From the NCBI GenBank assembly GCA_002787775.1, contig PCUW01000067.1:28948-60947 (forward strand): a stretch of 32,000 nucleotides of DNA, written 5' to 3'. Below are positions 1-32,000 of the stretch, one piece after another; positions within the stretch are counted from its first letter, which is position 1; every line of letters begins with the position of its first letter. The notes beneath the pieces were generated by a model. It searched no databases. It was not told the origin of the DNA and was given only the letters and a program-made list of their open reading frames with translations. Source of the DNA: Bdellovibrionales bacterium CG12_big_fil_rev_8_21_14_0_65_38_15. GTDB lineage: Bacteria; Bdellovibrionota; Bacteriovoracia; Bacteriovoracales; Bacteriovoracaceae. The position numbers and the translations under genes are program-made.

Positions 1-7
1 CAAGGGA

Positions 8-1675
8 ATGTTCTTTCTATTGATCAGTAGTGCTGCACTCATGGTCTACCCACAATATATCAAAGTTATTATTGATGATGCTATGAAAAGCAAAGATATG
101 AGCGGTCTGAATAAAGCCGCTATCATTGCCATGGTGGTATTTATCATTCAGGCCATTTCATCAAGTTTGAGGTTTTACTATTTTACATTAGCTGGTGAAA
201 AAACGGTCAAAAGATTAAGATCAAAATTATTCTCACAAATTATTTCTCAAGAAATGACTTTTTTTGATTTCTCCAAAACGGGGGAACTTCTTGGAAGACT
301 TTCTGCTGATACGGCTATTTTGCAAAATGCATTAAGTGTTAATATCTCAATGCTCATTAGAAGTGGCTTTCAGGCTATCGGTGGTCTAGCCCTTCTCTTT
401 TTCACTTCAGTGAAACTTACAGTTTTTATATTGGTTATCATTCCTCCCATCGGATTACTGGTCGCTATCTTTGGTAAAAAGGTCAAAGCCTTTTCGAAAT
501 CAACACAAGATGCCCTGGCTTTATCATCTGCTGTGGCTGAAGAAAGTATCTCTGGAGTACGCACAGTAAAAGCATTTGCTCAAGAAGACTGGGAAATTCA
601 TAGATATGATGATCAATTACAAAAATCATTTGATCTTTCTAAGAAGAGAATTACAATCGTTGCTAACTTCACAGGTCTTGTTTCAACTTTGGGTTTTTTA
701 GCGATCGTCTTTATTGTATGGTACGGTGGAAAGCTTGTAATTCAAAATGAGATGAGTATAGGAACCCTGACCTCCTATATCCTTTATGTCATGACTGTAG
801 CCTTTTCAGCAGGACTCCTTGGAAGTTTATATACAGACTTCATGTCAGCATTTGGGGCAGGACACAGAGTCTTTGAGCTGATGGAAAAATCGACGGTTGG
901 TTTTGAAAACTCAAACAAGCCACTCAAAGTTATTTCTGAGGGTTTAATTGAAATTGAAAATGCAGACTTCTCTTATCCCGCTAGACCTGACGTTTCGATT
1001 TTGAACTCTCTTTCACTTAAAATTGCCCCAAAAGAAACCATCGCTATTGTTGGCTCGTCTGGTGGCGGTAAGTCCACTATCGCTCAGCTCTTAATGAGAT
1101 TTTATGATCTTAATGAAGGGCAAATCCTGATTGATCATAAACCGATTAAAGACTACGACTTATATGCGCTTAGAAACCAAATCGGCATTGTTTCACAAGA
1201 GCCAATTTTAATCTCAGAATCTATTGAAGATAATATTCGCTATGGTAAACCAGATGCGAGTTTTGAAGAAGTAAGTAGCGCCGCCAAGCTTGCCTACGCC
1301 TTTGATTTTGTTTCAAGTTTTCCTGAGGGTTTTAAAACCCTGGTTGGAGAAAAGGGCGTTCAACTCTCCGGTGGGCAAAAACAAAGAGTCGCAATTGCTC
1401 GTGCGATTTTAAAAGATCCCAAAATTCTCATTCTAGATGAAGCTACAAGTGCGCTTGATAGTGAGAGCGAGTTTCTTGTACAAAAAGCGCTAGAGAACTT
1501 AAGAAAGAGTCGTACAACACTGATCATTGCCCATCGTCTATCAACAGTAAAAAATGCGGATAAAATTTTTGTTTTAAACCAAGGAAAGATCGTTCAAGCT
1601 GGATCACATGAAGAGCTGATTTCAGCTAAAGATGGTTTTTACAGCAAGTTAATCGAAAAACAATTTAGTCATTAA
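8..1675 (+). CDS. ABC transporter, fused permease/ATP-binding protein (ABCB/MsbA-like exporter). The frame is open to the window edge, so the true start may lie upstream.
   Basis: Hydrophobic N-terminal ~300 aa transmembrane domain. Walker A GSSGGGKST, ABC signature LSGGQKQR, Walker B ILILDEATSALD, H-loop IAHRLST. Confidence 0.9.
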   Translation: MFFLLISSAALMVYPQYIKVIIDDAMKSKDMSGLNKAAIIAMVVFIIQAISSSLRFYYFTLAGEKTVKRLRSKLFSQIISQEMTFFDFSKTGELLGRLSADTAILQNALSVNISMLIRSGFQAIGGLALLFFTSVKLTVFILVIIPPIGLLVAIFGKKVKAFSKSTQDALALSSAVAEESISGVRTVKAFAQEDWEIHRYDDQLQKSFDLSKKRITIVANFTGLVSTLGFLAIVFIVWYGGKLVIQNEMSIGTLTSYILYVMTVAFSAGLLGSLYTDFMSAFGAGHRVFELMEKSTVGFENSNKPLKVISEGLIEIENADFSYPARPDVSILNSLSLKIAPKETIAIVGSSGGGKSTIAQLLMRFYDLNEGQILIDHKPIKDYDLYALRNQIGIVSQEPILISESIEDNIRYGKPDASFEEVSSAAKLAYAFDFVSSFPEGFKTLVGEKGVQLSGGQKQRVAIARAILKDPKILILDEATSALDSESEFLVQKALENLRKSRTTLIIAHRLSTVKNADKIFVLNQGKIVQAGSHEELISAKDGFYSKLIEKQFSH

Positions 1676-1685
1676 AGAGGATATT

Positions 1686-2027
1686 ATGGAAAGAAAGATT
1701 TTGGCAGCAACACAAATCCAGTCAGAGGCTTTAACTTTTATTGCAAATAATCACCAAGATATCGTCAATGAAGTCATCTCAACAATTGCGAAGGATAAGA
1801 TTGTTGTTGTTGGGATGGCGCAGAACCCAGTCGTTAAAAAAGCGAAGAAAATTCTTAATGCAAAAAACATGCAGTTTACAGAACTTTCATATGGAAATTA
1901 TTTATCAAAATGGCAAGAACGCCTTGCCATTAAGTTATGGAGCGGATGGCCGACATTTCCTCAAGTTTTTATCGATGGAAAGTTAGTGGGCGGTGCAGCT
2001 GAGCTAGAAAAGTTTTTAGAAAAATAA
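1686..2027 (+). CDS. Glutaredoxin-like (Grx4/monothiol-type fold) protein lacking the active-site cysteine
   Basis: C-terminal WPTFPQVFIDGKLVGGAAELEKF is the classic Grx motif. The position of CGFS/CPYC reads GMAQNPVV, with no Cys. AGAGGA RBS precedes the ATG, 10 nt after the ABC gene stop. Confidence 0.7.
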   Translation: MERKILAATQIQSEALTFIANNHQDIVNEVISTIAKDKIVVVGMAQNPVVKKAKKILNAKNMQFTELSYGNYLSKWQERLAIKLWSGWPTFPQVFIDGKLVGGAAELEKFLEK

Positions 2028-2037
2028 TTTACTAGTA

Positions 2038-2361
2038 CTATCTTTGCTCATTAAAGATGTCAGATTGAGTTGATATTTTAAGTGCTGGAATATCAACTTT
2101 AACTCTACCTCTTCTAGTGCTTACAACGTGACAGTTACTTCCCTTAGAGCCTATCCATGACGAATAGATCGCTTCACTTTTATATCCGCTATCAACAGTG
2201 ATTTCAACAAAAGATGGCTCAGAAGTAGCAGGAGTTAATGTATAACAAACTTCAGCTGATGAATCATCATCATTAAAGCGATCGAGTTTATACCAAGCTT
2301 TAATTTCAATATTTTGTGCAAAAGCACTCGTTGAAAGCAGAAATAGTATTAATATTTTCAT
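2038..2361 (-). CDS. Small secreted hypothetical protein
   Basis: N-terminal signal peptide MKILILFLLSTSAFAQN. No recognisable domain. Confidence 0.45.
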   Translation of the reverse strand: MKILILFLLSTSAFAQNIEIKAWYKLDRFNDDDSSAEVCYTLTPATSEPSFVEITVDSGYKSEAIYSSWIGSKGSNCHVVSTRRGRVKVDIPALKISTQSDIFNEQR

Positions 2362-2388
2362 TAACTCCTAACCTCTTTTTAATTATTG

Positions 2389-3027
2389 TTAAATGCCTTT
2401 AAGTGTATCATTTAAAAACGTAACTTCGCCAGTTTCAATATTATGATTTGCACCGATAATACCAATCTCTCCTTTTTTCACCATTTCATTTAATATAGGA
2501 CTTCTATCCAAAACTTCCTGAACAGCTCTTTTAACATTTATTTCAGTAACTTTAGCGACAAAACTATCATTTGAAGAATTTCTTAGCGTTTCTGTTTTCT
2601 CATCGTTTACTGCTGGTTCAATTTTTTTCAGTAAAGTCGTTAAATGACCCATTTCAACATGATCACAAGCCCCTTTAACTGCTCCACATTTTGAATGACC
2701 TAGAACAACAATAATCTTAGAGCCTGCAACTTTACATCCAAATTCCATACTTCCAAGAATGTCTTCATTAACAATATTACCCGCGATTCTAACACTGAAA
2801 ACGTCACCCAAACCTTGATCGAAAATAATTTCAACTGAAGTTCTTGAATCGATACAACTTAAAACAACGGCGAAAGGATGTTGACCATCCGAGGTTTCAT
2901 TAGCTTGTTGAAGTAAATTACGGTTCACTTTTAAATTATTAATAAATCGTTGATTTCCTTGCTCTAATAAGTCTAATGCCATTTTAGGAGAGATTGCCTG
3001 CTGCATTTCTTTAGTAAGTGTTTTCAT
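2389..3027 (-). CDS. Beta-class carbonic anhydrase
   Basis: Zinc-ligand motifs SCIDSR and GHSKCGAV, with overall beta-CA (CynT/Can-like) layout. Confidence 0.9.
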   Translation of the reverse strand: MKTLTKEMQQAISPKMALDLLEQGNQRFINNLKVNRNLLQQANETSDGQHPFAVVLSCIDSRTSVEIIFDQGLGDVFSVRIAGNIVNEDILGSMEFGCKVAGSKIIVVLGHSKCGAVKGACDHVEMGHLTTLLKKIEPAVNDEKTETLRNSSNDSFVAKVTEINVKRAVQEVLDRSPILNEMVKKGEIGIIGANHNIETGEVTFLNDTLKGI

Positions 3028-3047
3028 GTTTTTTCCTTGTTGTTAGT

Positions 3048-4577
3048 TTAAACTTTAATTCTTTCTATTGTTATATTTCTATGCAATGAACTTTGAACGA
3101 AGTTATCTATAATTTCGACAACGTCATACGCTATGACTTTGGATTTTGTTCCATCAATAATGACTTTACTGTCACTCGGTATTGCTTCTAAGCTTTTTAA
3201 AATTGTTGCTTTGTTGAAGAATGAAACCTCTTGTGAAAGTTCAATTCTATAAACTTCCCTACTTTCTTTTTCAGAAAACTCTGATTCTTTTAAAATAGAG
3301 TGAGAATTTTTATAACTATGCCAAAGCGTAAACATAATTCCAGTAAACATTCCAATGCCAATACCCATTAATAAGTCGGTTGTTAGTATGGCCACAATCG
3401 TTACAACAAAAGGTATAAATTGCTCCATCCCGAGCGAGTACATTTTTTTAAATAGTTCCGGCTTAGCCAATTTATAACCGACGATTAATAGAATGCCTGC
3501 AAGACTAGCAAGCGGGATAAGATTAAGCAGTGAAGAAATTGTTAAAGCACTAAATAATAGAAAAAAACCGTGAATGACACTTGAAAGTTTTGTTTTTCCG
3601 CCAAAAGCAATATTGGCAGAACTTCTCACAATAACTTGTGTCACAGGTAAGCCGCCAATTAAGCCAGAAACGATATTTCCAAGTCCTTGAGCTTTCAGCT
3701 CTCTATTAGTTGGTGTGACTCGTTTATATGGATCAAGCTTATCCGTTGCCTCTACACAAAGAAGAGTTTCAATACTGGCAACAACGGCCAATACAAAGGC
3801 AATTTTCCAAACAGCGGGATTGGAAAATTGAGTAAAATCTGGAAGTGTAAACTGACTTAGAAATTCAGTAAAATTATCTGGTACAGGTATACGAACCAAT
3901 TGATCCGGCTTTAACGATAAACCAAAGAAGCCATTCATATAGAGGTAGTTCATAAAAATACCTCCAGCAATCACAACCAGTGGTCCTTGAATTAATCTAA
4001 AAATTTTGTGTTTTTTAGAAAGTACTTTTTCCCAAAAGATTAATATAAATAATGATAATGCAGATATTAAGAATGCCCCAGATGAAAAAGCATCAAAAGC
4101 AATTAGGATTGAGGTGAATGTATTCTCTCCACCTTGCTGGAAAAAAGACAAATCACCTTCATAGTCCTTATCATAACCAAGAGCATGGGGAATTTGTTTT
4201 AAGATAATTAACAGACCTATACCCGTTAACATTCCCTTAATAACAGAAGAAGGAAAAAAATAAGCAATAAAGCCCGCTTTAGCAAAACCCATGAAAACCT
4301 GAATAATACCTGCTAAAACGACAGCGAGTAAGAAGGTAGGCCAGCTTCCTAAGGTTTCAATAGCAGAGAAAACAATAACCGCTAAGCCTGCCGCCGGGCC
4401 ACTGACACCAAGGGGAGATCCACTTGCAAACCCAACAACAATACCTCCAACAATACCGGCGATGATTCCTGAAAATAATGGTGCACCTGATGCTAGAGCG
4501 ATTCCGAGACACAGCGACAATGCCACAAAAAAGACGACAATACTTGCAGGCAAGTCACTTTTTATATCCTTAAACAT
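3048..4577 (-). CDS. SulP-family anion (sulfate/bicarbonate) transporter with C-terminal STAS domain
   Basis: Multi-pass membrane core with SulP-like stretches (GDLSFF, VTPTNRELKAQGLGNIVSGLIGGLPVT) and a soluble C-terminal STAS-like tail. Lies 20 nt upstream of the beta-CA gene on the same strand. Confidence 0.9.
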   Translation of the reverse strand: MFKDIKSDLPASIVVFFVALSLCLGIALASGAPLFSGIIAGIVGGIVVGFASGSPLGVSGPAAGLAVIVFSAIETLGSWPTFLLAVVLAGIIQVFMGFAKAGFIAYFFPSSVIKGMLTGIGLLIILKQIPHALGYDKDYEGDLSFFQQGGENTFTSILIAFDAFSSGAFLISALSLFILIFWEKVLSKKHKIFRLIQGPLVVIAGGIFMNYLYMNGFFGLSLKPDQLVRIPVPDNFTEFLSQFTLPDFTQFSNPAVWKIAFVLAVVASIETLLCVEATDKLDPYKRVTPTNRELKAQGLGNIVSGLIGGLPVTQVIVRSSANIAFGGKTKLSSVIHGFFLLFSALTISSLLNLIPLASLAGILLIVGYKLAKPELFKKMYSLGMEQFIPFVVTIVAILTTDLLMGIGIGMFTGIMFTLWHSYKNSHSILKESEFSEKESREVYRIELSQEVSFFNKATILKSLEAIPSDSKVIIDGTKSKVIAYDVVEIIDNFVQSSLHRNITIERIKV

Positions 4578-4600
4578 TTTGTTTCCCTCAATTTACCATT

Positions 4601-4664
4601 GCATTACCAAGCAGTAATGCTAACATCTCAAATAGTAATACCCCCAATACGGATAGTATTACTA
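4601..4664. promoter_or_regulatory. Two inverted repeats sharing GTAAT(G/A)C half-sites in the SulP/TetR divergent intergenic region. Candidate TetR operators.
   Basis: GCATTAC-N6-GTAATGC (4601-4620) and TAGTAATAC-N14-GTATTACTA (4633-4664), read directly from the sequence. Confidence 0.4.
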
Positions 4665-4732
4665 TCACAGATAAACACAACCATATTTTAGTCATGTTTG
4701 TGTAAAGTTGTTTAAAATCAAAAGGTTAGGCA

Positions 4733-5410
4733 ATGCAGATAGAATTAAAAATAGCTATGAACCAACATCTCTTTATCAAGGATCCTGAGGGATCTGAGCT
4801 TGGTAGAAAGATTCTGTTCCATGCCGTAGAGATGATTCAACTCAACGGTTTTGAAGATTTCACCTTTAAAAAGCTAGCGAAAAACATTGGTACTACTGAG
4901 GCCGGTATATATCGTTACTTTGAAAACAAGCACCGTCTTTTGACCTATTTAACTGCTTGGTACTGGAGCTGGTTAGAATACCAAATACATATTCAAACTA
5001 AAAATATTAAAGATCCTAAATCTAAACTAAAAATTGTCATTATGATTTTAATGATGAAATCAACTTCTGAAGCACAATCACTGCATATTAATGAGCAAAA
5101 GCTTCATCAAATTATTATCACAGAAGGCGCTAAAGCATATTTAACCCACCATGTATCTGAAGATAATAAAATTAAGTTGTTCAAGCCATATAAAGATCTT
5201 TGCGCAAGCATAAGTAATATCATTTTAGAAAATAATAAAAATTACACTTATCCTAAGTCACTAGCCTCAACAATTATTGAAAACTCACACCTACAAGTTT
5301 TCTTTAACCAAAACTTGCCTTCTCTGACGGATTACAGCTCAAAAAAGAATGACAAAGAAATTATTTCGTTTTTAGAACATCTCGTATTTAGTTGCTTGAA
5401 AATTTCGTAG
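4733..5410 (+). CDS. TetR/AcrR-family transcriptional regulator
   Basis: N-terminal HTH FTFKKLAKNIGTTEAGIYRYFENKHRLL. Divergent from the SulP/beta-CA operon. Confidence 0.75.
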   Translation: MQIELKIAMNQHLFIKDPEGSELGRKILFHAVEMIQLNGFEDFTFKKLAKNIGTTEAGIYRYFENKHRLLTYLTAWYWSWLEYQIHIQTKNIKDPKSKLKIVIMILMMKSTSEAQSLHINEQKLHQIIITEGAKAYLTHHVSEDNKIKLFKPYKDLCASISNIILENNKNYTYPKSLASTIIENSHLQVFFNQNLPSLTDYSSKKNDKEIISFLEHLVFSCLKIS

Positions 5411-5421
5411 AATTTAAAACA

Positions 5422-6735
5422 TTACTCTTTCAAATACGAAATCGTTACAAACGGATTATCCTGCCTTTGATTTAAGATCCATTTTTCAGAAATGCAAGAA
5501 TAGCCGCCCTTGCCCCAACCTTCGCCCCAAGAGTTGGCAACAATAAAGCAAACACTCCCCTCATCTAAAACCTGAGGTAGCTTTACGTATCCTACGATGG
5601 TGACAGCATGCCCGCCTGAGTGAGAATCAAGTTTTCCGCCGTTAGCTCTATCCTTATACAAAATCAAAGAGCGAGAAGTATAAAAGTTTGGAGTGAGCTT
5701 CAAGCTCGCAACGACAGCATTTTTTGAATCAAGAGCTTTCATGACTTCGTCTAAATTTTTAAGATAGTTCATATCACCGATTTTAACAGCGCCTTGTTCA
5801 CAAGTACTTTTTAGGGGGACCTGGGTTTCATTGCCTTTTTTTGAAGAACTAACATAGGGACAATTGGCTTCAAGTGGAATATCTCGACTTGGTTGTTCTT
5901 TTGAGTGTTCAAGACCGTACCCAACCCATGAACCAGGCTGGCTGCATGGGCGCGACTGACAATCTTCCTTTGAAGCCCAATAAAAATATTGCTCACTTAA
6001 ATCTACGTTTTGGCCATTTTGAGCGAGCATGACTTCCATCGTTCTAACCCCGGCAAAGGCCGAACAAGTAGGCCGATATTTTTGGTCTCTAATTGGTACA
6101 CTCATGGCAGCGGGTACAATATAATAGTCTTTTTCAATTTTAACTTCGACAGTCTTTTCTTTTTCTTTTTTATCAACTGGTAAGATTAAAGGAAGATCAA
6201 ATGTCGTATCTTCGTACTTGCCTTTTTCTTTAACAAACTTTTTCTTTTCTAGCTCCCATCTTTTAATCTTCTGGGCATGCTTTTTCTTCCAATCAGAAAT
6301 GACTTTATCTTTGAGTGCATCAATTTCTGAGTCAGCTAGATTTTGCCAATCATCTACATTCTTGATAGCAGAATGGATCTGTTTTACTAATTGCTTGTTA
6401 TCTTCCTTTGCCGCTTTGACAAGATCGGCACCAGACTTTACCTCATCCGGATTAATGCCATTTTTCTTGGCAAGCTCTTCGCGGTTACGTCTCTTCATTT
6501 CTTCAATCATTTTTTTGCCGCGACTCATATTGTTCACGGACTCTTTTTTTGGCTCCAACTCTTTAGGCGGCTTGAGTCCTTTTGTCACGGCGATCAGTTC
6601 TTCAAAAATTGAATTCGTAATAATTTCGATGTTCTCTTTACTTGAAATAGGATTTAAGTCACCAGGATATAGATTTTTAGCATGGACAGAACTGATAAGA
6701 AGAAGAGTTAAAATCCATTTCATCGTAGAACTCAT
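5422..6735 (-). CDS. Secreted papain-like (C1 family) cysteine peptidase with a Lys/Glu-rich N-terminal region
   Basis: Signal peptide MKWILTLLLISSVHA. Catalytic motifs Q..RPTCSAFAG (Cys), GGHAVTIVGY (His) and ANSWGEGWG (Asn-Ser-Trp). Confidence 0.8.
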   Translation of the reverse strand: MSSTMKWILTLLLISSVHAKNLYPGDLNPISSKENIEIITNSIFEELIAVTKGLKPPKELEPKKESVNNMSRGKKMIEEMKRRNREELAKKNGINPDEVKSGADLVKAAKEDNKQLVKQIHSAIKNVDDWQNLADSEIDALKDKVISDWKKKHAQKIKRWELEKKKFVKEKGKYEDTTFDLPLILPVDKKEKEKTVEVKIEKDYYIVPAAMSVPIRDQKYRPTCSAFAGVRTMEVMLAQNGQNVDLSEQYFYWASKEDCQSRPCSQPGSWVGYGLEHSKEQPSRDIPLEANCPYVSSSKKGNETQVPLKSTCEQGAVKIGDMNYLKNLDEVMKALDSKNAVVASLKLTPNFYTSRSLILYKDRANGGKLDSHSGGHAVTIVGYVKLPQVLDEGSVCFIVANSWGEGWGKGGYSCISEKWILNQRQDNPFVTISYLKE

Positions 6736-7445
6736 TTGGAATAATTATTAGTTAAGCATTGCTCTAAATAAGAATCTTCATTGTTTTTTTCAATTTTTTT
6801 ACAGTACTTATTGGAATTAAATAAAACTGCCATTTTTAGGTAACAGCGATTTTTACCACTAAGTTGCGTCTTTGAGTATTGTTCGCAAAAAGAAGGATCC
6901 TTATATCTTGTTGCCCACTCATAAAAACAATTCCATTTTAAAGAATAGATATCGTTTGGAAGCTTGTCACAAAGATCGCGATTTTCTTGAAGATTGGATT
7001 GATCAAAATTTTTAAGACAAAAATACTTTCCAATATGGGAATTGAACTTATTACAGTCTTTATCCTCTTTGACGTCTTTAGTTAATAAATGAAAGCATGT
7101 TTCGTTATTCTTCTTTTCCAAACATGAATCTTCATTTTCGAGGCTAAAAACAAGTTTTCCAGCCGTATAATAGACACTGCCTATACCATCACAACTTTTC
7201 GTTTTGCATGTTTCTTCAATATAAGGTGCGCTTGGCCTATAGCCTGCGCCGCAATTAAAACCAGGAACAGCGCAATCACTGGCTTCGCTCATTTTTATAA
7301 CGGCCGAATAAGATCCGTCTTTTGTCTTTACGACATCTTCAATTTCGACGTTGATTTGTTGTGAAAGCTCAATGTGATGAGTTTCACCAAAAACAACGTT
7401 TGGAATGACGAGGTATAAGATAAAAAGACCAATTATTACTTTCAT
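6732..7445 (-). CDS. Secreted cysteine-rich hypothetical protein (about 14 Cys), translationally coupled to the C1 peptidase
   Basis: Signal peptide MKVIIGLFILYLVIPNVVFG. Its stop overlaps the peptidase start by 4 nt. Confidence 0.5.
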   Translation of the reverse strand: MKVIIGLFILYLVIPNVVFGETHHIELSQQINVEIEDVVKTKDGSYSAVIKMSEASDCAVPGFNCGAGYRPSAPYIEETCKTKSCDGIGSVYYTAGKLVFSLENEDSCLEKKNNETCFHLLTKDVKEDKDCNKFNSHIGKYFCLKNFDQSNLQENRDLCDKLPNDIYSLKWNCFYEWATRYKDPSFCEQYSKTQLSGKNRCYLKMAVLFNSNKYCKKIEKNNEDSYLEQCLTNNYSK

Positions 7446-7504
7446 AGAAAGATATTAGTGCAATTTTTATGTTTTTAGGATCAAAATGATTGATTGGATT
7501 CTTT

Positions 7505-7543
7505 ATAAGAAAAAGCGCGTTAAATAGTTAGAATTTAACGCGC
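7505..7543 (-). terminator. Rho-independent terminator for the 7569-8258 gene
   Basis: Perfect 10-bp stem GCGCGTTAAA/TTTAACGCGC (7515-7524 / 7534-7543) with a 9-nt loop, followed on the minus strand by TTTTTCTTAT. Confidence 0.7.
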
Positions 7544-7568
7544 AATAGAGGAACTAAACTACTTCTTA

Positions 7569-8258
7569 TTATTCAAAAACGGCGTTTACTGATTTTCCAT
7601 GCATAGTACGAACGTGAAGAAGTACTTGCTTTGCATCTAGATCTTGTGGAATTTTAGTTTCAATAGCAAATGGAACCATCTTCATTGGACAATCAAGGGA
7701 GATTTGCTTCATTTTTGGGAGTACTGAATAAACATCTTTATCGTTATGGAAGTAGTCAACACGATCGAATACATAACAGTCACTTGGGTTATGACCTTTA
7801 AGAATAACATTGCGTGAACCAGGCTTAATCAGAACATGCTCAACGTAAGCATAAACATGTTCGTCAACTGCAGAGCTTAATGCCTCTGTAATTTTCATTT
7901 GACCTTTTTCTTGTTCGTTTACAGTCACATTGTATTGACCACGATCAAGAACACCTACATCGACCGGAATTAAAAAAGGAACAATCATTCTAGTACATTC
8001 AAGTTCATGAGTCGGCTCATGATTAATAGCATAAACTGAAACGATGATATTCTTACCTTCAACCTTAGTTTTTACTATTGGTGATTTATAACAAAGGTTC
8101 GGTAGAAAACCAGTCACAACGATCTCGGCCATATCGTTACTGTCAAAGCCCTTTGGCATATAAACTTTTGATACTGGTACTAGAGAAATAATCGGGGATG
8201 TCGCTTGAGCACAAACGGCTAGGAGAGAGAGAAAAGACAAAAGTACTAGTTTTTTCAT
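7569..8258 (-). CDS. Secreted hypothetical protein
   Basis: Start chosen at the internal Met (MKKLVLLSFLSLLAVCAQA signal peptide), which is preceded by an AAGGAA RBS. The ORF track extends to 8294. Confidence 0.5.
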   Translation of the reverse strand: MKKLVLLSFLSLLAVCAQATSPIISLVPVSKVYMPKGFDSNDMAEIVVTGFLPNLCYKSPIVKTKVEGKNIIVSVYAINHEPTHELECTRMIVPFLIPVDVGVLDRGQYNVTVNEQEKGQMKITEALSSAVDEHVYAYVEHVLIKPGSRNVILKGHNPSDCYVFDRVDYFHNDKDVYSVLPKMKQISLDCPMKMVPFAIETKIPQDLDAKQVLLHVRTMHGKSVNAVFE

Positions 8259-8344
8259 TGTTATTCCTTGGTTGGAGATGAGCAGTTTTCGCATAGTTAA
8301 TGCAAAAGGAACCTGACGGAGAACATGAAAAAAGATGATTTAGA

Positions 8345-9505
8345 TCAGTTTATGAAATGTTCAAGCAATAATTGCTTTTCTAGATACGGATTAATACTCC
8401 ACTGCTTTTTAAAATCTTGGTAGTTCTTGAGCAATAAATGTGTTTGTTTGGCATCCCTAGAGACCTTAGAGCAGCGAAGAAGGATATTTTTAGCCGTATG
8501 TTCAAGGCTAATAAACTCCATACTCTGAACCTTGTAGCCGCAAACTTCAAGAAGCTGTGCTCTCATAGTATCTGTAACAAGTGCAGTCATTCGATCGCGA
8601 AAGATACCATGCTTGAGTAGGATATTTGAGTCATCGTTTTGCAATTGTTTATTAAGTTCATGCTGACAGCAAGGAACGAACATCATTTGTTTGGCATGAT
8701 TTCGAAGAGAAAAGAGAATGGCATCATCAGTTGCTGTGTCACAGGCATGCAAGGTCACAACAAAATCAACTGGATCATCTGTTTTAAAGTCATGAATAAA
8801 GCCGTGAGCAAAATGAAGTTGATCAAAGGAAATGTTCTTGGCGATTTCATTACAATGATTGATAACTTCTTGCTTAAGATCGATGCCCGTGATCTTAACG
8901 TTAACTTTTTTTATGTTTTTAAAATAATGATATAAAGCAAACGTAAGATAGGACTTACCACAACCAAAATCAACGGCATGAAATTCTTTCATTTCTTGAT
9001 TTTTATAAATGTCATCGACAAGTTCTAGAAAGCGATTAATTTGTCTAAATTTCTTATACTGAGTGGGCTTTACGTTAGCGTTTTTATCCATCACTCCGAT
9101 CTCTATTAGAAACGGACAAATCTCTCCATCTGGAATCAGGTATTGTTTTTCACGGTTATGTTTTTTAGTTGATTCAGGTTTTTGTGCAGTATTCGTTATG
9201 ATTTTTGCATTAAGCTTCTTATTAATTAGAATCTGGGTTTCAGCTAGCTGAGTTTTAACTAAACACTGCTTAAACTGCTCTAGAAACTTTGAGAGATCTT
9301 TTTCAATAAAATCTTTTTTTAGTACGGTAGTGATATCACTGTGCTTTTGTAGCCTAAATTCAACTTTGACTTCGCGTGGATTATTTACGGCATTTAAAAC
9401 AATACTTTTAAGCTCTTGCGATTTATTGACGGGCGAAGAAAATGTACACTTTTCAAAGTTCTCTTCGCCCAATCCTGAAGAAATAGCATCAATCGCATTT
9501 TGCAT
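8345..9505 (-). CDS. Class I SAM-dependent methyltransferase
   Basis: Motif I VDFGCGKSYLT and downstream LHACDTATDDAI. Substrate unknown. Confidence 0.65.
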   Translation of the reverse strand: MQNAIDAISSGLGEENFEKCTFSSPVNKSQELKSIVLNAVNNPREVKVEFRLQKHSDITTVLKKDFIEKDLSKFLEQFKQCLVKTQLAETQILINKKLNAKIITNTAQKPESTKKHNREKQYLIPDGEICPFLIEIGVMDKNANVKPTQYKKFRQINRFLELVDDIYKNQEMKEFHAVDFGCGKSYLTFALYHYFKNIKKVNVKITGIDLKQEVINHCNEIAKNISFDQLHFAHGFIHDFKTDDPVDFVVTLHACDTATDDAILFSLRNHAKQMMFVPCCQHELNKQLQNDDSNILLKHGIFRDRMTALVTDTMRAQLLEVCGYKVQSMEFISLEHTAKNILLRCSKVSRDAKQTHLLLKNYQDFKKQWSINPYLEKQLLLEHFIN

Positions 9506-9510
9506 CTATT

Positions 9511-9879
9511 TTATTCTTCTTCGTCAGAACCGATCGATGAATCAACATTAAAGTTTTTTGGGCTATCATGGTTTGTCATTTTGCCGGCCATATTATCAAG
9601 TGAGCGCAACAGCTTATCTGAAGCTGTTTCAATAGCATCAGAGATATTGTCAGCATGATGAGTGACGACGATTGGCTGGTGGTTAGCAACACGAGCTTCT
9701 AGCAAGCAACGTTTATCATCAGAGCCAGGCTTTCCAGCGTTTTCATCTGAAAGGTGAACTTCGATACGAGTAATAGCGTTACCAAAACGGCTAAACTTTG
9801 CAGAAAAGCTCGAGTCGATATAGCTGTTGAGTTCTTCGCTACCTTCGATATTGTGGTCTGTGTTAACTTGAATATTCAT
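9511..9879 (-). CDS. HPF/RaiA-family ribosome-associated protein
   Basis: Family-typical N-terminus MNIQVNTDHNIEGSEEL, plus RIEVHLSDENAGKPGSDDKRCLLEARV. Start set at the internal Met, which has an AAGGAG RBS (9884-9889). The ORF track extends to 9924. Confidence 0.7.
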   Translation of the reverse strand: MNIQVNTDHNIEGSEELNSYIDSSFSAKFSRFGNAITRIEVHLSDENAGKPGSDDKRCLLEARVANHQPIVVTHHADNISDAIETASDKLLRSLDNMAGKMTNHDSPKNFNVDSSIGSDEEE

Positions 9880-10043
9880 AAATCTCCTTAACTGCTTTGC
9901 AGTCTTGATATTATAGACCTTCAAAATGAAAATGAAATGACATGAGCCATTAATATAAAGTCCTGCCTAGTTAGCTTTGCGACAAGCTTATTAGCCAAGA
10001 GTCCTCCTTATAAATGACTCAATTTTTTTAGATTATGACTAAA

Positions 10044-10301
10044 CTAGTCCATTTTATCTACAGCTTCCTCTGCTTTGTCTTCGACATAGTCCACACCTTC
10101 TTCAACTCTATTCTTTGCTTTTTCAGCGAGGCACTCTAAATCACTGTCCATACAGGTTGCTTCTTCAATTTTATTGACTGCTTTGTTGGCCACACGCTCA
10201 ACATCATTTTTTGAGGCTTCTACTTTTTCAAGTGTGTCCTGTTTATTACAAGCAATAACAGAAATAGCGATAAAGACCAAAGCAACTAGATTGATTTTCA
10301 A
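10044..10301 (-). CDS. Small lipoprotein, hypothetical
   Basis: Lipobox-like signal MKINLVALVFIAISVIAC. Acidic, helical remainder. Confidence 0.45.
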   Translation of the reverse strand: MKINLVALVFIAISVIACNKQDTLEKVEASKNDVERVANKAVNKIEEATCMDSDLECLAEKAKNRVEEGVDYVEDKAEEAVDKMD

Positions 10302-10399
10302 AATAGGCTCCCTTACGATTTAGTGATTATATGGAAAACAAAGAACTCAACGACTATAACTTTAACTCAAGCAGCTGCCCATAAAATTGTGTGAGGTTT

Positions 10400-11191
10400 T
10401 TATCGCGCGAGATGCCTAGCGATCACAAAAGAGACTTCCTTATATTGATTTTCTCTTAAACAAAAATCATGACTGATACCTCTGCATTTTTTGAATGGCA
10501 TATCTTGAGGCAAGGAATTGATCGCCTCTTCGGGAACCCAGTAATCATTGGGAGCAAACACAAAAAAAGACTTTGAGTTATCCATCGCTTTTACTTTTGT
10601 TGCTAAATCTAAGCTTTTAAATTCATCCATATAAGTCGAAGTAAGGGAGAAGAAATTCTTGATATAATAAGGCTTACTTATTTCTCTTGGGATATGACTT
10701 GTGAAAGGTGTTTTTCCAAGCCATTTTTCAAAAAACATATGCGAGACTTTATCGTTTTTAAGACAAGCATAGCTAATCCCCTTCATGCCTAAACGAGAAA
10801 TGGGATTCTTAAAAAGTTTGAGATAACCTTTATTATTTTCACTTGGGCCCAAGAATGGACAGAGGATAAAAAACTGATCAATAGAGCTTGAGAACTCTTC
10901 ATATAAACTAATCGTCACCGAGCTTCCAAGAGAGTGACCAATAAGTATCACTTTGTCAGGTGTATGAGTGGATATAAGATTTTTTATTGTTTTTCGATGA
11001 TCTTCAATAACATCTCTAACCGTAATTCTTTTATAATTGACGACGACTTGGTTGCATTGCCCTAGATGTGGCAGAACCTTATGAACAGTTTCACCTTTAA
11101 GTTTTAGATCCGTTACAACTTGATTTAAAAAAGGATCATAAATGCCGGGAACGCTTGGATTACCTGGGATTAAAAGAATTAAGTTTTTCAT
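10400..11191 (-). CDS. Alpha/beta-fold hydrolase
   Basis: Nucleophile elbow GHSLGS. A C-terminal His (ISHDF) is consistent with a catalytic triad. Confidence 0.65.
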   Translation of the reverse strand: MKNLILLIPGNPSVPGIYDPFLNQVVTDLKLKGETVHKVLPHLGQCNQVVVNYKRITVRDVIEDHRKTIKNLISTHTPDKVILIGHSLGSSVTISLYEEFSSSIDQFFILCPFLGPSENNKGYLKLFKNPISRLGMKGISYACLKNDKVSHMFFEKWLGKTPFTSHIPREISKPYYIKNFFSLTSTYMDEFKSLDLATKVKAMDNSKSFFVFAPNDYWVPEEAINSLPQDMPFKKCRGISHDFCLRENQYKEVSFVIARHLAR

Positions 11192-11865
11192 AACTTACCT
11201 TTTTCATTTTCCATCGCAATTTGTGTTTCCACCATAAAGTCGAAAACTTCAAGTAGATTATCATGCTCACGTGAATTGGTATCAAATCCTTGAGAATCAC
11301 CGAGCAACTCAATGGTTCGATGGATCGCTTCGACGGTTGAACAACACTCCAATTTAGGCTGCTTTCGAATTCTAAATGTTGAAGGTCTTGGATCAAAAGA
11401 AATACGTGGAAGAGTTTTAAGATTTTCACTGAGTCGCATGGTGTGGCGTGCGGTGGCCCAAGTGCCATCAACGACAAAAACCACAAGTCTTTTATCTTTT
11501 GGAAAGATGCCCTTGGTATTTTCCGTACTAAGATTTAGAGAATCTTTTCCAGGATAAAGAACAACACAGTGATTCTCAGGATTTTCAATCAGCTGATTTA
11601 CCACTTCATCATCAGTATAATCACAACCAGGTAAAAGATAAGAGTTTTTGAGAATCAGATGAGACATGGTACCGGTAGCAATTTTGCGTTCGATCTCCAA
11701 CTTGTGAATAAGAATAGCGAAAACAACTTTAGAATCGAAACTCTTCACCAGATGACAAAAACATGTACGCCTTGAAAGAGTGCATACAGAGCAGTTTTCG
11801 CGCGGAGTAAACAGCTGCTCTTTTAGCTTTTGCTTGTGGATTTTGTACTCTTGAAGGTTTCTCAT
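11188..11865 (-). CDS. DTW-domain protein (tRNA-uridine aminocarboxypropyltransferase family)
   Basis: N-terminal Cys cluster CSVCTLSRRTCFC and the DGTW motif (VVDGTWATARH). Has a 4-nt overlap with the downstream hydrolase gene. Confidence 0.7.
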   Translation of the reverse strand: MRNLQEYKIHKQKLKEQLFTPRENCSVCTLSRRTCFCHLVKSFDSKVVFAILIHKLEIERKIATGTMSHLILKNSYLLPGCDYTDDEVVNQLIENPENHCVVLYPGKDSLNLSTENTKGIFPKDKRLVVFVVDGTWATARHTMRLSENLKTLPRISFDPRPSTFRIRKQPKLECCSTVEAIHRTIELLGDSQGFDTNSREHDNLLEVFDFMVETQIAMENEKGKL

Positions 11866-11921
11866 TATTTTTAATTTAACTTATTTAAGCGATATATGCC
11901 AAAACAAACATTGTCTGTATA

Positions 11922-12323
11922 ATGCTAACCATGATTCCCTTTAATGAACTCAAATTTTCCTATTCACGCTCATCTGGTGCAGGCGGACAGAACGTCAATA
12001 AAGTGAACTCTAAGGCGACTTTGGAGTGGGCCATTGATCAGTCTTCGGCCATCTCTATCGATGTTAAAACTCGATTTAAGCAGCGCTATGGCAACCTCAT
12101 TAACAATGAAGGAAATGTTATTATCAGCTCGCAAGAGTCACGCTCACAGAACATGAATCAAGATACATGTATTAGAAAGCTTCACCGAATGATTGAAGAA
12201 GTTCTTCATCCTCCAAAAATGCGAAAGAAAACAAAGCCCAAACGTTCGGCCGTGATCAAACGCTTGAATGGCAAAAGAATTAAAAGTGTAAACAAGAAGC
12301 TTCGCGGCAAAGTCGATTTTTAA
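11922..12323 (+). CDS. arfB: Peptidyl-tRNA hydrolase ArfB (alternative ribosome-rescue factor, class I RF-like)
   Basis: GGQ motif SGAGGQNVNKVNSK and a basic C-terminal tail KKTKPKRSAVIKRLNGKRIKSVNKKLRGK. Confidence 0.85.
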   Translation: MLTMIPFNELKFSYSRSSGAGGQNVNKVNSKATLEWAIDQSSAISIDVKTRFKQRYGNLINNEGNVIISSQESRSQNMNQDTCIRKLHRMIEEVLHPPKMRKKTKPKRSAVIKRLNGKRIKSVNKKLRGKVDF

Positions 12324-12752
12324 TTAATGTTTTGTTTTAACTTCGATCTTAATTCCACCGCCGCCGCCTCTGCGAGCTTTGATGGCAACCTTCATCGCTT
12401 CTTTTTCTGAAATCGAAATTGCTTCACTAACACATTCTCTAAAATCTTTACGATTTTGACAGTCAAGTTTTTCAAGATTTTGTTCAATGAGATTTGAAAG
12501 TAAGCCAAATCCTGCAAGTGTTTTATTCATTTCCACGGTAAAACTCATATCTTCCATTTTTCTAAGGTACTCACCTGAAGCGAAACCTTCGCCAGACTCC
12601 TTTCTTAGATCGTAACTATATTCTTCAACTTGATCTGAAGTTATATCAGAAATGATACCAGCTCGGTTTGATCTTGTTGAATTATGATCTGTTGATGCAA
12701 AGACAGATTGGCTAGTGATCATAACAAAAACAATGAATAGGCTTCGAAACAT
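12324..12752 (-). CDS. Secreted hypothetical protein
   Basis: Signal peptide MFRSLFIVFVMITSQSVFA. Gly run RRGGGGGIK near the C-terminus. Confidence 0.4.
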   Translation of the reverse strand: MFRSLFIVFVMITSQSVFASTDHNSTRSNRAGIISDITSDQVEEYSYDLRKESGEGFASGEYLRKMEDMSFTVEMNKTLAGFGLLSNLIEQNLEKLDCQNRKDFRECVSEAISISEKEAMKVAIKARRGGGGGIKIEVKTKH

Positions 12753-12901
12753 ACTTGGCTCCTTAGATTGAATGACTTATAGAGGCTTATTAAGCAAGGA
12801 TGATGCCAAGAATAGTCATTATTATCTAAGGAGAAAATGCTCGAAATCGAAAATATCTTGTAAATTGTTGATATTTTAGACAATAAGTTAGACACATCTT
12901 T

Positions 12902-13603
12902 ATGCCCTTTGAGCCTGTGATAATCTTTCGCCATATGGAAAAAAAGAACTGGATTATATCGCAACATTGGAAAGATCTCTTCTTTCTAAATTTTGTCGTC
13001 GACTCCGCTGAACTTAGGAATCTGATTCCAAGTTATTTAGAACTGGATACTTTTGAGGGTCAGGCTTTCACAAGTATTGTGCCTTTTAAGATGTCCAAGA
13101 TTCGCTTTCCTTTTACACCGACTCTTCCTTTTTCTAGTTTAACTGAGTTAAATCTTAGAACCTATGTGAAATATAAAGGTACTCCTGGGATTTATTTTTT
13201 TACACTCGACTCCAACCATAGGCTTGGAAATTTTATTGCCAACAAGTTTTTTCACCTGCCTTATTGCTACTCTAAGATTCACTTAAATACTGATCAAGCT
13301 TACGATTGTCGTGCCTACAATCTTGAGCTAAAGGCAAAAATCTTAGCAACCAAAGAAAAGACTGCGCTCGAAAGTTTTTTAGTCGAGCGCTATTCTTTGT
13401 TTACCGACAATGGCACATCAATTTTTAGAGGCCAGGTGATTCACGATCCGTGGCAGTTATCACAAGTATCGGATATCGATTTTAAAGAAACTCTTCATAA
13501 TCAGTACAATATCACTCAATCGACTTTTCATAGCTGCTTTTACTCGAAAGCTCTCGATGTTTATTTCAAGCCTTTCAAAAAAGTTGGTTTGATCAATGAA
13601 TAA
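12902..13603 (+). CDS. DUF2071 (YqjF-like) family protein
   Basis: Recognised from memory by pattern (WKDLFFLNF...VPFKMSKIR...TYVKYKG.PGIYFF). Not verifiable without an HMM search. Confidence 0.5.
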
Positions 13604-13961
13604 GCCTAGCGAATCTAAGATTTGTCAGTCATGTGGTAGACCTTTTGAATGGCGAAAGAAATGGGAAAAAGATTGGCAGCAAGTAAAGTATTGCTCTAAG
13701 GCATGCAACCAAGCCAAGGCGCCAACAAAGTTTAAAGAGCAAATCCTAGAGCTGTTAAATAAGCGTGATCTTGATAAGACGATTTGTCCCAGTGAAATTC
13801 TTGATGACGACGACAAGAAGGACGCAAAGAAAATGGAGCGAGTCAGAAGTGCGGGAAGGCTTTTGGCCCATGAAGGAAAAATTGAAATCACACAAAAAGG
13901 TAAGGCAGTTGATCCTAATGATTTTAAAGGGCCAATTCGCTTTAAGCTCAAAAAGCGCTAG
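13596..13961 (+). CDS. DUF2256 zinc-ribbon / DUF3253-like protein
   Basis: [28 protein letters not shown] matches the DUF2256 Cys4 pattern. Has an 8-nt overlap with the upstream gene. Confidence 0.55.
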
Positions 13962-14170
13962 CGCCCTTCTTTAAATGAATTGATCTTTTTTTCAATATCG
14001 ACGAGTTTCGCCGTTAGGCTTGCATCAGCTAAGAAAAGCTTTTTAGCGCTCTCGATTCTTTTAAGTAGAATATTGCATTCATTTCGTTGATTTTTATCGG
14101 CGGGCATTTTTTTGATCTGTTCAAAATCAGTTTGGATCGTCTCTAGTATTCTTTCTTGAAATGAAGCCAT
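13958..14170 (-). CDS. Small helical hypothetical protein
   Basis: ORF only. GAGGAAAATAA-ATG RBS-like context. No domain recognised. Confidence 0.3.
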
Positions 14171-14214
14171 TTATTTTCCTCAAAAGTTCCAAGTTAGGAT
14201 AGCCTATAACTCAG

Positions 14215-14505
14215 ATGATTAAAACAAACACTGATAGCCCGCAAAGTTTAGCGCTGCGCTTTATGCGTGAAAAGAGACAGATGTCTTTAGTTGTGGTCGC
14301 TCAAAAGACTGGGCTTAAGGCTAAGATCATTGATCATCTAGAAAATGGGCGAAAGATCATTACAGATTCAGATATTGAACTGCTTCTTGAGTGCTACGAG
14401 TATTCACGAGAAGTCTTTCAAGAGCTGATGGCGCTAAAACCGCTGAACAAGAAAACAGTGAATCATTACTTTATAAAGAGCGAATCAGGGCCTCAAGACC
14501 ATTGA
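14215..14505 (+). CDS. XRE-family helix-turn-helix protein
   Basis: LRFMREKRQMSLVVVAQKTGLKAKIIDHLENGRK resembles an HTH_XRE core. Confidence 0.5.
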   Translation: MIKTNTDSPQSLALRFMREKRQMSLVVVAQKTGLKAKIIDHLENGRKIITDSDIELLLECYEYSREVFQELMALKPLNKKTVNHYFIKSESGPQDH

Positions 14506-14680
14506 CCTTAATTTCATAGAGTTCCCTAAATAAACGGCCTAGCTCGCCTTGGGGGAGCTGATTTTCATAAGTCCAGACGACATAATGCTCAGGCAGATCG
14601 ATCAGTACCGTGCCCTTATACTTTCCGTATGGCATTTCCATCGTCTTAAGTTTGATGAGGTTTTCAGGTTTAGCTTCCAT
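14471..14680 (-). CDS. DUF3820-family protein
   Basis: MPYGKYKGTVLIDLPEHYVVW...GELGRL pattern. Start set at the internal Met, whose ATG overlaps the upstream gene's stop (TAATG). The ORF track extends to 14719. Confidence 0.55.
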   Translation of the reverse strand: MEAKPENLIKLKTMEMPYGKYKGTVLIDLPEHYVVWTYENQLPQGELGRLFRELYEIKVNGLEALIRSL

Positions 14681-15081
14681 TAAAATTCCTGATAAATGAG
14701 CATGAGCCCAAGAACACACAAAGCGGTAATAACGATGCTGACCCCACGAAAGTAAACCACCTGATCGGATCTGGCGTGAATCTCTTTTTTTGAAGGGACT
14801 CGTCCCAGCTCTCTTTTAAGAATATTGGTCACGTCTTTTTCAATTTTTTGCTGAAAATCATATTCACGGTAAAAAACATATTGGGACACGAATAAACCAA
14901 TCAAAACAACGTACTGAACTTTTGGAAGCTCGTAGGTTGAATACTGAAAAAATAGAGCGAGTGGTACAACAAAGAGCACTATAAGAAATAGCAGATAGGC
15001 TTTTTGATGCTTCAGATAAAGGGCAATATGTCGACTCAATTTAGACTCCTTGCCTTTTAATACTTTTACATCTGTCGCCAA
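14680..15081 (-). CDS. Small integral membrane protein (about 3 TM segments), hypothetical
   Basis: Hydrophobic segments AYLLFLIVLFVVPLALFF, YVVLIGLFVSQYVF and GVSIVITALCVLGLMLI. Overlaps the hipA 3' end by 41 nt. Confidence 0.45.
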   Translation of the reverse strand: MATDVKVLKGKESKLSRHIALYLKHQKAYLLFLIVLFVVPLALFFQYSTYELPKVQYVVLIGLFVSQYVFYREYDFQQKIEKDVTNILKRELGRVPSKKEIHARSDQVVYFRGVSIVITALCVLGLMLIYQEF

Positions 15082-16303
15082 TCAATTCAGATATTCTTTG
15101 AACTATCTTTGTACTTGGTATTTCTTTTTTGACTTCAATGGCCCACTTATCTTTATGTTCCATTAATTTTTCACTCATTTCGATGGCCTTAAGCTGCATT
15201 GTACCTTCTTTTAACCCAAGACTTTCATCTACTAATTGAAATTGGTTTTTTCCGACTCGACTTGCGTCATCTCGATCACCGATTATAAAAGAGAAATTTC
15301 TCTTAAGTTTAGGATAAATCGCAGTACAAAGAAGATCATAAAAAGGCGCTAATTCAATTTTACCATTGTTTAATAGAAAAGAGATATTCTTAGAATGACT
15401 ATCATTGTTTCCAATAAATAAATTAAAGCAAATCCAATCAAGATAATCAAATAAGGCTTTTGACCTCTTTGTTATTGTGACGTGTGACTTTATGAGCTGA
15501 TAATTATCTTTTAAGCTAGGGCCACCCTTTGCTTCATACTTATGCTCACTCACAATACCTTGTGCTTGACAGAAGTCTTGTTGATGAATTCTTTTAATTT
15601 CTTTACCTACTGTTCGATCATATCGAGTAGTAATATAAAGTGGATGTTTTTCATTATCCAAAACGAAACATTCTGGTACGTTCATTCCTACGAGGTGAGC
15701 CAATTTCATACAATAGTATTCGTTATAAACAGACTCTTTAACTCCAGAGCGGCAGATGGGAACTTTCACAATATGAGTTGTTGGTGCGCCATTAGTTGGT
15801 AAATAAAAATGACTCTCTTTTACGATTGCAGAGAATTTATCTTGAGCTCCTGCAATGGACAAGTAACCTGGATTAAGATTAGCAATAACTTCGGCAACCG
15901 ATCTTTTTTCATCAATGGCTTGGTAAACTTTTTTCATATCGATTTCGATAAGTTCATTTTTTTTAACTGGATCAAACGGCGATTCAAAAGAGTCGCTCAC
16001 AATGATCGCTCCTGAACAGTCTTTTCCAAACTTCTTTAAAAAATCAAAGGCACTTTTAGTGTCCTGACTCTTTTCGATGGCCTCTCTTGCCTCACCTTCT
16101 GGTAGCAAGTTTTCAAAAAATGAAAGCGTAATTTTATTTCCAAAGGATTCTTTTTGAAGGGGCATGGCCAAACTTAATTGAAAAGCATTCTTGTCTTTCA
16201 ACCATGAATCACTGTAATTAAACGAATAGACCAAATCATCATCTCTAAACAATGTGCCTACCAGACTTTTTTCGTAAAAAACATTAAGTTTATTCATTTT
16301 CAA
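15041..16303 (-). CDS. hipA: HipA-family serine/threonine kinase toxin (type II TA)
   Basis: HipA N-terminal coupling region (LVGTLFRDDDLVYSFNYSDSW), SIAGAQDKF, and catalytic loop GNNDSHSKNISFL. Confidence 0.85.
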   Translation of the reverse strand: MKMNKLNVFYEKSLVGTLFRDDDLVYSFNYSDSWLKDKNAFQLSLAMPLQKESFGNKITLSFFENLLPEGEAREAIEKSQDTKSAFDFLKKFGKDCSGAIIVSDSFESPFDPVKKNELIEIDMKKVYQAIDEKRSVAEVIANLNPGYLSIAGAQDKFSAIVKESHFYLPTNGAPTTHIVKVPICRSGVKESVYNEYYCMKLAHLVGMNVPECFVLDNEKHPLYITTRYDRTVGKEIKRIHQQDFCQAQGIVSEHKYEAKGGPSLKDNYQLIKSHVTITKRSKALFDYLDWICFNLFIGNNDSHSKNISFLLNNGKIELAPFYDLLCTAIYPKLKRNFSFIIGDRDDASRVGKNQFQLVDESLGLKEGTMQLKAIEMSEKLMEHKDKWAIEVKKEIPSTKIVQRISELIGDRCKSIKRQGV

Positions 16304-16511
16304 AATCCAACACTAATTTGAAGCCTAACACTTCACTGAGTTTAAAAAGTGTTGAGAGCTTAACTTCTCTCTCTCCTGCATTACTTTCAAACTTACTAAT
16401 ACCGTTAACTGATAGATCACAAAGTTGCGCTAACTGAACTTGAGAAATCCCCAATTCATTTCTTCTTTTTTTAATTTCTTCGACTAAATCTTTGATACTT
16501 TCAATCTGCAT
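16290..16511 (-). CDS. hipB: HipB-like XRE HTH antitoxin
   Basis: HTH RRNELGISQVQLAQLCDLSVNGISKFE. Overlaps the hipA start by 14 nt. Confidence 0.8.
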   Translation of the reverse strand: MQIESIKDLVEEIKKRRNELGISQVQLAQLCDLSVNGISKFESNAGEREVKLSTLFKLSEVLGFKLVLDFENE

Positions 16512-16514
16512 GAG

Positions 16515-16634
16515 AATCTCCCTACAGGGAGATTATATCAGATTATTTGATTAAACCAAGAAAAATCTCCCTAAAGGGAGATAATTAGAGTTTTGATAAT
16601 GAATAGACCTTAAAATCTCCCTGTAGGGAGATTT
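16515..16634. promoter_or_regulatory. Three hipB-proximal operator palindromes, ATCTCCCT-N2-AGGGAGAT
   Basis: AATCTCCCTACAGGGAGATT (16515-16534, overlaps the hipB SD and lies 3 nt from its ATG), ATCTCCCTAAAGGGAGAT (16565-16582), and AAATCTCCCTGTAGGGAGATTT (16613-16634). Centre-to-centre spacing is 49 and 50 bp. Confidence 0.7.
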
Positions 16635-16636
16635 TT

Positions 16637-17938
16637 TTATAATCTCGCTTCACGCAGGTCTAATGCTCTGATGTAGCTAAAAAGCATTCTTTGCATCTGA
16701 GGGGTTGAATGAAGATCAATCATTTCAGTCTCACTAGAATCAAAGACAAGCCTTTTGGGGACATAATCTTCGACCATCAAATGGCATGATTCGCCGCGCT
16801 TTCGGCCAGCTAACTGAAGAATAAAAGAGCTTTTTTTGGGTATAAGTCGATTGAAATTTTGTTTTAAAAGGTTGTTATAGAGTTCTTCGCCAAACTTATT
16901 TAAAAACTGGCTTTTCTTTGTTTCGAAATCAATTGAATCTTGTCCCGTATTTAAAAAGCTTTTATAGATATTATTAATGAATCCTTGTGAATTATTCTTA
17001 TTCTTAAACGAGCAAAGGCCGGTGTCATCATTTTTAAGTGTCGTTCGTTTAAGTTCAAAGGGATTGGATTTTTCACACAAGATAACATTGATTGGAAAAT
17101 AGGAACTTTTAAGAGCGACATTATAAGGTGGTCTTAGTTGAGCGATCTGACTATTTTCAAACAAGAGTGCTGCTAGCTCAGAACCCATGAGTTTGAATTC
17201 GATATTGGCCACGGCATTTTTTAGAGCAATATCTTTTTTACGTTTCATATCAGGGCGAAAATGGCTGGCCACACGCTTTTTAATATTTTTACTTTTACCG
17301 ATATAAAGAAGACCGCCTTCTTTGGAGTAGAAATAATAAACACCAGGCTTCTCGGGTAAAGATTCATAAACGCTTCGATCGAGATCCTTTGGAATATTCA
17401 GTTTTTTACTTTCAACAAACTGTTCTTTACCAAACTCGTTTTTAGAAAGTATTAACTTTAATAATTCCACTGTCGCTAAAGCATCACCAAGGGCTCTATG
17501 GCGAGCAGTAATATTAATTCCTAGATCATTACAAATATTTCCAAGTGAGTAGCTTTCATGCCCTGGTAAGAACTGTCTGGCGAGTCTCACGGTACAAAGC
17601 TTGTCTCGATTAAAGCTATAACCAAGCTCTCGAAATTCATGTTTAATGAAATTGAAGTCAAAGAAAACATTGTGAGCAACAAAGATATTGCCTTCAGTCA
17701 TCTCAACAATTTTTTTGGCAACCTCATAAAACTTTGGAGCGTCTCTAACCATTTCATTGTTGATACCGGTCAGACGTGTAATGCCATAAGGGATGCTGAT
17801 TTCGGGATTAATGAGGGTCGAGAACTGACCAACAACCTCGCTGCCATTAAAGTTAATAATGGCAATCTCGGTTATCTTATTACCACTGCGGTAGCCGCCA
17901 GTGGTTTCAATATCTATGATCGAATAGGTTTTTTCCAT
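16637..17938 (-). CDS. DEDDh 3'-5' exonuclease (DnaQ/epsilon-like) fused to a GIY-YIG nuclease domain (Cho-like architecture)
   Basis: Exo motifs IIDIETTG, FVAHNVFFDFNFI and HRALGDA. GIY-YIG motif PGVYYFYSKEGGLLYIGKSKNIKKRVASHF. Confidence 0.8.
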   Translation of the reverse strand: MEKTYSIIDIETTGGYRSGNKITEIAIINFNGSEVVGQFSTLINPEISIPYGITRLTGINNEMVRDAPKFYEVAKKIVEMTEGNIFVAHNVFFDFNFIKHEFRELGYSFNRDKLCTVRLARQFLPGHESYSLGNICNDLGINITARHRALGDALATVELLKLILSKNEFGKEQFVESKKLNIPKDLDRSVYESLPEKPGVYYFYSKEGGLLYIGKSKNIKKRVASHFRPDMKRKKDIALKNAVANIEFKLMGSELAALLFENSQIAQLRPPYNVALKSSYFPINVILCEKSNPFELKRTTLKNDDTGLCSFKNKNNSQGFINNIYKSFLNTGQDSIDFETKKSQFLNKFGEELYNNLLKQNFNRLIPKKSSFILQLAGRKRGESCHLMVEDYVPKRLVFDSSETEMIDLHSTPQMQRMLFSYIRALDLREARL

Positions 17939-18020
17939 TGCAGGAAAAGTACTTACTCAGCAATAACTTGTAAATCGCTGTGAAACTAAAGTCTTGCACT
18001 AGCCTCTCTTACGCTTACTT

Positions 18021-18055
18021 TATCCCCCGTATCCCGCAAACTGAATACTGAATAC
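18021..18055 (-). repeat. Heptamer-periodic repeat array A (5 units), 5 nt downstream of the ORF6N-1 stop
   Basis: Plus strand reads TATCCCC CGTATCC CGCAAAC TGAATAC TGAATAC. Confidence 0.7.
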
Positions 18056-18060
18056 CGCTC

Positions 18061-18582
18061 TTATTTTAGTCCGATCTTCTTTCTGTCTTTAGGAATTAAG
18101 GGAGTCGTCTTTTCATCTAGATCATCGAGTCTTTCAAAGACTGTTTTAAAAAGCGCATTCGTTCCTCGCTCGAGCTCATCAATCCGCCCACTTGGATCAA
18201 TAGCGTGAAAGCTTCGAAGCTTAACAAAGATGCGCATGATTTCGATGTTGATCGCGATGGCCTGTTTAGAATTTAGAACACTGGAGAGCATAGCTACTCC
18301 TAATTCAGTAAAGAGCATCGGAGAGCTTCTTCTCATGTAATTCCATGGCCTTAGGGGATTTGCGGTCGCAAATTGCGACCTCAAATCTTCTAACTCACTC
18401 AAATTACATTCAAACATAAAATCTATAGGGAACCTTTCAATATTTCTTCTAACCTGCTCATTCAATCGCTTGAGTTCAACTCCATACAGTTTAGCCAAAT
18501 CAGAATCTAACATCACTCGCTGTCCACGAATAAGAAAAACCATATTTTCAATTTGTGAAATTAACTTTAGTTCTTCGCTCAT
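18061..18582 (-). CDS. ORF6N-domain (KilA-N-related) DNA-binding protein, paralog 1
   Basis: LIRGQRVMLDSDLAKLYGVELKRLNEQVRRNIERFPIDFMFE...LRSQFAT...FTELGVAMLSSVLNS pattern. AGAGGTG RBS. Confidence 0.75.
   Translation of the reverse strand: MSEELKLISQIENMVFLIRGQRVMLDSDLAKLYGVELKRLNEQVRRNIERFPIDFMFECNLSELEDLRSQFATANPLRPWNYMRRSSPMLFTELGVAMLSSVLNSKQAIAINIEIMRIFVKLRSFHAIDPSGRIDELERGTNALFKTVFERLDDLDEKTTPLIPKDRKKIGLK
18357..18387. repeat. 31-nt near-perfect palindrome inside ORF6N-1 coding sequence
   Basis: GATTTGCGGTCGCAA-A-TTGCGACCTCAAATC. 15-bp arms with 1 mismatch. Encodes DLRSQFATAN. Confidence 0.8.
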
Positions 18583-18698
18583 AAAACACCTCTAGTGATG
18601 CTCTCGCAAAGAGACTGTTCATAAGATTGATTCTAAATTTTTGAAATTAATCGATCATAAGATAAGTGCATTACAATAATGATTCGTGATAAATTCAC

Positions 18699-18726
18699 TT
18701 ATCCCTGAATCCTGGATACCGATAAA
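18699..18726 (-). repeat. Heptamer-periodic repeat array B (about 4 units), 2 nt downstream of the 18729 gene stop
   Basis: TTATCCC TGAATCC TGGATAC CGATAAA, then TCACGCAC (18729-18736), which supplies the stop codon. Confidence 0.65.
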
Positions 18727-18728
18727 AT

Positions 18729-18989
18729 TCACGCACCAAAAACACGTTTTTCAAGTCGATCTAGTCGCTTTTTAAGATCTTGATCATTGTTTTGATCGAA
18801 GTAATCGCGAACAATTTCACGAAGAAGCTGCTGGTAATTCATTCCTCGTTTAACCGCTTCCTGCTTGAGATTGTCTCGCATACTTTCTTCCAAAAAGATG
18901 GTTGTTCGAATTTTTGGTTCAAGCATTAGATCTTCGTCGACTTCAACTTTTCCGTAGCGGATAGCATTCTTTTTAGTCTTCACCTTCAA
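18729..18989 (-). CDS. Putative ribbon-helix-helix (BrnA/CopG-like) antitoxin-type protein, partner of DUF4160-1
   Basis: KIRTTIFLEESMRDNLKQEAVKRGMNYQQLLREIVRDYF resembles RHH antitoxins. Has a 17-nt overlap with the upstream DUF4160 gene. Confidence 0.45.
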   Translation of the reverse strand: MKVKTKKNAIRYGKVEVDEDLMLEPKIRTTIFLEESMRDNLKQEAVKRGMNYQQLLREIVRDYFDQNNDQDLKKRLDRLEKRVFGA

Positions 18990-19251
18990 ACTCCTTCCAA
19001 GCTTGCATCAACTCTTTACGATGCTCTAAGACTTTTACTGAAAGCTTTGTTAAGGCCTTACTTGAAAAGCCAACGCTTGAAATACATTGCCCTGTTATGA
19101 TTTCAAACTTTGCATGAGCTTCACCTGCAATGACATGAACATGGGCCGGTCTGTGATCTTTTGGATAGATACAAAAGCGCACTCTGCCATAAATGATAAT
19201 CGTCGGCACACATTCTCCATACATTATATACATTTTATGAATATCAATCAA
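18973..19251 (-). CDS. DUF4160-domain protein 1. The start is ambiguous and could be the Met at 19233 or 19224.
   Basis: VPTIIIYGRVRFCIYPKDHRPAHVHV matches the DUF4160 N-terminal signature. Confidence 0.6.
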   Translation of the reverse strand: MIDIHKMYIMYGECVPTIIIYGRVRFCIYPKDHRPAHVHVIAGEAHAKFEIITGQCISSVGFSSKALTKLSVKVLEHRKELMQAWKEFEGED

Positions 19252-19341
19252 GATAGTCTTCTTAATGCACTAGATGCATGGATATGCTTGGTTCAAGGCT
19301 GTGGAAGTAATTGAAAATAAAAGACCAGTTGCAAAGCCTAT

Positions 19342-19380
19342 GCAATCTTTAAGGTCGCAATTTGCGACCTTAAAGATTGC
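19342..19380. repeat. 39-nt perfect intergenic palindrome (19-bp arms, 1-nt centre)
   Basis: GCAATCTTTAAGGTCGCAA-T-TTGCGACCTTAAAGATTGC. The core GGTCGCAATTTGCGACC is identical to the coding-sense core of the ORF6N-1 internal palindrome. Confidence 0.9.
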
Positions 19381-19391
19381 AGCTCTTCATC

Positions 19392-19440
19392 ATTCCCCTG
19401 CATCCTGCCTTCCGGATACTGCTCCCTGAATTCTGTTAGC
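19392..19440 (-). repeat. Heptamer-periodic repeat array C (7 units), 2 nt downstream of the 19443 gene stop
   Basis: ATTCCCC TGCATCC TGCCTTC CGGATAC TGCTCCC TGAATTC TGTTAGC, then TCACGCAC (19443-19450), which supplies the stop codon. Confidence 0.7.
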
Positions 19441-19442
19441 CG

Positions 19443-19919
19443 TCACGCACATTTCAGCTGAATATCTGCGCCTAAGATGACGAGCAGCTCTAGCATTTTA
19501 TCCATTGTCTTCTTTGTGTTAGTGGGATCGAGTAGTCTTGCAAGCTGAGAGGGTGAAGTTCTAAGTCTTTTGCAGATTTCATTTTTAGAGAGTTGCGTCG
19601 ACTTCAATTTATTAAGGGCGACATTAGTCATCTCAAAGAGAAACATTTTCTTGAGGTAATCCGGATTTCGATTGTAATCAAGAAATGCATCGAAAGGAAT
19701 GGAATCAACCTCGCCATTTTTAAGCATATACGTCACAGCCTCACTAGCGAGCTCCTGATCGACGAAAATCTCAATAACAGGGTTTTGCCGAGTTGGTTTA
19801 GTCGTAAGCTTTGCAAATGGGATGTTATAGACCTCCCCCTTCACCTCAATGGTAATTTTCTTGGCATAATTATTCACATTAACGGACTTAATTGTGATGT
19901 TGTTTTTTGAGTTCATCAA
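19443..19919 (-). CDS. Two-domain protein with a DUF2442-like N-terminus and a C-terminal XRE-type HTH, partner of DUF4160-2
   Basis: N-terminus ITIKSVNVNNYAKKITIEVKGEVYNIPFAKL. C-terminus LSKNEICKRLRTSPSQLARLLDPTNTKKTMDKMLELLVILG. Overlaps the upstream DUF4160 gene by about 30 nt. Confidence 0.5.
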   Translation of the reverse strand: MMNSKNNITIKSVNVNNYAKKITIEVKGEVYNIPFAKLTTKPTRQNPVIEIFVDQELASEAVTYMLKNGEVDSIPFDAFLDYNRNPDYLKKMFLFEMTNVALNKLKSTQLSKNEICKRLRTSPSQLARLLDPTNTKKTMDKMLELLVILGADIQLKCA

Positions 19920-20136
19920 AGCATCCTTCTATTTCAAGTTGATCAATGATTCGAAGTAATTTCTTCGACATTTGACCTTCTATCGCAACCTTAAGATTGA
20001 TCGCCCACTTGCAAACCATTCGTCCGTCTCGATAAATGTGGATATGGACTGGAGCATGATCATATAAGTACCAAACAATGATGTATCCAGCTCTCTTCAC
20101 CCTACCCAAGATCGACCCCCTTATGTTACCACACAT
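19888..20136 (-). CDS. DUF4160-domain protein 2. The start is uncertain and could be an internal GTG.
   Basis: GYIIVWYLYDHAPVHIHIYRDGRMV matches the DUF4160 signature. Confidence 0.55.
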   Translation of the reverse strand: MCGNIRGSILGRVKRAGYIIVWYLYDHAPVHIHIYRDGRMVCKWAINLKVAIEGQMSKKLLRIIDQLEIEGCFDELKKQHHN

Positions 20137-20146
20137 GGTAACATAA
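20121..20146. promoter_or_regulatory. 26-nt inverted repeat enclosing the annotated start codon of DUF4160-2. Candidate operator or translation-control hairpin.
   Basis: TTATGTTACCA-CACA-TGGTAACATAA, perfect 11-bp arms. The ATG complement lies at 20134-20136. Confidence 0.45.
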
Positions 20147-20274
20147 ATCCAATTTGATATCTTGGTTGTGCTTATTGCAAGGTTGTGCCGTTAAGCTAGC
20201 GAGTTAATTGCTTGAAATAAGAAGGAATAAAAAGGTGTCGATGCTAAAAAATCATAACGCTATTTTGAAACTGT

Positions 20275-20323
20275 GTGCCCCTGGATCCTGAATACCGTAT
20301 ACGGCATACTGAATACTGAAAAA
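20275..20323 (-). repeat. Heptamer-periodic repeat array D (7 units), 14 nt downstream of the ORF6N-2 stop
   Basis: GTGCCCC TGGATCC TGAATAC CGTATAC GGCATAC TGAATAC TGAAAAA, then TCACGCAC at 20328-20335. Confidence 0.7.
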
Positions 20324-20337
20324 AGAATCACGCACCC

Positions 20338-20862
20338 CTAACCTTTTTTGATTCCTATCTTGCTGCGCTTGCCTGGTAAGACTGGTGTTATCTTTTCATC
20401 AAGATCGTCGAGTCGCTCAAAGACAATTTTAAAAAGATGATTTGAGCCAACTTCAAGCTTATCCATGCGCTGTTTAAGGTCATTCTCAAGTAAAAGAAAG
20501 CTTCGAAGTTTGGTAAAGATTCGCATGATGGCGATGTTTACTTGAACCGCTTGTTCAGAGTTAAGCACGCTTGAAAGCATGGCCACGCCGTTTTCAGTGA
20601 ACACCATCGGAGCATATCGCGTCCCTCCATGCTCTAAACTTGAGGTGCCAAATTGGTACCTCAAGTTTGTAACCTCTTGATTATTCAGCTCAAACATAAA
20701 GTCCTCTGGAAACCTGGAGAGATTGCGTCGCACAGCTCTTTTAAGAAGCTTATTTTCCACTCCATAGAGTCGAGCCAAATCCGAATCGAGCATCACCCTC
20801 TGACCACGAATCACGTAGATCATATTCTCAATTTGTGAAATTAACTTTAGTTGATCGCTCAT
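20338..20862 (-). CDS. ORF6N-domain (KilA-N-related) DNA-binding protein, paralog 2
   Basis: MSDQLKLISQIENMIYVIRGQRVMLDSDLARLYGV is colinear with paralog 1. Start set at the internal Met, which has a GGAGG RBS. The first ~40 nt are nearly identical to paralog 1. The ORF track extends to 20883. Confidence 0.75.
   Translation of the reverse strand: MSDQLKLISQIENMIYVIRGQRVMLDSDLARLYGVENKLLKRAVRRNLSRFPEDFMFELNNQEVTNLRYQFGTSSLEHGGTRYAPMVFTENGVAMLSSVLNSEQAVQVNIAIMRIFTKLRSFLLLENDLKQRMDKLEVGSNHLFKIVFERLDDLDEKITPVLPGKRSKIGIKKG
20636..20668. repeat. 33-nt near-perfect palindrome inside ORF6N-2 coding sequence
   Basis: AAACTTGAGGTGCCAA-A-TTGGTACCTCAAGTTT. 16-bp arms with 1 mismatch. Sits at the position homologous to the paralog-1 palindrome. 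Confidence 0.8.
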
Positions 20863-20932
20863 ACACACCTCCGCTTTTACCAAGCAAGCTCATGAGCAAT
20901 TCAATAGATTGTAAGCGTATGAAGTTAGTGGA

Positions 20933-20963
20933 CCAAAAACAAAGCACATTTAAAAATGTGTGC
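20933..20963 (-). terminator. Weak candidate intrinsic terminator after the four-helix-bundle gene and array E
   Basis: Minus strand reads GCACACATTTTTAAATGTGC (5-6 bp stem) followed by TTTGTTTTTGG. The stem is short. Confidence 0.3.
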
Positions 20964-21001
20964 CCCTGAATACTGAATCCTGCATCCCGTATACTGAAAA
21001 A
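20960..21001 (-). repeat. Heptamer-periodic repeat array E (6 units), 7 nt downstream of the four-helix-bundle gene stop
   Basis: GTGCCCC TGAATAC TGAATCC TGCATCC CGTATAC TGAAAAA. Shares the TGTGTGCCCCTG prefix and TACTGAAAAA suffix with array D. Confidence 0.7.
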
Positions 21002-21008
21002 GCCCCCG

Positions 21009-21335
21009 TCAGGAGGCCTTAACCAGCTTATAAGAATGAGCGCAAACACTGTCACAAAGACGAATAAGTTCTTCGTCTACAGTCTTGGCCAAGAATAAAC
21101 AAGCTTGCACTTCTTTAGCTGAAGCATAGGCGTAGTTATACATTCTGCGCTTATCAAGTCTCGTTCTTCTAGCATTACCTTCAACCAGGTTTAAGACCAC
21201 TGAAGAGCTAGCACGGCGAAGCTGGTCTTTTAAGTAATAAGGAAGCTTTAGTTTGATGATCTGGTTGTAGAGAAGATCAGCGAGATGCAAGGTGCGAAAG
21301 TTTGAGTCAGTTTGTTTAGATGATTTTTGAAACAT
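21009..21335 (-). CDS. Four-helix-bundle protein (23S rRNA intervening-sequence protein family)
   Basis: LRRASSSVVLNLVEGNARRT...YAYASAKEVQACL pattern is typical of this family, recognised from memory. Confidence 0.65.
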   Translation of the reverse strand: MFQKSSKQTDSNFRTLHLADLLYNQIIKLKLPYYLKDQLRRASSSVVLNLVEGNARRTRLDKRRMYNYAYASAKEVQACLFLAKTVDEELIRLCDSVCAHSYKLVKAS

Positions 21336-21341
21336 GGTGTT

Positions 21342-21408
21342 CTCCTTTTTGAAATTTTTCCTTCACCATAAGTGAGGGAAAATTTCAAAAAGGAGAGCTG
21401 TTTTTTTT
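21342..21408. other. Long hairpin (about 24-bp stem) that includes the SD of the four-helix-bundle gene and is followed by T8 on the plus strand
   Basis: CTCCTTTTTGAAATTTTTCCTTCAC-CATAA-GTGAGGGAAAATTTCAAAAAGGAG (21342-21395; one bulge and one G:T). TTTTTTTT lies at 21401-21408. Confidence 0.6.
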
Positions 21409-21442
21409 ATGTCTACCAAAGCCTGCACCTCAATGAAAGAGA

Positions 21443-21922
21443 TCACTGACCTAAGCGAGACTTCAATCGCGTTATAAACCTTTCGGCTCGGCCTGAGCCT
21501 GAAGCTTCATTTAGTATTATTGAACTATCATCGTACCTTGAAGATTTGGTAAGCATTTGATCTTTTTTGTACTCATCCACAAATTTATCAATATCTGCAC
21601 TAGTTTTCATTTTAGGAAAAATGTCTAAGTATTCTGGAGTAGAAACGAGTTCGGTTAAATAAGTTCCTATTCCTTTATCTGATTTATAAGCCGCACCTAA
21701 TTCAAACGGAACCCACATCGAACCTTCTGTATTTCTGGAGAATACAACTATAACATGACTGCACTTACTAAGATTGTTCATAATGTGCTTGGTGATATCA
21801 AACGCAGTCTTCGTTGATGGATCAAGGACATCTAGATAATAGTCTACACATTTAGATTGAAGTAGTGCTGCTAAATTCTTTGCTTTATATTCATCTGTTT
21901 TTCGGTGTGAAATAAAAATCAT
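21443..21922 (-). CDS. TIR-domain protein (stand-alone, TIR_2-like)
   Basis: MIFISHRKTDEYKAKNLAALL...VIVVFSRNTEGSMWVPFELGAAY, with a candidate catalytic Glu in FELG. A GAGGAAG SD overlaps the caspase stop. Confidence 0.7.
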   Translation of the reverse strand: MIFISHRKTDEYKAKNLAALLQSKCVDYYLDVLDPSTKTAFDITKHIMNNLSKCSHVIVVFSRNTEGSMWVPFELGAAYKSDKGIGTYLTELVSTPEYLDIFPKMKTSADIDKFVDEYKKDQMLTKSSRYDDSSIILNEASGSGRAERFITRLKSRLGQ

Positions 21923-21930
21923 AACTTCCT

Positions 21931-22890
21931 CTAAATTTTGTTAGCGTTTACTAAATGCCAGTAAAATTTTCCTAAAGCTGTTAGCTGACACGATTTACTT
22001 TCAATACAGGCCCAATAGAGATCAGGATCAGGTTCTCTATTCACTTTTATAAGACCAACTGTTTGTAATTTTTTGAGAATCTTAAACTTCTCTACATTCT
22101 CTACCTTTGCCTTTCTGTCAGTGTGCTCGTAGCTAGGATCTAGACTAAAAATGTGATCCGGATTGGTAAAAAGCATTTTAAGAGATAACAACTTTGAAAC
22201 ATCAACTTTTTGACCAGCTTGTCTAAGTGGAGTTGAACGAGATACGAAAGACTTAAATAGGGGTCTCTGTTCCCATGCCCCAAAGCTTTGTTCTACATGA
22301 GAGTAAATTCCCGATGGAGTTACAACACCCAACAAATCAGAAGCACTTCCTGAAAGAGCATCACAAACTAGAGAAGTGAAAATACCAGAACCGTTTACCT
22401 CAATCGCACTTTCGCTATCTCTACTAGCCGTTAAAATTGATACTCCTTCTCGAATTGAAACTGCATTGTTACCTAAAGTTGGAATTTGTCCAAAGGTTCC
22501 GCTTTGGCAACAATCTAAAACCACGACGATCTCTTTAACCTGCGAGGCTATAATATGGTTAAGAATATCCTGCATAGGCACGCCTTCATTATATTTCTCA
22601 GCATCTGATGCACAAAGGTACCCACCTAAATTTGTAGCTGTTCCGTGACCAGAAAAATATAAAAAGGCCATATCCGCAGGTTGAGCAAAAAGTTCTTCAA
22701 TTACTTTCTTCAATTCCTTACACGAAATATTTTGCCCATTTTCTGCCGTTAAAATCTTAGCATCAAAGTTCTTTGAACCGTCTGAATTCCTTGAGATCAA
22801 TGCTTCAATATGTTTTGCATCGTTTGCGCAACCATTTAAGTTACTTACATGGACATATTCATTTATACCGATAACCAGAGCCCGCTTCAT
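21931..22890 (-). CDS. Caspase-like (peptidase C14) protease with a ~110-aa C-terminal extension
   Basis: RALVIGINEY, catalytic His in LYFSGHG, catalytic Cys in VLDCCQSG. Start set at the internal Met, whose ATG overlaps the upstream TAA (TAATG). The ORF track extends to 22962. Confidence 0.85.
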   Translation of the reverse strand: MKRALVIGINEYVHVSNLNGCANDAKHIEALISRNSDGSKNFDAKILTAENGQNISCKELKKVIEELFAQPADMAFLYFSGHGTATNLGGYLCASDAEKYNEGVPMQDILNHIIASQVKEIVVVLDCCQSGTFGQIPTLGNNAVSIREGVSILTASRDSESAIEVNGSGIFTSLVCDALSGSASDLLGVVTPSGIYSHVEQSFGAWEQRPLFKSFVSRSTPLRQAGQKVDVSKLLSLKMLFTNPDHIFSLDPSYEHTDRKAKVENVEKFKILKKLQTVGLIKVNREPDPDLYWACIESKSCQLTALGKFYWHLVNANKI

Positions 22891-23309
22891 TAGTATGACC
22901 TCGACCGCATAGTTGGCCTCATTACAATATTTATCGCAGAAGTAATGCTCTCCCAATTCCAAGAAATCACCATGTTTCGAGGCAATCCCGTAGGTAAAGG
23001 TGTTCTTGTATTGGCTCCATCAACATATACTCCAAATACAGGTATATTATGTGCCGCTGCAAATCGTATCTCTTTAATTACACCTTTGGCGTAAGCTGTC
23101 TGCCTTCCAACTAGTACTATCATTAGGTTACACCGACTGATCTTTTCGGCAATTTTTCTTTCCCAAATAGATTGAGGAAGTGCCTCTTTTGAAGACCAAT
23201 CTGCAATATTAAAAGGTGTTCGACTGTTTTTTGCCTGACCAGAAAAAAGCAACTTATGGTTGGAATTATTATCAAAATCAAAACTAATAAAAGTTCTTGG
23301 AGTGCTCAT
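22890..23309 (-). CDS. ThsB-type TIR-like protein (DUF1863 / MTH538 TIR-like family)
   Basis: TFISFDFDNNSNHKLLFSGQAKNSRTPFNIADWS...CNLMIVLVGRQTAYAKGVIKEIRFA...PVFGVYV pattern. Confidence 0.7.
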   Translation of the reverse strand: MSTPRTFISFDFDNNSNHKLLFSGQAKNSRTPFNIADWSSKEALPQSIWERKIAEKISRCNLMIVLVGRQTAYAKGVIKEIRFAAAHNIPVFGVYVDGANTRTPLPTGLPRNMVISWNWESITSAINIVMRPTMRSRSY

Positions 23310-23318
23310 TTTGTATCC

Positions 23319-23516
23319 TTAGTTTTTATCTTTTGGTGGGCACGGATCGTTCCCATAACTGTTTTTTTCACTAATTTGTCCATTCGATTTATGAATGACG
23401 TGCTCAGTTTCAAAGCGCTTCGCTTTTGTACGATGAGTAGAAATTGTCACCCCACCTTGTTTGTTGACCCAACTATTACTATTCGGAACTGTATGAACTG
23501 GTTTTTTACCTGGCAT
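23319..23516 (-). CDS. DUF2188-family small protein (shortened)
   Basis: VHTVPNSNSWVNKQGG...VIHKSNGQISEKNSYGNDPCPPKDKN matches the DUF2188 C-terminal signature. AAGGAG RBS lies 8 nt upstream. Confidence 0.6.
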   Translation of the reverse strand: MPGKKPVHTVPNSNSWVNKQGGVTISTHRTKAKRFETEHVIHKSNGQISEKNSYGNDPCPPKDKN

Positions 23517-23539
23517 ATAGCATTCTCCTTTATATTATT

Positions 23540-23565
23540 CTGGTTAAATTAATCAGATTAACCAG
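23540..23565. promoter_or_regulatory. Nested inverted repeat just upstream of the DUF2188 RBS. Candidate operator of the TIR-caspase operon.
   Basis: CTGGTTAA-N10-TTAACCAG, containing the inner palindrome TTAATCAGATTAA (minus-strand reading TTAATCTGATTAA). Confidence 0.3.
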
Positions 23566-23570
23566 GGTTT

Positions 23571-23601
23571 AATAAAAAAACCGCATAAACACGGCTTATG
23601 C
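23571..23601 (-). terminator. Candidate intrinsic terminator ending the hsdMSR-GHKL-STAS transcription unit
   Basis: Minus strand reads GCATAA-GCCGTGT-TTATGC, then GG TTTTTTT ATT. The stem is short (6 bp) and AT-rich. Confidence 0.45.
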
Positions 23602-23648
23602 TTGAATGATATGTCAACATTCTCCTTAAGTCAAATTTTTTAAGCAGA

Positions 23649-24209
23649 TTATTTTACTGATGAAAACAGATATTCGAGTCCGCCGCTTTCGGCTGTTTCT
23701 TTAGAGCCAATTAAGAGACCTTGATTTAGAAGTTTTTTCAGCTTTCCACTTGCATTTGGGGCAGAGAGACCAAATTTCTCTGCAATCATAGAAGTCGTTA
23801 CATTTTCTCTACTCATAATATAACTGAAAATCTTCTGCGCATCTGAACTAAGCTCTGGACCAATGACTCTATAATCTTTACCACTTAGTACCAATAACGG
23901 TTGGTCCTTGAATCGTGCAGCATAATCCCAGTTATCTATCATATCGTCATTTGCAAAGTCTTTTAAATAAAAACTAATCTCCCCTCGCTTCTCTCTCGCT
24001 AATGAGATAACGCTTTCTCTTGGAAAAGAGGCATCAGTTCGTTTAATTCCTTTTAAAGAGATACCAATAACTTTAGCCTGTGGGTATTTCCCAATCTCTT
24101 TTTTTAGCTTTGCATGAACTGCCTGACCTTGATCATTTCCATAGGGCGAGTCATCTCTAACTAAATCATATAGAGAAATTATTATTTTTTTCTGGTTCAT
24201 TAGCTTCAT
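23649..24209 (-). CDS. STAS-like (DUF4325) domain protein with a C-terminal winged-helix
   Basis: AKVIGISLKGIKRTDASFPRESVISL resembles the DUF4325/anti-sigma-antagonist-like core. The C-terminus TTSMIAEKFGLSAPNASGKLKKLLNQGLLI resembles a wHTH. Start set at the Met 4 nt after the ATPase stop; 24200 is also possible. The ORF track extends to 24248. Confidence 0.5.
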   Translation of the reverse strand: MKLMNQKKIIISLYDLVRDDSPYGNDQGQAVHAKLKKEIGKYPQAKVIGISLKGIKRTDASFPRESVISLAREKRGEISFYLKDFANDDMIDNWDYAARFKDQPLLVLSGKDYRVIGPELSSDAQKIFSYIMSRENVTTSMIAEKFGLSAPNASGKLKKLLNQGLLIGSKETAESGGLEYLFSSVK

Positions 24210-24213
24210 TGAA

Positions 24214-25311
24214 TCAGGTTGAGTCTGATGCGTCAATATCAAAATCAAAACAGATATGTGTTCCTGAAATTTCTACAAGGTTAGGTAACATTTTAACTGG
24301 TAACAACTCTCCATTTTTAAAAATAAACTCTAAACTGAAATTATTCTGTCGAACAGAATACTTCGCATTAAATTTCAAAGCCTTTTCTTTACTGCTTTTA
24401 AATCCTAACCCGTGTCCAGATTTAGTTCCAAATCTTGTGATCCGGCCTTCACTCATTGCCTTTTTTACTAATTCAATATCTGAAAGCTCTAAAAGCTTTG
24501 GATAGAATTTTTTCAGAACAGGTCTCAATGTTGTTGCGATACCGACCCCATTGTCGGAAACGGTTGTTTGAATATGTGGAGGGCTACTTTTTGTTTTTCC
24601 TTTATATCTTTGAAGAGCTGCAAAACCCTTTAGTGAAGATCCACTGTGTTCTTTTATATTGCCAATTAGCTCAGATAATATTGTAAAAGCCGGATCTTCA
24701 TAATTATCGCTTGATAATGAAATAAATGTATCTGTAAGATGTCTAACTAGCTTCTTATTATCTGTCTCTGGATCAACTTCTCCGAACTCTACAAGATTTC
24801 CACTTTTGCCTTTATACGTTTTAGCAGATGATATTTTTGGGCGTTTAGGGAGAACATTTACTTTATCACTCAAATGATCAAAGAAACCGGCTCGATTCCA
24901 ATATGCTTTGGAGCTATTATTACTAGATAGGTCAATTGTAACTTCTTTCTTGCTTAGTACTAATTGATTGCATAGTGCCAAGAATCGAGCAATTGCTTCA
25001 AGCATAAACTTGCAATTTTCAGGAACAACAAACCGAATCTTATCAATTGTGTGGATGTCTTCTATCTCTATAGAAAGAGCCTCTTCAAATAAAAAACAAG
25101 TAACCCAACAATTATCAAATTTAACTACAATTTCTTCTGGCATTAATACCCACTCGAAATTTTCATTTTGATGAAACTCGACATCTTTGTGCTTGTGCAT
25201 AAGTGCGCTGACATCGCTTCGATCGAAACCTAGTTTTCTCGCAATAGCCCTAGCCTTTAAAGGACCTTCATCTTCAAGAAGTTTTTTTATCTGCTTTAGA
25301 GTTTTATCCAT
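24214..25311 (-). CDS. GHKL (histidine-kinase-like) ATPase with an N-terminal winged-helix. No sensor, DHp or phospho-acceptor His domain recognised.
   Basis: N-terminus LKARAIARKLGFDRSDVSALMHK (wHTH). N-box ELIGNIKEH, G1 VSDNGVGI, G2 KSGHGLGF. Confidence 0.7.
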   Translation of the reverse strand: MDKTLKQIKKLLEDEGPLKARAIARKLGFDRSDVSALMHKHKDVEFHQNENFEWVLMPEEIVVKFDNCWVTCFLFEEALSIEIEDIHTIDKIRFVVPENCKFMLEAIARFLALCNQLVLSKKEVTIDLSSNNSSKAYWNRAGFFDHLSDKVNVLPKRPKISSAKTYKGKSGNLVEFGEVDPETDNKKLVRHLTDTFISLSSDNYEDPAFTILSELIGNIKEHSGSSLKGFAALQRYKGKTKSSPPHIQTTVSDNGVGIATTLRPVLKKFYPKLLELSDIELVKKAMSEGRITRFGTKSGHGLGFKSSKEKALKFNAKYSVRQNNFSLEFIFKNGELLPVKMLPNLVEISGTHICFDFDIDASDST

Positions 25312-25345
25312 TAAGTGTCATTTCTCTTCACTACCATTCATTTCA

Positions 25346-28300
25346 TTATTTCCCACTGCCACTTCCCTTAACCAACATATCAAAAACAATTTTAGCGAAG
25401 TTCTTGGCCTTATTTGGATCTGACAGAACCTGCATCATAAGATTTTGATGAGCTTCGCTGCTTCCCATAATGGCGTCGTCGACAGCTTTGGGGAAATCCC
25501 CTAGCATAGCCTGCTCTGGTGAGTTATTGGCAATTTGATCCATGACCTTCGAATTTTCTCTGACTTTATCTCTGATAGTAGTGGCATAATTAACCAGATC
25601 TTTTTCAGTAAGCTCATCAGTAACAAAAAGCTCATTTAAACGCTGAATAATTTGAGAGAGAAACTCTTCTTTGCGATCTTTGGCTTTAGCTGTGCCAAGA
25701 CCCTCTCCTGGAGTTAAGCCAGCACCCTCTTCAGAATTTTTCAACATCAAGTTTTGTTGACGAATTTTTGAAAGTCTATAATGACTGAGAACTATGCCAC
25801 TTAGGTCGACATGATCTTCATCGAGAATTGACTCTCTAAGCATTGGACGCAAGTTTCTAGCAAACAGGCTCAGTTTTTCAAGCTCCTTATCATCGTAATC
25901 TACGATTTGGGACATAAATTCGTAGTATCTGACAAAGGTACCTAAGTCTTTCTTGAAAATTTCTAGAGCATCCTTCGCCTCTTTAGCTTCTTTAAAACTA
26001 TTTTCAGCATTAGCAATTAAAACTTCATCCCCAGACTTCTTAGCTCGCTCAAACAATTCTCTTGTCTCTTTATAAGTATCAAGCGCCAGGTTATACCGTC
26101 CTTTCCAGCGCTCGACTGCAGGCTTACATATATTTGCGATTGCCGCTGCACTTTTACTTTTTTGGAAAAAAGCTTCGACAAATTGCTCTACCTCTCGCCA
26201 TTCATAAATTCTTGAACCATTGAGTTTCTCGAATAGATCATAGATCAGGTTTGGATCAGAGACATCCGTAAGTGACGCTGTCTTGTAGTAAACTTGAAAG
26301 GCGCTCAGGACTTCTTCAGGTTCATTGAAGAAATCTAAGACAAAGGTTCCTGACTCTGCCTTACCGGGATATGTTCGATTTAGGCGCGAAAGAGTCTGCA
26401 CACACTCCAAACCGCCCAATTTTTTATCAACATACATCGCACATAGCTTTGGTTGATCAAACCCAGTTTGAAACTTGTTTGCCACCAACATCACCTGATA
26501 ATCTTCTGAGTCAAAGGCTTTACGCATATCTCGGCCTTTTAAACCTGGGTTCATGTTCGTTTCAGTAAACTTTTCACCAAGTAAGCCATCAACATTGGGA
26601 TCGCTTTCACTAAAAGTCACTTCACCAGAAAATGCTACCATGGCACAAATATGTGAATAGCCTTTATCAACAATATATTTATCAAAAGCCAGCTTATAGC
26701 GAACAGCTTCTTTTCTAGAGCTAGTCACCACCATGGCTTTTGCTTGACCATTCAATAAGCTCATCACATTGTCTTTAAAGTGCTCGACAATAACCATAAC
26801 CTTTTGAGAGATATTATACTCATGTAAGCGCACCCACTGATTAAGCTTCACTTTTGCTTTTTTACTCTCTACTTCTTGATCTGCTGCACCCAGTTTTTGC
26901 GCTAAATTATAGGCAACCTTATAGTTAGTGTAGTTTTTCAACACATCGAGAATGAAACCCTCTTCAATTGCCTGTCGCATACTATAAACATGATAGGCTT
27001 CTGGCTTGTTTTCTAACGAAGTTGGTTCTGCAGGATTTGGTAAGCGGCCAAAAAGTTCGAGTGTTTTTGACTTAGGTGTTGCTGTAAATGCAAAGTAACT
27101 GAGATTTTTTGTCGCTCTTCGAGATTCAACAGCGGCATCCAAAATATCCTCTGCTGAGAGTTCTTCATCCTCATCAATTGATTCAAAACTTAATACTTCT
27201 TTCAATTTACGAGCAGTTGAACCAGTCTGTGATGAGTGTGCCTCATCCGCTATAATGGCATAGTGCCTATCTTTCAAATTTACGCTGTTTTCAATAGCTT
27301 TGATTACAAATGGAAAAGTCTGAATGGTCACAATAATAATCGGCTGTGAAGTCTCTAGCGCTGCTGCCAGTTTTTCAGATTTAGAACCCTCACCCTCTTT
27401 CCTGTTAATTCGGCCGATGATGCCATCAGTGTGCTCTAATTGATAAATAGTGTCTTGCAACTGGTCATCAAGAACTGTTCTGTCTGTGACAATAATCACT
27501 GAGTTAAAAATTTTGTCGCCACTGCCATCATATAATGCCGATAATTGGTGGGCGAGCCACGCAATCGAATTGGACTTCCCCGAGCCTGCACTATGTTGGA
27601 TGAGATACTTTTGACCTGGACCTTCTAAGCGAGCAGCAGAAATAAGCTTCGTCACTACATTCCATTGATGATATCGAGGAAAAATCATGGATTCTTTTTT
27701 ATATTTTCGTCCATCATAGTCTTCTTTTTCAGTAATTTCTAAATGCATAAACCTAGAAAGAATTTTTAAAAGGTTATCGGGCAGTAAAACTTCATTCCAA
27801 AGGTAGTCAGTAGCGTATTGATTAACATCTTCAGGCACTTCATTGCCAGATCCACCGTCTTTAGTACCTTTGTTGAAAGGTAAGAAATAAGTCTCGTCAC
27901 CCTCCAATCTAGTCGCCATATAAACTTCATACTGACTGACTGCAAAGTGAACCAAAGCTCCTCGTTTAAAAGTTAGTAGTGGTTCTGTTTTTTTAGTTTC
28001 CGGGTCTTTTGAAAAACGGGTTGTCTTATACTGCTTAATAGCATTTTCAACTGACTGTTTAAACTCGGACTTAAGTTCAAGTGTCACTACCGGCAGACCA
28101 TTAACAAATAAAACTAAGTCAATTCGCCACTTCTTAGCTCTAACTCCAGTTTCAGCTAGATGCTCATCAGTTGCCCAAGGACTATAAACTAATTCGGGTA
28201 CGACTCGCAGAATGTTTTTTTTATATCTACCAATCGTGCCTGGGTTTAATTCATGATCGGGTTTAAATTGGCAAAGGCTAAATTTTGTTCCACGATCTTT

Positions 28301-28618
28301 AATTCCGTGACGAAGAACACCCAGTGTGCCAAAGGTGCGCATTTCTTTATTGGCAGCATTTGGATCGGCCTTTTCTAATTGTGAAGATACACGCTCTAAA
28401 AACTTTTTATCAGTATCACTAGGGTAGATCTTACTAAACTTCTGCCACTGCTCATCTTGGGTGTTTTTAACAAAAGTTAGAAGATCTTCGGAATATAAGG
28501 CTAGCTTACAATCATACTTTTCTGGATTACCGAGTTGCCAACCATTAGCAAGCATTTGCCCAATTATATCGTTTTGAAATACAAACTCTCTGGACTTATC
28601 TCCCCCGTAGTAATTCAT
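25346..28618 (-). CDS. hsdR: Type I restriction endonuclease subunit R
   Basis: PD-(D/E)xK region RIDLVLFVNGLPVVTLELK. Helicase motif I HSAGSGKS and motif II IADEAHSSQ. 1090 aa. ATGA overlap with hsdS. Confidence 0.95.
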   Translation of the reverse strand: MNYYGGDKSREFVFQNDIIGQMLANGWQLGNPEKYDCKLALYSEDLLTFVKNTQDEQWQKFSKIYPSDTDKKFLERVSSQLEKADPNAANKEMRTFGTLGVLRHGIKDRGTKFSLCQFKPDHELNPGTIGRYKKNILRVVPELVYSPWATDEHLAETGVRAKKWRIDLVLFVNGLPVVTLELKSEFKQSVENAIKQYKTTRFSKDPETKKTEPLLTFKRGALVHFAVSQYEVYMATRLEGDETYFLPFNKGTKDGGSGNEVPEDVNQYATDYLWNEVLLPDNLLKILSRFMHLEITEKEDYDGRKYKKESMIFPRYHQWNVVTKLISAARLEGPGQKYLIQHSAGSGKSNSIAWLAHQLSALYDGSGDKIFNSVIIVTDRTVLDDQLQDTIYQLEHTDGIIGRINRKEGEGSKSEKLAAALETSQPIIIVTIQTFPFVIKAIENSVNLKDRHYAIIADEAHSSQTGSTARKLKEVLSFESIDEDEELSAEDILDAAVESRRATKNLSYFAFTATPKSKTLELFGRLPNPAEPTSLENKPEAYHVYSMRQAIEEGFILDVLKNYTNYKVAYNLAQKLGAADQEVESKKAKVKLNQWVRLHEYNISQKVMVIVEHFKDNVMSLLNGQAKAMVVTSSRKEAVRYKLAFDKYIVDKGYSHICAMVAFSGEVTFSESDPNVDGLLGEKFTETNMNPGLKGRDMRKAFDSEDYQVMLVANKFQTGFDQPKLCAMYVDKKLGGLECVQTLSRLNRTYPGKAESGTFVLDFFNEPEEVLSAFQVYYKTASLTDVSDPNLIYDLFEKLNGSRIYEWREVEQFVEAFFQKSKSAAAIANICKPAVERWKGRYNLALDTYKETRELFERAKKSGDEVLIANAENSFKEAKEAKDALEIFKKDLGTFVRYYEFMSQIVDYDDKELEKLSLFARNLRPMLRESILDEDHVDLSGIVLSHYRLSKIRQQNLMLKNSEEGAGLTPGEGLGTAKAKDRKEEFLSQIIQRLNELFVTDELTEKDLVNYATTIRDKVRENSKVMDQIANNSPEQAMLGDFPKAVDDAIMGSSEAHQNLMMQVLSDPNKAKNFAKIVFDMLVKGSGSGK

Positions 28619-29922
28619 GCTGTGACTTCCTCAGTGGTTCGGGTTATTTTTTGTGCAGTCGTTTGTTTTGGTGGTTGCCAATCGCATACGTCGATTTTTC
28701 CAGTGACGGCGGCGGAGATGAGAGCCTCGCGCCGCTCTTTGAACAATTCGATTAATGACGCAGCCTTGTCTATCAAACTATTAATTTTGGGGATTTCATT
28801 TAGTAAATAGTTCGCAATATTTTTTTGTTCTTCAGTATCTATAACAGGTAGGTCAATCTGAGAAAAATTTGCGAATCGTAATGCCTGACCATCACGAACT
28901 AAATTTGTAGTACTTTGCAGTGCTTGAATATAAGGTCCACTTTTGAACAGATACTTAAAGTAATCTACATAAACTGAACTTGCTGGTACTAATGGAACAT
29001 AGGCTGAACTTACTGCACCTCTGACTGCACTAAACTCAATACCTCCCTGAAAACTTCGCATACTAATGACAAAATCATTTGGCTCAACAAGCTTCAAAAT
29101 ATCGTGTCCAACTTGAACTCTCACTACTTTTTGACCTTCAAGTTCCATGAATTTTTTTTGAGGGATTATTCCATGTTTCTGAGAGGCCGTTAACATTTCT
29201 TCACCAATATTTGCTCTTAGTTTTCTCTCCGCAAATAACCACTTACTATTTATTAGCCCCCAATGCTTCGGCACCTCTCCCAGCCACTCAACACCTGAAT
29301 CTTTCATCGGAGCATCAGGATCTAATCCTTTAGTCACGGCATGGCTGATCACGGCTTGACGTTTTTCTTTTAGTAATTTTATGAGATTTTGTTGCTTTTC
29401 TATTAATTCGTCGATTTTTGCGGTTTCGTAATCAAGAAACTCAATAATTTTCTTCTGAGTTACAGCGTTCGGCAAAGAAAGTTCAAAGTTTAAAAACTGT
29501 GGCAGCCTTAAAGAATCTACGGTAGACTTCGCATTGCCTTCAAGGGCCACTTTATAAAAATTACTAGATAAGTAATAATATACAAATTTTCCTAAAACCA
29601 ATGTGAAATTATTCAGCATATAAACTCGCTGATGGTAGTCGAACTTTCCAATATAATAATGAAAGACCTTGCCAACCCCGACTCCATCGCCCGCAGTTAA
29701 GACAGCTTCGCAATCTTCTCCAACTGAATCAATTCTTTCTACGTTTTGTGAACGAACAAAGAAAGGATATTGACCATCATCTATTGCATTTTCAGTATCC
29801 CTAGAACCTGTTTTTACCTTACAGATAAATTTTAATTTTTTTATTAACCATTGAGTTGGTATCTGTCCCAGCCACTCAACGCCACTGTCCTTATATTCTT
29901 CATAAGCCTTGTATTTTCCCAT
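28615..29922 (-). CDS. hsdS: Type I R-M specificity subunit S (two target-recognition domains)
   Basis: Duplicated GVEWLG(Q/E)(I/V)P..W entry motifs. Two conserved helical spacers (IDELIEKQQNLIKLLKEKRQAVISHAVTKGLD and INSLIDKAASLIELFKERREALISAAVTGKIDV). Confidence 0.9.
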   Translation of the reverse strand: MGKYKAYEEYKDSGVEWLGQIPTQWLIKKLKFICKVKTGSRDTENAIDDGQYPFFVRSQNVERIDSVGEDCEAVLTAGDGVGVGKVFHYYIGKFDYHQRVYMLNNFTLVLGKFVYYYLSSNFYKVALEGNAKSTVDSLRLPQFLNFELSLPNAVTQKKIIEFLDYETAKIDELIEKQQNLIKLLKEKRQAVISHAVTKGLDPDAPMKDSGVEWLGEVPKHWGLINSKWLFAERKLRANIGEEMLTASQKHGIIPQKKFMELEGQKVVRVQVGHDILKLVEPNDFVISMRSFQGGIEFSAVRGAVSSAYVPLVPASSVYVDYFKYLFKSGPYIQALQSTTNLVRDGQALRFANFSQIDLPVIDTEEQKNIANYLLNEIPKINSLIDKAASLIELFKERREALISAAVTGKIDVCDWQPPKQTTAQKITRTTEEVTA

Positions 29923-32000
29923 TACGCATTTAACTCCTGAAGCATTCCCAAGATTTGATTACTAACTTTGAACAAGTCAGCGTCAATTTCGGCTAGGTCA
30001 CGTGGTCGTCTATAAATATAAAAATGACGATTAAATGGAATCTCATAGCCAACGATGCCGATCTCACCGTCACTCTTATCAACTTTACTTGCATCAATCC
30101 AGGCATCTGGTACATGTGGAAGAACCTCATTCTTGAAGTAAGCTTCGTTGATGTCATTAACTTTTCTTGAAGGATCAAGCGCGATGTTTTCAAAATCTCG
30201 AAGCTCTCCATCCGCTTTATATTCAACAATTTCGCCATTCACTTCAAACAGGCCATAAAGCGGCTTAGCTTTACCTTTATGAATCTTCTTAATTACTTTT
30301 TCAGCATCTGGATTCTTCCAGCTAACGGCATTAGTTATTTGTTTTTTCTCTTTTGCTTCAAGTTTTACTTTCGATTTCTTTATCATCTCTTCAAAACGAT
30401 TCATATCATCATGCTGATCTTTGCCAATTACTTTTTGCAGAGCCTTTGCTTGATTAAGAATTTGTCTTTGCTCAAGCCAGATTTTTTTGTCTAAAACATC
30501 TTTAACATGCTTTTCTTTAAGTTCCGTGAAATGAGTTTTAATATACTTACGAATACTATCGACATGTTCTTTAAGGACGCCATAATCCTTATCTGTCCAT
30601 TTTTCTCCATATTCTTTATAAACCCACTTCATAACTTCATTAAGCGGCTTAGGTGCAAACCTTAACTCTTCAATTCTTTCATCACTAAACTGATATGATT
30701 CTCTTAAGGGTCTCTCTATTGTGAGTCTGCGATAACCGAACTCATGAGTTTCGAATATTTTACTAGAAAAAGTTTTTTCGTCTTCTGCTTTTGGATTCGC
30801 TGATTGACGTCCGCGACTGCTTTTTTGATCTTGTGGCTTATCAAGGACTTGAGTTTTGACTTCTTCAAACTCTCCAAAGCATTTTGTAATGATTCTAATA
30901 TCATCATCACTCATCTCATGTCTCTTTGAGCCTAAAGACTTTCGCATCTTGCTATATAGATTCACTCCATTGATCAGTTGAACTTTACCTTTACGCTCCT
31001 TAACTTTTTTATTGGAGAGCACCCAAACATAAGTAGCAATGCCAGTGTTGTAAAACATATCAGTTGGCAAAGCGACAATCGCCTCCAAAAGATCAGCCTC
31101 CAGAATATAACGTCTGATCTCTGACTCCCCTGAGCCTGCACCACCTGTAAACAATGGAGATCCGTTTAGAATAATTCCGATTCGGGCACCGCCTTCTTTG
31201 GCGTCTCTGAGCTTACTAATTAGATGGAGTAAAAATAAAAGAGAACCATCAGAAACACGCGGCAAGCCTGGGCCAAAGCGCCCATTGAATCCTTTAGATT
31301 TATGTTCCTTAATAATCTGTTCATCGATCTTCTTCCAATCAACACCAAATGGTGGATTGGAAAGCATATAATCAAATTTTTCTGAGTAAAGGTGATCCGA
31401 AGATAATGTATTACCGTGTTTAATATTACTAACATCTTGCCCTTTGATCAGCATGTCTGCCTTACAGATCGCGTAACTTTCAGGGTTGAGTTCTTGGCCG
31501 AAGGCTCGCATTACAGCTTTTGGGTTCAGCTCATGCACGTACTCCATACCTGAAGAGAGAAAGCCGCCTGTTCCGGCCGTTGGGTCATAAATAGTTCGGA
31601 TCACTCCTGGCTTTGTCAGAACTTCATCATCTTCCATAAAAACCAAGGAAGTGGTCAGTCGAACAATGTCTCTAGGAGTAAAGTGCTCTCCAGCAGTTTC
31701 ATTTGAACTCTCTGCAAATTTTCGGATAAGCTCCTCAAACACTAAGCCCATTTCGTGGTTAGAGACCATCTTGGGACTCAAGTCCATTTGCTGAACCTTT
31801 TGAACAACTTTATATAGCAAATTGGCATCATCCAGCTGACCAATAAACTCTGCAAAGTTAAAATACTCAAAGATCTCTCTAGCATCTTTTGAGAAGTCTT
31901 GAATATAGGACTCAAGATTGTCCTTAATATCCTTTTCCCCGAGTTTTGAGAGATCCATTTTTGATTTATTGAAAAACGACAAGCCATCTGTAGCACGCAA
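29922..32000 (-). CDS. hsdM: Type I R-M N6-adenine DNA methyltransferase subunit M (large form). The 5' end lies beyond the window.
   Basis: Motif [12 protein letters not shown] and motif IV LSNPPFG. TAATG overlap with hsdS. The ORF is open at the window edge. Confidence 0.95.

What the first reader, a model, noticed from the sequence alone, without database searches (positions are those of the whole stretch)
18021..21001. 7-nt-periodic repeat arrays abut the stop codon of five consecutive small cassettes
Seen directly: each of five consecutive minus-strand units is followed within 2-14 nt of its stop codon by 4-7 tandem degenerate heptamers. The units are ORF6N-1, the DUF4160-1/RHH pair, the DUF4160-2/HTH pair, ORF6N-2 and the four-helix-bundle gene.

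The plus-strand heptamer consensus is YGNATMC (TGAATAC, TGAATCC, TGCATCC, CGTATAC, TGGATAC and similar). Every array starts with a ...CCCC unit. The arrays are:
- A: 18021-18055
- B: 18699-18726
- C: 19392-19440
- D: 20275-20323
- E: 20960-21001

Three arrays (B, C, D) are separated from the gene by the same octamer, TCACGCAC. In B and C this octamer provides the last two codons and the TGA stop (...GA*, ...CA*), so the repeat module forms the 3' end of the ORF.

In mRNA sense the units read GGAUUCA / GGAUGCA / GUAUUCA / GGAUACG. These are clustered GGA motifs reminiscent of CsrA/RsmA-binding repeats.

Inference: this may be a cassette-junction element (recombination or mobilisation) or a 3'-UTR protein-binding module. 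I did not notice this repeat anywhere else in the window.
Basis: partly seen in the sequence, partly recalled or inferred. Interest (0 to 1): 0.65.

Follow-up and report, generated by a model that had tools for sequence, protein, structure and literature searches.

The report
Heptamer arrays marking gene-cassette boundaries
Five short runs of a degenerate 7-base repeat sit directly behind the stop codons of consecutive small gene cassettes in a predatory-bacterium-like genome. Comparison with two related genomes shows that the neighbouring cassettes change at or close to these runs, so they mark, and probably help create, the joints of a shuffled defence and toxin-antitoxin island.

Summary
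Five arrays of YGNATMC heptamers (plus strand) lie 2-14 nt from the stop codons of five consecutive minus-strand units and nowhere else in the 32 kb window. The octamer TCACGCAC occurs three times, only at arrays B, C and D.

The arrays resemble a known, function-unknown class: polar heptameric intergenic repeats that sit flush with gene ends (Rehm 2015, Xanthomonas and Nostoc). I found a sibling class, CCC(YGNATCC)n, in many phyla and in phage contigs. The window arrays are a low-GC, degenerate version with too few G-tracts for a quadruplex.

What is new is the context. In two related Bacteriovoracaceae-like genomes the same island carries different cassettes.
- A 94 %-identical block ends exactly at the C-run end of array E.
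- A three-gene insert in one relative is flanked by two copies of the gene-end, terminator and array module.
- Array D is a mosaic, and orthologous arrays differ in unit number.

Best reading (confidence 0.45): the arrays are the 3' boundary module of self-contained cassettes and the short shared homology at which cassettes are exchanged. No recombinase was found. CsrA binding and integron attC membership are not supported.

The parts
18021..18055 (-). Array A. On the coding (minus) strand it reads GTATTCA GTATTCA GTTTGCG GGATACG GGGGATA. It lies 5 nt behind the ORF6N-1 stop.
   Evidence: The outer units are shared with array D (D6). The orthologous array in L155 has about 9 units.
18699..18726 (-). 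Array B, 4 units, 2 nt behind the stop of the RHH gene.
18729..18736 (-). Octamer GTGCGTGA (plus strand TCACGCAC), which supplies ..G A stop of the RHH gene.
19392..19440 (-). Array C, 7 degenerate units, 2 nt behind the stop of the 158-aa HTH gene.
19443..19450 (-). Octamer GTGCGTGA, which supplies ..C A stop of the HTH gene. It is conserved in the L157 orthologue.
20275..20323 (-). Array D, 7 units, 14 nt behind the ORF6N-2 stop. It is a mosaic: the inner part and flank resemble E, the outer part resembles A.
   Evidence: D6, D7
20328..20335 (-). Octamer GTGCGTGA, here non-coding, between the ORF6N-2 stop and the T-tract.
20960..21001 (-). Array E, 6 units, 7 nt behind the stop of the four-helix-bundle gene. 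The 94 % homology with L155 ends at 20963, at the C-run end of the array.
21003..21015 (-). Terminator-like hairpin CTCCTGACGGGGG plus a T-run. It overlaps the stop of the four-helix-bundle gene and precedes array E.
20940..20966 (-). Second small hairpin and U-rich tail directly after the G-run of array E. A similar linker recurs in L155 without any array.
   Evidence: inferred
18061..18582 (-). ORF6N-1 cassette gene.
18729..19251 (-). DUF4160-1 / RHH pair (overlapping genes). A contig of run X24 joins the window across this stretch, skipping the pair.
19443..20136 (-). DUF4160-2 / HTH pair. The same cassette is 86 % identical in L157, where its neighbours are different.
20338..20862 (-). ORF6N-2 cassette gene.
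21009..21335 (-). Four-helix-bundle (23S_rRNA_IVP family) gene, the last gene of the block conserved with L155.

Best explanation
What it is. The arrays are the 3' boundary module of small, self-contained gene cassettes in a variable defence and toxin-antitoxin island. The genome is Bacteriovoracaceae-like and comes from groundwater.

Anatomy. Read on the coding strand, each cassette consists of:
- its own upstream region;
- one or two genes;
- a short terminator-like hairpin, or the octamer GTGCGTGA followed by a T-tract;
- 3-7 degenerate heptamers (G[G/T]ATNCR);
- a closing run of 3-5 G.

Origin of the repeat. It is a low-GC, degenerate relative of a widespread, polar class of heptameric intergenic simple-sequence arrays that sit flush with gene ends.

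How it most likely works. Every cassette ends in the same kind of short repeat, in the same orientation, and the repeat tolerates shifts of register. Recombination between arrays, or between the short modules around them, can therefore swap, duplicate or delete cassettes. It could act within the island or on incoming DNA, through short-homology recombination and slippage, and no dedicated recombinase is encoded nearby. Replication slippage changes the number of units.

Shown: the arrays exist and are enriched; their orientation and position; their confinement to the cassette zone; cassette content that differs between relatives, with breakpoints at or near arrays; one duplicated junction module; one mosaic array.

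Inferred: that the arrays are the substrate of the exchange rather than passive cassette ends; the type of recombination; any additional role with the adjacent hairpins in insulating cassette transcription.
For: 1. Enrichment and confinement. 11 dimer matches against 0.67 expected, all inside the arrays. There are no arrays elsewhere in the window, none in the core-gene flanks of L155 and L157, and none at four ORF6N loci of more distant Bdellovibrionota: L159, L161, L162, L163.

2. Same chromosomal site, different cassettes. The window, L155 and L157 all border the RF-1-family and DTW genes. L155 shares the HATPase/TIR/caspase/TIR/four-helix-bundle block but then carries ABC-ATPase/ankyrin/168-aa, BrnT/BrnA, Gp49/HTH, ORF6N, a 170-aa gene and ORF6N. 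L157 carries yet another order.

3. Breakpoints.
- L155 1-3938 equals window 24864-20963 at 94 % identity. Homology stops at the C-run end of array E, and the three aligned copies diverge immediately after the terminal CAGGGG.
- The left end of the 170-aa cassette in L155 and L157 starts at the G-run GGGGGAGGGATGGCA, behind arrays that belong to different upstream genes.
- Homology around ORF6N-1 ends inside array A against L155 and at its outer end against L157.

4. Duplication. In L155 a second copy of the last ~40 nt of the four-helix-bundle gene, with terminator and array, follows the inserted three-gene block, as expected after a single crossover in that module.

5. Mosaic and length change.
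- Array D shares its inner flank and first units with E (80 % over 50 nt) and its outer units with A (88 % over 26 nt).
- Array A has 5 units against about 9 in L155.
- A ~45-nt hairpin-plus-array segment is present in L155 and absent in L157 between the same gene and the same downstream cassette.

6. Module fused to unrelated genes. The octamer supplies the final codons and stop of RHH, of the HTH protein, and in L155 of a dnstrm_HI1420-family protein.

7. Shuffling in a further relative. A contig of marine run X24 joins window 18670 to 19345 and so skips the RHH/DUF4160-1 cassette, while another contig of the same run carries that cassette with other flanks.
Against: - No integrase, transposase or other recombinase is present in the window or in the 20-kb relatives.
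- The arrays are short (28-49 nt) and degenerate, which makes them poor substrates for RecA-type recombination.
- Some breakpoints lie 30-60 nt from an array rather than in it.
- The arrays may simply travel with the upstream gene, so homology would end after them whatever causes the exchange.
- The described sibling class in Xanthomonas is associated with more stable, not less stable, neighbourhoods (PMC4692102).
- In the wider class, arrays are conserved at orthologous sites at about 80 % flank identity, which suggests a gene-end function unrelated to cassette exchange.
- Only three genomes could be compared.
- No population variants were seen in four assemblies of the same population.
Confidence: 0.45

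Rival explanations
1. Generic gene-end repeat. The arrays are ordinary members of the polar heptameric repeat class. They act at the gene end itself, for example as non-B DNA or RNA, as a transcription insulator, as a 3'-end stabiliser, or as a neutral product of slippage from a C/G-run. They coincide with cassette joints only because they are tightly linked to each upstream gene.
For: - A class with the same unit, CCC(YGNATCC)n, is found in Acidobacteriota, Planctomycetota, Gemmatimonadota, several classes of Pseudomonadota (for example Alcanivorax, Gallionellaceae, Rhodospirillaceae), Bacteroidota, Verrucomicrobiota and phage contigs.
- Its outer end often lies only 0-12 nt from a gene start (same strand, 60 arrays) or a gene stop (opposite strand, 59 arrays).
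- 34 of 132 arrays have an inverted partner on the C-run side and 0 of 132 on the other side.
- Period-7 arrays outnumber other periods: 209 against 6-28.
- Arrays are conserved at orthologous sites.
- The same behaviour is published for GGGAATC and GGGGA(C/T)T repeats (PMC4692102).
- Vestigial 'heptamer + G-run' sequences follow 60 %-identical four-helix-bundle genes in L164 and L165.
Against: - In the window and in L155 the arrays are confined to the cassette zone and absent from about 45 kb of flanking core genes.
- Three independent breakpoints fall exactly at the G-run.
- A junction module is duplicated around an insert, and array D is a mosaic.
- The window arrays lack the G-tracts needed for a quadruplex and show no stable fold.
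Confidence: 0.3
2. Operator or upstream promoter element. The arrays lie roughly 20-140 nt upstream of the next cassette's promoter and are bound by a cassette-encoded DNA-binding protein (ORF6N, RHH or HTH) that co-regulates the island.
For: - Each array lies 83-170 nt upstream of the next start codon.
- In L155 the G-run lies about 27 nt upstream of an extended -10-like TGCTATAAT (read directly from the sequence).
- The island is rich in small DNA-binding proteins.
Against: - The distance to the next gene varies widely.
- Arrays can be absent between the same gene and the same downstream cassette.
- In the wider class many arrays end 1-12 nt from a start codon, which leaves no room for a promoter.
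- A 7-bp direct-repeat spacing puts successive sites on different faces of the helix (established knowledge of B-DNA geometry).
Confidence: 0.08
3. Novel site-specific recombination site. The arrays work like integron attC sites: a recombinase encoded elsewhere in the genome recognises the heptamers and G-run and inserts or excises circular cassettes.
For: - The cassettes are co-oriented, and each ends in the element.
- Breakpoints fall at a fixed end of the element.
- Direct repeats of the junction module flank an insert in L155, the pattern expected after integration of a circle.
Against: - There are no attC core-site pairs.
- The arrays have no hairpin structure.
- No integrase is present in the window or in the relatives.
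- The cassettes appear to carry their own upstream regions.
- Unit number and sequence vary freely.
Confidence: 0.1
4. 3'-UTR module for CsrA/RsmA or another single-strand RNA-binding protein. Clustered GGA or GUA heptamers in the 3'-UTR bind or titrate the protein and alter transcript fate.
For: - In the mRNA sense the units read CAGGAUU, CAGGAUG and CGGGAUG, which resemble the CsrB repeat CAGGA(U/C/A)G (from memory).
- All 13 arrays seen in this lineage have the G-rich strand as the coding strand.
- The arrays are predicted to be unstructured.
Against: - Only 11 GGA motifs occur in 29 units, and many units are GUAUUCA.
- GGA is not placed in hairpin loops.
- There is no Rfam match.
- Array E lies behind a terminator-like hairpin.
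- In the wider class the strand is neutral with respect to genes.
- No RNA data exist for this organism.
Confidence: 0.05

Closest known systems
Heptameric G-rich intergenic repeats GGGAATC/(GGGANTN)n of Xanthomonas and GGGGA(C/T)T of Nostoc (Rehm et al. 2015, PMC4692102)
   Same: - 7-nt tandem units with heterogeneous copies.
- Intergenic and close to one neighbouring ORF.
- The G-rich strand is the coding strand behind stop codons, or the non-coding strand before starts.
- Unit number varies between relatives.
- Function unknown.
The wider class I found also shares convergent inverted pairs and typical lengths of 3-5 units.
   Different: - The unit differs: GGATNCR here and G[G/T]ATNCR in the window, against GGGANTN.
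- The window arrays have too few G-tracts for a quadruplex.
- They are clustered at cassette joints of one island rather than dispersed.
- There are no inverted pairs in the window.
- Here the neighbourhood is variable, whereas Rehm et al. report increased stability.
TAACTGA heptamer direct repeats of marine Beggiatoaceae, cyanobacteria and some Bacteroidetes (MacGregor 2015, PMC4679880)
   Same: Short tandem heptamers, 2-6 copies, intergenic, within a few nucleotides of coding boundaries. The phylogenetic distribution is patchy and the binding factor is unknown.
   Different: The unit is different. Those repeats lie on the sense strand just upstream of start codons. The window arrays lie behind stop codons with the G-rich strand in the sense orientation.
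Integron attC sites and attC clusters without an integrase (CALINs)
   Same: One element at the 3' end of every co-oriented cassette. It can overlap the stop codon. Cassette order differs between relatives at the element.
   Different: There is no imperfect inverted repeat, no core sites and no integrase. The cassettes seem to carry their own promoters. The element is a tandem repeat of variable length.
REP/BIME and other mosaic intergenic repeats (E. coli BIMEs, Neisseria NIMEs; from memory)
   Same: Short modules recur in different combinations behind stop codons. They are found together with small hairpins. Roles proposed for those families include transcript ends and recombination.
   Different: REP units are palindromes spread genome-wide and mobilised by RAYT transposases. 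Here the units are tandem heptamers, not palindromic, and local.

Membership tests
Heptameric G-rich intergenic SSRs (Rehm 2015 type) | Tandem 7-nt units with heterogeneous copies | tested here: met
   period 7, 4-7 units per array, 11 dimer matches against 0.67 expected.
Heptameric G-rich intergenic SSRs (Rehm 2015 type) | A G3 tract in every unit and at least four tracts (quadruplex potential) | tested here: not met
   arrays A, D and E have 2-3 tracts of two or more G, and many units are GTATTCA.
Heptameric G-rich intergenic SSRs (Rehm 2015 type) | Flush with one neighbouring ORF, with the G-rich strand as coding strand behind the stop codon | tested here: met
   gaps of 2-14 nt to the stop and 83-170 nt to the next start.
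Heptameric G-rich intergenic SSRs (Rehm 2015 type) | Frequent convergent inverted pairs | tested here: not met
   all matches in the window are on one strand. In the wider class 34 of 132 arrays are paired.
Heptameric G-rich intergenic SSRs (Rehm 2015 type) | Dispersed over the whole genome | tested here: inconclusive
   The arrays are clustered in 3 kb of the 32 kb window.
Integron attC site | Imperfect inverted repeat that folds into a hairpin | tested here: not met
   folds of junctions A, B and D have z about -0.5, and the heptamers stay largely unpaired.
Integron attC site | Core sites RYYYAAC ... GTTRRRY at the ends | tested here: not met
   0 pairs in 17901-21400, against a shuffle mean of 0.89.
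Integron attC site | Integron integrase next to the array | tested here: not met
   Pfam scans of the main window ORFs and the gene tables of the relatives show no integrase.
Integron attC site | Co-oriented cassettes whose boundaries coincide with the site | tested here: met
CsrA/RsmA binding sites or sponge RNA | Several GGA motifs presented in hairpin loops | tested here: not met
   11 GGA in 29 units; no loop presentation.
CsrA/RsmA binding sites or sponge RNA | Match to a curated CsrB/RsmX/Y/Z family | tested here: not met
   no Rfam match in the window.
CsrA/RsmA binding sites or sponge RNA | Binding by the host CsrA | not testable with these tools
TAACTGA-type heptamer repeats (MacGregor 2015) | Unit TAACTGA on the sense strand within a few nucleotides upstream of a start codon | tested here: not met
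   The unit is different, and the window arrays lie behind stop codons.
REP/BIME/REPIN | Each unit is an imperfect palindrome and occurs in many dispersed copies | tested here: not met
   The units are tandem, not palindromic, and the copies are local.

The most novel reading that the evidence does not exclude
The heptamer array with its G-run is the recombination site of a previously unrecognised cassette-exchange system. The system would be integron-like in outcome but would use tandem heptamers instead of attC hairpins, with the enzyme encoded elsewhere. It would assemble defence and toxin-antitoxin islands in Bdellovibrionota. The widespread CCC(YGNATCC)n arrays in other phyla would then be sites of the same kind.
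Probability: 0.12. Interest if true: 0.85.

Novelty: new variant of a known kind. Interest (0 to 1): 0.5.

Why it matters
Heptameric intergenic repeats are among the most abundant simple repeats in bacteria, and no function has been assigned to them. Here a degenerate member of that kind marks the exact joints of a shuffled defence and toxin-antitoxin island.

If the arrays are the sites of exchange, they would explain how small immunity and addiction cassettes are assembled next to restriction-modification systems without an integron. That would give the repeat class a testable role.

The same unit in many phyla, with strict polarity towards gene ends, also extends the published Xanthomonas and Nostoc observation to a much broader range of bacteria and to phages.

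Tried and rejected
- Rfam, at gathering thresholds, on the window and on 18 array-bearing loci: nothing covers the arrays.
- Full-text search for the repeat strings: no relevant paper.
- Orientation of the wider class relative to GC skew or replication: none, 49 against 52.
- Orientation relative to genes: none, 60 against 59. This argues against a single sense-strand RNA role.
- RNA structure of the arrays: none beyond the neighbouring hairpins.
- attC core sites: none.
- Recombinase in the window: none.
- Link to ORF6N genes as such: rejected, because four ORF6N loci outside the island have no arrays.
- tRNA T-loop origin of CGAATCC: rejected. The variable position of the heptamer corresponds to the invariant A58 (reasoning from established tRNA knowledge).
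- Metagenome scan for the terminator plus first heptamer of junction E: 0 hits. That collection seems not to hold this lineage.
- RNA-seq: only DNA metagenomes hold the sequence.
- Population variants in four assemblies of the same population: none at the arrays. Contigs only, so rare variants would be missed.

Full report
**Observation.**
- The dimer YGNATMCYGNATMC with up to one mismatch gives 11 matches against 0.67 expected. All are on the + strand and all lie inside arrays A, B, D and E.
- A looser array finder also recovers the more degenerate array C. It finds nothing else in the 32 kb.
- Tandem Repeats Finder reports period 7 at A, D and E.
- The repeat finder finds one copy per array of a 17-nt core, CTGNATMCTGNATMCCG (D5).
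- The gaps to the stop codons are 5, 2, 2, 14 and 7 nt.
- The octamer TCACGCAC occurs three times against 0.28 expected, only at arrays B, C and D. In B and C it encodes the last residues and the stop codon.
- Pfam confirms the genes: ORF6N twice, DUF4160 twice, an RHH/CopG-like protein, a weak HTH and a 23S_rRNA_IVP four-helix-bundle protein.
- Corrections: array B begins with CCC only. The final TGAAAAA of D and E is the T-tract behind the octamer or the terminator-like hairpin.

**Setting.**
- The window holds a type I restriction-modification operon. It is followed by an HATPase protein and a winged-helix protein, a TIR/caspase/TIR group, the four-helix-bundle gene, the five small units, a DnaQ-GIY-YIG nuclease, hipBA, and then core genes.
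- There is no integrase, transposase or tRNA gene.
- The same sequence occurs in a groundwater genome assembly (GCA_002787575.1) and in many groundwater and aquifer metagenomes.
- The best protein matches carry Bdellovibrio, Bacteriovorax and Bacteriovoracaceae names.
- No RNA run holds the sequence.

**The repeat belongs to a wider class.**
I scanned two public collections with CCC + 3 x YGNATMC.

Nearly all hits are CCC(TGAATCC/CGAATCC/CGCATCC/TGCATCC)n. They come from Acidobacteriota, Planctomycetota, Gemmatimonadota, Alcanivorax, Gallionellaceae, Lysobacterales, Bacteroidota, Verrucomicrobiota and others.

The class has these properties:
- It is strictly polar. The end opposite the C-run often lies only 0-12 nt from a gene boundary. 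That boundary is as often a start on the same strand (60 arrays) as a stop on the opposite strand (59 arrays).
- 34 of 132 arrays have an inverted partner on the C-run side, and none has one on the other side.
- There is no bias with GC skew.
- In the hit loci, period-7 arrays (209) far outnumber those of periods 5, 6, 8 and 9 (6-28).
- Arrays are kept at orthologous sites between genomes about 80 % identical.
- No Rfam family covers them, and no paper holds the strings.

A sibling class is already described. Rehm et al. 2015 (PMC4692102) report GGGAATC/(GGGANTN)n in Xanthomonas and GGGGA(C/T)T in Nostoc. Those repeats show the same position rule, convergent pairs, a preference for four units and quadruplex formation in vitro, and their function is unknown. 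MacGregor 2015 (PMC4679880) describes TAACTGA heptamers just upstream of start codons.

The window arrays fit this kind in period, polarity and position. They differ in the unit and lack enough G-tracts for a quadruplex.

**What is specific here: cassette joints.**
Two relatives carry the same island at the same chromosomal site, next to the RF-1-family and DTW genes, but with different cassettes.

1. L155 matches window 24864-20963 at 94 % identity, and the match ends at the C-run end of array E. Written out, the window junction and both L155 copies share the gene end, the terminator and the heptamers, then diverge immediately after the terminal CAGGGG.
2. The second L155 copy contains the last ~40 nt of the four-helix-bundle gene, the terminator and an array. 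It follows an inserted ABC-ATPase/ankyrin/168-aa block. This is the pattern left by a single crossover in that module.
3. The 170-aa cassette begins at the same G-run in L155 and L157, behind arrays that belong to different upstream genes.
4. The DUF4160-2/HTH cassette is 86 % identical in L157 but has other neighbours there.
5. In L157 the ORF6N-1 orthologue is followed directly by the orthologue of the 133-aa gene. It has no array, no nuclease gene and no hipBA, and the homology ends at the outer end of array A.
6. Array A has 5 units and its L155 orthologue about 9.
7. A hairpin-plus-array segment of about 45 nt is present in L155 and absent in L157 between identical flanks.
8. One L155 junction has the octamer and T-tract but no heptamers. 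It is fused to the linker that follows array E in the window.
9. Array D shares its inner flank and first units with E and its outer units with A.
10. A contig of marine run X24 joins the window across the RHH/DUF4160-1 cassette, skipping it.

Arrays occur at seven junctions of the L155 cassette zone, always with the same strand relation to the genes. None occur in the flanking core genes. Four ORF6N loci outside such islands have none.

**Mechanism.**
The joints of this island are mosaics of short shared modules: octamer or hairpin, T-tract, heptamers, G-run and linker.

I infer that each array is the 3' boundary module of a self-contained cassette. Recombination within or beside these co-oriented, register-tolerant repeats would exchange, duplicate and delete cassettes, and slippage would alter unit number.

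This is inference. No enzyme was found, the arrays are short, and some breakpoints lie 30-60 nt away from an array.

The main rival is that the arrays are generic gene-end repeats that merely travel with the upstream gene. The wide distribution of the class and its conservation support that rival. So does the report of stable neighbourhoods in Xanthomonas (PMC4692102).

The remaining rivals are weaker:
- CsrA binding is not supported.
- attC membership fails three of four defining features.
- An operator role for the next promoter remains possible but does not fit the variable spacing or the presence/absence cases.

**Verdict.**
The feature is real, and its significance holds. It is a new variant of a known kind of repeat. 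Its link to cassette shuffling is new and only partly demonstrated, and its molecular function remains unproven.

Noticed in passing
window 18359-18389 and 20636-20668 (inside ORF6N-1 and ORF6N-2); free-standing copy at 19341-19381: All 10 ORF6N genes examined (window, L155, L157, L159, L161-L163) have their best palindrome at the same codon (~71, motif LRSQFAT), with 12-16-nt arms. The arms co-vary: S/A, S/V, C/G and Y/G residue pairs keep the symmetry, wobble positions included. A perfect copy with 20-nt arms stands alone next to array C. In the metagenome assemblies the 32-nt core has 5-14 times the depth of its flanks and breaks contigs. This looks like a nucleic-acid element embedded in the coding sequence.
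   Followed up: partly
window 16515-16636: Three copies of a 22-nt palindrome, AATCTCCCTnnAGGGAGATT, spaced 49-50 nt apart, lie directly upstream of the hipB-like HTH gene of a hipBA pair. They are probably HipB operators (D8).
   Followed up: no
L010-L154 (viral and bacterial loci): CCC(YGNATCC)n heptamer arrays occur in many phyla and in phage contigs. They are strictly polar towards gene ends. About a quarter form inverted pairs that span whole intergenic regions, from the stop codon of one gene to the start codon of the next. The interior is variable and the two arms are of unequal length.
   Followed up: partly
L047, L055, L077, L093 (Alcanivorax and Alloalcanivorax): A second heptamer family, CTTGAAG/CTTGCAA, flanks the (TGNATCC)4 arrays. 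Together they form nested mosaic intergenic elements with small GC-rich hairpins.
   Followed up: no
L155 6553-6572, 9840-9852, 10578-10597; L157 about 6890 and 9700: A recurrent mini-hairpin, (G)AGGTGCCATGCACC followed by TTTTG, lies beside several arrays in the relatives but is absent from the window. It is probably a small terminator module that moves independently of the arrays.
   Followed up: partly
window 18630-18650 compared with 18544-18564 and 20824-20844: The region upstream of ORF6N-1 contains a 21-nt sequence that is 86-90 % identical to the 5' coding region of both ORF6N genes (D9). It may be an autoregulatory site or a gene fragment.
   Followed up: no
window 21341-21396: An inverted repeat with 22-nt arms, 95 % complementary, lies between the TIR gene and the four-helix-bundle gene and is conserved in L155. 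It is probably a bidirectional terminator. There is no heptamer array at this junction.
   Followed up: no
window 21443-25311: Downstream of the type I R-M operon lie a TIR-like protein, a caspase-family peptidase, a second TIR protein, a DUF2188 protein, and an HATPase protein paired with a winged-helix protein. This composition looks like a defence island, and the block is 94 % conserved in L155.
   Followed up: no
window 20290-20324 in run X24: A marine metagenome shows word depth of about 5,000 over part of array D, carried by three contigs with two substitutions. An abundant organism in that sample carries a very similar heptamer array.
   Followed up: no

Follow-up and report, generated by a model that had tools for sequence, protein, structure and literature searches.

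A probable type IV Thoeris operon headed by a DUF2188 gene behind a predicted CapK/CapS switch in a Bdellovibrionales genome

[quoted passage not shown] A preliminary description of the window read this block as a four-gene candidate defence operon with unusual features, while noting that a TIR protein paired with a caspase-like protease is known as type IV Thoeris. We asked whether the locus is a system of its own or a member of a catalogued type. We conclude, with a probability of roughly 85%, that it is a type IV Thoeris operon (thsB, thsE and a second thsB) headed by a DUF2188 gene, under a CapK/CapS DNA-damage switch and directly downstream of a type I restriction-modification (R-M) system. 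This reading is based on homology, conserved catalytic residues, gene order, an operator with its covariation, and identity with catalogued metagenome-assembled genomes (MAGs).

Gene layout and assignment to type IV Thoeris

The tight layout of the four genes and all three of the junctions noted earlier, in which a stop codon meets a Shine-Dalgarno (SD) sequence or a start codon, agree with the coordinates (Table 1). Nine nucleotides, GGATACAAA, follow the TAA of the DUF2188 gene, which overlaps an AAGGA; the TAA of thsB overlaps the caspase ATG (CTAATG); and the eight nucleotides after the caspase TAG, AGGAAGTT, give GAGGAAG ahead of the second TIR gene. The domain calls for the four proteins were upheld by Pfam matches that all exceed the gathering scores (PF09954 DUF2188, E 5e-7; PF08937 ThsB_TIR, 6e-10; PF00656 Peptidase_C14, 4e-19; PF13676 TIR_2, 1e-10) and by PADLOC, whose matches in gene order are PDC-S16, ThsB, caspase and ThsB. 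The adjoining type I R-M system is also present, with HsdM, HsdS and HsdR found directly upstream of capK. The "TA-rich island" in which the locus had been placed does not stand, as GC content is ~35-41% throughout the window, and the locus is thus no compositionally distinct island. The hairpin 3' of the operon has a predicted RNA fold of -30.4 kcal/mol (z -7.3), is kept in another locus (L001), and holds the SD of the next gene within its 3' arm; it may mark the end of the operon or act in translational control.

Table 1. Features of the locus, in window coordinates and in the order of transcription.
Feature	Position	Strand	Description
type I R-M genes	25346..32000	-	adjoin capK on its upstream side; Pfam
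hsdM	29922..32000 (continues past window edge)	-	Pfam N6_Mtase/HsdM_N
hsdS	28615..29922	-	Pfam Methylase_S
hsdR	25346..28618	-	Pfam HSDR_N/ResIII/SWI2_SNF2/T1R_D3
capK	24214..25311	-	365 aa; predicted HTH-STAS-GHKL Ser kinase; HATPase_c E 4e-6
capS	23649..24209	-	STAS-wHTH transcriptional repressor; 186 aa from ATG 24209
TTAA-N10-TTAA site	23626..23643	-	just past capS stop; overlaps -35-like TTGACT; pattern match
promoter-like TTGACT-17-TATCAT	23634..23606	-	sigma-70-like consensus scan
intrinsic-terminator-like hairpin + T-run	23583..23601	-	between capS and Thoeris operon; consensus scan
wide palindrome CTGGTTAA-N10-TTAACCAG	23540..23565	-	predicted to serve as CapS operator and as promoter for the DUF2188-Thoeris operon
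DUF2188 gene	23516..23319	-	65 aa; operon gene 1; PF09954 and PADLOC PDC-S16
thsB (ThsB_TIR-type)	23309..22890	-	139 aa; predicted signal-producing TIR; catalytic Glu80
thsE, caspase-like protease	22890..21931	-	319 aa; dyad His82 + Cys128; C-terminal winged-helix-like domain
second thsB (TIR_2-type)	21922..21443	-	159 aa; Glu74 within WVPFELG
hairpin, 22-bp stem	21341..21396	-	3' of operon; inverted repeat 95% complementary
PF05635 four-helix-bundle protein gene	21335..21009	-	next gene after operon

The resemblance to type IV Thoeris noted earlier is borne out by the caspase and by thsB. The caspase shares 40% identity over 318 aligned residues (E 1e-79), C-terminal domain included, with the caspase of an E. 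coli type IV Thoeris operon. This reference, drawn from an E. coli genome collection, lies next to a TIR gene that matches the cloned EcTIR of E. coli 328 at 100% identity across 399 nt; the caspases of E. coli 165 and E. coli 328 were assumed to be identical. The thsB product aligns with PsTIR at 25% identity (E 1e-10), with E80 opposite the catalytic E79 that Rousset et al. mutated to Q (10.1101/2024.10.24.620036); because the identity is just 25%, its signal could be another ADPR isomer. Under the MacSyFinder rule of Rousset et al., the caspase must have a TIR_2 or ThsB_TIR gene no more than one gene away, and here such a gene is found on both sides of it.

All six proteins of the locus (those of capK, capS and the four operon genes) are exact matches to proteins of the Bdellovibrionales MAGs CG12, CG22 and CG11, the capK product being PIP89013.1 of the CG12 MAG. 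These three MAGs are listed as "capKS + Type IV Thoeris, downstream of R-M" in Dataset EV2 of Chambers et al. 2026 (EMBO J, PMC13373217). According to the same paper, R-M genes immediately precede capKS in 88 of 443 cases, with the source MAG flagged "Yes", and type IV Thoeris is the capKS cargo in 12 of the 443, the source MAG among them. The system type, the regulator and the locus itself are thus already published. That the four genes nonetheless form a new defence system apart from the catalogued types is extremely improbable: neither PADLOC v2 nor NCBIfam names a system for the locus, but PADLOC v2 is older than type IV and yields generic "caspase" and "ThsB" matches only, both the caspase and ThsB have homologues among the validated type IV components, the two-TIR architecture has been tabulated (Rousset et al., 10.1101/2024.10.24.620036), and the locus has been catalogued (Chambers et al., PMC13373217). 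The preliminary description had itself named a catalogued subtype with two TIRs as the outcome that would make the locus known rather than novel, and this is the outcome we found.

The protease keeps the intact C14 dyad claimed for it, with the His of SGHG and the Cys of DCCQSG invariant among 28 homologues; Cys128 is taken as the counterpart of PsCaspase C129, without a direct alignment to PsCaspase. The AF2 model (pLDDT 85) adopts a caspase/paracaspase fold, with MALT1, caspases and metacaspases as its best Foldseek matches (E down to 1e-13). The PF00656 match stops at residue 212, leaving ~105 aa that are kept in every one of the 28 homologues compared. In the model (pLDDT 85), the best matches of this part are the winged-helix proteins MarR, PadR and eS10 (E 0.02-0.1, TM ~0.5), which makes it weakly winged-helix-like. 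The ~110-aa wHTH-like extension described earlier is therefore present, but it is not unusual, being the standard ThsE domain in all homologues. Rousset et al. proposed the C-terminal caspase domain as the N7-cADPR sensor (10.1101/2024.10.24.620036; a Science 2025 paper in the citation of Yirmiya et al.). When the caspase and the two TIRs were searched against PDB sequences, the only matches were eukaryotic metacaspases and one weak TIR match, with no solved ThsE; an NCBIfam search with the caspase returned no type IV Thoeris family, its sole match, caspase_w_EACC1, being below cutoff.

As a defence system, the locus adds little to what is known. It does provide a clean natural example of three layers, type I R-M, CapK/CapS and type IV Thoeris, an arrangement in keeping with the published proposal that an abortive-infection system is primed by DNA damage or by restriction products.

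CapK/CapS genes and the predicted operator region

The two genes directly 5' of the operon, missed in the preliminary description, encode CapK, a GHKL kinase, and CapS, a STAS-wHTH repressor. The Pfam evidence for CapK is its HATPase_c match, and the HTH-STAS-GHKL architecture is predicted. The Asn of its N-box, ELIGN, is at position 218, and the active-site residue mutated in E. roggenkampii CapK is numbered N218 too. In other loci, capK homologues are always followed by a capS homologue, 5' of type IV Thoeris or Bub operons. CapS matches PDB 9Z72 (E. roggenkampii CapS) over its full length with a phmmer E of 3e-50, and with 1.5e-70 when a profile of seven homologues is used; its residues 126-170 match Pfam MarR_2/HTH families. 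Homologues suggest a start at ATG 24200, which would give 183 aa, and the capS start lies 4-13 nt past the capK stop. Chambers et al. report a conserved phospho-acceptor Ser on STAS helix 2 of CapS, S54 in E. roggenkampii (PMC13373217). The CapS studied here has two candidate residues, the serine in its invariant FPRES motif and that in ISL.

The CapS binding site was defined as TTAA-N10-TTAA by ChIP-seq, fluorescence polarisation and EMSA (Chambers et al., PMC13373217). By itself this pattern is no more frequent than chance would have it (4 found, 3.0 expected). Sigma-70 and terminator scan counts in the region are at chance level; only sites with cross-locus conservation were retained. One of these is the wide palindrome, in which TTAA half-sites lie 10 bp apart at 23544-23561, with an internal TTAA and extended arms (CTGGTTAA/TTAACCAG). 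Each of the four capKS-bearing loci in the alignment retains it, with a symmetric change to CTGATTAA..TTAATCAG in Bdellovibrio bacteriovorus (L091), and it is absent in aligned loci L012 and L037, both of which are without capKS. We predict from these alignments that the wide palindrome is the CapS operator.

The TTAA-N10-TTAA site beside the capS stop is kept in L001, L088 and L091, and in the same loci the pairing of the terminator-like hairpin is preserved via compensatory changes. Because this hairpin stands between the best sigma-70-like match and the operator, that match is uncertain as the operon promoter. A narrow TTAAnTTAA site was not found between capK and capS, where the gap is 4-13 bp and no match lies near 24200-24220; just two TTAAnTTAA matches occur in the window, one of them within the wide palindrome. 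Chambers et al. describe the narrow site for the E. roggenkampii locus and do not state it as family-defining (PMC13373217). The block of capKS, DUF2188 and Thoeris genes recurs in four further contexts (L001, L088, L091 and L140).

The second TIR and the DUF2188 leader gene

The two TIR proteins are clearly different, as had been noted: they match PF08937 and PF13676, respectively, and their pairwise similarity is not significant (E 0.17). The thsB product belongs to the TIR family found directly 5' of the caspase in most species-representative loci, and the TIR_2 protein shows weak similarity to EcTIR (E 1e-3). The TIR-caspase-TIR order, which the preliminary description took to be unusual, recurs when gene neighbourhoods are compared. 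A TIR lies directly upstream of the caspase in 73 of 83 loci and directly downstream too in 16 of those, where the downstream TIRs come from varied TIR families. Rousset et al. (10.1101/2024.10.24.620036) provide an "Additional TIR" column in their Table S1, where numerous rows place TIRs at caspase-1 and caspase+1.

By analogy with multi-ThsB type I systems, the two dissimilar TIRs would most likely allow a broader set of phages to be sensed. We consider it improbable that the second TIR instead acts as an effector by depleting NAD+, or serves the first TIR as a decoy or negative regulator. Such a role could account for its sequence being unrelated to the first TIR, for its additional ~75-aa C-terminal tail and for its being the fastest-diverging member of the block (27% identity in B. 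bacteriovorus), and NADase effectors are known among bacterial TIRs in other systems (Yirmiya et al., 10.64898/2025.12.03.692087). However, the protein retains the catalytic Glu in its usual motif, is short and is without a recognisable regulatory domain, and fast divergence is also the expectation for a phage sensor. Moreover, downstream TIRs elsewhere share families (EcTIR-like and PsTIR-like) that serve as the sole upstream ThsB in other loci.

The DUF2188 protein matches PADLOC PDC-S16 with E 9e-16 over its conserved C-terminal half. The allele in the window carries a 30-bp in-frame deletion, leaving it 10 aa shorter than those of L001, L012 and L037; in L001, the repeat AAGCGAAG flanks the segment that is deleted here, and the 10 aa lost are conserved residues that include an otherwise invariant Ala. 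The shortened allele is identical on 24 contigs. A PDB search with DUF2188 gave no meaningful match. Two candidate relatives were also considered. YegP, a small protein encoded after capKS in 57 cases (Chambers et al., PMC13373217), was rejected at an hhalign probability of 0.2%. TadIV-1, a phage N7-cADPR sponge of 92 aa that has no recognisable domain and occurs in Straboviridae only, was dropped on its published description, without direct comparison. A DUF2188 leader gene, as described earlier, is indeed present and is found repeatedly, but it is not confined to type IV Thoeris. Its close relatives stand first in operons of four kinds (type IV Thoeris, ThsB+8xMP, Bub and CBASS), and distant ones occur alone in prophages. 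Beyond the window, DUF2188 is found in just 3 of 83 sampled type IV loci, all from Bdellovibrionales, and 19 further small ORFs upstream of ThsB in other loci include no DUF2188 members. Judged by these sequence relatives, DUF2188 behaves as a promoter-proximal gene common to several signalling-type defence operons.

What might such a gene do? A possible but tentative answer is that DUF2188 is no passenger but a functional accessory of signalling-type abortive-infection operons, acting as a basal-signal buffer or threshold-setter, or as a sensor chaperone or modulator. Consistent with this, its conservation exceeds that of its neighbours (66-72% identity, or 74-82% in the multiple alignment, versus ~50% for the caspase and 35-63% for ThsB); it is always gene 1 and translationally near the next gene in all four operon kinds, with or without capKS; and PADLOC lists it as a defence candidate. 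Lau et al. place DUF2188 downstream of CapH/CapP, crediting the defence link to Burroughs & Aravind 2020. On the other hand, most type IV loci are without it, the validated E. coli and Pseudomonas type IV systems work as two genes (Rousset et al., 10.1101/2024.10.24.620036), and no structure, motif or partner points it to an activity. It is also unrelated to YegP, and the window's allele has lost 10 internal residues, yet persists unchanged across contigs. A somewhat more doubtful proposal is that the KNSYGNDPxPPKDK clade of DUF2188 is a functional front-end shared by type IV Thoeris, ThsB+8xMP, Bub and CBASS systems, which might tune basal activity or provide a link to the operon regulator. 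If so, the distant phage-borne copies would interfere with that step.

Far less plausible is that the locus interleaves two Thoeris modules, with thsB and the caspase forming type IV and DUF2188 serving as a second effector that answers the TIR_2 protein, after a type predicted by Yirmiya et al. In the available part of that work, DUF2188 is listed as a putative effector, the term appearing at least 33 times in Table S1, and it occurs in a Sediminibacterium island with six ThsB (10.64898/2025.12.03.692087). One metagenome locus (L172), in which a 279-aa TIR lies beside a small DUF2188 gene, shares a scaffold with a row of theirs. Yet the TIRs in those DUF2188 rows, as far as the available part extends, belong to a different, canonical TIR cluster; close relatives of DUF2188 (72-87% identity) also head Bub and CBASS operons without a TIR (L142, L143 and L147); and distant relatives (37-52% identity), which lie on 42 viral contigs and also in a prophage of Paenibacillus, have no TIR within 4-5 kb. 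In L012, the order is DUF2188-ThsB-caspase, and the 160-aa ORF downstream has no TIR match. Killing activity is also not obvious for a soluble, charged protein of 65-75 aa. The DUF2188 gene is a useful lead: it is small and highly conserved, stands first in several signalling defence operons that are unrelated to one another, and is present in prophages too. Should it modulate these systems, it would count as a common accessory that published operon schemes have so far shown as a "white box".

Proposed mechanism and comparison with named systems

On the reading of the locus as a CapK/CapS-controlled type IV Thoeris operon, we propose the following mechanism, whose biochemical steps are all taken over from published systems. 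In unstressed cells, a CapS dimer on the TTAA-N10-TTAA operator before DUF2188 would keep the operon low. Single-stranded DNA arising from DNA damage or infection would activate the CapK kinase, which would phosphorylate the STAS domain of CapS, so that the dimer dissociates and transcription rises. One or both TIRs would then detect a phage component and convert NAD+ to a cyclic ADP-ribose isomer, which is N7-cADPR in the type IV systems studied. The C-terminal domain of the caspase-like protease would bind the signal, and the activated protease would cut cellular proteins indiscriminately, aborting the infection. In type IV Thoeris, N7-cADPR from the TIR activates Arg-specific, promiscuous proteolysis, and phages are resisted by abortive infection (Rousset et al., 10.1101/2024.10.24.620036).

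Multi-ThsB type I Thoeris, reportedly treated by Ofir et al. in 2021, is said to use several dissimilar TIR genes for one effector (SIR2-SLOG). The locus resembles it in pairing several dissimilar TIR genes with one effector, but differs in having a caspase-like protease in place of SIR2-SLOG, flanked on either side by the TIRs. Islands with several dissimilar TIRs and one effector are likewise described by Yirmiya et al. 2025 (10.64898/2025.12.03.692087). The closest likeness is to type IV Thoeris: a short TIR lies 5' of, and overlaps, a ~320-aa caspase-like protease with the same C-terminal domain, the catalytic Glu, His and Cys are kept, an optional extra TIR follows the caspase, and the setting is a defence island. 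Unlike the validated systems, this one has a Bdellovibrionota host, a ThsB distant from PsTIR and a DUF2188 gene in front.

As in CapK/CapS (PMC13373217), a gene for a predicted HTH-STAS-GHKL kinase is followed by one for a STAS-wHTH repressor, TTAA-N10-TTAA stands between capS and the cargo, R-M lies just upstream, and the cargo is type IV Thoeris. In contrast to the described arrangement, the locus is without TTAAnTTAA between capK and capS, and its stretch from capS to the operator holds a terminator-like hairpin and another TTAA-N10-TTAA; the DUF2188 gene at the locus receives no mention from Chambers et al. The predicted "DUF2188" Thoeris of Yirmiya et al. (10.64898/2025.12.03.692087), in the available part of Table S1 and Fig. 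6E, also has a small DUF2188 gene beside a TIR gene. That type is unverified, and its TIRs there are canonical, of cluster 2507529800. An HMM built from the listed TIRs matches loci L172 and L219, and the window TIRs match the ThsB and TIR_2 families of type IV loci and, judged by those families, do not supply the cluster 2507529800 partner. Here, DUF2188 instead fronts a complete type IV system, and its close relatives head non-TIR operons. Finally, PADLOC PDC-S16 is a stand-alone single-gene candidate, whereas the DUF2188 gene described here is the first gene of an operon.

The four-gene operon as type IV Thoeris

The four minus-strand genes proposed as a tightly coupled operon have open reading frames and junctions exactly as the preliminary description gave them: the spacers are 9 nt, -1 nt (an overlap) and 8 nt, and the AAGGA and GAGGAAG motifs overlap the stop codon of the preceding gene. 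Each protein exceeds the Pfam gathering score in its own family, the Pfam and PADLOC assignments agree with the families first named by eye, and HsdM/S/R of the reported type I restriction-modification (R-M) system lie directly upstream.

We used EcTIR DNA from Table S2 of Rousset et al. (bioRxiv 10.1101/2024.10.24.620036), who described type IV Thoeris, to locate that operon in 14 E. coli genomes. The window caspase (ThsE) is 40% identical over 318 residues (E 1e-79) to the "caspase family protein" encoded beside EcTIR. The TIR ahead of the caspase can be aligned with PsTIR (E 1e-10), which places E80 opposite PsTIR E79, whose mutation abolishes defence (Rousset et al.). The second TIR keeps Glu74 and weakly resembles EcTIR; as had been noted, the two TIRs are clearly different, without significant pairwise similarity.

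An AF2 model of the caspase (pLDDT 85) has a caspase/paracaspase fold. A search of 5.8 billion proteins gave 1337 homologues; the matches listed, 314-321 aa long, align along 100% of the query, so the C-terminal extension is a constant feature of the family. Modelled alone, the last 98 residues (pLDDT 85) best match the MarR, PadR and eS10 winged helices, with E of only 0.02-0.1. The description of this extension as wHTH-like is therefore plausible, but applies to every ThsE protein, not to this one in particular; Rousset et al. proposed that the extension binds N7-cADPR.

The bracketing of the protease by two TIRs, previously called unusual, proves to be a recurrent arrangement. When we classified the neighbours of the caspase in the window, related contigs and 80 species-representative loci of GTDB genomes, the order was TIR-caspase at 57 loci, TIR-caspase-TIR at 16 and caspase-TIR at 2, with no adjacent TIR at 8, some at contig ends. 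Table S1 of Rousset et al. has an "Additional TIR" column and many rows, notably from Pseudomonas and Bacteroidetes, with TIRs at caspase-1 and caspase+1. The downstream TIRs come from varied families, including some that elsewhere serve as the sole TIR.

Across the six-gene block (operon plus capK and capS), the two TIRs diverge fastest between the window and both L088 and the Bdellovibrio bacteriovorus locus L091 (CP168967.1). In L091 the TIRs are 27-35% identical to those of the window, and CapK, CapS, DUF2188 and caspase 51-68%. Such sequence divergence is consistent with the TIRs being phage-facing sensors.

The CapK/CapS module and flanking elements

Two genes upstream of the operon, encoding 365 and 186 aa, had been overlooked. 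The 186-aa protein profile matches PDB 9Z72/9Z71 (E 1.5e-70), entries from Chambers et al. (EMBO J 2026; PMC13373217), in which CapK is an ssDNA-activated HTH-STAS-GHKL kinase and CapS a STAS-wHTH repressor released by phosphorylation. The N-box Asn of the window CapK, at 218, occupies the same position as in their CapK. Because the pair accompanies the operon in four further contexts (L001, a 97% relative; L088, with AbiE and conjugation genes adjoining; L091, from a complete chromosome; and L140), and the 365-aa protein has homologues in front of the Bub (ubiquitin-like) operons of L137 and L138, capKS is a portable module. Chambers et al. found it ahead of 443 operons, 12 of them type IV Thoeris, and directly downstream of R-M in 88 cases. 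In L137 and L140, capK starts 7-11 nt after the R-M stop (hsdS and hsdR, respectively), and in the window 35 nt past hsdR; such tight spacing suggests that capKS are co-transcribed with the R-M genes or reached by read-through.

According to Chambers et al., the binding site of CapS is a "wide palindrome", TTAA-N10-TTAA, located in the promoter that follows capS. The predicted operator here, CTGGTTAA-N10-TTAACCAG, is kept in 4/4 aligned loci carrying capKS, is altered symmetrically in the B. bacteriovorus copy (CTGATTAA..TTAATCAG), and is absent from L012 and L037, both DUF2188-ThsB-caspase loci without capKS. Between capS and this operator lie a second such site and a promoter-like TTGACT-17-TATCAT directly followed by a terminator-like hairpin, which shows compensatory changes across loci. 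It is an odd arrangement, in which the promoter comes first, then the terminator and then the operator.

Beyond the operon, a near-perfect 22-bp inverted repeat, also kept in L001, precedes a PF05635 (23S rRNA IVS/four-helix-bundle) gene. Folded as RNA (-30.4 kcal/mol, z -7.3), the repeat hides the Shine-Dalgarno of that gene. Further island genes follow.

Features of the window and of comparison loci
Locus	Feature	Coordinates	Strand	Remarks
Window	DUF2188 gene	23516..23319	minus	PF09954; PDC-S16
Window	thsB (ThsB-type TIR)	23309..22890	minus	PF08937; ThsB
Window	thsE (caspase)	22890..21931	minus	319 aa; ATG within CTAATG; PF00656; caspase
Window	second thsB (TIR_2)	21922..21443	minus	PF13676; ThsB
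Window	Predicted CapS operator	23540-23565		
Window	Second TTAA-N10-TTAA	23626-23643		
Window	Terminator-like hairpin	23583-23601		
Window	Promoter-like element and hairpin	23583-23643		
Window	Inverted repeat	21341-21396		Between TIR_2 stop and PF05635 gene
Window	Further island content	14680-20883		
Window	ORF6N protein	20338-20883		PDC-S05
Window	Second ORF6N protein	18061-18582		
Window	DUF4160 proteins	19888-20136; 18973-19251		
Window	RNase_T-GIY-YIG fusion	16637-17938		
Window	HipA kinase toxin	15041-16303		
L001	DUF2188 gene, long allele	5345-5572		
L137	R-M/capK spacing	1821-6666		
L140	R-M/capK spacing	1-6684		
L143	DUF2188-headed operon	3501-6907		Bub
L142	DUF2188-headed operon	324-1902		Bub
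L147	DUF2188-headed operon	1408-3320		CBASS
L148	ThsB_TIR, 8xMP	3713-4689		DUF2188 first
L149	ThsB_TIR, 8xMP	3733-4712		DUF2188 first
L150	ThsB_TIR, 8xMP	3463-4301		DUF2188 first
L092-L094	Single DUF2188	5001-5237		KNSYGNDP clade
L095-L136	Single DUF2188			KNSYGNDP clade

The DUF2188 gene

DUF2188 is the only operon component without an explanation in the published work we found. Among 83 caspase loci, it is present only in those of Bdellovibrionales (window, L001, L012, L037). There it is more conserved than its neighbours, at 66-72% identity by pairwise BLAST (caspase ~50%, ThsB 35-63%) and 74-82% in a multiple alignment.

We surveyed metagenomic relatives, counting only loci whose sequence continues for at least 1.5 kb past the gene. 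In the clade at or above 72% identity, a TIR comes directly next in 5/7, belonging either to type IV Thoeris or to a pair of ThsB and the octameric membrane protein 8xMP; in the remaining two, DUF2188 opens a Bub operon (L143, preceded by capKS) and a CBASS operon (L147, SMODS and Cap15). A shorter contig, L142, has DUF2188 heading a Bub operon with capS upstream. These first-gene relatives are 72-87% identical, and the Bub operons encode Multi_ubiq, E2 or DUF6791-ThiF, DUF6527 and HNH. The ThsB_TIR gene with 8xMP (PF24838) directly after it could represent a Thoeris variant whose effector is a membrane protein. Below 70% identity, a TIR is present in 1/39, namely L172, on a scaffold that Yirmiya et al. 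(bioRxiv 10.64898/2025.12.03.692087) list under an unverified "DUF2188" Thoeris type.

DUF2188 also occurs as a single gene: neither a TIR nor a caspase lies close to it in 42 IMG/VR viral contigs or in a Paenibacillus prophage. In the prophage it lies on the opposite strand between HNH/terminase and other phage genes, where moron or (anti-)defence genes are typically found. Earlier papers reported DUF2188 beside CBASS and downstream of CapH/CapP (the latter by Lau et al.). A kinship with YegP was considered and rejected; the two are unrelated.

The window allele encodes 65 aa instead of 75 through a 30-bp in-frame deletion that removes ten conserved residues (AKAEIEGRRQ), including an otherwise invariant Ala, and is identical on 24 contigs. 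An 8-bp repeat, AAGCGAAG, flanks the segment in L001 and suggests that the loss arose through microhomology. DUF2188 is thus a promoter-proximal gene common to several signalling-type defence operons rather than specific to Thoeris, and we estimate the probability of a genuine role in the mechanism at about one in four.

Proposed mechanism and known systems

In the best-supported scheme, CapS would repress the operon at the wide palindrome until CapK, activated by ssDNA, lifts repression; one or both ThsB proteins would detect phage and synthesise a cADPR isomer, and ThsE, switched on via its C-terminal domain, would degrade cellular proteins. Every biochemical step is carried over from work on E. 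coli, Pseudomonas and Enterobacter; what the locus itself displays is the homology, the catalytic residues, the gene order and a conserved operator.

All six proteins exactly match consecutive GenBank proteins of the Bdellovibrionales MAGs CG12_big_fil_rev_8_21_14_0_65_38_15 and CG22_combo, and most also those of CG11. The lead left by the locus is DUF2188. The candidate defence operon is real and right in kind, but not novel: Dataset EV2 of Chambers et al. already lists these three MAGs as capK/capS with "Type IV Thoeris", R-M upstream "Yes".

What the first reader, a model, noticed from the sequence alone, without database searches (positions are those of the whole stretch)
23649..25311. wHTH-GHKL ATPase plus STAS-like(DUF4325)-wHTH pair appended to the type I R-M operon
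Seen directly in the sequence:
- Thirty-four nt after the hsdR stop, on the same strand, lies a GHKL ATPase. It has an N-box ELIGNIKEH, G1 DNGVGI and G2 GHGLGF, plus an N-terminal winged-helix, but no recognisable DHp/His-phosphoacceptor or sensor domain.
- Four nt after its stop begins a protein with a STAS/anti-sigma-antagonist-like DUF4325 core and its own C-terminal wHTH.
- The first terminator-like structure downstream of hsdM is at 23571-23601. hsdM-hsdS-hsdR-GHKL-STAS therefore looks like one five-gene unit.

Established knowledge:
- GHKL/STAS pairs work as partner-switch modules (SpoIIAB/SpoIIAA, RsbW/RsbV).
- Type I R-M loci are known to host back-up abortive-infection effectors, for example PrrC.

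Inference: this could be an R-M-linked sensing or regulatory partner-switch, or a stand-alone two-gene defence module. I know of no characterised function for this pairing.
Basis: partly seen in the sequence, partly recalled or inferred. Interest (0 to 1): 0.7.

Follow-up and report, generated by a model that had tools for sequence, protein, structure and literature searches.

The report
CapK/CapS damage-sensing switch for Thoeris
The two genes are CapK and CapS, a kinase-repressor pair described in 2026 that turns on a neighbouring immune operon when DNA damage produces single-stranded DNA; the find is real but already explained.

Summary
A 365-aa GHKL protein (24214-25311, minus strand) starts 34 nt after hsdR. 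A 186-aa protein with a C-terminal winged helix (23649-24209) follows 4 nt later, and a hairpin plus T-run closes the unit.

The pair is not uncharacterised. It is CapK/CapS (Chambers et al., EMBO J 2026, PMC13373217).
- The CapS profile hits the CapS crystal structures at E=7e-77 and 4e-62.
- CapK is 38% identical over its full length to the tested E. roggenkampii CapK.
- Every residue the paper tested or singled out is present: CapS S61, N152, K158, G176-G177; CapK N218, W69, K237, K239.

The likely target is the operon downstream, not the R-M system upstream. Two exact TTAA-N10-TTAA CapS-type operators flank the hairpin between capS and a DUF2188-TIR-caspase-TIR operon, which has the type IV Thoeris architecture. 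The paper's dataset already lists R-M, then capKS, then type IV Thoeris (9 of 12 cases).

The DUF4325 label failed, and the downstream link was missed.

Small additions, not mentioned in the parts of the paper I read:
- a second conserved operator with an embedded promoter at the capS stop codon;
- a conserved small-ORF slot, filled here by DUF2188;
- very tight hsdR-capK spacing that recurs across species.

Novelty is low.

The parts
24214..25311 (-). capK: HTH-STAS-GHKL serine kinase (365 aa)
   Evidence: Pfam HATPase_c. It is 38% identical over 364 aa (E=2e-78) to the E. roggenkampii CapK taken from the paper's reporter file. N218, W69, K237 and K239 are conserved. The AlphaFold2 model has pLDDT 92 and Foldseek gives GHKL folds.
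23649..24209 (-). capS: STAS-wHTH repressor (186 aa; the conserved start is probably ATG 24200)
   Evidence: The profile hits PDB 9z72/9z73 at E=7e-77 and 9z71 at E=4e-62. Identity is 46% and 39%. S61, N152 and G176-G177 are invariant, and K158 is nearly invariant, in 60 homologues.
23626..23643 (.). Operator site A: TTAAAAAATTTGACTTAA (TTAA-N10-TTAA), 6 nt after the capS stop. It overlaps the -35 of a promoter-like site (TTGACT 23634-23629, 17-nt spacer, TATCAT 23611-23606).
   Evidence: A site with at most one mismatch sits at this position in 50 of 74 loci, against 0.02 expected. A TAnnnT -10 lies 16-18 nt downstream in most of them.
23574..23601 (-). Terminator-like hairpin (8-bp stem, 3-nt loop) plus T-run, lying between the two operators
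   Evidence: -7.9 kcal/mol, z = -2.15. A comparable hairpin plus T-run is present in 44 of 74 related loci.
23540..23565 (.). Operator site B: CTGGTTAA-N10-TTAACCAG (core 23544-23561). It also contains TTAATTTAA. It corresponds to the paper's 'wide palindrome' in promoter #2.
   Evidence: The site is present in 67 of 74 loci, against 0.04 expected. It matches the paper's own 100-sequence alignment.
23319..23516 (-). DUF2188 small ORF (65 aa), the first gene after operator B
   Evidence: Pfam DUF2188, E=5e-7. It occupies the same slot in L001, L006 and L081-L087, whichever effector system follows.
22890..23309 (-). ThsB-like TIR protein (139 aa)
   Evidence: Pfam ThsB_TIR, E=6e-10, and PADLOC ThsB.
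21931..22890 (-). Caspase-like protease (319 aa from ATG 22890), with about 115 aa of C-terminal sequence beyond the Peptidase_C14 match
   Evidence: Peptidase_C14, E=5e-19. The start codon overlaps the TIR stop codon by 1 nt. The gene call in the near-identical locus L081 is also 319 aa.
21443..21922 (-). Second TIR protein (159 aa)
   Evidence: TIR_2, E=1e-10. A TIR gene follows the caspase gene in L001, L079, L085, L086 and L087 as well.
25346..28618 (-). hsdR (context: the gene whose stop lies 34 nt before capK)
   Evidence: HSDR_N, SWI2_SNF2 and ResIII and PADLOC REase_I.
28615..29922 (-). hsdS (context)
   Evidence: Methylase_S and PADLOC Specificity_I, E=8e-105.
29922..32000 (-). hsdM, truncated by the window end (context)
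   Evidence: N6_Mtase and HsdM_N. The full-length gene is 763 aa in the near-identical locus L081.

Best explanation
The pair is CapK/CapS, a DNA-damage-responsive transcriptional switch for the adjacent downstream immune operon.

**Steps taken from the published E. roggenkampii and V. cholerae homologues**
- CapS dimers bind TTAA-N10-TTAA operators and repress transcription.
- Single-stranded DNA made during DNA repair binds a groove between the STAS and GHKL domains of CapK and activates the kinase.
- CapK then phosphorylates one serine on the CapS STAS domain.
- Phosphorylation breaks the CapS dimer, releases it from DNA and de-represses the downstream operon.

**Steps inferred for this locus**
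1. capK and capS have no promoter-like site of their own, so they are transcribed by read-through from hsdMSR.
2. The hairpin at 23574-23601 stops that transcript and insulates the downstream operon.
3. CapS sits on site A (23626-23643) and site B (23544-23561) and keeps the DUF2188-TIR-caspase-TIR operon low. That operon has the architecture of type IV Thoeris, an abortive-infection system.
4. When ssDNA accumulates, CapK phosphorylates CapS on S61 and the operon is induced. Phage DNA cut by the type I enzyme and then resected is one possible source of that ssDNA.
For: **Family identity**
- The CapS profile hits CapS crystal structures at E=7e-77 and 4e-62. Identity to them is 46% and 39%.
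- CapK is 38% identical over 364 aa to the tested CapK.
- The phospho-acceptor serine (S54 in E. roggenkampii) is S61 here. The DNA-contact residues N145, K151 and G169-170 are N152, K158 and G176-177 here. The kinase residue N218 and the ssDNA residues W68, K237 and K239 are N218, W69, K237 and K239 here.
- capS follows capK in every surveyed locus that has enough sequence.

**Operators**
- Two of the four exact TTAA-N10-TTAA matches in the 32-kb window lie within the roughly 130-nt capS-DUF2188 spacer.
- Across 74 loci, 44 have an exact site within 320 nt after capS, against 0.9% of background windows.
- Allowing one mismatch, site A is present in 50 of 74 loci and site B in 67 of 74, against 0.02 and 0.04 expected.
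- Site B matches the paper's own operator alignment.

**Context**
- A same-strand operon follows capS in most of the loci surveyed. It is CBASS-type (YdjM, SAVED, HNH), Bub or TIR-caspase.
- The TIR-caspase cassette follows capKS in L001, L007, L079, L085, L086 and L087, with an R-M system upstream in L079, L085 and L087, none adjacent in L001, and AbiE upstream in L086.
- Dataset EV2 lists 12 capKS loci followed by type IV Thoeris, 9 of them with an upstream R-M system.
Against: - Nothing was measured for this locus. CapS binding, CapK activation and inducibility are all inferred by homology at 38-46% identity.
- The narrow palindrome (TTAA-N-TTAA) that the paper finds upstream of capS, and that supports autoregulation there, is absent. 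The capK-capS spacer is only 4-13 nt.
- The promoter-like site inside operator A is followed almost at once by the hairpin, so it is unclear which promoter drives the operon.
- The TIR and caspase genes were not compared with the experimentally validated type IV Thoeris proteins. Only the architecture and the Pfam domains match.
- The extra TIR gene and the DUF2188 gene are not part of the published two-gene system.
Confidence: 0.85

Rival explanations
1. Restriction-to-Thoeris relay. This is an extension of the main model rather than a true rival. The tight fusion of capKS to hsdR would be functional: DNA cut by this type I enzyme and then resected is the physiological source of the ssDNA that activates CapK. 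A failing first line of defence would then switch on the abortive TIR-caspase system.
For: - hsdR-capK gaps are 6-45 nt in many species and involve at least three HsdR sub-types.
- HsdR is the upstream neighbour in 22 of 70 species.
- 9 of the 12 type IV Thoeris-linked capKS loci in Dataset EV2 have an upstream R-M system.
- The paper's discussion proposes this coordination.
- WYL-domain repressors respond to restricted phage infection through ssDNA (bioRxiv 10.1101/2025.11.13.688357).
Against: - The same capKS-DUF2188-TIR-caspase-TIR cassette occurs with no adjacent R-M system upstream (L001, Bdellovibrio) and with AbiE upstream instead (L086).
- Most Bub-linked capKS loci listed in the part of Dataset EV2 that I read lack an R-M system.
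- In the paper, mitomycin C acting through UvrA/UvrB is enough to activate the switch, so restriction is not required.
Confidence: 0.35
2. One reading: the pair is a partner switch that regulates or senses the upstream type I R-M system itself, controlling hsd expression or HsdR activity.
For: - The pair is on the same strand as hsdR, 34 nt away, with no terminator in between.
- The association with R-M systems recurs.
Against: - Both CapS-type operators lie downstream of capS.
- No operator is found upstream of capK, either here or in relatives.
- In the near-identical locus L081, the only other exact match lies at the 3' end of an HTH gene, 18 nt before hsdM. It lacks the CTG/CAG flanks of the conserved operators and sits in an A/T-rich stretch.
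- The upstream neighbour is not an R-M gene in most loci.
- The published mechanism acts on the downstream promoter.
Confidence: 0.05
3. One reading: a stand-alone two-gene defence or toxin-antitoxin module, comparable to VapKSC or to PrrC-type back-up effectors embedded in R-M loci.
For: [quoted passage not shown]
- The genes lie in a defence island.
Against: - Neither protein has an effector or toxin domain, and no PIN/VapC gene is adjacent.
- VapS has a short C-terminal region in place of the wHTH. Here the wHTH and its DNA-contact residues are conserved.
- No PADLOC model hits CapK.
Confidence: 0.03

Closest known systems
CapK/CapS of Enterobacter roggenkampii and Vibrio cholerae (Chambers et al., EMBO J 2026; PDB 9Z71, 9Z72, 9Z73)
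   Same: - The domain architectures match: HTH-STAS-GHKL for CapK and STAS-wHTH for CapS.
- Homology is full-length, at 38% for CapK and 39-46% for CapS.
- All residues the paper tested or singled out are conserved.
- capS directly follows capK.
- A wide TTAA-N10-TTAA operator lies before a same-strand immune operon.
- An upstream R-M system and a downstream type IV Thoeris system are both listed in the paper's dataset.
   Different: - There is no narrow palindrome or promoter between capK and capS, because the spacer is only 4-13 nt.
- Two wide palindromes flank a terminator-like hairpin.
- The first regulated gene is a DUF2188 small ORF.
- The host is an uncultured marine bacterium, and nothing was tested experimentally.
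VapKSC toxin-antitoxin system (same paper)
   Same: A CapK-like kinase activated by ssDNA phosphorylates a STAS-domain partner.
   Different: VapS lacks the wHTH and inhibits a VapC PIN nuclease. There is no PIN gene here, and CapS keeps its DNA-binding domain.
SpoIIAB/SpoIIAA and RsbW/RsbV anti-sigma partner switches
   Same: A GHKL serine kinase phosphorylates a conserved serine on a STAS-domain partner. The N, G1 and G2 boxes are similar.
   Different: - No sigma factor is sequestered.
- The STAS protein is itself the DNA-binding repressor.
- The kinase carries additional HTH and STAS domains.
- The kinase is switched on by ssDNA rather than by partner exchange.
CapW/BrxR (WYL) and CapH/CapP regulators of CBASS, BREX and Bub operons
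   Same: They have the same job and the same signal: they repress an adjacent immune operon and release it when ssDNA appears.
   Different: The proteins and chemistry are unrelated. Those systems work by ligand-induced release or by proteolysis of the repressor, not by phosphorylation.
Type IV Thoeris (TIR plus caspase-like protease; Rousset et al., bioRxiv 10.1101/2024.10.24.620036)
   Same: The downstream operon has a short ThsB-like TIR gene translationally coupled to a caspase-like protease that carries extra C-terminal sequence.
   Different: This locus has a second TIR gene after the caspase gene and a DUF2188 gene before the first TIR. Similarity to the validated proteins was not tested.

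Membership tests
CapK | Full-length homology to an experimentally studied CapK | tested here: met
   BLASTP against the E. roggenkampii CapK from the paper's reporter file gives 38% identity over 364 aa, E=2e-78. Identity is 43% to the CapK encoded next to a CapS that is identical to the V. cholerae crystal construct apart from its S58A mutation (loci L027, L030, L035).
CapK | HTH-STAS-GHKL architecture with a kinase-active Bergerat fold | tested here: inconclusive
   The GHKL domain is supported by Pfam HATPase_c and by Foldseek hits to GyrB, ParE and MutL. The N-terminal wHTH gives weak Z-alpha-like hits. The middle alpha/beta domain (about residues 55-200) was modelled with high confidence, but no search of mine independently assigned it to STAS.
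CapK | Catalytic Asn (N218), ssDNA-stacking Trp (W68) and the basic pair K237/K239 | tested here: met
   N218, W69, K237 and K239 align exactly. N218 and W69 are invariant in 60 homologues.
CapK | Kinase activity switched on by about 20 nt of ssDNA | not testable with these tools
   This is biochemistry only. It was shown for the E. roggenkampii protein.
CapS | Homology to the CapS crystal structures (STAS plus wHTH) | tested here: met
   The profile scores E=7e-77 against 9z72/9z73 and E=4e-62 against 9z71, over the full length.
CapS | Conserved phospho-acceptor serine on the STAS domain | tested here: met
   S61 in TDAS61FPRES aligns with S54 of E. roggenkampii and S58 of V. cholerae. It is invariant in 60 homologues.
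CapS | wHTH DNA-contact residues N145, K151 and G169-G170 | tested here: met
   These are N152, K158 and G176-G177 here. The Asn and both Gly are invariant, and the Lys is nearly invariant.
CapS | Wide TTAA-N10-TTAA operator between capS and the downstream operon | tested here: met
   Two exact sites lie at 23626-23643 and 23544-23561. The second matches the paper's logo alignment. Enrichment across 74 loci is shown.
CapS | Narrow TTAA-N-TTAA operator in a capK-capS intergenic promoter (autoregulation) | tested here: not met
   There is no match upstream of capS. The spacer is 4-13 nt. The site is present at position -13 in most of the 29 related loci (of 74) that carry an exact match upstream of capS. 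It is not universal in the family, so this does not exclude membership.
Type IV Thoeris (downstream operon) | [quoted passage not shown] | tested here: met
   ThsB_TIR and Peptidase_C14 are both present. The stop and start codons overlap, and about 115 aa follow the C14 match.
Type IV Thoeris (downstream operon) | Sequence relationship to the validated Pseudomonas sp. 1-7 or E. coli 328 proteins, and N7-cADPR signalling | not tested
   Those sequences were not to hand, and NCBIfam and PADLOC hold no type IV-specific model.
Pfam DUF4325 (PF14213) | A match to the family HMM | tested here: not met
   There is no hit at E<=10 for the window protein. The family is not among the 25 most-matched families listed for the 60 CapS or the 60 CapK homologues at E<=1.
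VapKSC | An adjacent VapC/PIN toxin, and a VapS that lacks the wHTH | tested here: not met
   No PIN domain occurs in the neighbouring genes. The wHTH is present in CapS.
SpoIIAB/RsbW-type anti-sigma partner switch | The kinase also sequesters a cognate sigma factor encoded in the operon | tested here: not met
   No sigma-factor gene lies in the locus. The system works like the kinase-STAS half of such a switch only.

The most novel reading that the evidence does not exclude
The published picture of the CapKS control region may be incomplete. I suggest the conserved module has five parts:
1. capK and capS;
2. a second wide operator at the capS stop codon, with an embedded sigma-70-type promoter (-35 TTG inside the palindrome and a TAnnnT -10 element 16-18 nt downstream);
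3. an insulating terminator;
4. the known operator B;
5. a small first ORF. This is DUF2188 in this clade and a 57-aa 'MATNPPxGDGHRNGAV' protein in about 45 of 73 other loci.

The small ORF would be a third functional component of the switch. In loci fused to hsdR, restriction of phage DNA would be the natural trigger.
Probability: 0.25. Interest if true: 0.45.

Novelty: already known. Interest (0 to 1): 0.2.

Why it matters
This locus adds no new kind of system. It is a member of the CapK/CapS family in an arrangement already catalogued: an R-M system, then capKS, then type IV Thoeris.

Its value is confirmatory. The residues and operators defined in enterobacterial and Vibrio proteins are conserved at 38-46% identity in a distant marine lineage. 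Very tight hsdR-capK spacing recurs with several HsdR sub-types, which supports the idea that first-line restriction and second-line abortive infection are wired together.

The second operator with its promoter, the hairpin and the small-ORF slot are cheap to test and would refine the published model.

Tried and rejected
- **PADLOC v2.** It gave nothing for CapK and only HTH-type hits for CapS. The library predates the description of the family.
- **NCBIfam.** No informative hit.
- **DUF4325.** Tested three ways and rejected.
- **Foldseek of the whole-chain models.** It returned only generic GHKL hits for CapK and wHTH hits for CapS. It did not return STAS proteins or the CapS structures. The CapS entries were probably released after that library's April 2026 cut-off.
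- **Rfam on 21000-26000.** Nothing reached a gathering score.
- **A CapS operator upstream of capK or hsdM.**
  - None was found upstream of capK, here or in seven relatives.
  - The single exact TTAA-N10-TTAA before hsdM in L081 lacks the conserved flanks and lies in A/T-rich sequence. I treat it as chance.
- **Homology between the DUF2188 ORF and the 57-aa 'MATNPP' ORF that fills the same slot elsewhere.** hhalign gave a probability of 0.2%, so I rejected it.
- **PrrC-like back-up effector and VapKSC-like toxin-antitoxin readings.** Both were rejected because no effector domain is present.
Full report
**1. What is in the sequence**

All relevant genes lie on the minus strand.

| Feature | Coordinates |
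|---|---|
| hsdM (runs off the window end) | 29922 to beyond 32000 |
| hsdS | 28615-29922 |
| hsdR | 25346-28618 |
| 34-nt gap | |
| 365-aa ORF (GHKL) | 24214-25311 |
| 4-nt gap | |
| 186-aa ORF | 23649-24209 |
| about 130-nt spacer | |
| DUF2188 ORF | 23319-23516 |
| ThsB-like TIR | 22890-23309 |
| caspase-like protease | 21931-22890 |
| second TIR | 21443-21922 |

- Pfam HATPase_c just passes its cut-off, at 27.6 bits against 26.4.
- The hairpin plus T-run is found at 23601-23583 and onwards. It folds at -7.9 kcal/mol with z = -2.15.
- DUF4325 is the one label that fails. It gives no hit at E<=10. It is also not among the 25 most-matched families listed for the 60 homologues of either protein.

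**2. Identification**

A profile of 60 homologues of the second protein hits three PDB entries over the full length: 9Z72 and 9Z73 at E=7e-77, and 9Z71 at E=4e-62.

A full-text search for the entry code leads to Chambers et al., EMBO J 2026 (PMC13373217). That paper names the pair CapK (HTH-STAS-GHKL kinase) and CapS (STAS-wHTH repressor). It shows the following:
- CapS dimers bind TTAA palindromes and repress their own promoter and the promoter of the downstream immune operon.
- ssDNA produced during DNA repair activates CapK.
- CapK phosphorylates CapS on S54.
- Phosphorylation dissociates the CapS dimer and de-represses transcription.

Direct comparisons tie the window proteins to the studied ones.
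- Window CapS is 46% identical to V. cholerae CapS and 39% identical to E. roggenkampii CapS.
- Window CapK is 38% identical over 364 residues (E=2e-78) to the E. roggenkampii CapK, whose sequence I took from the paper's reporter GenBank file.

Every residue the paper tested or singled out is conserved.

| Protein | Role | Published residue | Window residue |
|---|---|---|---|
| CapS | phospho-acceptor | S54 | S61 |
| CapS | DNA contacts | N145, K151, G169-170 | N152, K158, G176-177 |
| CapK | kinase active site | N218 | N218 |
| CapK | ssDNA binding | W68, K237, K239 | W69, K237, K239 |

AlphaFold2 models of both proteins are confident, with pLDDT 92.0 and 92.6. Foldseek gives a GHKL fold for CapK and a wHTH for CapS.

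**3. The target is downstream**

The 32-kb window has four exact TTAA-N10-TTAA matches. Two of them lie in the capS-DUF2188 spacer.
- **Site A** (23626-23643) starts 6 nt after the capS stop codon. It overlaps the -35 hexamer of the best promoter-like site in the region, TTGACT-17-TATCAT.
- **Site B** (23544-23561) extends to the palindrome CTGGTTAA-N10-TTAACCAG. It lies 27 nt before the start codon of the DUF2188 ORF.
- The hairpin lies between the two sites.

I surveyed 80 loci, one per GTDB species, that encode a CapK relative.
- capS follows capK wherever enough sequence is available.
- An exact wide palindrome lies within 320 nt after capS in 44 of 74 loci, against 0.9% of background windows.
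- Allowing one mismatch, site A is present in 50 of 74 loci and site B in 67 of 74, against 0.02 and 0.04 expected. A terminator-like hairpin lies between them in 44 of 74.
- Site B is the 'wide palindrome' of the paper's own 100-sequence alignment.

Gene context points the same way.
- The genes after capS are on the same strand. They encode CBASS-type proteins (YdjM, SAVED, HNH), Bub proteins (DUF6791, Multi_ubiq, E2, ThiF, JAB, DUF6527) or TIR plus caspase.
- The upstream neighbour varies. It is HsdR in 22 of 70 loci. Elsewhere it is another R-M gene, an unrelated gene or a divergently oriented gene.
- No operator is seen upstream of capK.

**4. The R-M link**

No promoter-like site lies on the coding strand between 25312 and 26000. 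No convincing terminator precedes the one after capS.

Tight hsdR-capK spacing recurs in many species.
- The gaps are 6-45 nt.
- Different HsdR sub-types are involved: T1R_D3-like, EcoR124_C and EcoEI_R_C.

The link is not obligatory. The same capKS-DUF2188-TIR-caspase-TIR cassette has AbiE upstream in L086 and no adjacent R-M system in Bdellovibrio (L001). The closest CapS relative (78% identity, L083) has no R-M system and has a Bub operon downstream.

The paper counts 88 of 443 capKS loci directly downstream of an R-M system. Its Dataset EV2 lists 12 loci linked to type IV Thoeris, 9 of them with an upstream R-M system. The exact arrangement in this window is therefore already catalogued. 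The authors propose that R-M cleavage could feed the ssDNA signal. That remains untested.

**5. Differences from the published examples, and small additions**

- (a) The narrow palindrome upstream of capS is absent here, and the capK-capS spacer is only 4-13 nt. capS autoregulation as described in the paper is therefore not evident in this locus.
- (b) Site A is not mentioned in the sections of the paper I read.
  - Its consensus is TCTGnTTAAACnGCTTGnnTTAAnCAGA. The TTG is in the -35 position, and a TAnnnT hexamer lies 16-18 nt downstream in most loci.
  - It is also present in the E. roggenkampii reporter sequence, as TTAAACAGCTTGATTTAA overlapping the capS stop codon, followed by TATAGT.
- (c) The first gene after operator B is a highly conserved small ORF.
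  - In this clade it is DUF2188, whichever effector system follows.
  - In about 45 of 73 other loci it is an unrelated 57-aa protein, 'MATNPPxGDGHRNGAV...KGVRKEK'.
  - The paper mentions only YegP in this position.
- (d) The effector cassette has a second TIR gene after the caspase gene. The published type IV Thoeris system has two genes.

**6. Verdict**

The pair is a member of a family whose mechanism, structures and genomic associations were published in June 2026. The likely regulated target is the downstream TIR-caspase operon, not the R-M system. Novelty is low and interest is low. The residual interest lies in the control-region details and in the untested restriction-to-Thoeris relay.

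Noticed in passing
window 23626-23643, and 50-58 of 74 related loci: A second wide CapS-type palindrome sits directly at the capS stop codon. Its consensus is TCTGnTTAAACnGCTTGnnTTAAnCAGA, with a TTG in the -35 position and a TAnnnT hexamer 16-18 nt downstream. It is also present in the E. roggenkampii reporter construct. The sections of the CapKS paper that I read describe only the distal site.
   Followed up: yes
window 23319-23516; L001, L006, L081-L087: A DUF2188 small ORF is always the first gene after capS in this clade, whether Bub or TIR-caspase follows. The window copy has a 10-aa in-frame deletion (the ANAExEGRRQ segment) compared with seven relatives.
   Followed up: partly
L002-L070, e.g. 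L025:11796-11969: A 57-aa ORF, MATNPPxGDGHRNGAVxxRSQTxTPSGHxVKRDxxTGRFMDVKTSDKxPFKGVRKEK, fills the same slot after capS in about 45 of 73 loci from many genera. In a 12-sequence sample, members are 84-93% identical to the first sequence. It has no Pfam match and no detectable similarity to DUF2188.
   Followed up: partly
L025-L037 (Vibrio, Shewanella, Marinomonas, Alteromonas, Aliidiomarina, Thalassotalea, Kangiellaceae): In several of these loci (L027, L030, L033, L035, L037) CapS is about 99% identical to the V. cholerae crystal construct, and in three of them the only difference is the engineered S58A. Across the group, the intergenic operators shown are nearly identical. This points to a very recently mobile hsd-capKS-CBASS element.
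   Followed up: no
window 21341-21396: A 22-nt-arm inverted repeat (95% complementary, 12-nt loop) lies between the last TIR gene and the 23S_rRNA_IVP gene. Its right arm covers the AAGGAGA ribosome-binding site of that next gene. It produced several sub-threshold Rfam hits.
   Followed up: partly
window 25346-25594 (HsdR residues 1002-1083): The C-terminal 80 residues of HsdR match the C-terminus of the PADLOC candidate PDC-S15 (E=4e-11).
   Followed up: no
window 24214-25311, residues 1-47: The N-terminal wHTH of CapK gives weak hits to the Z-alpha domains of PKZ (PDB 2rvc and 4kmf, E about 0.002). Six of 60 homologues hit Pfam z-alpha weakly. The paper found no phenotype when this domain was deleted.
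   Followed up: no
window 14680-21335: The rest of the island encodes a 23S_rRNA_IVP protein, two ORF6N-domain proteins, an RNase_T-GIY-YIG fusion protein and a HipA kinase toxin. In the 99%-identical locus L081, the stretch after the IVP gene instead begins with ABC-ATPase and ankyrin genes and BrnT/BrnA.
   Followed up: no
L081:1869-1886 (upstream of hsdM, outside the window): An exact TTAA-N10-TTAA lies 18 nt before the hsdM start codon in the near-identical locus. It lacks the CTG/CAG flanks of the conserved operators and sits in A/T-rich sequence. It is probably a chance match, but I did not exclude that it is a CapS site.
   Followed up: partly
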